Notes under the pieces: generated by a model | Databases searched by the model: none | Told to the model about the DNA's origin: nothing | Seen by the model: only the letters and a program-made list of their open reading frames with translations | Assembly: GCA_964016885.1 (NCBI GenBank) | Contig: OZ024741.1 | Span: 280,550,001-280,614,000, forward strand | Origin: Eledone cirrhosa | Taxonomy: Eukaryota | Direction: 5' to 3' | Length of the DNA stretch: 64,000 nucleotides | Shown: positions 1 to 64,000 of the stretch, in pieces | How the letters are laid out: every line of letters begins with the position of its first letter | How positions within the stretch are numbered: the stretch's first letter is position 1 | Position numbers and translations under genes: made by a program

Positions 1-14225: not shown

Positions 14226-14625
14226 TCATCATCATCATTTTTACACCTGCTTTTCCATGCTCACATGGGTTGGACAGCTTCTTCTCACCACAGCATCTCT
14301 CCACTTGTCGTGATCCTTTGTCATCTCCTCTGTTTTTTTTAGGTCAGCTCTCACAACCTCTGCCCAGGTCTTTCTCAGTCTACCTCTATTGTAGCTTCCC
14401 TCCACTGAAATTTCCTGGCACTTCTTCACCCAGCAATCATCATTCATGCACATCATATGTTCATACCAACGTAGTCTTCTTTCCTGCACACCACCTCAGA
14501 TTCCTTTTAAACCCAACCTCTTCTTTAACTCATCCAAGCTCTGCCTTTCTCTCACACTTACATTGCACATCCAACAAAGCATAGTTGCTTCATTTCTTTC
14601 CAGCCTGCACATGTCCTCTGCAGTC
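14226..14625 (-). mobile_element. RTE LINE 3' fragment (a further 3' piece at about 14920-15125 on +)
   Basis: QERRLRWY.H..M.DD.WVKKC...GR.RKTW.EVV..DL; homologous to 27000-27400; (GAT)n tail. Confidence 0.85.
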
Positions 14626-15689
14626 ACTACTTAAAAATCACTACTAAAAAACAAGAAGAAATCTAAACAGATACTCCCCAAACTACCACAAGAAAAGCTG
14701 GTTTATCTAAACTTTAGGTTTGTTTATAAAAAAAATTCATGATGAAAGAAATGAAAAGTTGCTATTAAAGCCTTCATAAGATATAAACAAAGAAACTGGT
14801 TTATTAGTTATGTAAACTAATACCTATGCAGCCTTTCAAAAGATGAGAATGTAAACACTTCTAACTCTACTTTAAAATGTGAGAATTGAGAAGGAAATTA
14901 TGTTCTATATTATATGGACGTGATGCAAATCCCACTGGAAGGAAACCGCTGTAGAGATAGAGCAAGTAAGACCTGGGCAGAGGTTTTGAGAGCTGACCTC
15001 AAATCACTGAGATTCACAGAGGAGATGACGAAGGAACCCAGTGAGTGAAGAGATGCCATGCTGAGAAGGATCTGACCAGCTCATGCAAGTGTGGAAAAAC
15101 AGACGTAAAAACGATAATGATGATTTTCTTTTTATTCATTTAGATATTTTAGGTTTTGTATTTCGGCACAGGACCAACAATTTTAGGGGAGGAGAAAGTC
15201 GATTAAATCCATTATATTATTATCATATGTAATGCAGCTACTTATCGTATCACAGATGTGAGTTCGATTCCCACATGTGACTCTGTCCACCTTTTTTTTA
15301 CATCCCTACAAGTTTGTGTTATATGTCCAGTTTGTTTGACTATTTAGTAGTTAAATCTGCATTGTAGCAGCTTACAATAAGTTAACATACTTTCAAAATT
15401 ACTCCCATCCCATGTGTGTATACGCTCATACATACATAAACTACATAATATGACAGGGCTTAGCTTAGTGGGAGTTATGAATGCAGGCCAGCAGCTGGTT
15501 TACGGTATTTTTTTAGTGTTATGTTTTTGGTCTTATTTACATACATACATAACTATAGGTAGATCAGCCAGCTATAGTTATCTAAAGGACCCCAGTATTC
15601 TTAGAAGCATACCCACACGTTTCCTATTTGATAATCCTGGCATCTTAACTATATAAACTATTATCAGGTAAAGACCATTTATTAAAACA

Positions 15690-16031
15690 CAGTGGAACCT
15701 CGGTTCACAAACTTAATTCTTTCCTGAAGGCCATTCGCCATCCGAAATATTCATAAACTGAAACTATTTTTCCCATACGAAATATTGAGAGAAAAATTCA
15801 ATGAGAGAGAGACTGTGCCAGAAAGACAGATAGATATCACCTTAGTAATTAACTACACAGCAAGTGACACTTTCCCGCTGATACTCCAAGCTTGTTGCCA
15901 ACCGTTGTTGCCAGCTTGTGTATTTGATATTCAAGACACCGTTCATGAACCGAGACATTTTATGTTTAGAAAAATTGCTCGTGAACTGATTTGTTCATGA
16001 TGAGAGGCATTCATGAACCGAGGTTCCACTG
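15690..16031. mobile_element. Tc1/pogo-type MITE
   Basis: TIRs CAGTGGAACCTCGGTTCA / TGAACCGAGGTTCCACTG, followed by TA. Confidence 0.85.
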
Positions 16032-17133
16032 TAAATCTTATATTTTTTACTGCTGGTGATTTTCTCACAGCTGTTTACATGCCATCTCTATGGCACACTG
16101 AATTCAACTGTAATACAGAAATAGTAATTTTTATCTAGAGAACTAGTACAAGCAATTCTATTGATGCTGTCTGAACTTTTGACCTTTTAATGCTTCAAAT
16201 ACTTAACACATTTTAATCATCATATTTTTTTTTTATTTTCTGTAACTTTTTACAAGTGTAATAACTTTTTATATTCAACTACACACATACACACCCACAC
16301 ACACACTCATGTCCAGACTCATGCATGTGCACGCACACTCATGCCTGTAAAGTCATTATGCTATTTGTATTTAACTTCACTTCAATATGTGATGTGAAAG
16401 TAAAAATTCAAACTGTACAACATCATGAGAACTACACCACAAAAAATGTCTCTGTCTTTGGAATCAACGGTCAAGGTGGACATCTTTCCTTGAGCAGAGC
16501 AAACCATTTAGTTGGAAGATATTGGTCGTGGTCAAGCTTGGAGAGGGGTGGACTCTATCAAGCTGTAATTTGCCCACATATTGCTGCATAAAAGGTGCCC
16601 GCTATACCATGGCTCTTGAGAGTCAGACACAAGTGAAGTGGTGTCTCAAATAGTAAGCTTTCTTTTCAAGGCCAAAAAATCCTTCTGCTTGATTCTTTAC
16701 AACACTCAAGTGCAACACATACTAGAGTATTGGTCACATATTTTCAACAATACCTTTGCTAAATACACACGCACACACGTATTTGACAGCCCACATAAAA
16801 AAAGCCCAACCATCTGATCAACCAAGATTGACTCCTCACCCCATGATTTAGACACAAGGCCAACAATTTTGGGTGTAGGGGAGTTGATTAAATCAACTCC
16901 AGTGTGTTACTGGTGCCTTATTTTATCGATCCCAAAAGGATGAAAGGCAAGCTGACCTCAGCAGGATTTGAACTCGGAACGTAAAGGTCCATAACTGTAT
17001 GCTACAAAGCATGTTGTCCGACGTTTTATCAATACCACCACCCTCGATTTAAAAATAATGACCTTGTGCTAAGTTAAAATAAAATCAGTATTTAACATTT
17101 ATGTTGACACATTTATTATTCAATCATTTACAG

Positions 17134-17299
17134 AGCTGTGTACGATGGCGATGATTTGGATAAGTTTATGGAACGACTTGATAGTCGCATCAAGAATCAC
17201 GACAAAGAAATTGAACGAATGTGTAACCACCACTACCAAGGTTTCATTGATTCTGTACGGGAACTATTACAAGTTAGCAATGATGCTGCTAAGCTGAAG
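17134..17299 (+). CDS. EXOC6: Exocyst component 6 (Sec15), first visible coding exon (likely exon 2)
   Basis: Acceptor tttacag|A, donor AAG|gtaaga. Translates AVYDGDDLDKFMERLDSRIKNHDKEIERMCNHHYQGFIDSVRELLQVSNDAAKLK, matching the remembered EXOC6 N-terminus (SVYD...FMEKLD..IRNHDKEIEKMCNFH.QGF). Phase 2 in, phase 0 out. Confidence 0.95.
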
Positions 17300-19249
17300 G
17301 TAAGACAAGATATTTCTCATAAGAACACTTGTTTGCTTTTGTTGAACTCAAGATAACAGCATTATTTCACAAACTGCAAGATAACAGTAATTCAGCTATA
17401 TTCATTGAAGATAAAGACAATTTGGATCAGCTATTATTCTCATTACCCCATCTTCCTCCTCTCTCTCTCTCTCATATATATATCATTTCTTATCATTTTA
17501 TATATATATATAAATTAAATAATATGACTGAAAACATAGAAATTTGTTTTATATCAGACATTTTTCTCATATCCATTGCATGGTTGTTATGGTTCTACAA
17601 ATTCATACATTTGTATGGATTATTGTAACAACAACTGTTTTACATGTAAATGTTCTTTACACTCAAACTATTTAACTATGACAACACAGCCAACCTGTGA
17701 GAGCAGGGGAAAATGACATAATGGTGATGATTGTGGTGGACCAGGTGCTTTTTGTTGTGGCACCAGTACTACCACCTTGCACAGTGGACTGGGTGCTTCT
17801 TGATGTGGCACCAGTACTATCACCTTGCACAATGGACTGGGTGATTTTTGTTGTGGTGCCAGAACTACTACCTTACAGGGTGGACAGGGTGTTTTTTGTT
17901 GTGGCCACTTTACAGTATGTTATATGTTATACATTGTTATATGATACACAATATCATTATTTCCATAATGTTTAACTCTTTTGCTACCAGAAACTGGTTC
18001 TAAGATACACAGTTATTTGTTTTTAAATGTTTAAATTTAAGCCTACTATCATAATTTTTACAAGATAAAATTTTATATTCCAAATACTGGCTTAATTAGT
18101 TATATTACTAAATACATTCAAATTCTTGATTATTTTCAAAAGTAATTAAGAATCATAGACAGTGGCTTTCATTAGCAATGTAGTAATGAAGGGTTAAAAA
18201 AAAAAGATGTTAGCTTAAATAATAAATATATTTTGATAAAATACATGATAAATGCATCCAGTACACTCTGTAAAGTGGTTGATGATAAAAAGAGCAGTCA
18301 GCCCAAGAAAACTTGTCAAACAGTGGGTAGGGAAGACTTTTCAGCTGTGTTAAAGATATGACAACCTGCCAAGTGTTCGTGGTTTACACAAATGCACCCA
18401 CTAGACTCTGTAAAGTTGTTGGTAATAGAAAAAGCAGCAAATTGTAGAAAACCTTGCAAAAAAAAAAGTCTGCTGCTAGGACTCTTCAGTTGTTCCTAAG
18501 ACATGACAATCTCCCTTGTGATGGTGTTCCAATAAAATGCACTTAGTAATACATGGGTTCCTATGTAAGTGCAAACACCTAGCCAACAATGAGGTCAGGA
18601 ACTCTACTTTGGGTAGTAAACTGCTCTGTTAAAGACACATCCAACCATTGCTAACAAACGGGAAATGATGATGGTGATTTTGGGTAAGCTAAGCTGGCTA
18701 CATGGTAAACCTCACCTATGTACACAGTCAGCCCCACTTGTAACCTCATTGTCAAATTTTATTGATTCCAATAGTTATTTGCCATTAAAATCCTTAACTA
18801 CATACTTTCCAACCAAAATTTCCCTCACTAATTAGTTCTGCTGTTAGTCCAAATGTTGTACTAAATAAGATCAACTAGTAGTCAGTTATATAGTAATGTG
18901 TTCTGTTTGTTCACTTTTGATTTGTTTTTAGTAGTTTGCCTTCTTTTTTTGTGGTACTAGCAATAAGGAAGTAAATGACTTGTAATGACATGTTGCTTCA
19001 GTTTTTAACATTTCCTCCGTATTTCTCATCTAAGTACTAGTGTTCTTGTAAAAGAACCTACCCCCTCTTTTCTCACTTTCCCTCTCCCTTCCTCCCATCT
19101 CCCCATCAGATATTTCCAGAGAATGTACTGGAGTTTGTCTTACTGACTGTCCCACCTCAGCTACTTTTCTCATGAATTTAATTTGGATGGGAAAAAATAT
19201 TCCCACCTCTCCCTTCTTCATAAGCTTCTCTCTTTCTCCCAACCACCTC

Positions 19250-19285
19250 TTTCCTGATGAAGGACTAACGTTTGATACATTGAAA
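19250..19285 (+). ncRNA. Decayed minimal hammerhead motif
   Basis: TTTC-CTGATGA-AGGAC-TAAC-GTTT-GATA-CA-TT-GAAA. Reconstructs to ...GTCC-GAAA-CG-TC-GAAA largely by CpG-type transitions; probably inactive. Confidence 0.45.
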
Positions 19286-19555
19286 CATTCCTTTTCCAAC
19301 AAGTGTGAAAGTAATAAGACTGTGTAGTTGTATCCTCGTGTTTGTCTATTTCTTTTATCTTGAACTAGTGTGTGTGTGTATGTATGTATGTATGTATATA
19401 TATATGTATATATATAATTATTATTATTATTATTATACTTTGGGGGGGGTTTATGCTGTCAATAAAAACACACACACCTGTTGGATTTCACTTCAATTTA
19501 TTATAAACTCCCAGTTAGTTAGTTTAATAACTAGATGGTTGTTTAGTTGTTGATT

Positions 19556-19598
19556 GTCAAAGCTCTGTCGTAACACATTCTGTGACCTCCTCAGTGAC
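19556..19598 (-). ncRNA. Decayed hammerhead motif, same family as 32661
   Basis: Minus strand GTCA-CTGAGGA-GGTCACAGAATGTGTTAC-GACA-GAGC-TT-TGAC (GAAA to GACA). Flanks 19436-19610 resemble 31325-31490. Confidence 0.5.
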
Positions 19599-19744
19599 TA
19601 ATTTTGTTTCTTTCCTTTGTTCTGTCCTACACCATCTTGAGAGGCACTCCAGGTAGAGCCCCTACTTCTCCGAATTAAGAGATCATAGCTCCAATACTAT
19701 GGGCAGACACCAGTTCACACTGTAAAGTGGTTATTCTGGTGACA

Positions 19745-20062
19745 TGCAAAAAGTGCCCAGTCCACACTGTCAAATGATCATGTTGATAACATGACAAAAA
19801 GTGCCCAGTCCACACTGTCAAATGATCATGTTGATAACATGACAAAAAGTGCCCAGTCCACACTGTCAAATGATCATGTTGATAACATGACAAAAAGTGC
19901 CCAGTCCACACTGTCAAATGATCATGTTGATAACATGACAAAAAGTGCCCAGTCCACACTGTCAAATGATCATGTTGATAACATGACAAAAAGTGCCCAG
20001 TCCACACTGTCAAATGATCATGTTGATAACATGACAAAAAGTGCCCAGTCCACACTGTCAAG
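19745..20062 (+). repeat. 48-bp minisatellite, about 6.5 identical units, within an RTE-tailed SINE body
   Basis: Unit ATGACAAAAAGTGCCCAGTCCACACTGTCAAATGATCATGTTGATAAC; element continues to a (GAT)n tail at about 20315. Confidence 0.95.
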
Positions 20063-21092
20063 TGGTCATGTAGGTGTCACAACAAAAAGCACTCAGACCA
20101 CACTGTATTGTGGTTGTGTAGGTGTCATGACAAAAAGCACCCAGCACTCACTGCATATGTGGTTGGCATTAGGAAAGGCATCCGGCCATAGAAACCAAGC
20201 CAGAAACAGTTCTGTATGAGCAAGACATGGTCATCTGATTTGACTGACTCAAATCGAACAACTTGTCTAACCCATGCTAACATGGAAAATGGATATTAAA
20301 CAGTGATGATGATGATATATACACACTCACACACACACAAACAATTTGTTTGTGTTTGTGTGCACGCATGTACTTAAAATTTTTTAACTCTTTTGATACC
20401 AAGCTGCTTGAAACCTCCCTTGTTTCTATGATACAAATCCGTACTTGGTAGAGTGATCGTTATACATGCTTCCACTGTCACAAACCCCTAGTTGCCTAAA
20501 TGTGTATTTAGTTTTTTTCATATCAATCAGCCTGAAACCTCCTTTAGTTCTATAATACAAATCTGTTTATTTTAAGATGTTTATATTTATCTAAAATATA
20601 ACATATAATTATTTATTAAATTATGTTACAAATGCCATCTTAATAATAATTTCAAATTTAGGCACAAAGCCAACAATTTTTAGGGAGGGAGAAATCAATT
20701 ACATAGATCCCTAGTACATGACTGGTACTATTGACCCTGGAAGGATGAAAGGCAGGATTTAAACTCAGAATGTAGAAAGTGATAATTAAATACTGCAAAT
20801 CATTTTGTCCGACGATCTATCGATACTGCTAATCCTGCTGATACTACTCAACGTTTGCACAAAATCATTTTGTCCGACACTCTACCAGCACTACTCAATG
20901 TTTGCACAAAATCATTTTGTCCGACACTCTATCTGCACTACCCAATGTTTACACAGAATCATTTTGTCCAATGCTCTACCAATCCTGCCAATCCTACTAT
21001 TACTGAATGTTTGCAGAGGCATAGAGAGCAAGTTAAATTTGTTAATCTTTGGCAATGTAGCTTACAAGGTCAGAGAGAAAGTGAGTATACAA

Positions 21093-21142
<50 letters not shown>

Positions 21143-21493
21143 TGAAGCAGAGATTCCTTGGTGGTAGTAGTTGTAGTAATGACATGCATGGGGAGGGGAA
21201 GTATGGAGTGATGATGATTGGTGATGAAGCATACACCTTAACATACTACTAACACTGTATGAGTCAGAGTAACATTGCAAACAGGCAGCATATCAAAGAT
21301 GTTGATTAGTTGGTAGAATGCTGAAGAAAAATTCTATTAGGTTGTGCTGCCAATAATACAATCAGCCTTATGGACCTTAATCATTAGAATCAGTGTTTTA
21401 GCTTGAAATTATTAAAGTAAAGAATTTGCAGACAGGCAGACTACAAGAGAATTTGAAATCAAAACCTTTTGATTGCTGACAGTTGTTTTTTTT

Positions 21494-21531
<38 letters not shown>

Positions 21532-22188
21532 GATTTTTTTTTGTTTTTTCTTCTCTTCAGTTTTTTGTTTTGATGCAAATTTAAATATCATCAGCTTTAT
21601 TAACTCTTCTGATATGAAACCACCTGAAATTGCCCTTTGTAAGGACTCTCATTAACTTATGTTCTAAATACCAGGTTAATAATGAGGTAGTTAGTTGTAT
21701 TACTGTAATGACCGAAAGAATACGATCGCGAACACAAACAGCCGAAATAGGGTTCCTCTAAAGGGATGGTAATATTAACATAGATACTCTTTATAAAGAG
21801 AGATGGTCACATCTGAAATGGCTTTGATGATCCATCTGCCTAATCAGGGCTGAGCTTGGGGCTAAAAACAACAACAAAAAACACATATAATTAATCTAAC
21901 TCTAATTATGTTAGCAACAGGTTGACCCTTTCAAATTTTCTTGAGATGCTTCCACCTTCATTTGACATTTAAGAGGTTGCTTTAGCCCATTTCATACCAA
22001 CATGCCTTAAATTACTCCCGTTTTATGATATAAACCAGTTCATTTCATACCAACCAGCCTTACACTGCTCCTGTTCTATGATAAATCAGCACTTTTGATA
22101 CCAACATGCTTTAAACTACTACCATTTTATGATATAACTTAGCCCGTTTTTAAATGTTTATACTTATATTAAAACCTTCCATTATAAG

Positions 22189-22382
22189 ATAGTGTTTTAT
22201 GAGAAGGCTACAGCAATTGAATTGGGACATTAAATGATAAAAATAATAACAAAGTTGTTGGAATGTTATCTTGAAGTTGTTTAATAATTAAGCAACTTCA
22301 AGGTAACATTCCATCTTTATCATTATTTTTAACATTTAATGTCCCATTTGTATTGTTGTAGCTTTCTCATAAAACACACTAT
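22189..22382. repeat. About 190-bp near-spacerless palindrome (foldback)
   Basis: ATAGTGTTTTATGAGAAGGCTACAGCAAT...CTTGAAGTTGTTTAAT a ATTAAGCAACTTCAAG...ATTGTTGTAGCTTTCTCATAAAACACACTAT. Confidence 0.9.
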
Positions 22383-23433
22383 TTTGTACACGTTACACAA
22401 TACTTCAAGCAAACTGCAACACTCTCATCATAATTTTATCTAAGAAATTATTGTCAACTAAGGTTCCAAACATCAACTTAATAAAAAGTTATCTTACTAA
22501 TTTTCTTAAATTAAAAAAAAAATATTTTCAAAATAATTGAAACACATTGGTAGTTTATTTCATTGGAAATATTGTAACAAAAAAGTTAATGCTTCCTTCC
22601 CCTAGACTGGTACAATAAATCACCCTTGATGAGATTTAAACCATGGAACTGCAGGGGCTTGAACTCATTGCTGACAGGTCTAAGTTTTAATACTTTTACC
22701 ACTGCACCAATGCAGATATCCTGTTTAATAATTGTTTCTAATATAGACTCAAAGCCAGCAAGTTTAAGTGAGGGAAACGTCAATTAAATCAACCCTTATA
22801 CTTTACTGGTACTTTATTTTATTGACCCTGGAAGAGTGAAAGGCAAAGATGACTTTGGTGGGATTTAATCTCAGAATGTACATGATGTAACTCAATGTTA
22901 CAAAGCATTCTGTCCAACACTCCAATGATTCTGCCAATCCACCACCTTTTGTCCAGTTTAATAATAGCTGTCATGGCGGCAGCTCTTCTTAGCAACTATT
23001 TAAACTGCAGACACCACAGCAGGAATACTTTAAAGAATGTTTGAGTAAGTGTGTGAGGAGAGAGACAGAGTGATCAATAGTGTTCTGACTGGCAGACAAG
23101 TTCTGTTGACCTTGTTTACACTGACACAGGCTCCTGGTGTTGCTACGACTACCTTGCAGCTTTTGCTATCATTTATACATACCTACATGCATGTATATAT
23201 AGATGCCAGCATTGAATGATACTATACCACCTGGAGTGTTGTTGTATTTATTGATCAGTGAGGTGGGTGGAGAACTGACTCAAGCTTCAAATTCTCTATC
23301 ATTATGTTACCATTGTAATCAGCACAACTTAGTGAAGGGCATTTATGTTAAGTCCTGTAGTGTCACTCATAATGAAATTTGTAATATTTTGATTATCTGA
23401 TTACTTTGTATATGTGATTACTATATATATATA

Positions 23434-23839
23434 TCATCATCATCATCATCATCATCATCACCATTTTACGTCCGTTCTTTCATGCTAGCATGAGTTAGAT
23501 GGGTTGTCCTGTTGTGGGCAGTGTTCGGTCGGCTGACCTTGTCTTGCTCATACAGGAACTGATTCTGGCTTGATTTCTACAGCTGGATGCCCTTCCTAAC
23601 ACCAACCTCATTTACAGTGAGTGCTGGGTGCTTTTTTGCCATGGCACCTCGACAACCACTTTGCAGTGGAATGATAGGGACCCAGTCCTATCATCTCATT
23701 TCTACAGCTGAGTAAACTGGAGCAATGTGAAATAAAGTCTCTTGCTCAAGGAAACAACCCATCACCTGGTCCGAGAATTGAACTCACAACCTTTCAATTG
23801 TAAGCCCAATGCTCTAACCACTGAGCCATGCGCCTTCAC
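23434..23839 (-). mobile_element. Full-length tRNA-head, CORE-like, RTE-tailed SINE
   Basis: Minus strand: A box TGGCTCAGTGG, B box GAGTTCAATTC, CCTTGAGCAAG..CTCAGCTG core, GGTGTTAGGAAGGGCATCCAGC body, CATGCTAGCATG..GGACGTAAAA(TGA)n tail. Confidence 0.8.
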
Positions 23840-23916
23840 ATATATATATCCAGGAAAAACTTGAACCGTTAAGGTATTTTTTCTTGGTTATATCAATATT
23901 TATAAAACAAACTTTG

Positions 23917-23977
23917 TATTTTATCTGATGAGAGCGTACCAAAGTTTTGGTACCCTTGAAATATATATAATAGAATA
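23917..23977 (+). ncRNA. Type I hammerhead ribozyme motif (intact core)
   Basis: TATTTTAT-CTGATGA-GAGCGTACCAAAGTTTTGGTACCCTT-GAAA-TATATA-TA-ATAGAATA. Stem I 8 bp (1 G-U), long stem II with one C-C mismatch, palindromic stem III ATATATAT. Predicted cut after 23969. Confidence 0.8.
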
Positions 23978-24017
23978 AATATGGTTTTATAAATATAGTT
24001 TCCATTTATTTAATATC

Positions 24018-24056
<39 letters not shown>

Positions 24057-24399
24057 GAGGTTGGTGCTAGGAAGGGCATCCAGCTGTAGAAACCAAGTCA
24101 AAATCAGTTCTGTATGAGCAAGGCATGATCACCTAACCTGGCATTGCTGACAACCAGGTAATTCGTCTAACCCATGCCAGCGTCGAAACATGAATGTTAA
24201 ACGGTGATGTCATTTTGTTTCTTGTTATATACAGGTGGTATGTGGAGATGGCTGTGTATTTGTTATTTATATTTGTGTGTATGTAACTGGCAACGGTTCT
24301 CACTTCACACCCACCCACCCCACCTCTACCACATTCGGTATACATGTCCGATGCTGTATGCTAACCACTCCCTCGTGAATATATCACAGACAGACAAGG

Positions 24400-27300
24400 G
24401 GCGGACGGAGGCTCCATAAACCGCAATGTAGGCAGCTCGTCTAGGAGAGCTACCACTCCGAATAAATTGGTGCGGGGTAGAGGAGTCCCCTAAGTCCAGT
24501 AAGACAACTTCCCTAGTGCTGGTGGCACGAATAAAAGCACCCAGTCCATGCTGTAAAGTGGAGGGGTGGTTAGGGCCCCTGAGTTCAGTGAGACAACCTC
24601 TCTAGTGCTGGTGGCACGAATAAAAGCACCCAGTCCATGCTGTAAAGTGGTGCTGGTGTTAGGAAGGGCATTCAACCAGTACTACTGCCAAAATCTATGA
24701 GCGCGACGAATGAAATTTGCAACAACTGCGTTAACAGCAATAACATTAACCATGTTAGGGCTGCGCACGGTAGTGGGGTGGCTGGTGTGGCCATGTGTGA
24801 GAACCCCACGACCATTATCAAGCAATCGCACAACAGGAAAAAGAATGAGTTGTCGCATCTCAGAGTTGCCACACTTAATGTTGGCACTCTAACAGGTAGA
24901 TCTGGTGAGATAGCGGAGATGCTGGAGAGAAAGCATGTGGATGTGTGCTGTGTGCAAGAGGTGTGATGGAGAGGTGCCTCTGGAAGACTAATTGCAGGCA
25001 AATATTGTAGTTTTAAGCTTTTCTGGGTGGGTAATGATGATGGGTTAGGTGGGGTGGGCATATTACTGGCTGAGAGAAGGATCAATAAGACGATAGAGGT
25101 GTTAGAGTTAGTAATAGAATAATAAAGCTTAGGTTAGTTGTAGGCAAGAGACTACTGACAATCATCTCTGCCTATGCTCCCCAGGCAGGCCTAGGTAAAG
25201 AAGAGAAAGACTGCTTTTACGAGCAACTTTTACAAACAGCCTTAATGATAGACGACAGAGACATTGTTATGCTAGCAGGGGACTTCAATGGACATGTTGG
25301 ACAGCTCCAGGATGGATACACTGGGGTACATGGTGGGCACGGTTATGGCTCAAGAAATGAAGAAGGAGTGACGCTTCTTGAATTTTGTGATGCAATTGCA
25401 CTAACCATTTGCAACACTAACTTCCAGAAGCCTAACAACCACCTAATAGCCTACAAATCAGGCGAGCACATAAGCCAGATTGACTTCCTGCTAGTTAGAC
25501 AGCGAGACAGACAGATGGTGTCAAATACTAAGGCTTACCCAAGGGAAGAATGTACCCCGCAGCATAGGTTAGTCGTTAGTGACATCTCAGTAAGCAAGAG
25601 AAAGAATGAGACATACAGGAAGGTGTGGAAAAGAAATGTCTGGAAGCTAAAAGACCTTTCATTAAAATATAAATTTAGCAAAGCCCTTCAAGATGTGTAC
25701 GACGAAAAAGAAGACGGTTTAGAGTTGTATGACATAGATGATAACTGGAATTTCTTGCATGACAACTTACTGCAGGCTACTGAACAAACTTGTGGCTGGA
25801 GCAGAGCTTCCACCAGACAGAGAGTGACCTGGTGGTGGAACAGCACGGTAGATAGGGCCATTAGAGACAAAAGACTGGCATGGAAAGCTTGGAAAAATGG
25901 TGGGAGTAGAGACGGATACACAGCCGTTAAGAGAGAAGCTAGACGTCAGGTGTACTTAGCACGCAGGGAGGCTGAGAGTAGGAGGTTTGCCAATGTTCTG
26001 CGACGGGAAGATCAGAGACGTGCGGTGTTCCGCATTGCAAGGCAGTGTACAACAGTAAAAGTACAAAGTACAACAGATGCCCTCCTCATAGTGAAGCAAC
26101 TACAAGAGAGGTTCTTAGAGAAGAATAAGCCACTATACTTAGCTTTTGTTGACCTAGAGAAGGCCTTTGATAGGGTACCCCGATCTGTCATCTGGTGGTC
26201 CCTAAGGAAACTAGGGGTAGAGGAATGGCTTGTGAGGACAGTGCAAGCTATGTACAGGGGTGCTGTCAGTAAAGTCAAGGTAGGAATGGAGTTTAGTGAG
26301 GAATTCCAGATACAAGTAGGTGTACATCAAGGTTCTGTCCTCAGTCCACTCTTGTTCATTATAGTCCTCCAAGCCATAATGGAGGAGTTTAAGACTGGAT
26401 GCCCATGGGAACTTCTTTATGCTGATGATCTGGTTCTTATAGCAGAATCAGTAAAGGAGCTAGAGAATAAATTCTGGCTATGGAAACAGCAGTTGGAATC
26501 AAGAGGCCTGAGAGTGAACATAGCTAAAACAAAGGCGTTGATAAGTAGAAGAGAGGACAATAGTCTGATTCCATCAGGGAAATGGCCATGTTCGATATGT
26601 AGGAAAGGAACTAGCATAAATTCCATAAAATGTACGCAATGCAGAACTTGGGTACACAAGATATGTAGTGGGATAGTAGGCAAACTAACAGGTAGGGAAA
26701 ACTATGTATGCAGTAGATGTACATGGAAAGTTGGCAGTAGTAATCGATGTGATAGACTCATTTTTCCAATGCAGGTGGGTTCTATAGACGTTGTTGATAG
26801 CTTCTGGTACCTAGGTGATCAGATTAGCATGTGAGGGGGTGTTCCGAGGCCATAGTACTTAGAATAAGGACAGGTTGGAAGAAGTTTAGGGAGCTGCTCC
26901 CTCTGTTGACAAAGAAGGGTTCCTCCCTGCATACGAAATGACGGTTATATGATGCCTGTGTGAGATGCGCGATGATGCATGGTAGTGAGACATGGGCAGC
27001 AACTGCAGAAGATATGCAACGGCTGGAGAGAAATGAAGCAAGTATGCTCCGTTAGATGTGCAATGTCAATGTGCATGAACGACCAAGCATGGACGAGTTG
27101 AGAAAGAAACTGGGTATAAGAGGGATAAGTTGTGGTGTGCAGGAGAGAAGGCTGAGATGGTATGGACATGTGATGCGCATGGAGGATGACCGATGGGTGA
27201 AGAAGTGCCAGGAAGTCCCAGTGGATGGAAGATGCAGTAGAGGTAGACCACGAAAAACATGGGTGGAGGTGGTGAGAACAGACCTCAGATCGCTGAAACT

Positions 27301-27401
27301 CACAGAGGAGATGACGAAGGACCTTGACGGGTGGAGAGATGCTGTGCTGAATAGGACCTGTCCAACCCTTGCAAGCAGGGGAAAGCGGACGTAAAATTAT
27401 G

Positions 27402-27405
<4 letters not shown>
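24400..27405 (+). mobile_element. RTE-clade LINE, near full-length, pseudogenised (APE + RT + PHD finger)
   Basis: LRVATLNVGTL, CCVQEV, GDFNGHVG, SQIDF (APE); AFVDLEKAFDRVP, QGSVLSPLLF, LLYADDLVL (RT); ERRLRWYGHV. Contains stops and an internal deletion. Confidence 0.95.
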
Positions 27406-27435
<30 letters not shown>

Positions 27436-27494
27436 TATACGTATATATATATTGTAATGTTCTCGCAACTGGTGCAGCCAGTTGTTGAGGTGCC

Positions 27495-29265
27495 ACTCTA
27501 GAGGCTTTTACAGTCAGTTATTGCCATTGGTCTCTATTCTCCATCATGCATAGAAGGGTCTCGATGTTGTGACCAGTCTAGTCTTTGATGTTGTTGGACC
27601 AGGATTTTCTTTGTCTGCCTCTTCTTCACCATCCCTTGACTGTGCCCTGAAGGATGGTTTTGGACAAGTTGTGGCGGGATATATGACCATACCAGGCAAG
27701 CTTCCATCTTTTCACTATTGCAGGGAGTGATACCTGTCTGCCAGCATATTTGTTAACTTGCTGCATGTCAAAGCTGTTTGCTTTGTCCTCCATGAATGGG
27801 GTGTGTAACATCCTTCTGAAGCACTTGTATTCAAATGATTGGAATCTTCATTCCATGTTAACTGTAAGAGTCCAACTCCCACATCCTTACAAAAGATCAA
27901 AATCACCAAGGACTTGTACAGTTTGAGCTTCATTAGAAAACTGATGGAGTTGCTTTTCCATATGACATTCAGCTTTCCCATGGCAGAAGTGGCCTGGGCA
28001 AATCTTGTCAGAATCTCCTTTTGAGATTGGCCATATTTGGGCAGAGTGGATCCTAGGTTCTTGAAGGTGTCCACTTCTTCAAGTCTTCCTCAGTTCAACA
28101 TAATGCTGGTTGCTGTATTCTGATTATTACTGTTAACCAAAATCTTGCTCTTTTCTGAGCTGATCTTCATTCCATATGCTCTTGATACTTTTTCCAATCT
28201 GGTAGTCAGCTCCTGGAGTTCTGATTCATTGCTTCCTAACAGGTCAATCTCATCACAAATCACAGTTTAGAAATGGGCCATCTTGCAATGGAAACTGAGG
28301 TTTTGGGGAGTCTCTTGCATGATGTTTTCCAGGAAGATGTTTAAAAGCACAGGAGAAAGGAGAGACCCTTGTCAAACTCCCACTGTTGTTCTGAAGAATT
28401 CTCCAATGTTGTTATTCAAGAGAACTGCACTGTTTGAGTTGTCATATAGTGCTTTAATTCAAGAGGTTGATATCAATGTTGTAATCCTTCATCACCTTCC
28501 ACAGACCCTCATGCCAAAAACGGTCAAAGGTTTTTTCAAAGTCAATGAAGTTAAGATAGCGGTCAGATTGGTGCTGCAGATGTTACTCAATGATTAGTTT
28601 GATATATATCTGTTCTCTTGTACTTCTTGTGGGCCTGAATCCTACATGTTCTTCTGCCAGGATTTCTCCTGTTTTTGCTGGGGTGGCTAATGAGGCTGAT
28701 TGTTCTGTAATTCTGGCAGAGTCTTAAGTTTCCTTTTTGGGGAATGAGTATTATTAGGAATTGGGTCCACTTCTTTGTTTCCCATATCTTCTGACAGGTA
28801 ACTGTCAGTCATTAATAAGTTTCGGCCTTCTATATTTTAGGAGCTCTGATGGAATGTTATTGACTCCAGAAGATTTACTATCCTTAAGCATGTGCATCGC
28901 CTCTTTGATTCCTACTGGAAAATTGGAATATCCTCAATTTCATTATTCTTATTGGTGGAATTGTCCAGGATGTTGATGTCATGTCTGAGTTTGTGGTTAT
29001 ATCTTTTGATGACATTGGCCTCATCTGTGAGGAGCAAGCCAGTTTTGTCCTCCATGGCAGTGGTAGTGTATTGCTTTCTTTTTGTTAGCATTTTGAGGGT
29101 TTCATAAGCAGCCTTGCTGTTGCCATTTTTTATTCCAGCTTCAATGTTTTTGCACTGGTCTGATATCCACTTCTCTTTATCTTCCCTCATTTTCTTCCTC
29201 ACCTTCCTATTCATAGCATTATATTGTTGTCTTGATCTGTTAGTTTGGTCTTCCTCAAAATTGCT
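27495..29265 (-). mobile_element. Decayed RTE (BovB-like) LINE fragment
   Basis: EEVDTFKNLGSTL...ILTR.AQATSAM.KL..IWKS.SIS...KLKLYKSLV; KLAWYGHI.RH.LSKTILQGTV.G. Confidence 0.85.
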
Positions 29266-30233
29266 ACAGAAATGTACTCACCTGTGCACATGCACATGTA
29301 GCCATGCATGTGCATACAGATGCATGCACATACATACACACGCACATGTGCATACACATGCACGCAGCCACAGCAGCAGCAACAAAAGTTGTAGGTGTTA
29401 CATATACCTGCTGCTATGACAGTTTCAGTAGACATAGTTTAAGGTATGATATAGTATGATATATCTGGATCAACAGATATCTGCACTTTGTTGTTTGTCT
29501 GACTATGGATGTGTTATAGTTCCTCTCAATCTAATCTAACCTGTGGCTCAGCCTCAACATAAATATACCTCACACACACACACAGCCGAGACAAAATAAT
29601 AGGGGTTACATACATATCCCTGCCACAAAACACACACACACACACACCAGAGACAAAATAGGAGTTACAACATAAACACACTACGCATACATACACAGAG
29701 CAAAGACAAAATAGTAGGAATTACATATCCCTGCCACAACATTCACAGCACTCATAGTTGAAGATATAATATATCTGAATTAACAGATCTGTAAGTTGCA
29801 CCTGGTCGTTTGGTTGACTGGACTATGTGCTATAGGTTGGCTTAATGTTGGCTAACCTGAAGCTACACAATAACAAGGATAAAATGGATACTCAGGAGCT
29901 GCATTTTAGAATCCAATCCTAAAACTGGTTGTTTTGACACAGTTCACTACACTTCAACATTTGACACAGTCCACTGGCTTTATATGACATTCAATTTATC
30001 TGCTACCACTTTAAAACTAACAAATTATGATTCAGTATGCTCTCAGCCTAAGTTAACACCCCTCTATATAATTTACTCACGATTTAATCAACTTTCATAA
30101 CAATCACTCTATGATTACAGGTTTCAGACATTAATCCTTAATTAATAGGCTAAGAAACCTAATAATACTATTACTGACATGTAATTGTGGACCCATCATC
30201 AAATAAGCACCAGTTGTGTTTTACCAATGTAAT

Positions 30234-30343
<110 letters not shown>

Positions 30344-30365
30344 GATATGTGTGTGTGTATGTATG

Positions 30366-30396
<31 letters not shown>

Positions 30397-30885
30397 ATGT
30401 ATGTATATATATATGTGTGTGTGTATGTATGTATATATATGTGTGTGTGTGTGTATATATGTATATATAGTTATATATGCCAACACAGAAATATTCATTA
30501 CCTCCCTGTATGATCTGAGTTCAAATCCCGCCGAGGTTAACTTTGCCTTTCATCCTTACGGGGTCGATAAAATAAAGTACCAGTAATGCACTGGGTAATT
30601 GCTGGCCTTGTGCCAAAAGTAGAAACAATTATCATTTAACATCCATTTTTTCCTTCTAGCAAGGGTTGGATGGGTTTTCACACACAGACCAAGTTAGTAC
30701 TCAAGTGGGTTTACTGACCTTTCAATTGCATCTCACTTACATAGTGCCCCAGACTTTACTGATTGCATTTTATCATGACACTCACATTAGTGATGTCTTT
30801 AGCACAACTGAATAGATCTCCTGGCTCCTTGTTTGGCAGGTTTTCTATGGTTGAATGCCTTTCTTATGTGTGTGTGTCTATATAT

Positions 30886-31282
30886 CATCATTTTACGTCC
30901 GCTTTTCCCTGCTTGCAAGGGTGGGACGGGAACTGATTCTGGCTTGATTTCTACAGCTGGATGCCCTTCCTAACACCAACCTCATTTACAGTGAGTGCTG
31001 GGTACTTTTTTTTCCGTGGCACCTCCACGTCCACTTTACAGTGTGGGCTGTGTGCTTTTTTGCCATGGCACCTCCATGACCACTTTGCAGTTGAATGATA
31101 GGGACACCAGTCCTACCATCTCATTTCTACAGCTGAGTAAACTGGAGCAATGTGAAATAAAGTGTCTTACTCAAGGAAATGTTGTTTTCTTGAGCAAGAC
31201 ACTTTATTTCACATTGGTCTGAGAATTGAACTCACAACCTTTCGATAGCAAGGCCAATCTAACCACTAAGCCATGTGCCTCC
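30886..31282 (-). mobile_element. Second full-length copy of the same SINE
   Basis: Co-linear with 23434-23839, with an internal deletion in the tail. Confidence 0.8.
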
Positions 31283-31327
<45 letters not shown>

Positions 31328-31429
31328 ATGCTTTGGGAGGGCCATGTTGCTTTCACTTCAATTTATTATAGATTAAATTTATAAATTTCCGGTTGGTTGG
31401 TTCCACAACCAGACGATTGTTCATATATT

Positions 31430-31472
31430 GTCAAAGTTCTTTCGTCACACATTCTGTGACCGCTTCAGTGAC
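31430..31472 (-). ncRNA. Inverted copy of the 32661 hammerhead motif, core mutated
   Basis: Reverse complement of 32661-32703 with CTGAAGA changed to CTGAAGC. Confidence 0.55.
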
Positions 31473-32660
31473 TGGCGATTCTTTTCTTTGTTTTTGTGCC
31501 TCTCCTTTGTTCTGTCTTACGCCATCTTGTTTTTGTGTGTGTTGTGTGCTTAGTTTGCGCATGTGTTACATCCGGGTGTCTGTGTGTGTTTATATTTGTT
31601 TATTTATTTGTTTATTTACATGTTACTGGTTGGTTGTTTGTTCTGTGTGTGTGTGTGTGTGTGTGTGTTTTCATTTTGTCCTTAATTGTAAGTTGTGATG
31701 TTGCTATTCCATTCATGTTTTCTATTTAATTTTGGTTGGAGTTCATTTATGTTTATTGCCTCTGTGATTTGTCTAAACATTGCGTCTTTTCTGTGTGTAG
31801 ATTCTATTTTTATTTCTATGTTCTCTAATTTACCCTTATGTTCTATTTTAGCATGTTGGTGGAGTACAGATGATTCTTTACTATCTTGAAGCTCTCGCCA
31901 GTGTTCATTTATCCGTTCTCCTATACTACGAGCTGTCTCACCTATGTACACTATATTCTTAGCTTATAAATTTAGAAGGGCCCTAGATAAACATAAACTC
32001 AATATTAAGATAGTAGAAAGACCAGGTACCTCCATAAAAACAATTATTAGCAATACATACCCTTTCCAAAGACCTCCCTGTATAGATAAGAAATGTATAA
32101 TCTGTAAACTAAGCCCCCATATTAACTGTAAAACTAGAAATGTAGTATATAGCATAAGATGTACTGAAGGACAATGTAGAGATAAGAATATAGTGTACAT
32201 AGGTGAGACAGCTCGTAGTATAGGAGAACGGATAAATGAACACTGGCGAGAGTTTCAAGATAGTAAAGAATCATCTGTACTCCACCAACATGCTAAAATA
32301 GAACATAAGGGTAAATTAGAGAACATAGAAATAAAAATAGAATCTACACGCAGAAAAGACGCAATGTTTAGACAAATCACAGAGGCAATAAACATAAATG
32401 AACTCCAACCAAAATTAAATAGAAAACATAAATGGAATAGCAACATCACAACTTACAATTAAGGACAAAATGAAACACACACACACATAGAACAAACAAC
32501 CAACCAGTAACATGTAAATAAACAAATAAATAAACAAATATAAACACACACAGATACCCGGATGTAACACATGCGCAAACTAAGCACACAACACACACAA
32601 AAACAAGATGGCGTAGGACAGAACAAAGGAGAAGCACAAAAACAAAGAAAAGAATCCCCA

Positions 32661-32703
32661 GTCACTGAAGAGGTCACAGAATGTGTGACGAAAGAACTTT
32701 GAC
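32661..32703 (+). ncRNA. Hammerhead motif in Penelope-like element 3' region
   Basis: GTCA-CTGAAGA-G-GTCACA-GAATG-TGTGAC-GAAA-GAAC-TT-TGAC, about 200 nt after the GIY-YIG stop codon. Confidence 0.65.
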
Positions 32704-32920
32704 AATATATGAACAATCGTCTGGTTGTGGAACCAACCAACCAACCAACCGGAAATTTATAAATTCTTTAATTTATAATAAATTGAAGTGAAAGCAACTG
32801 ATGCGTGTGTTTCTTATTGGCAACATGACCCTCCCAAGGTATAACAATATCGGTTTCAACACACGTTTTCAGATAAAGAATCTTCCTAAACAAATTCAGA
32901 AACGAAATATATACATATAT

Positions 32921-33129
32921 ATAATATAAGATCAAAAGATGGTTAAAAGAGTTCCATGTATTTTATTATGCGCATTTCAAAAACAAATATGATCATGGGA
33001 TGATACTTGCGTTCTCATCATTCTTTATCTGATGAGAACGCAAGTATCATCCCATGAGGATATTTGTTTTTGAAATGCGCATAATAAAATACATGGAACT
33101 CTTTTAACCATCTTTTGATCTTATATTAT
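32921..33129. repeat. Inverted repeat, 100-bp arms, 9-nt spacer, 2 mismatches
   Basis: 32921-33020 is the reverse complement of 33030-33129; contains the 33024 hammerhead. Confidence 0.95.
33024..33088 (+). ncRNA. Type I hammerhead ribozyme motif (intact core)
   Basis: TTTAT-CTGATGA-GAACGCAAGTATC..GATATTTGTTTTT-GAAA-TGCGCA-TA-ATAAA. Palindromic stem III ATGCGCAT. Predicted cut after 33083. Confidence 0.78.
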
Positions 33130-33300
33130 TTATACTCCAGTCCTATAAACTGTTGAGTGCTACTTATCCGATATTTACATTGCTTTATTGTGCTACAATA
33201 AAACTCACCTCCTACATATATATATATATATATAGTGGTAGAACACTGGAAGGTAATATCCGTAGTGGTAGAACACTCAGTCCATGGGACGAGTTAGGTA

Positions 33301-33741
33301 GAAGTTGTTGCACAACAGTTAGTTCACCATACCGAGAACAATTGTTTCACCTTAGCGGATCCTCAGCTCGTAATGGGCATGGTTATACGGAACAGGAAGG
33401 ACAACCGTACGAACGCGCATGCGCAGAAACCCGTCACTTCACACAGGCAATACTAAAATGCATGCGAGAGTTGTAAGGGAGATAACTGCGAAAGTCCGAA
33501 AAGTTTTTAGTTGATAAGAAAAAATATTGATGTTGTTACAATAATTCATTCAATCCGGAGCTTTGTAGTTATGCAATAGGTGTTTTTAGTATTGCCTGTG
33601 TGAAGTGATGGGTTTCTGCACATGCGCGTTCGTACGGTTGTCCTTCCTGTTCCGTATAACCATGCCCATTACGAACTGAGGATCCGCTAAGGTGAAACAA
33701 TTGTTCTCGGTATGGTGAACTAACTGTTGTGTAACCACTTC
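33301..33741. mobile_element. MITE with about 157-bp TIRs and TA flanks
   Basis: 33301-33458 is the reverse complement of about 33585-33741 with few mismatches; CpGs retained. Confidence 0.85.
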
Positions 33742-35215
33742 TATATATATATATATGAGAGAGATAGAGACCTAGCAACGGCTGATGAGTGGGTATCTTC
33801 CTTGTACCCATCTTTTCCAAGTTTTCTGTATCCCTCATATCCCATCTGTTATCTGTTATTTTTTTTACCAATATCATCCATAAACAACACAACACAGCCT
33901 GATTTTGAAGTCCAAGCTTTTGTTATATATATATGCACACAGGCACAGACAGGCATAGAGAGAGCTAACTAGCTCAGCCATCGTGCAGTAACTCTTTACA
34001 ATACCTACTCTACTTTCCTAAGTATTAATTATTTAGCTGAACAATGGTTTTACTTGTTTAAACTGGTAACTCCCAATATATATATATATATATATGTGTG
34101 TGTGTATATATATATGTGAGACTTTTTTCCTACTATATCAAGCATTAAACTAATATCTATCTTCATTGTACTGTATCATCTGGTTACTTTTTACACACAC
34201 ACACGCTCGCGCGCGCGAATGAAAGAATATGTTTGATATGCTTTATTCATATCAAGCATATCCTTTCATTAACATATCATTATTTCGTTTTTCTATGCTA
34301 GCATGGGTTGCACAAGACATGTTTTAGGCACTATTCTACAACCAGTCGATCTCCATGACACCAATCTTTTCTTTTTTTTTTTCTTATTTTGAAGAGAATT
34401 TCAATCAGTCTGGTCTTTGTAAATGTTTTTGTGTGGGTTTGTGGTGCACATCCTTGCATCCAATTATTAGGTTCTAAATTTTAAAACTAATTATATTTAG
34501 AATGTTTTGTAATATAATGTTAAGCAGTTCATTTTCATTATTGACATTTCTTTGAGGTATGATAGAGAACAACTGGTTCTCTTCAACAAACATTTAATGT
34601 TCTATCCAATTATTTCTTGGAGATTTGAAAGGATTTATTTCAAGTTAGGTTACCTTTGGGATTTTTCTTTTATATTATTTCCATTTTTGCAGTAAACCTT
34701 CTGTAGCCTTTATACTAATTCCAATTGATATTTTAAAATCTTGAGCTAGCCTGAATGTTTTACTTGTGACTCACTAACATTCACTCTTAACAAATAATAA
34801 TTGTGAGTTCATTCAGGAAATATATGTGGAAATGCTAAAGCCATTAAAATAAATGTAGAAATATCAAAACTTTTATAATACACACATATTATTTGAACTT
34901 TGAATATTCTATGTTCTACCAGTTAACTTTTAAAAATCTTGTTCTTTTGTTACATTTCCTTTGATTTGTTCGTGAAAATTGTTGACTTCTGGTATCACCC
35001 CCCCAAAAAAGTGTCGTTTCCAAGGATTCATAAACATAGACATGTAAATATGTGATCCAGTTATTGAATTTTAGAACTTTACAATTATGTTTGTCAATTA
35101 CTTTCTTAACTATAAGGAACTTGTAAATGCGATTATCTTTGTGATATTTCAAGAAATGTGTTATAAAAGACTGCATTTTATTGATTTCAAAGCGTCATTA
35201 GATTTTTTATATATA

Positions 35216-36520
35216 CAGGGTGCGGACGATATTTGTTCGCAAGATTACTGTCTATGAAAAAATAATTTAGTAGTTTTATTTTTTAAGATATATTTATCAA
35301 ACTTGGGTCATTTTTTTTCTTCAAGACTTGTTCTTTCGATCTTACTCGATAAATCCGCCATTGGCTTTGATGGCGGCCTCAAGGCAGCCTCGCAACCGGC
35401 TACAGGCCTTCGTCACTGTCCCCCGACTTAGGCCCGTAAAGGCACTTGTGATCCTGGCCTTCAGATCGTCTTTCGTATTGCAGCTAGATCTGTTGGTGTC
35501 TCGTTCCACTGCGCCCCACACAAAGAAGTCGAGGGGGCTGCAGTCAGGCGAGCTGGGAGACCAGATGTCAGGTGAAGTGTAGTCGACGAAGTTCTCTGAC
35601 AGCCAGGCTTGGGTCTTTCGGCTGGTATGGCAGGGCGCTGAGTCCTGCTGCCACACGTACGGCCTATCTGCAGCTACCTGGTCGATCCAGGGCTTTACTA
35701 CCTCGCTCAGAACGCGGATGTAGCCATCGGTGTTCAGCTTGAGGCCCTCAGGGAAGAAGTGAAGTGGCATGACGTCACCTTGACTGCTAATGACACCTAA
35801 GACCAATATTGTCGCTGGAAAGTTTGTCTGCATGACTCTGGGCACGTCTTTGGATGAGACAGCGAGCCACTTGTTGTTCTGGGAGTTGATCTTCTGGTCT
35901 GAGCAGAAGTTTTTCTCGTCGGAGAAAAACCACAATATGTCTGGCTCCAGTGGGTGTTTCAACTTGTTGATCAGCTTCTTTGTGTGCTTCAGTCGCTTAT
36001 CTTGCATCGCCTGGGACAGAAATTGTCCTTTACACATCTTCTTTGAAACGTAGCGAATGTCTTCATGTACCACCAGCCTAATGAGCTTTCATCCACGCCT
36101 TTCTCCCTTGCAATTGCACGCATCGACTTGCTAGGTTCATTGTTGATGATATCCTGAACTTCAGCGACGAACTCGGGCGTTCTGAAGGCGTCAGATCGTC
36201 GATCATGTGTTTTCCTCTCTGATGTTTCTTCGTAGTCAAATCCTGAATCTTCCAATTCCTTTCTGACCTTTTCCACCATTCTCCTGCTGATGCTGAGAAA
36301 GTCTGAAATTTCCTTATTTGTCCTCCCGGCGCGGATTCGAAGAACTCCGTGTCTCTTCCACAAATTTGGAGGTTCAAAATTATTCATAACCAATTATTCT
36401 GAAAATAAATAATGGAAATATAGTCACTGTTTTTATGAAGACAAGAGTGACAACAGAAGTAAAAAGAATTTGCACAAAATTAGCAGTTGAAAATTGCGAA
36501 CAAATATCGTCCACACCCTG
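35216..36520 (-). mobile_element. Full-length Tc1/mariner DD37D (maT/mori-type) transposon
   Basis: 27-bp TIRs CAGGGTGYGGACGATATTTGTTCGCAA and TA target duplication. Transposase 36387-35342 with WFFSDEK, WQQDSAPCH, SPDCSPLDF (37 aa between 2nd and 3rd D); one frameshift near 36078. Confidence 0.95.
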
Positions 36521-36593
36521 TATATATATATGCAAAAGGCAAACAGAAATAACAAAGCAAACGACACAGTACAATGATATAGTAGGAAAATAG

Positions 36594-36629
36594 TCTTAAT
36601 GTTTCAGAAGCTAGTTCTTCATCAGAAAA
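36594..36629 (-). ncRNA. Minimal hammerhead motif
   Basis: Minus strand TTTT-CTGATGA-AGAA-CTAGC-TTCT-GAAA-CA-TT-AAGA. Stem III ACAT is plausibly CpG-decayed ACGT. Confidence 0.55.
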
Positions 36630-36860
36630 TAGAATGAGAAATTGGTGGTGTGTGTAAATATATTGCTGTGTGTATCTTGATTTTTAGAATAGGTGTACCA
36701 TATCCTTACATGTTTTAATAGGCAACTAAAAGAGTTGGCACCAGGAAGGTCATCTGGGTGTAATACATTGTCTTAAAATAACCCATACCAACATGGAAAA
36801 GTAGATGTAAAAATAATAAAAATAATTATATATATATATATATATTTTTTTTTCTTTTCT

Positions 36861-37470
36861 TTTTCAATGCTATTCGATAATTCTGTCTGATCGTTCAAAA
36901 TAATCTTCTTGTATTTTAAAATCCCATAATTCTTCCCTTATTACAGTTATATGCTCGTTCGATTATGGCCAAAATTTTGTGGATTTTATTCTATAAACTT
37001 CTCTCGATTTTTATAAAATAACCTCCTCACTCGTTTAAATATGGTCGAAATTCTAGGATTTTATAAAATAACCTTCCTGCTCCCTACTATTCCCCCCCCC
37101 CCCCATACATTGTATACACGCCTGCTGGCTCTCTCTCAATCCCATCCCCTCTCTCTTCAAACATAAAATAAACTGTTGCGGGGTACGAAACTCAGAATTT
37201 GTCGACCCATATTCTTGGCTACATCGCTCGCTCGGTCTTCTGTGAAATGTAATGTACGAATCCTATTTTCTCGTCTCTCCATGCTCCCTTGTCCATTCAT
37301 CTATCTGTATCATATCGTCAAGAATACAACCTTTTCAATGCTATTCGATAATTCTGTCTGATCGTTCAAAATAATCTTCTTGTATTTTAAAATCCCATAA
37401 TTCTTCCCTTATTACAGTTATATGCTCGTTCGATTATGGCCAAAATTTCTAGGATTTTATTTTATAACCT
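36861..37470 (+). repeat. Direct repeat: 117 identical bp at 36861 and 37332 (period 471)
   Basis: TTTTCAATGCTATTCGATAA...CGATTATGGCCAAAATTT occurs twice. Confidence 0.9.
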
Positions 37471-37589
37471 TCTCGCTAACTACCCCAGATCCCCGCGCCC
37501 ACTCACCACCATTATTATTTGGACTAATCATAAGTCAGCGGCCTATGTTATCACTTAAGTTTAGACCTGGTTGCCTTTTGATATGATGG

Positions 37590-40500
37590 ATGGATTACGG
37601 AATTCTGGAGAGTCTGAAAAAATCTGGACACTCAGTGACAATGCCAAAGATAAAGACAAATTCACCTCATGCTGCCGGACGAGAATGCAAGGACTCCTCC
37701 TCCTCTTTATTTAGGCCGCGGACGGCTAACATAGCCCCATCTCCCTCACCCTTCTCTGTGCCCTGTCCTTCCCACCCACCAAACGCAATCCAAAACTTCA
37801 GAGTTGGTACCATGAATGTAGGTATCTTAAAAGGTCGCTCTAACGAGGTTGTAGAGATGCTTGATCGTAAGGAGGTTTGATGTTTGCTGTATTCAAGAGA
37901 CCAGGTGGAGAGTGGGTTTGCTAGATTCATTTTGGGTAAAAAACGATGCTATAAGCTTTTCTGGGTGGGAAATGACAATGGGCTGGGTGGAGTAGGAATC
38001 ATTCTAGCAGAAAAATGGGTAGATAAGATAATAGACGTAAATAGTGTGAACGACAGAATAATTAAAATAAGACTTGTCCTCAATAGAACTACTGTGACAA
38101 TAATATCTGTGTATGCACCCCAACCCGGACTGCCTGGCATTATAAAAGACAGATTCTATGAGTCGTTAATGCTCACTACCTCCCAAATAACCGACAGTGA
38201 CTATATAATTATTGCTGGCGACCTAAATGGTCACGTTGAACAACACTGTGACGGCTATGACGGAATCCATGGAGGCTATGGGTTTGGTACTAGAAATGAG
38301 GAAGGCTCCAGAATCCTGGAATTCTGTGACGCAAATAATCTAACTATCTGTAACACAAACTTCAAAAAACGAGACAATCACTTGATCATCTATAGATGAG
38401 GGGAACACGCCAGTCAGATAGATTATATCCTTACCAGAAGACGAGACAGAAGACAGAATGTCTGTTGTAAACACTAAATCCGACAACAGAGGAGGACTAT
38501 CTTTAGGAGAAAAATATGGAAGTTAAAGGACCCCACAGCCAGTAATAAATTTAAAAGCATATTACTTGATGCTTTTGACAGTAAGGAAGAGCAATTAGAG
38601 TCGTACAATATAGAGGAACAGTGGGAATTCCTGAAAGCTAACCTGCTGAAGGCGACAGATGAAATCTGTGGCTGGAGCAGACCTATAGGCAGGAGGAGAG
38701 TAACTTGGTGGTGGAACAGTAAGGTGGAGGAGTTGATCAAAGCCAAAAAGGCTTGGAAAGTATGGCGGGATGGGAGAAGACTATCAAGTGGCCAGGAGGG
38801 AAGCTAGGAGACAAGTGTACTTCGCAAGAAGGGAAGCAGAGGAAAGAAAGTTCAAGCATGTTCTACAACGCGAGGACCAAAAACGTGAGGTGTTCAGGAT
38901 TGCTAGACAATGTGTCAAGGAGAACCGTGATATTGTCGGGGAGAAGTGTGTCCGTAATGATGATGGTGTACTTGCCATCACTGACGCTGATAAGAAGGTA
39001 GCTTGGAAGTGTCACTACGAAAGGCTATTAAATGAGAAGAATAAATGGGAGAAAGACAGTCTCCCCCACATCGATCCAATAGAGGGACCAGCAGTGCAAG
39101 TTGAAGGTAGTATAATAAGTAAGGCAATCAAAGATATGAGGACGGGCAGAGCGGCTGGGCCTTCGGAAATAGTTGCTGAAATGCTGAAAGCATCTGGAAC
39201 GGTGGGACACACTATGGCCACCCGGATAGTAAACCAAGTTATACAGAATGGAGTCGTACCAAAGGACTGGGGTAGCATCATCATCATTAACTGCTACAAG
39301 GGTAAAGGAGATGCCCTAGATAGGGGAAACTATAGATGCATTAAATTAATCGACCAGGTCATGAAGGTGACGGAAAAAGTAATAGCGCAACTAATCAGAG
39401 AGCAAATTGACCTAGATGAAATGCAGTTCGGGTTTGTGTCAGATAAAAGTACCACAGACGCTCTTTTCATTGTATGACAACTACAGGAGAAGTACCTAGC
39501 TAAAAGTAAACCCCTCTACTTAGCATTTGTAGACCTGGAGAAAGCCTTTGACAGAGTCCCCCGCTCCATTATCTGGTGGGCTCTTAGAAAACTAGGGTGT
39601 AGATGAATGGCTTGTGAGAGCTATACAAGCCATGTATAAAGAAACAGTCATCAGGGCTCGGTCCTTAGCCCCCTCCTATTTATTATCGCCCTCCAAGCTA
39701 TAACGGAGGAGTTCAAGACCGGCTGCCCATGGGAACTTCTATATGCAGATGATCTAACGCTCATAGCCAAATCAATGGCTGAACTAGAGAAGAAATTCCA
39801 AACATGGAAGCATGGCCTAGAATCAAAAGGCCTTAAAATTAACTTGTCTAAGACTAAAGTCCTAATATGTAGGAAGGAGAATAGGGCACTGGTCCCATCT
39901 GGAAAATGGCCATGCTCAGTGTGTAGGAAAGGGGTAGGCAGAAACTCCATTTTATGTCCCAAATGCAAAGTATGGGTGCATAAAAGATGTAGTGAGATCA
40001 TAGGTAAGCTAACTAAGAATATAGATTTTATATGTGGCCGGTGCTCTGGTGCAATAAGTAGCAGCAAATGCCCACAGAATACTAGCTCATTCCATTGCCC
40101 AGATGGTTTTATAGAAATAGTGGACACCTTCCGTTACCTGGGTGACAAAATCAGCAGGGGTGGAGGGTGCTCCGAAAGTACTGTAGCTAGAGTCCAAACG
40201 GGATGGAAAAAGTTCAGAGAGCTTATACCACTATTGACCAGAAAAGGTTTCTCTCTAGAAATAAAAAGCAGGCTGTATGATGCCTGCATACGAACAGCAA
40301 TGTTACATGGCAGTGAGACCTGGGCATTGTGTGCAGAGGATCTAGTGTAATAGTAATATACGCGAACGGCAAAGCATAAATGAACTAAGTGAGAAATTAG
40401 GAATAAGAGGGATCAGATGCTGTTTACTCGAGAGAAGACTACGTTGGTATGGTCACGTGATGCGCATGAAAGACGACAGCTGTATAAAAAAGTGCAGGGC

Positions 40501-40690
40501 GATCAAAATAGACGGTAGTTACAGAGCAGGCAGACCCAGAAAATCCTGGGACCACTTGATAAAATCCGACCTCACACACTTAGACCTCTCCAAGACAATG
40601 TCACTGGACCGAGATCTTTGGCGCTACTCAGTAATACAGAAGACCCACCTTGCCTGAGTACAAAGCGAAACCTACAGTCAGTAGGCACCT
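37590..40690 (+). mobile_element. Second RTE-clade LINE, different family, near full-length, pseudogenised
   Basis: FRVGTMNVG, ISVYAPQ, GDLNGHV, CYKGKGDALDRGNYR, MQFGF, AFVDLEKAFD, LLYADDL, PHD finger, LHGSETW. Confidence 0.95.
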
Positions 40691-41035
40691 CTTAACCAAA
40701 ATATACCCCCGTCCCACTACCCCTACCCCCACCGCCATCTACACCACCCCTTTCGATGTAAAGCTATGTTGGTAGCACAAAATCCAGTCCTAAATAAATG
40801 AGGTCGTGTAGGTGTCACGATAAAAAAACACACAGTCCACGCTGTAATGTGGCCGTGTAGGTAACACGGTAAAAACCTCCCAGTCCACACTGTAAACGTG
40901 GTTGGTATTAGGAAGGGCATCCAGCCGTAGAAAACCCGACAGACAGTCCTGAGCAAGACAACCAATCTTGCCTCAAATGGGACAATTCCCCTCTAGACCC
41001 ATGCTAGCGTGGAAGATAGACGTTAAACGATGATA

Positions 41036-42213
41036 TCTGTATATATATAAAATTAAGTATGTTTGTGTGTGTGTATTACCTATAGGGGCCTACATCTTAC
41101 GACTGATTTTCATGAAACTTTACAGGCTCATAGATTTGTCATCGGGGAGTGTTTTCTATATATTGGCGTATGGTTTTTTTATTTTTATTCCGGGGTCATT
41201 CTGCAGATAAAAATCGATGGAGGGCACCTTTTTTTAGGTATCGAAAAATAAGATTTTTGGCTCTAGCTCCCACATTTTGCCACTGATTTCGTTCAAATTT
41301 TAAAGCAAAATAGAATTTATCATTGCACATCCTGTAATGGCTTTATATTTTGCATTTGTTGTTCAGGGACGACGTGGCAGCCGCTTAAATATTCAAAAGT
41401 ACACTTTTAGACTCAAATTCCACTTTTTCGGCTCTAGCTTCCACATTAATCAACCTACTTTGTTCAAATTTTACACTACGCTAGATCTGATTATTTCACG
41501 TCTTAAAGTGGCTTTACATTTTGGACTTTTTTGTTCAGGAACAGGGTGGCAGCTGCTTAAATATTCGAAAATACCACCTTTTCACTCAAATTTCCGCCTT
41601 TTCGGCTCTAGCTTCCACATTTTTCAACCGATTTCGTTCAAATTCGAAATTTCGGCTCCACCTCACACATAAATCAATTTATTTCGTTCAACTTTTATAC
41701 TACGATAGAACCTATCATTGCCCATCTTATAGTGGCTTTACACTTTGCATTTTTTGTTCAGGGACGGCGACGTATCATTAGCTCCCACATTTTTCAACCG
41801 ATTTCATTCAAATTTGAAACTTCGGCTCCACCTCACACATAAATCAATTTATTTGGTTCAACTTATATACTATGATAGAACCTATCATTGCACATCTTAT
41901 AGGTGGTCAAAGGCAAAACGATGGCCACTGACGTTGTCTGGGCTTTTAGTTGTGTATTTGAGAATTCATCGGTTTCCAATCAAGTAGTGTGAGGAAATTT
42001 GGCTTAGTGTTAGAGGTCATTACCTCCTTCTCACAGCATGCCCCTTCGCCAGTCACCTGCGTTTCTCAATGATAGAGGTCATCACCACCCTCCCCCGCAT
42101 GGCCTGTGTGTGGCCATAGATAAGTCATCGAGAAGCAGTCGCTAAGATCAACACCTTTTCATCAAAGCGCATATTATTTTACCTACCCAGGCAACGCTGG
42201 GTACTGCTGCTAG
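41036..42213 (+). mobile_element. Non-autonomous Helitron with internal ~170-180 bp tandem repeats
   Basis: A|TC 5' end; 3' hairpin TACCCAG-GCAACG-CTGGGTA followed by CTAG|T; no target duplication. Repeats begin near 41261, 41432, 41606 and 41778. Confidence 0.8.
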
Positions 42214-42811
42214 TATATATATAATATAGTATTAGTGAGACATTCAAAGAACTAGTAGTTTCATAGTCTTTGTTGACTAAGGTGAATGTGCCTTTGTCAA
42301 CAAAAACTATGAAACTGCTAGTTCCTTAAATAAATACCTTGTCTTAAAATATATAAATTACCTCTTTGTTTCTATATTGATGGTTCTTTCATAATATGAA
42401 ATTACACCCAAGTAACTGTGTGTGCGTTAAACCTGGTAATGAATGAAGTCTGTCACCAAAAAATTATGACCTCCCTCCAACATACTTTCACAGTTTCAAT
42501 CTACCAATTTTCAATTTCACGTCTTTGGTCAAGCTGAGGTTATAGAAGAGGACACTTGCCCAAGAGTCACACAGTGAGATCAAACCTGAAACCACATAGT
42601 AGAAAAGGGAATTACCTAATGAGACAGCCTTGCCTGTTAATAACGCATTGATTAGTTAAATTATTGTGTGTTTATGACATTAGTTGGTAACAGAAATCAA
42701 TGCAAGCTAGTGATGTATGGAAAAATTGTTTCTTTGTTATGAACCAAATAGCTTATTTTCAGAGTTTTCCATGAATGAGAAAATTATGGAAACTAGCTTA
42801 TGTGTTGTTGT

Positions 42812-42972
42812 TTGAATCTGGTCTAGTTGCAGAAGACATTAACACATCTGGTGGTAATTTGAGTCTGGTCAGGTTGCAGAAGACATTATGACATCTGGTG
42901 GTAGCTTGAGTCTCGTTTAGTTGCTGAAGGTATTAACACAGCTGGAGGTAGCTTGAGTCTGGTTTAGTTGCA
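42812..42972 (+). repeat. 47-bp tandem repeat, about 3.5 diverged units
   Basis: TTGAGTCTGGTYTAGTTGCAGAAGACATTAACACATCTGGTGGTAGC-like units. Confidence 0.85.
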
Positions 42973-44394
42973 TGACTACATTCTCCTATACAAAAATGCA
43001 AGACATTAGATACCATAACATGTCTGGCTACAGATTTCACTCTTTGTACCATTTTCTATTCCCAAAGGAGACCAAGTTGTCATGTCCTATGACAAACCAG
43101 GTCATCTAAATAACTGAATACTGACATGTGATGTGTAGGTTGTCTATGGGTAACACAGTATATAAGAGGAAGGACTAAAGAGGGATATTATCTCTTTAGA
43201 AGTGTGCTTGGCTAGTGTTCAATTCTAATGACTGCAAAACTGGAGATTAATTTCTTGGCTTTATTTTAACAACAAAACAAAAACTCCTTTCAGCAACAGG
43301 ATTATTTATTGGTGTGACTAATATATTAATGAGGTGGTGAATTGGCAGAGCCATTAGAATATTAGATGGTATGCTTTGTCGTATTCATTCTGGCTTTCTA
43401 CAGTCTGAGTTTTAAACCCTATTGAGGTCAACTTTGCTTTTCATCATTTCAAGGTCAATAGATAAAATACCTGTTCAATACTGGAGTAGATTCTTTTATA
43501 TCTCTTTCTCACATCCTTTGTATTACTCTCTCACTCTTGCCTTCTCTGGAAAGAATTAGCTTGAGAGAGATGGGCTCTGCCATATTTCAAATATCCAAGA
43601 GACACTCTGCATATATGACTCCACTGGGAGTCACTGGTTCATATACATAATATATAAGGGCGGTGGGTTGATAAATTTGGTAGAACATCAGATAAAATGC
43701 CATTGCAGTATGTATTTTGGCTCTCAAGCTCAATTTTATCTTTCATCCTTCCAGGGTTGATAAAATAAAGTACCAGTCAAGTACTGGGATTGATTTAATC
43801 AACTTTGTCCTGCCCCCAAATTTCCTGGTCTTGTGCTTAAATGAGAAACCAATATGTTGATATAATGTCAGTTGTTTAACTCTTTTGTTACCATGCACTC
43901 TATTGCTGTCGGTGACAAATTGCGACAATAGAGTAATCTCCCCTTAATATATAATACAGTGTCAAGGGAAGCAATTCATAAAAAAAATTCAGCTAGCTGA
44001 AGGTTAATTAATGAAAAATTTTGAGGCATTTGCTAAAATTATTATTTCATTACTAAAGGTGGGAGATTGGCAGTATTGGTAGAGCATCGGACACCATGCT
44101 TTGCAAGCATAGGGTTACATCCCTTTATGTAAGGACTTCAAATCCTGCCAAAGTTAGCTTTGCTTTTCTTCCTTACGGGGTCGATAACATTTAGAACCAG
44201 TAACGCATTGTGGTCAATTTAATTGATTTTCCCCTCCTCCCAAATTGTTGGCTTTGTGCCTAAATCTGAAACCATTATTTCATTAATTAGATATTAGCTT
44301 AACGTATGATTCTTATATAAAATTTTGGAAGATTTCAATTTAAAATTGATAGTTTTGTTTCATAGAACCATAGTTGGTATTGTGTGGGGTTGGT

Positions 44395-45430
44395 ATAAAA
44401 AGAGTTTAAAGATTCATCACTTAATTATTTAGAGTCACTGAAATAAGTTATTTAGATTATCAGCAGCTTAATGTAAAATATCTATTTCATTAAAATTATA
44501 TTTTGTAGTTAGATTAACTAATAAAACGTTTCTAGAAATTTTACCAAAATTTTGTGTAAAAACATTTGCCAAAATCTGGAAAAACACCCTAAATTTTAAT
44601 AACTAGATTTGATAAGAAATGACTATAGTTCTGGAATTTTCCCATAAAAAAAGTCAATCTTGTGGCTCTGCAACTCAGCATCTTCCAAATTCCAGCCAAG
44701 AATATTTTATCAATTTAATCATATAGTATATTAAATATTTATACTTATTTTTATATGGTTGAAGCAGAATTGCTCAGAGGTTAAAAGTACCAGACTATTT
44801 ATAAACAATGCATTGAACTTGCTGTTCAGAGCATACAGCCATTGTGCCATTGTGATGCCTCTTGAGCAAAGCATTATAATAGCACTTCATGGTTATTTGG
44901 TTAGTACAGAAAATGGCAATTATCTATTGAGACAATTACTGCTGCAACATGCAAATATTTATATCTGTGAAAAATATTCCTAACCTTGCTAGAACAAATA
45001 AATAAATATCTAAAACAGTAAAATATATATCATGTTGTGAATTGTTAGACTTAGAAAGGAATGGAATATACAATCATGATTATAATAGACAAACTAGGTT
45101 ATAGATAGATAGATAGAAATAAGATGTCTCAAATGTTACTATCTATTTTGATGTACTTATTGCTGTTCAAAATAGATAGTGACTTTTGAGACACCCCATA
45201 TTAACTTGTAGTTTATCAGCTTCTAAAAGGGTGACAGGCAAAGATGACCTCTTTGAGATTTAACTCTGAACATCCTGTAATGATTTAGCAAAAAATATCT
45301 AAAAATCGGTTTGTTAATTTGAATGTTTGTAGTATTTTTACTAGTGGATAGATCGTTCTGAAAATTTTCATTTTTAGAGTATTGTGATGCAAGCCATAGT
45401 GCTGCTTTGTACTTTTTCAAAATTGTCTTG
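44395..45430 (+). repeat. Left arm of a ~1 kb inverted duplication
   Basis: Reverse complement of about 56930-58030; the ORF track shows near-identical spurious peptides at 44759(+) and 57378(-). Confidence 0.92.
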
Positions 45431-46804
45431 CTAATACAGTTTTATGTGGTACAGCGCGTTAAGTATTAAACTCAGTGCAGTGAGCTGAAACAAATACAGA
45501 GGCATTTAATCTAACATTCTAAATACCCCACCTATTCTCCATTAACATAGAAATTGAACATTGGAATAAACCTGAAAATTGAGATTATAGAAATTTGCTG
45601 TGTATCTTTGTGTCACAAGAACCATTGCATGCAATTTCACCACAGCTTAGATTTATAAGAGGGGAGCACTATATTGCTTTACTCTTGGTGCACCACAGTT
45701 TCATCACTGAAAGTATGGTGCATTCATGAATCTTCAACCAACAGTGAAATCTCTTATCTACTTAGCTGTTATATTTCAACAGACATTTTCTGCCATACCC
45801 TTAGAAAAGGTAGAACAGGGCAAGCAGTTGAAAATAAATTAGACCATCAAATCTAAATCATACAACTCCAGAAATTTGCATGCAAATATCTGCATTCTTG
45901 TGATAACCAAGTACTGAAGTTGGCGCATTATTCTACCAGTTCCAACAATTTCTGCATTTAATTCAGCCCCCTGCATACCATCATTCATAAAAATGACCCC
46001 CTGAGATACTTAAACTTCTCCATCTGCTTCAATGTAACTCCACACACACAGTGCACCGTGCTGGCTTTCTTGAGAGCTTATGTATCTGATTTTAAAATCT
46101 GTTAGAAATCTGGATAGACATGAAATCTCTGGTGGGCAACAATGGTGGAGATGGTTAACAAGTCAATATTTCAAGCTCAGCTAATTAAGTCTCTTAGTGT
46201 ACTATTGTTTTCTCTCTTTCTCTCTCACTCACTCACACATTACTCATTCATATTCTCTCACCTACTTACACTCACTCCCTCACTCACCCACACTCTCCCT
46301 CATACTGACTCTCCCACTCACCCACCCTCCCACTCACTCTTACTGACTCTCCCACCCACTGTTACTGACTCTCACTCATTCTCTCTCTCACCTATTCCCA
46401 TTCCACACTCATCAACTATTATATATCAGTAATACAGCTGTACTGTCTCTCATCTTTTCACCTTATCACCTAACATGCTCATTAAATCTCCTCTCCATTT
46501 CTTATCTCTCATAATTTGCCACATACAACTTGTTAGGATTTATGCAGCTTATCTCTTCCACCACACACACACACCACTCCCCTCTCTTTTGCTCTCGCCC
46601 TCTTTCCCCCTCTCTTTCTCACACACCCACTCTCTCTCTCTCTCTGCTCCCCTTCTCCCCCATGCATATCCTCCCCCAATGCATATGCTCACCTAGTCTT
46701 TAAAAAAATACCGGATAGTTTTTGAAGGAATTACTGGATTTTATTATCAGTTATTATTAAATAGAGTTTGAAATTGAATAAAAGTATTTATAGAACATAT
46801 ACAT

Positions 46805-47112
46805 AGTCTTGCGTCCCAAATAATAGGGTGGGGTGGAATCGGTAATTTTTCTAGGTTGTCTCCATTGATTTTTTTTAAAACCCGAATTAGTTGTTTAGTT
46901 TACATATTGAGACCACAACCCATTCTATTTATTTTATAACGTATGGGATTTCTTGTAATATACTTTTTTGTTATGTATAAAGTAAAATTTCGCTGGAGAT
47001 AGATTAGCAAAATTTAATAAGCTGGCAGAAGGAATAAGAGTGGTGGATGTATGGAAAAAATTTGAAAAATAAATGAGCGGGGGATGGGGGTGATTATTTG
47101 TGACCCGAGAAT
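46805..47112. mobile_element. Possible MITE with degenerate ~20-bp TIRs
   Basis: TAGTCTTGCGTCCCAAATAA ... TTATTTGTGACCCGAGAATA. Confidence 0.5.
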
Positions 47113-47565
47113 ATGTGTGTGTGTGTTCTTTTACCAATTTCAGTCATTACATGCTCCCTAAATATATGTAGAGCATCAATCTTTAATACTCTCTCCAAGC
47201 ATCTACACAGGTACCTTATCCCTTTCATTACCAAATTTCTAATGAAAGACATTGCTTATGAATTTCAAATAATTTTGAAAATAATCAAGAATTTGAAGGT
47301 ATTTAGTAAAATAACTAATATTCTGAATATGAAACTTAATATAACTTAACAGTGGTTTTTGCATAAAATTATAATAGAACGGTTTTAGATATGTATAAAT
47401 ACTTTCAAACAAATGGCTTTCTATCATAAAACCAAGGGCTGTTACAATAAAATTTGATATCAAAGGGGTTATATATGAATTTTAGGGAGTACCACCTACA
47501 AAACAAATGTTTTGTTAATCATCTCTTAAGCATCAAATATCATTCCCTGTTATTCTCACAAAATC

Positions 47566-48165
47566 CTATCCTATCACAACTGGTTTCACACATAGCTTCC
47601 ATTTGCCACAGTCATTCATGATGGTCTTGAGCTCCTCTGCTATCTCCATTTCTGTGTCTTCTAGCAGAGTGTCCACATAGGTGATTTTTCTCTTTCCTCT
47701 ACAGGTTCTTCCCTCAGTAAGTTGCCAGAGCATTAACTTGTTTGCCACCACATCATCGTGTGTGATGCAATGGCCTGCAAGTCACATCCTTCCTCTACAG
47801 ATTCTTCCCTCAGTAGGTTGCCAGAGCATTCACTTGTTTGCCATCACATCATTGTGTGTGATGCAGTGGCCTGCAAATTGCATCCTTCTTTGTTGAACTT
47901 TCAATGAAATATTTGGAAGATCATCATAAAGTTCTGCATTTGTTACATCATGGCTTCCCCATGATACATTGAGTGCCATTCTAAGCATTCTAGTGTTGCA
48001 TCTATCTAATTGTTTCTTTAAGGTTTTTATAAGTGCTTGTTTCTGCTCCATAAAACAAAACATATTCTACTATAGCCATGAACAATCTAACCTTCAGTTT
48101 TCTTGGTAACTTGGAGCTTCATATCTTTTTAATTGATGGCATGCTGTCCACAATAGCCATATTAG
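47566..48165 (-). mobile_element. Old RTE-clade LINE 3' fragment with an internal tandem duplication
   Basis: LDRCNTRMLRMALN..W...TNAELY.DLP....VQQRRMQFAGHC; related to 7544-7908. Confidence 0.8.
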
Positions 48166-49029
48166 AATTTCTCTTCCTGTATTAATGTTATTTTCCTACA
48201 AGCACTATTAATTCTAAATGCAACATTTCACATTATTCCACTTGCTATGCTCTGTAAATCAGGTCAGAAGAGAACTGATTCTGTAGAGAGCATAAACACA
48301 TAACAAATGGTTCAATGCGGGGTTGTGTCTGAGAACTCTCCCTCCTCTTCCACCATCTTTCAGTCTTGAGGATGGGATTTATTCATTCATGTTCTTATAA
48401 ACTGTTATCTGAGAGAAATGAGAGGAATTAAATAGTATATCATTTTACGACCATTTTCCATGCTGGCATAGGTTACATTTAAAAAAAATCTTTTATTTCG
48501 TTAGTGTTTGTTGTTCTTTCATATTTTCTATTAATTACTGTCTTAACTCTTCTCTCTTTTTCTCTTGCTCTCTTTCAATAACTCTGGCTATTTATTTAAT
48601 TCCATTTATTTATCTATATATACCTGTCTGCCTACATACCTACCTGCTAATCTATCCTCTCTCTCTTTCTCTCTCTCTCTCCATCACTTCCCCCCCTCTC
48701 TCTCTCTCTCTCTCTCTCCATCACTTCTCTTCCCCTCTCTCTCTCTCTCTCTATCCATCACTTCTCCCCCCCCCCCTCTCTCTCTCTCTCTATCACTTCT
48801 CTTCCCCTCTCCCCCAACTTCTATCTGAAAAAAGAAGTCTATTCAGGTCGCCATCTTAGAAAACTTGATTTCAGCATTGGTATATAAGAGGTTCAGTTGA
48901 TCGTGTTTTAAAAGACAGTGATCAAAAGTGTCTCTGCTGAAAAGGAAAAGACCCTTTTGTATGTAGGTGTGTGTGTGTGTGTGCAGGTGCATATGGTTCG
49001 GTTGGGAATGATTTGGTGTGTACTTAATT

Positions 49030-50375
49030 TTGTATCTAAGAGGGCTTGGTTGTAATAAGGCACAGCCTTATCGAAAACCTCCTTGGTTGCTGATAGATTA
49101 GAGATGCTACAACTAATGTTAGAAACCGTGTTTTAAAAACAGCAGGTGGATGGCATGATGTTTTATTAATATATTTAAATTTTTCATTAGTCTTATGGTG
49201 TGGCTTATACGAAGCTGTTGTTAGATCTAAGTTCACATCAACGAAATTTGCATTAGTAAGATTTGTATCAATCATAATTTTAAGTCCTAGTGCACTAAAT
49301 ATGTCAATTAAATTGTTACGGAATTGTCCAGAGTCTGTCCATTACAATCTTGTGAAAACAAAAGACTGTCCTCACAGAATAGACAAAGGAGTGGTTGAGT
49401 AATTTAGACTTTAGCATATGAAGAATGTATAAGCTGACAAGATTACAGACATCAGCACTGTCATAGGACCCCATGGAGACATCAAAAGAATCATCAGGGT
49501 CAAGTATGTTTTACCTAAGTAGAACCGTTACTAAATAGGAGGGTTCTACAAGCATGGAATATAAGGTCATATTCCATGTCACTGATGTATATAAAAGAAT
49601 GAGCAATATCTAAAGCATTATTAAGAAGGCTCCTAGAAATAGAGGTATAAAAATCTGTAATATCAAACTGTGAATTTGATCCTGTTCTAAAAGGGAATTT
49701 CAGTGAACCAGGATTTGACAGATGTACTATTCCACAGTGACAGATTGTTGTTTTTAATAATACAGGTGTTGATGTCTTTTAAAATGTTTTTGCTAGCAAG
49801 TCCTAATTTTGTCCTTGCAGGATTGATTATTCTACAAGTTAGTGAAATCATGTTTGTGATCCTTCAGGGTAATAAAGGCATCACATTCTGATAAGCATTC
49901 AACTCTATTGTCTATTTTTAAATTTGTGTCAATATAGCCTCATCATTAATCTTATTGTAGTTGTGAGGTTTGGCCTTTCGGTATTTATTTGTTATGCTAT
50001 TAATATAAGGTTGTTATATTTTTCTTTACCCAGATCATACAAATTTTTTGTTTTATCCATAATAAACACAAAAACATTCTTAGTAAATTTGAAATTTTTA
50101 ATGTCCTTTACAAGTGTATGTTGGAAGGAATTATGGTACTTACAAAACTTTATGGTTGTGACTATATCTAACAGGTCAGCTTCAAATGGGGCTAAGTCCT
50201 TAAATTTTAGGGGGATACTTAATGGAATTAATGAAAAATTTTTCTGTGGCAGTGGTTGCATTTTCACCATCGAACAGAAGAGCTTTCCACTACAATCTAT
50301 GAACAACACCTACTTTTTCGATAAGCATTTTGGTGTAAGAGGTGTTGGTAAGTGTCTGTATGTTTTTGGTTGAAT
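49030..50375 (-). mobile_element. Decayed Penelope-like reverse transcriptase
   Basis: QFDITDFYTSIS, DVSMGSYDSADVCNLV.LYIL, NFVDVNLDL...YKP..K.N....YINK.S.HPP; many stops. Confidence 0.8.
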
Positions 50376-52282
50376 AGTTAATCTCATATAGATCTATATG
50401 TAGTAGTGATAAAAATATCCCAAAACCAATGAATGCTCAACAAAACAAGTAGAAATATGCGAGTCAGTTGAAAAAATCTGAAGGTCTGTGCAAAAAATCC
50501 ATGTAGGAGAAATATGTGTATGTAGCAATATCTGCATGTGCACACACTCATTCACAGCTGTGGTTGGTGTTAGGAAGGGCATCCAGCTGTAGAAACCAAG
50601 CCCAAATCAGTAAGATCAAGACATATCATCTGATCTGGCTTGTCTCAAAACAGAACAACTCGTCTAAACGATGCTAGTGTGGAAAAATGGAAGTTAAGTG
50701 GTGATGATGATGATATATATATACACACTGACCCTCAAATCTGATTGACAGACAATACTCTTTATATTTTACTCTATTATGATTTTATCAGTAAAGGAAT
50801 TTGTTTAATGATCTAAAACTTTGCTATGCTCCATAATATCCATAATATTTGCAAATGTTATACTTGACTTACCACATTTCATCAAGCTAATTTCCTTAAT
50901 GCCTTTCATTTCACCTTGTTCTGTTTAATGTCTTTTCTCTGAGCTGGCAATACATTCACTCATGTTGTTGTTTGCCTAGCTTGCTTGCTTGTTGCATTCA
51001 AATGATTTCCGGCAAACAATCCATTTTTATAAATATCTTTCTGTATCTTTTTGAGTTAGTGTAATGCCTGCAGTTCATTGTCTGATTAGAATATATGTAT
51101 GGACCCATAACTACTGGTAGAGTTGTAGGGGCACCATCATGACATTACACTGCGTCTTGGGTACTATAAACCTGGTGGAGTCCATCTCCTCTCCAGGTCT
51201 GAACACAGCCAATTTCTTCTAGAGAAGGTAAGAGAGAGGAAGTGAAAAAGATTTAGAAAAAGAATCAACCCCAGTATTGGACTAGCACTTTTTTTTAAAT
51301 CAAACATTATGAGGCAAGACATGTCAGGTGACCACATCTTTCTCATATGCTCTGTTTTGGGTTTGGTTTCTACTGCTGGATCCCTTTTCTAAAGACAACC
51401 AATTTACGTGTACTGGGAACATTTTATCATGACTTTGACACTACCACTTTGCAGGATGGAGTACGTGCTTTTTGTCACGAAACTGCCATCAAGTAGTTGT
51501 ATACTAATTTAGTCCATGTAAAATGGCCAGCTACTCTATGGCTTAGTTTAAATTTTAAAATTCTCTTATAACTGCTTATCACTTCAGAAAGTTATAATAA
51601 AGAAGAAAGAAATAGTTGGTTAGTCATAATTAACGCTATGACTGCAGTGTTTTAAATCTTGCTTAGGTGAACATAACCTTTTCAGATTTTCAATGATTGA
51701 TAGAAAGTAAATGCCAGGTTATACAGCCATAGAATATTGATCTGACAGATAGCATACTTGACATTGCTTAATGCAGCCATCAGCCTCAGATTCAGACAAG
51801 GCAGGATAGAGAAATCTCTTGATAATAGATCTGTAATAGATCTAGAAAAGATAGTTTGAAAACAAACCATCTTCCTATGGTGATAAATGACTGGAAGGAT
51901 ACTATGGCTATATAAAACAACATAAACTATACTACTATTTACTTGACTTCCAGTACAGTGTTTACATGAACAAAACCAGAGTACTCAATGTATATAGTAG
52001 AGAAATATTGTAAGTCTGAGCCATAATGTATTATCACTAACAGAGTATGTGTATGTGAGTGTGTGTGCACCCCACTCCGCATTCCAAAACACACACATAG
52101 AGGGAACAGTCAATTATATCAACCAGTACTTGGCTGGTACTTATTTTAATGACCCCAGACAGAAAGATGAATGGTATCAATGTCATGCAAAAGATGTCTG
52201 AGAATGACAATGTCCACCCTGCTGTTGTCACTTCTACTTACCTTCAGTAACTGCTGTTTCTCCATCTTAATTCTTCTTACAA

Positions 52283-52388
<106 letters not shown>

Positions 52389-53449
52389 CTATTACCACAT
52401 GTTTCTCCTGTTTTGTTTTATTCTTTGTTGTTTTTCTGTTTCTTTCTTTTTTTCTATCTCTTCTACTCCATGCATTCTCTTATTTTTTCAGCTAACCATA
52501 AGTGTTAATCTCTATGCTTTGTTATCTTCTGTATCTGAAATTAGATATTCAGTGTTCACATTTGTAAATCATCTGGATCTTTATTTAACCTTGCAATTGC
52601 ATTTCTATTTAAAGTTATATTTCTTTAGTTTCTCTATTATATAAAATTACTTTTTTTTTAATGATGTTTCCATCAATAATGCCATGAAAAAGATGAGTTC
52701 TAAGGGCAGCAGAAAGGGGGTAGCTGGAATCATGCATGGCCTATGGCCTATTATACATAGGATGCTCAAGAGTTCGAAGCCCCCATCATCACCAATCTCT
52801 TTATTTATGTCCCTCCTGGAAAAACCAAAACTATTGTTCATTCTGAGGTGCTGTTATAACAGTGTTCAGTATTCCTATGACTGGGATTGGTTACAGACCT
52901 AACACTGTATAAGCTGGAACTCCTTGAAATTCTTGATATTTCTTCTATGTTGCATCTATTGCTCCTGGACAGTTCCAATATTTAGAAACGTTATTGACTC
53001 CTTACGAGAAGGATTTTATTTCCATTGGTAGTTTACCTTCTAACATTCCAGTTTCCACTCATTTCCAAAACGATTTTAAATCCATTCATGACCATATTTC
53101 TAATGAACTACACTCTATTTCAATTAGTTAATAAAGAATTTTGAGGGATTTACTAAAATTATCAATTATTTCATTACTAAGATAGTAACTTAATGTAAGG
53201 TTCTTATATAAAATTATGTTGGAAAATTTTAATTTAAATTAGAAACCTTTAAATTAGTTGGGTTTATTTCATAGAATCAGAGCTGGTTTTGGCCAGGTTG
53301 GCAACAAAAGAGTTACGAATTAAAGAATTTCAAGAAGAAGATAGAATATTATGTTCAATAATAGTTTCAAATGAGTTTAAACTGTTTCATTTTTCACTTA
53401 ATTAGTCCTGCATGAATTAGCTATATCACATCTACATAATTATGAAGTA

Positions 53450-53788
53450 CAGTGGAATCTTGGTTCACAAATGCCTTGCATCACAAACAAACTGATTCTC
53501 GGAATATTTTTCCAAACATAAAATTTCTTGGTTCATGAATGGTGCCTTGAGTAATGAGCATGCAAGCCGGATACAGCAACAACAGTTGGCAACAAGCTGG
53601 GAGTGTCAGCGGAAAATGTTACTTTCTGTGTAGTTAGTTATTATGGTGACATCTATCTGTCTTTCACAATCTCTCGTTGTATTTCTCTCTCAACATTTGA
53701 TATGGGAAAAATAGTTTCAGTTTATGAACATTTTGGCTGACGAATGGCCTTCAGGTAAAAATTAAGTTCGTGAACTGAGATTCCACTG
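53450..53788. mobile_element. Tc1/pogo-type MITE (a partial copy also lies at about 60500-60666)
   Basis: TA-CAGTGGAATCTTGGTTCAC ... GTGAACTGAGATTCCACTG-TA. Confidence 0.85.
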
Positions 53789-55268
53789 TATATTATTCTT
53801 ATTGAACACACATCTGTAGCACAGCTCATAAGACACCAGAATGCTATAAAAGTTTCGAGAAATGAAATATTTCTTTTCATAAGAGATTCAATAGTGTTCT
53901 ATTTAACTAAACATGTTTTCATTAAGAATAATTCTGGTACATTTTTATCTACATTTTAGCTTGGGCAATGATAGGTATTCTGCTAGTATATAGAAAAGGT
54001 AACCGTATATATATATATATGTGTGTGCATGTGAGTGTGAATATATATATATGCATGTATATGTATATATAGTAAAGATAGCAAAGCCAATTGTATATAT
54101 ATATGTATGTCTGTGTATGTATGTGTGTATATATATATATTATATATATAATGTATGCGTGTGTCTATGTATAAACACAATATCAATGAAATGGTCTATA
54201 AATATTCAATACAAAATGGTTATAATATATTGATTTTTGGTGTAAAGAATGCAGAGTGGAGAGCTACGTTATTAAATCTATTAGTCAATAACTGGTAACA
54301 TCTTTATCTCACTGAACTGCTTATCAATTTGTATGATGTAAAGGTGGTGAAGCTGTAAAAGTCACTTTTTTCTGAATTCACCTCCAATGTAAATTTCTTG
54401 TTCATAATATATAATTATCTCTCTCTCTATTTATATAATGTCAAGGCAGTGAATTCTCTGTTACTTTATATTTATTGTAAATAGTATTAATGCCAATATA
54501 CTCCTGACTTCTTTGCCCATACAAGTCCAGTAATGGAGTCAAAGCTCTCTCTCATATCGGATTTTTTCCAACCTGGAAAGAAGATGTGTTCCGCCAGGTT
54601 TAAAGTACCCAAGACACTCTGTATTTCATAATAGAGCTCCTACAATTCCATCATAAGTGATGGGTCTACACAAAAATATGGTGTCAGCAAGAAATTAAAA
54701 CTTAATTTCACCAAAAAATTAATTTCCATGCTTAGTTGGAGACCTGGATTTTGCCTGCATGCAAGGTCACAACTTTAGACATGTTTTGCTCATATTAGGC
54801 TTCATCAGCAAAGCAGTCTTCTCAAGCCTACTTAGTTGGTAAAATAGTTCTCACATACAATTTTTTTATTTGTTTCAGCCATTGGACTGTGGTTATACTG
54901 TGGCACTGCCTTGATTTAGTCAATTGTATTGGAGCAAGTACTTATATTTTCAAGTTTGGTACTTATTTTATCAATTTCTCTTTTGTCGGACCACTAAATT
55001 ATGGAACATAAACACACACACACACATTTGATGGTCTTCTGTACAGTTTCTCCTTACAGAAATTTCACTAACAAAGCATCAGTCAAGCCAAGGCTATAGT
55101 AGAAGTCATTTGCCCAAGATGCTACACAGTGGGACTGAACCAAGAACCACATGATTGCAAAGCAAACTCCTTAACCACATATCTATGCTTGCAGCTATGC
55201 AGACATTGCTATTACTTATTACAAAAAACCCTTCATTTTTCCCCACTTCTCTTTGTCTCCCTATCCAG

Positions 55269-55407
55269 GATGAAATTAAAACTACTAATGATGCTCTACA
55301 GAAGTCATGTGCACCACTACTGGAACGGGGGGAAGAACTTATCCATTGCCGAAAAATACAGAAGAATATTGCCTCTGCTATTGAGAGCTTATCTTTATGT
55401 TTGCCTG
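55269..55407 (+). CDS. EXOC6: Sec15/EXOC6 coding exon
   Basis: Polypyrimidine tract plus ccag|GAT; donor CCTG|gtaagt. Translates DEIKTTNDALQKSCAPLLERGEELIHCRKIQKNIASAIESLSLCLP(V), like EXOC6 CRIQQRNI...LQLCLPV. Phase 0 in, phase 1 out. Confidence 0.93.
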
Positions 55408-56805
55408 GTAAGTAAAATAATCAGAGATATTTTTTTTAGTGGTTTTCTTTTCCTTTTTTGTTTTTTATTCTTCTCTACAATTCTTTTTCTGAATTCTTCT
55501 TAGTTTTGATTTTTGCTTTATTCTTTCTCTACATTTTAACCCTTTAGCATTTACATTACTCTATATTTACTATTATATTTTCATGATAAAGGCTTTGTCT
55601 CACATAATATCGAATCTATGAGATTTTGATATTAATAATTTTGAGAATAATACCTTAACATCAGTATGAGCAGCTAGTTACAGCCAGTTTGAACAGGAAG
55701 AGATGAGAGAATTCTGGCCGGATACAGCAATGCTAAAGAGTTAATAAGAACATTGACTGACTTGTAACAAATTAACATGCCCAGCAAATCAAGAAATATG
55801 TTCAATATAGCTTCATGTTGGTTGGATGGAAAGTGACTTTGCTTAATATTTAGAATTCGATACTGTTTACGCAGTGTAAGCAGTGGGTACAGAAATGTTG
55901 TTGTTTGATCTCTGGCAGACTGACAGGAAACTTTGATTTCACTTGTGATTGATCTTTTTCTTTAGTTCCTTTTGCTTCCCATGGAGCATTGGGTGATGGT
56001 ATGTCTCCATTCACACAATTGCAAGCTTTGTTATATGAGCCTGTTCCCAGGTTAGGTATCTGCTCGTCATTTCTGTAGCAATGTTAGGTTGCTAGACTCA
56101 CACTCCATCCCTCCTTCCTTCTCAACACAGGCCTAAAACTAGCTAAATGTTTCGAAGTGAGGGGTGAGGTTCTGTAGTGACCCATTCCAGGTACAATCAG
56201 TTGGAATCATTTGAACTTGGAACTACATCACTTTACTTTATTTTTAAACAAACACTAGACAATTCTATATCCAGTTTTGAAATAACATTTCTTTAAATCG
56301 TTTCACCCTATTTTCAAAGAGACAGTGGTTAACAGTTAGTCTAGTATTAAAATAATATTTCTTCAAATCACTTTACTCTATTTTCAAAGCATCAGTAGAT
56401 AACACTATGTCCAGGAATGATTATCAGTTGCAACAACCATAGCATTAGATCTTTGAACTGCTTAGATGGTTTGTAAGTGGTAGTCCATAAATTTTGTTAT
56501 CTTGATGACTTAATCTGATCTGAAGGTGGAGATAGTGGAAGTATGTATAGCAGCTTCAGTAAAAGAAGAGTAAACGTTGTTTAAGGAACAAGTTTCCTCT
56601 GGATTAAATACCTCAGCATTTACTCTAACTCTCTGACTTCTGAGTTTAGAACCCACTTCCTGTCACTGGAAAAGCAGTGACACTTTTGCCAAATAGTATC
56701 AGCAATAAAAAACCCAATGGAAACAGTTTTCTTTGGTCTGATCTGATGATCAGTTTATTTCATTTGTTCTGCAGTAAATAATTCTCTACTGTTTTCCATT
56801 TTCAG

Positions 56806-56851
56806 TTCTAGAGATGTATGGTAAACTTAAGGAACAGATGAAAAGCAAGAG
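56806..56851 (+). CDS. EXOC6: Sec15/EXOC6 46-nt coding exon
   Basis: ttttcag|TT ... AG|gttagt. Translates (V)LEMYGKLKEQMKSK(R), like EXOC6 VLEMYSKLKEQM..KR. Phases fit both neighbours. Confidence 0.93.
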
Positions 56852-56929
56852 GTTAGTAATCAGATTGTATTGTGGTTGTTATAGTTGTTGACTCTTAACA
56901 TCCTGTACCACACGAAACCACATTGCTAA

Positions 56930-58030
56930 AACATTCTTGTAAAGTACAAAACAGCACTGTGACTATCACATTAAAGATTGAAGTCTGCAAATTTTCACAA
57001 CTATTTATCCACTAGTAAAAATACCATAAACATTCGAATTAATAAACCGATTTATAGATATTTTTTGCTAAATCATTACAGGATGTTATGAGTTAAATCT
57101 CAAAGAGATTTGCCTGTCACCTTTTTAGAAGCTGATAAACTACAAGTTAATACAGGGTGTCTCAAAAGTCACTATCTATTTTGAACAGCAATAAGTACAT
57201 CAAAATAGATAATAACTTTTGAGACACCTTATATCTATCTATATATATATATATATATATAACCTAATTTGTCTATTATAATCATGATTGTATATTCCAT
57301 TCCTTTCTAAGTCTAACAATTCACAACATGATATATATTTTACTGTTTTACATATTTATGTATTTGTTCTAGCATGATTAGGAATATTTTTCACAGATAT
57401 AAATATTTGCATGTTGCAGCAGTAATTGTCTCAACAAATAATTGCCATTTTCTGTGCTAACCAAATAACCATGAAGTGCTATTATAATGCTTTGCTCAAG
57501 AGGCATCACAATGGCACAATGGCTGTATGCTCTGATCAGCAAGTTCAATGCATTGTTTATAAATAGTCTGGTACTTTTAACCTCTGAGCAATTCTGCTTC
57601 AACCATATAAAAATAAGTATAAATATTTAATATACTATATGATTAAATTGATAAAATATTCTTGGCTGGAATTTGGAAAATGCTGAGTTGCAGAGCCACG
57701 AGATTGACTTTTTTTATGGAAAAATTCCAGAAATTTAGTAATTTCTTATCAAATCTAGTTATTAAAATTTAGAGTGTTTTTCCAGATTTTGGCAAATGTC
57801 TTTACACAAAATTTTGGTAAAATTTCTAGAAACGTTTTATTAGTTAATCTAACTACAAAATATAATTTTAATGAAACAGATATTTTAATTAAGCTGCTGA
57901 TAATCTAAATAACTTATTTAGGTGACGCTAAATAATTAATCTGACTGGTAACAAGAAAATAATTCTGAGAACAGTAATATTCTAAAAGATAGGTGCCTTT
58001 AAGTGATGAATGAGTCTTTAACTCTTTTTA
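56930..58030 (-). repeat. Right arm of the ~1 kb inverted duplication
   Basis: High-identity core about 57030-57939 versus 44423-45330; includes a shared ~80-bp CAGGGTGTCTCAAAAGT mini-MITE. Confidence 0.92.
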
Positions 58031-58825
58031 TTGAAATCTGCAAATTTTCACATCCTTTAGTAAAGATACTATAAATATTTGAATTAACAAATCCATTTTC
58101 TCCTAAATTGTTACAGGATGTTAGCTAAACATTCTTCAAAAGTACAAAACAGCATTATGACCGAATTGAAGTCTTTAATCTAATACTGCAAATTTTCACA
58201 ATGATCTATCCACTAATAAAAATACTATAAATATTTGAATTCAAAAATCCCATTGTTAGACATTTTCTGCTAAATAATTATTGGATGTCATGGCTATTAA
58301 ATTGACACAGATACAGCTGGGTTGCTAAGTACTTCTGGAATCACTACTGTGCAGCACTTTGGCAAGTGGGGTTTTTACTGTAGCCTCAGGTTAACTCAAG
58401 TCTTGTGAGTAAATATTAAGTTAACAGAAACAGCATGGAAGCTTATTGGTTGAAGTTCAGTTTTTTCTGGTTGGTAGACTTAATCTATTGCCCATATTTG
58501 AACACCACAACATGGACCCCAGGAGCATTTATTAGAGCCCATTCTGTTGTAATCATTCACATCAGATCTCTGGCCTAAGACTAACTTGATGCAAACTTGT
58601 AGAATGGAAGCTACAAATTGATAATTAAACTAGATAGATACAATATAATCTAGTCTGAGATAATGTTCTTGTGCATATGCACACACTTGATTAAAAACCC
58701 ATAAAAAACAATGTTCCAATATGGCTACAGTCTAATGACCAACAAAATAATAAAAGATTGTGGACATGTTAAAAAAACATTTCCTTATTTTCAAGTCCCT
58801 AACAGTAATCTTTTTGTCTTTTCAG

Positions 58826-59030
58826 ATATTACCCTGCCCTTAAAACTCTGGAACAACTCGAACACACATTCCTTCCAAGGGTCAATACACACTGGTTCTC
58901 TCAAACAATGGCTGATGCCATTCCCAAACTACGGGAGAGCATTAAAGATGCTTCAATGTCTGACTTGAAAGACTTCTTGGAAAACATCCGCAAACATTCA
59001 GCTCGGATTGGGGAGGTGGCAATGAGACAT
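58826..59030 (+). CDS. EXOC6: Sec15/EXOC6 coding exon
   Basis: ttttcag|A ... CAT|gtacgt. Translates YYPALKTLEQLEHTFLPRVNTHWFSQTMADAIPKLRESIKDASMSDLKDFLENIRKHSARIGEVAMRH; SMSDLKDFLE.IRKHS is a Sec15 hallmark. Confidence 0.96.
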
Positions 59031-59848
59031 GTACGTTGTCTGACTTTCTTTCAACTTTCTTGATTTACCTCAGCTTCAATAGTTTAAATTCTTCTATAAC
59101 TTTGTATAACACTATCATTTTCATCTAATATATTCGGATCAGTGTCCCCATCTTGTTATGGACTTTACATTCCAGCTTTGATACTTTAGTTACCAACCCA
59201 GCCAAAACTAGCTCTATTTCTATAAAATAAAACCACTCATTTTAAAGGTTTCCAATTTAAATTAAAATCTTCCAACATAATTTTATATGAGAACCTTACA
59301 TTAAGTTACTATCTTAGTAATGTAATAATTAATAATTTTAGTAAATCCCTCGAAATTCTCCATTAATTAAAATAATGTATTTCATTAGAAATGCAGTCAT
59401 GAAAGAGTTAGCCTTTCTCTTTAACCCTTTCAATACCACATTTCTAATGCCCTTGATTTTCAAACAATTTTGAAAATAATCAACAGTTTAAAGGAATTTA
59501 GTAATATAGCTTTCTCATGATTAAGCTTGTGTCTAAGGGTGGTGGATTGGTAGTATTGGTAGAGTGTTGGACACCATGCTCCATGGCATAGAGTTACAGC
59601 CATTTACGTTCTGAGTTCAAATCCCAATGAGACCAGCTAAACCTGCAAAGATTTGAGCTGTAACATGTTATCATTAAAATACCCAAGAAATCTCCTATAA
59701 GGTGCAACATTGTAGATTTCATTTCATTTTGATAAATTAAACAAATTGCTAGGAAATTAGGGTTTCATTCATTTGCAGACGTGTTTAGTGACCTTATAAT
59801 TAGTTTCTGTTTAGTTTGGTATACAGTCCAGCTTGGTGAGGATGTGTT

Positions 59849-60093
59849 AAATAATTGTTTCTACTTTTGGCACGAGGCCAGCAATTACCCAGTACATTAA
59901 ATAATAATTGTTTCTACTTTTGGCACAAGGCCAGCAATTATTCCAGTGCATTACTGGTACTTTATTTTATCGACCCCCATTAGGATGAAAGGCAAAGTTA
60001 ACCTCGACGGGATTTGAACTCAGAATGGCAAGGGCCGTAACTCTATGCGTCAGCGCATGGTGTCCGACCCTCTACCGATACTGCCAATCCACG
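59849..60093 (-). mobile_element. Young tRNA-derived SINE copy with duplicated 3' end
   Basis: Minus strand GGATTGGCAG A-box-like start and GAGTTCAAATCC B box; tail segment repeated. Confidence 0.8.
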
Positions 60094-61299
60094 TTCACAC
60101 AAAACTTTTAAAAAATTCAAAATTTGCCTCTTAGCTGGTAAACAAAACAAAAACCTAGTGGCAATTGTTAGAGACAGTTAAAGAAAAGGGAAATAATTTA
60201 AAGAAATTAGGAATTGTGTGTATTTACTGAGCACTTATGTTTTATGTGCATAACTATAGCAGATACACTGTGTGTGTACATGCACATATATATGTATATC
60301 AACCTCATCATCATTTTACATCCATGCTGGCATGGGTTGGACATATATATATATGTATATCATCATGATTTAATTTCCGTTTTCCTGCTAGCAAGGGTTG
60401 GACAGGTCATCAAAGACCAAGTCAGTACTTAATCGGAATTACTGATCTCTAGGAAGGACCGGGGATCGCACAACACTTACAAACAGTCATACAATTTACA
60501 GAATGCACTGTGTGCATCTTATTATTGCTGTATAGTTAGTTACTCTGGTGATCTGTCTTTCACACACAGTCACTCTCTCAACATTTCATAGGGGAAAAAT
60601 AGTTTCAGTTTTGGGTGACTAACAGCCTTCAGGAACGAATTAAGTTCATGAGCCGAGGTTCCATTGTATATATATACATATACTTTTAACACATACACAC
60701 CCACCACCTTTATTCTGTCCTCTTATTATAACCCCCCCCCCCCCCCTTACCCAGATCACTTTATAACCACATACCTTTATCCAGATCTATTTACAAACAT
60801 TTACTTTCCACCAAAAACTAATAATTTATACCCTTTTCTCCCTCACCTGTTCCTTTTATATTAGATTATTTTAGTTATACTCCCCCATGTCCTTGCACAC
60901 CCACCATGTTTTAAGTATATACATGTTTTTATTTTTATAATTGAGTGTGTTTCCTCACTTAGTTCCATTATATTGTTTGTCTTAAGTATGTTTATAACTA
61001 TACATACATATGTATGCATGAGTATACGTGTGTGTACAGATATTTATATATATATATATACTTATGTGCATGTGCGCGTGTCTGTCTGTGTGTGTATGTA
61101 TGTATGCGTGTGTGTGTATGTACGTGTGTTATGTCCTCTTCCTTATATTGTATGTATGCTTATATGTGTGCGTGTTTTTGTATATTTACGAGTACTTTTA
61201 CGTGTGTATACATATATGTATGTGTCTCTATATATATATAGAAAGAGCTTGTGTGGGTATATGTGTGTGTATATATATATATACACATACGTATATATA

Positions 61300-61368
<69 letters not shown>

Positions 61369-61833
61369 AGTGTGTGTATGCATGTATACGTTTGTGTGTG
61401 TATATATACGTATGTTTGTATATATATATATGTGTGTGTATGTAAATATATATATTTCTTAATTCCTCACCCCCTCCCACCTTTCGTTGTCAACCCGTCC
61501 CTTTTTGCTTTCATTTTATTTCCTATCCTTTATTTTTTGATTTTATTTATTTATATCTGGTCCCGCAACTACTTTCCAATGTGTTGTTGCGCTTATGTGA
61601 GTGAAAGATCACACGCATATGTGTGTATTTGTATTTCCATGCAGACACACATATGCTTATGTATGAATGTATATCTTTACATACTATTACGTATATGAGT
61701 GAGTTTGTGTATGTATTTGGATATTTATTTATTAATTTTTTCCCCCTCAATTTTTGCCCATTATTTTATTTCAGCCTCACTTTCATTTATCCTATACTCT
61801 GTTTTCAAATCCATATTACTACTTCATAAATAA

Positions 61834-61899
61834 ATTTTCTTCTGATGAATGAAGACAGACATAAATATCTGTCTTCAAGAAACCACTGGTAAATGAAAT
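61834..61899 (+). ncRNA. Type I hammerhead ribozyme motif near a 3' splice site
   Basis: ATTTTCTT-CTGATGA-A-TGAAGACAGA-CATAAATA-TCTGTCTTCA-A-GAAA-CCACTGG-TA-AATGAAAT. Perfect 10-bp stem II but A-A mismatch at its base; quasi-palindromic stem III. Confidence 0.7.
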
Positions 61900-61963
61900 A
61901 ATTATCTTATGTTGTTTATTACATAACTATATATACATATATATGTAATATTTGTCATTTCAG

Positions 61964-62101
61964 GCTGCTGAGCAGAACAATATTGATCCCTCCATAGTGA
62001 AACAGAAACGTCGGCGTAGAGCTCCACCACCTCCCAATCCTTTCACTGGAGAGATACCAGCAGTCCAAGAAGAAACTGAGGAGGAACAATTAGATGAAGA
62101 A
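61964..62101 (+). CDS. EXOC6: Sec15/EXOC6 coding exon (low-complexity linker)
   Basis: tttcag|GCT ... GAA|gtaagt; 138 nt, phase 0-0. Translates AAEQNNIDPSIVKQKRRRRAPPPPNPFTGEIPAVQEETEEEQLDEE, at the position of the variable acidic linker of Sec15. Confidence 0.88.
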
Positions 62102-62807
62102 GTAAGTGTGGAGAAATGTTGTGTGTGTGTGTGTGTGTGTTAGTGCAAAAAGACTGTAGATTGCAAACATCATTAGAATGTCATATAGAATACTTTACAA
62201 TATTCCTTCTGGTTCTCTGCACTCTCTGAGGTAAACATCTGCAGAAGTCAACTTTGCCTTTCATCTTTTCGAGGTCATTGTTAAAGGTATCAGCCTAGTA
62301 CAAGATCTATTCTTCCTCTATATCTCGTCCTCACCTCCTCTCTCACATTATCTTTTCCTCTGGAGGAAATCAGATACGTTCAGAACTGGAGAAAGTATGA
62401 CACTACAACACTACTCAGACGCTATCAGAAGTTAAGGGTACATGCATGCTTACATTCACACATATTCACAGATACACATAAATACATGCATGCACATTCA
62501 CACATATATACACTCACAAATACATATATACCTGCATGCACATACACACACACATATATATATACACACACTCATACATATATACGCACATATAAAACGG
62601 CAGTAGATTGGCAGAGTCGTTAAAGCATCAGACAAATGCATAGCAGTATTTGCTCCAGTTCTTTGTTCTGAGTTCAAATCGTGCTGTGGTCAACTTTACC
62701 TTTCATCTTTCTAGGTTGATAAAATAAAATACCAGTCAAGTACTGGAACCAATATAATTGATAAAAGAAATTGCTGGTCTTGTGTTGAAATGAAACAATA
62801 TAGATGC

Positions 62808-62975
62808 AAGCATGGTTGTATGATGAAGGAATCCAATACACAAATAGGTGGTTTGAAGTTCAGTTCAGTTGCATAACTCCTTAGGCAAGTGTCTTCTATT
62901 ATCGCCTTGGATTGACCGATGTCTTGTTACTGGAATTTGGTTGGTAGAAACTATACAGAAGACCATCAGATATGT
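62808..62975 (+). mobile_element. Decayed CORE-like SINE (relatives at about 42480-42635, 54860-55200, 58310-58450)
   Basis: CTTAGGCAAGTGTCTTCTATTAT.GCC.TGG.TTGACC motif. Confidence 0.6.
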
Positions 62976-63437
62976 GTGAGACCATGTTTTAGTTAACAGT
63001 TTGTTCGATCAATCGAATAGAACGACAAGATCTGACCTCACTCATTTACCGAGTGGGTGGAACTGGTCAAATCAGACAAAAGAAATAGTGTTTCCATTGG
63101 TCTTTCCATTACTAATACTATCTACCGGTTGCAACTCCTAGTAGAGAGAATGAAATAAAGTGGCTTGCTCGAGGACATAACACATCACCCGGTCTGTGAA
63201 TTGAACTCGCAACCTCATGATTGCAAATGTAATTCTCTCACCACTAAGTCACATACATTCTGTTTGTTAATGTTCTTTTGCATTTCAACAAAAGAAATCG
63301 ATAAAATTAGTACCAGATTTGCAGAAAGTAAGTACTGGGGTCAATATGACCAACTGAGTGGATTTTGTCACGGTGCCAGCATTAAGGAGATTGTCATTTA
63401 ACACAACTGAAACTCTTTTTTTTTTTTTTTTTTCTTT

Positions 63438-63608
63438 TTTGATGAGTTGTGGTGCACCTGGGCACTGTACACAATATTTCATTATTGTTATTGTTATTAT
63501 ATCATGACTCATACACTGTTCATTTTCCTGACATTTGTACATTATTCTATGTACTATACATGCACCTTTGATGAGTTGTAGTGCACCTGAGCACTGTACA
63601 CAATAATT

Positions 63609-63652
<44 letters not shown>

Positions 63653-63655
63653 TTA
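63438..63655 (+). mobile_element. Two tandem CR1 3' ends with (ATT)n tails
   Basis: GATGAGTTGTAGTGCACCTGAGCACTGTACACAATA-(ATT)n twice; same as 3473-3540. Confidence 0.85.
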
Positions 63656-63843
63656 TTCTCCTGACCATTTGGCAGATTTTCTATGGCTGCATGTTCTTCT
63701 TATCACTAACTAGTTTACAGAGTTTACAAGGTGTTTTATCATAACACCAACATTAGGAAGGTTGTGCTATCTTTAAAACAACTGAAACATCATCCTGACC
63801 CTTTCTAATCTCTATATTTTTTTTATTTCAATTTTCCTTTCAG

Positions 63844-63912
63844 GAACTTAGTGCTCAGGATCTAATTGATTTCTCACCAGTTTACAGATGCCTTCATATA
63901 TATTCAGTATTG
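63844..63912 (+). CDS. EXOC6: Sec15/EXOC6 coding exon (gene continues beyond window)
   Basis: tttcag|GAA ... TTG|gtaagt. Translates ELSAQDLIDFSPVYRCLHIYSVL, near-identical to the conserved Sec15 motif QDLVDFSPVYRCLHIYSVL. Confidence 0.96.
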
Positions 63913-64000
63913 GTAAGTAATCATTTTTAAAATATATGTGTATATATATTATTTGGGGGGGGGGGTGCTCAATCAGTTGATTGGGGTGGCTGTATCTTTA

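What the first reader, a model, noticed from the sequence alone, without database searches (positions are those of the whole stretch)
23850..24022. About 170-bp mini-element built almost entirely around an intact sense-strand hammerhead
Seen: the insert lies between two (TA)n tracts. The core is canonical. Stem I (TATTTTAT/ATAGAATA) extends past an internal loop by a further 13-bp pairing, ATATTTATAAAAC/GTTTTATAAATAT. Established: an internal loop in stem I is where natural type I hammerheads make tertiary contacts with loop II. Inference: this is the best candidate for an active ribozyme, oriented to cut the host pre-mRNA after 23969.
Basis: partly seen in the sequence, partly recalled or inferred. 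Interest (0 to 1): 0.72.

Follow-up and report, generated by a model that had tools for sequence, protein, structure and literature searches.

The report
Penelope end-repeat copy carrying a hammerhead
This is one of over five thousand copies of the end-repeat of a Penelope-type jumping gene, landed inside an intron of the EXOC6 gene; its self-cutting RNA motif is predicted to work as a pair of molecules, so it likely cuts the host message little if at all.

Summary
The hammerhead is real, as are its stems, the 13-bp extension and the sense orientation: it lies in a 38-kb EXOC6/Sec15 intron. It is not a free-standing mini-element. The 173 bp is the pseudo-LTR of a young Penelope-like retroelement (RT plus C-terminal GIY-YIG, likely Hydra clade). 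It flanks the ORF in four full-length copies, and 5,882 exact 27-mers span its cut site. The core departs from canon: G10.1-U11.1, an AUA site, an 11-step stem II, and a 2-bp helix III in an 8-nt palindrome. Sister families keep different palindromes, pointing to dimer design; the monomer fold is predicted at about 1e-4. Under 1% of copies start or end at the cut, so templates were uncut or rejoined. Copies share a sharp 5' edge at an initiator-like TCACT and two fixed 3' ends, so this is likely a short run-off cDNA from the RNA's 5' end. No RNA data were available; activity is untested. The scan noted other Penelope/hammerhead families in this genome, but not this sequence. New member of a known kind.

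The parts
23850..24022 (+). Solo pseudo-LTR copy (short form, no tail) of a Penelope-like retroelement; junction microhomology extends it to 23847 (TAT) and 24026 (ATAT)
   Evidence: same sequence upstream and downstream of the RT/GIY-YIG ORF in L107-L110
23840..23849 (.). Left target tract (AT)5; last 3 bases shared with the element's own sequence just 5' of +1
23850..23887 (+). 5' hairpin (23850-59 with 23878-87, one G-U); the shared 5' edge of most copies lies at its foot
   Evidence: (-11.5 kcal/mol)
23896..23908 (+). 5' strand of 13-bp distal extension of stem I (pairs with 23984-23996)
   Evidence: pair probability 0.9-1.0; 78% of cells paired over 6 related families
23917..23924 (+). 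Stem I 5' strand (pairs with 23970-23977)
   Evidence: predicted pair probability only about 0.2 in the monomer
23925..23931 (+). Hammerhead core CUGAUGA
23932..23957 (+). Stem II: G-U, A-U, G-C, C-C mismatch, 7 bp, loop AGUU
   Evidence: position 23932 is G in 41 and A in 33 of 76 copies
23958..23969 (+). GAA, palindromic helix III ATATATAT (23961-23968) and A17 (23969); predicted cut after 23969
23970..23996 (+). 3' strands of stem I (23970-77) and of the distal extension (23984-96)
24023..24051 (.). Right target tract (AT)14.5, joined at the element's first fixed 3' end
17300..55267 (+). Host intron of EXOC6/Sec15 (37,968 bp; GT at 17300, AG ending 55267) that holds the copy in sense
   Evidence: PF20651 hits at 17108-17353, 55155-55412, 58809-59060; splice sites, in-frame join of consecutive profile positions

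Best explanation
The 173 bp is a solo copy of the pseudo-LTR of a young Penelope-like retroelement (likely Hydra clade), inserted in a (TA)n tract in sense within an EXOC6 intron, likely made as a short run-off cDNA from the 5' end of uncut element RNA, and its hammerhead is predicted to need a partner molecule or the element's protein, so it likely cuts host pre-mRNA little. Steps. Shown: the sequence flanks an RT + GIY-YIG ORF on both sides; copies end in (TA)n at two fixed 3' sites about 100 nt apart (about +172-177 and +270-275); most share a 5' edge at -4 to +19; under 1% of counted junctions lie at the cut site. Inferred: the element is transcribed from an internal promoter starting near TCACT; its endonuclease nicks (TA)n; RT starts inside the RNA at one of the two sites and, when it uses the 5' repeat, runs off the RNA end after about 175 or 275 nt; extension of both target strands gives the head-to-head pairs. 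Inferred: the 8-nt palindrome forms helix III between two RNAs (double hammerhead) and serves the element's own RNA processing.
For:: in 4 of 4 fetched full-length loci (L107-L110) the 173-bp sequence lies at the 3' end and the 173-bp and/or tail sequence lies just before the ATG; unit about 3.67 kb. RRLRW(R/H)AF, SDKT, QMDIANY, FDITMGSSDS, GGLYRDDM, CNCRIKSNC, IYKC..YIGA, FCNLC, SCRH match the Hydra features in PMC8557442 section 11 and, by eye, its alignments. Counts: 608 exact 49-nt hammerheads (308 +, 300 -; control 0), 5,882 and 5,051 exact 27-mers across the cut against 45 with (TA)n joined 5' of the cut and 27 ending in (TA)n at the cut. 5' edge: 600 exact +1..+19 matches but only 41 with the 9 upstream bases (52-76% expected without an edge); among 29 copies picked by their tail alone, 14 start at -4..+19, 12-fold the per-base rate further 3', p = 9e-9. 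Seven distinct helix-III 8-mers from 13 hand-picked family representatives: 13 of 14 inner pairs WC or G-U, 1 of 20,000 shuffles. Monomer fold 7e-5. Literature: single PLE minimal hammerhead showed no cleavage, dimers low (PMC4209133); anole PLE hammerhead needs the protein, is dispensable for insertion, and the tail spans two internal RT start sites (PMC11167929); Adineta pLTRs carry an Inr-like TCACT, 5' palindromes and solo copies (PMC3846280).
Against: No RNA data tested the start site, expression or cleavage. The fold model ignores Mg2+, tertiary contacts and co-transcriptional folding. An axolotl hammerhead with a 2-bp helix III and U-U at the base of helix II still cut 22% in 1 h as a monomer (PMC7229834), so low monomer activity is possible. 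The double hammerhead (-49.6) beats two monomers (-45.8) but not the free dimer optimum (-53.6), and ATATATAT is a weak duplex (-3.2 versus -10.5 for family B). In sister family B the 5' ends, read by eye, cluster about 10 nt upstream of its CTTCACT, not on it, which weakens the initiator reading. Pfam found no RT or GIY-YIG in 5 fragments of this ORF; the clade rests on motifs, not a tree. The unit (3.67 kb) and tail (about 100 nt) are longer than the <3 kb and 30-40 bp described. Rejoined circles would also leave intact junctions.
Confidence: 0.8

Rival explanations
1. One reading: an active monomeric hammerhead, stabilised by the long stem I, that cuts EXOC6 pre-mRNA co-transcriptionally after 23969 to a degree that matters.
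For: Core intact, sense orientation; the 13-bp extension is predicted to form almost fully and would clamp the ends; a 2-bp helix III hammerhead showed 22% monomer cleavage in axolotl; AUA is a natural site (PMC1636495 abstract).
Against: Monomer fold 7e-5, helix III pair probability 0.0; AUA was the slowest of four triplets tested; helix lengths unlike the 6/4-bp contact geometry; thousands of equal copies, cDNAs made across an uncut site; nothing marks this copy as special.
Confidence: 0.1
2. The sharp 5' edge is not the RNA start but a reverse-transcription stop or a preferred joining site (TAT microhomology to (TA)n at the foot of the 5' hairpin) on cDNA begun in the 3' repeat, i.e. an ordinary 5'-truncated copy.
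For: A hairpin sits at the edge here and, by eye, upstream of the hammerhead in several sister families; TAT is shared with the target; 5' truncation is typical of PLEs.
Against: Other TA-rich sites (helix III, +45) collect far fewer ends; inverted arms end at the same edge although they join to element DNA, not to (TA)n; stops are usually expected on entering a hairpin, not after passing it (own knowledge).
Confidence: 0.25
3. A self-propagating non-autonomous family (retrozyme or SINE-like) in which solo copies are transcribed and copied in trans.
For: Short copies outnumber long ones (53 of 76 aligned copies have a free 5' end; sets chosen by identity to short queries); PLE pLTRs hold promoters (PMC2377424 passages); retrozymes are proposed to derive from pLTRs.
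Against: No same-strand pair within 1 kb among the first 100 of 608 listed hits, but 8 head-to-head pairs (counted by eye); solo and long copies share the same variants in like proportions, e.g. 30 G/22 A versus 11 G/11 A at 23932. One variant carried by this copy (A at 23892) was seen in 6 of 51 solo and 0 of 23 long copies, too few to tell.
Confidence: 0.1

Closest known systems
Hydra-clade Penelope-like elements, incl. Hydra-1_Obim (Craig et al. 2021, PMC8557442; passages, section 11, supplement part 2 of 59 and searches seen)
   Same: Single RT + C-terminal GIY-YIG ORF, RW-motif, DKT, CxCX5C linker, CxxC and CxH, (TA)n targets, type I hammerhead with short palindromic helix III and often U before GAA.
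   Different: A different family: four strings from this element gave 0 hits in that supplement and the Hydra-1_oBim hammerhead differs; RWR/RWH for RWK; 3.67-kb unit with 1.1-kb 3' UTR; tail about 100 nt.
PLE minimal/dimeric hammerheads (Cervera and de la Pena 2014, PMC4209133; parts 1-2 of 4 read)
   Same: In pLTRs, mostly as single truncated copies or close opposite-strand pairs, long helix II, palindromic helix III, dimer design.
   Different: G10.1-C11.1 is replaced by G-U or A-U; stem I is long (8 bp + 13 bp) rather than 4-5 bp.
Poseidon PAc of the green anole (Frangieh et al. 2024, PMC11167929; parts 1-2 of 4 read)
   Same: Two internal RT start sites define an optional tail; AT-rich targets; uncut RNA is the template.
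   Different: There the hammerhead overlaps the ORF start and RT starts without homology to the target; here the hammerhead ends about 190 nt before the ATG and both 3' ends fall at AU-rich sites matching (TA)n.
Metazoan non-LTR retrozymes (PMC7229834 passages; Li et al. 2026 preprint, part 1 of 5)
   Same: Small, AT-rich, non-coding, type I hammerhead, PLE-related.
   Different: Not tandem; a direct piece of a coding element; ends do not follow the cut site.

Membership tests
EN+ Penelope-like element (pLTR) | Direct repeats (pLTRs) flanking one RT + GIY-YIG ORF | tested here: met
   (L107-L110); motifs read from single copies; Pfam gave no RT or GIY-YIG hit on 5 fragments
EN+ Penelope-like element (pLTR) | 5'-truncated and head-to-head inverted copies; optional tail | tested here: met
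   tail about 100 nt against 30-40 bp described
EN+ Penelope-like element (pLTR) | Hammerhead in the pLTR, element sense | tested here: met
Hydra clade | DKT in place of DKG; CxCX5C linker; CxxC and CxH in the endonuclease | tested here: met
   SDKT, CNCRIKSNC, FCNLC, SCRH (each in at least 1 of 4 broken copies)
Hydra clade | RWK motif | tested here: inconclusive
   RRLRWRAF / RWHAF: same place, R or H for K
Hydra clade | No CCHH between GIY and YIG; endonuclease C-terminal | tested here: met
   read by eye: IYKCTVKTRDKIFNYIGAT after the RT
Hydra clade | Insertion into (TA)n | tested here: met
   3' ends run into TA repeats in 58 of 60 rows (L005 and L018 are interrupted)
Hydra clade | Generally under 3 kb (a tendency in the source, not a criterion) | tested here: not met
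   3.67 kb; hence filed firmly as EN+ PLE and only as likely Hydra
Hydra clade | Groups with Hydra RTs in a tree | not tested
   reference proteins were seen only in the paper's supplement and compared by eye
Canonical monomeric type I hammerhead with loop-loop contacts | Core CUGANGA, GAAA, NUH | tested here: met
   AUA
Canonical monomeric type I hammerhead with loop-loop contacts | G10.1-C11.1 and helices I about 6 bp, II about 4 bp | tested here: not met
   G-U; 8 bp and 3+7 bp; U at 11.1 in 13 of 13 representatives
Canonical monomeric type I hammerhead with loop-loop contacts | Self-cleavage | not testable with these tools
   needs in vitro assay
Dimeric (double) hammerhead | Self-complementary helix III/loop III kept by compensatory change | tested here: met
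   13 of 14 inner pairs, 1 of 20,000 shuffles; families share ancestry, so the p is a guide only
Non-LTR retrozyme | Tandem units, each with a hammerhead | tested here: not met
   single copy here; no same-strand pair within 1 kb in the first 100 of 608 hits
Non-LTR retrozyme | Expressed as small circular RNA | not testable with these tools
   no RNA run available
Domesticated intronic hammerhead (amniote type; recalled, no call) | Single or low copy, conserved across species | tested here: not met
   608 exact 49-mers, 5,882 exact 27-mers; conservation in other species not testable, no relatives held

The most novel reading that the evidence does not exclude
The thousands of dispersed pLTR copies are conditional, trans-activated ribozymes: when the element is expressed (germ line, stress), its RNA pairs through AUAUAUAU with sense intronic copies, or its protein chaperones them, and host pre-mRNAs such as EXOC6 are cut. 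A retroelement would then switch on cleavage of many host transcripts at once.
Probability: 0.07. Interest if true: 0.75.

Novelty: new member of a known kind. Interest (0 to 1): 0.3.

Why it matters
As a locus it is ordinary: one copy of a transposon end. The family is still useful. Its copy ends mark, at genome scale, a likely RNA start and two likely RT start sites, and show that cDNA was made across an uncut or rejoined hammerhead. That fits in vivo what was shown in vitro for one anole element and bears on the open question of what PLE hammerheads are for. It gives a compact substrate (about 175-275 nt) for a Hydra-type element and a natural series of palindrome variants for dimer tests. 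If intronic copies were activated in trans, Penelope expression would reach host RNA processing.

Tried and rejected
Rfam at gathering score: no hit. Naiad reading (my first recall): rejected, the endonuclease is C-terminal. Intron idea (GT at 23874 to ACTCCAG in the tail, which would splice the hammerhead out): dropped, the AG is CAC, CAA, CGG or CGT in sister families while ACTCC stays; no GT..AG joint among the joints shown, but those runs are contigs not on record as RNA. Cut RNA as template, either end, including the idea that the cut exposes a (UA)n end for priming: 45 versus 5,882 and 27 versus 5,051; copies joined at the cut to an inverted arm or other DNA are not counted by these patterns. 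Solo-only subfamily: not seen in 76 aligned copies. Expression: no RNA holder listed. Empty-site allele: no joint skipping the insert among the 15 joints shown, 51 more not shown, repeats skipped; uninformative. Cis partner for a dimer: two other sense hammerheads in the intron (32665, 33029) have different helix III sequences; no second copy of this family in the window; the gene beyond the window was not searched. Lunse et al. 2017 on PLE dimers is not held, recalled only. Earlier-notes look-ups near the locus and by sequence were empty. A pairwise protein comparison with a second family in L031 was not obtained.

Full report
Observation. A strict scanner finds it once in the window and never in 100 resamples; fold z = -3.6. 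Rfam does not call it. The left tract is only (AT)5. The single-stranded core is canonical, but pair 10.1-11.1 is G-U, the site is AUA, stem II is 3 bp + mismatch + 7 bp, and helix III is two A-U pairs inside ATATATAT.

Host gene. Pfam scans of 124 of 277 stop-free segments (those that looked coding-like, less some overlapping frames) found three consecutive EXOC6/Sec15 exons on +. Splice sites give exons 17133-17299 and 55268-55407 joined in frame. The insert is thus in sense within a 37,968-bp intron. The genome is 3.0 Gb; that it is an octopus is my recall of the repeats plus the wording of note e1-8671701, not tested.

What it belongs to. The own-genome search gave 1,342 candidates, 40 scored, with full-length matches at 96-100%. 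Of 30 loci, 9 run on upstream into a long AT-rich region and an RT + GIY-YIG ORF. Searching with the ORF found copies with the 173 bp just before the ATG. In four fetched full-length loci the repeat flanks the ORF on both sides; in L107 it starts near 413, ATG is at 733, and the 3' repeat is at 4087-4251, ending at the same point as the window copy. The protein motifs match the Hydra clade description (PMC8557442 section 11) and by eye its alignments, but this family's strings are absent from that supplement; Pfam did not detect the domains in 5 fragments and no tree was built. Published Hydra hammerheads also often have U before GAA and short palindromic helix III. Exact counts: 608 copies of the 49-nt hammerhead, 308 and 300 per strand, control 0; 5,882 of a 27-mer across the cut. 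One insertion can hold two arms.

How the copy was likely made. 3' ends fall at two sites, about +172-177 and +270-275, and run into (TA)n; this is the PLE tail signature, which in the anole element corresponds to two internal RT start sites. 5' ends are not random. Among 29 copies chosen by tail sequence alone (the query's own locus dropped), 14 begin at -4..+19, 6 at +45..+91, 2 at +110/111 and 7 extend past -50 (rate 0.039 versus 0.003 per base, p = 9e-9). Genome-wide, only 41 of 600 exact +1..+19 matches keep the 9 upstream bases. The edge sits at TCACT, an initiator-like motif noted in rotifer pLTRs, and at the foot of a hairpin; Drosophila Penelope starts inside its pLTR. I infer run-off cDNA from the RNA 5' end (about 0.6); an RT stop or joining hot spot is the rival, and family B's edge does not sit on its CTTCACT. 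Head-to-head pairs with both arms ending at this edge fit extension of both target strands; notes e1-8665316 and e1-8802758 read other families here the same way, unchecked. Solo and long copies share variants, so no separate non-autonomous family is needed, and there are no tandems among the first 100 listed hits.

Does it cut? Structure is under selection at family level: across 6 related families stem II shows changes on both sides in 7 of 10 pairs, stem I is 100% paired, and the distal extension is 78% paired with 1 two-sided change (the structure came from this copy and the sequences are related). Seven distinct helix III 8-mers are self-complementary (13 of 14 inner pairs), the mark of a double hammerhead. 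The monomer fold is predicted at 7e-5; the dimer fold is better than two monomers but not the best dimer, and this palindrome is weak. AUA was the slowest triplet in a viroid test (abstract). Against my reading, an axolotl hammerhead with a 2-bp helix III cut 22% in an hour alone, and fold models omit Mg2+. Junction counts show that templates were uncut or rejoined: 45 versus 5,882 and 27 versus 5,051, unlike what note e1-8803865 reports for another family and like the anole result. No matching partner lies in the window. No RNA evidence could be had (see Tried and rejected).

Novelty. Hammerheads in pLTRs, solo pLTRs, (TA)n targeting and a cephalopod Hydra family are all published. Seven library searches listed no paper on this family or on a fixed 5' edge read as run-off cDNA, but I read only parts of eight papers, Repbase and Dfam were not searchable, the preprint's supplements were not seen, and most of the Craig supplement was only word-searched. 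Verdict: new member of a known kind; interest 0.3.

Noticed in passing
window 31320-33230: Two more Penelope-like pieces in the same intron: a GIY-YIG ORF at 31890-32459 (PF01541) followed by a hammerhead at 32665 with an inverted arm at about 31380-31720, and family B (hammerhead at 33029, helix III ATGCGCAT, inverted arm 32916-33020; 1,476 candidates in the genome; Hydra-type endonuclease upstream in L089, L098, L106).
   Followed up: partly
tails of L017, L028, L088, L006, L061: A motif ACTCC...GAGTGCT is kept in the tails of five hammerhead families whose other sequence differs; a candidate binding site for the element's protein between the two RT start sites.
   Followed up: partly
L067, L061, L006, L028 upstream of the hammerhead: Each family appears to have a hairpin 5' of the hammerhead, with G-U pairs that work only on the sense strand (read by eye).
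   Followed up: no
30 loci flanks: The genome is dense in hammerheads: at least 13 distinct families turned up in about 100 loci of 3-8 kb, often inserted in one another's (TA)n.
   Followed up: partly
window 23547-23839 and 30935-31283: The left flank is a high-copy repeat whose minus-strand start looks tRNA-derived by eye (ARAGORN finds no tRNA); both window copies abut a (TA)n tract that holds a Penelope insertion.
   Followed up: no
window 6014-6274, 6592-6717, 49040-49501: A further GIY-YIG fragment and Hydra-like RT fragments (tblastn).
   Followed up: no
window 25089-26831, 37881-40347, 35342-36393: LINE fragments with RT followed by a PHD finger, and a transposase-like fragment with HTH.
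   Followed up: no
L031:2658-3569 and window 33230-33340: A second Hydra-type family whose N-terminus resembles Hydra-1_Obim by eye; its upstream sequence also begins right after family B's (TA)n in the window.
   Followed up: no
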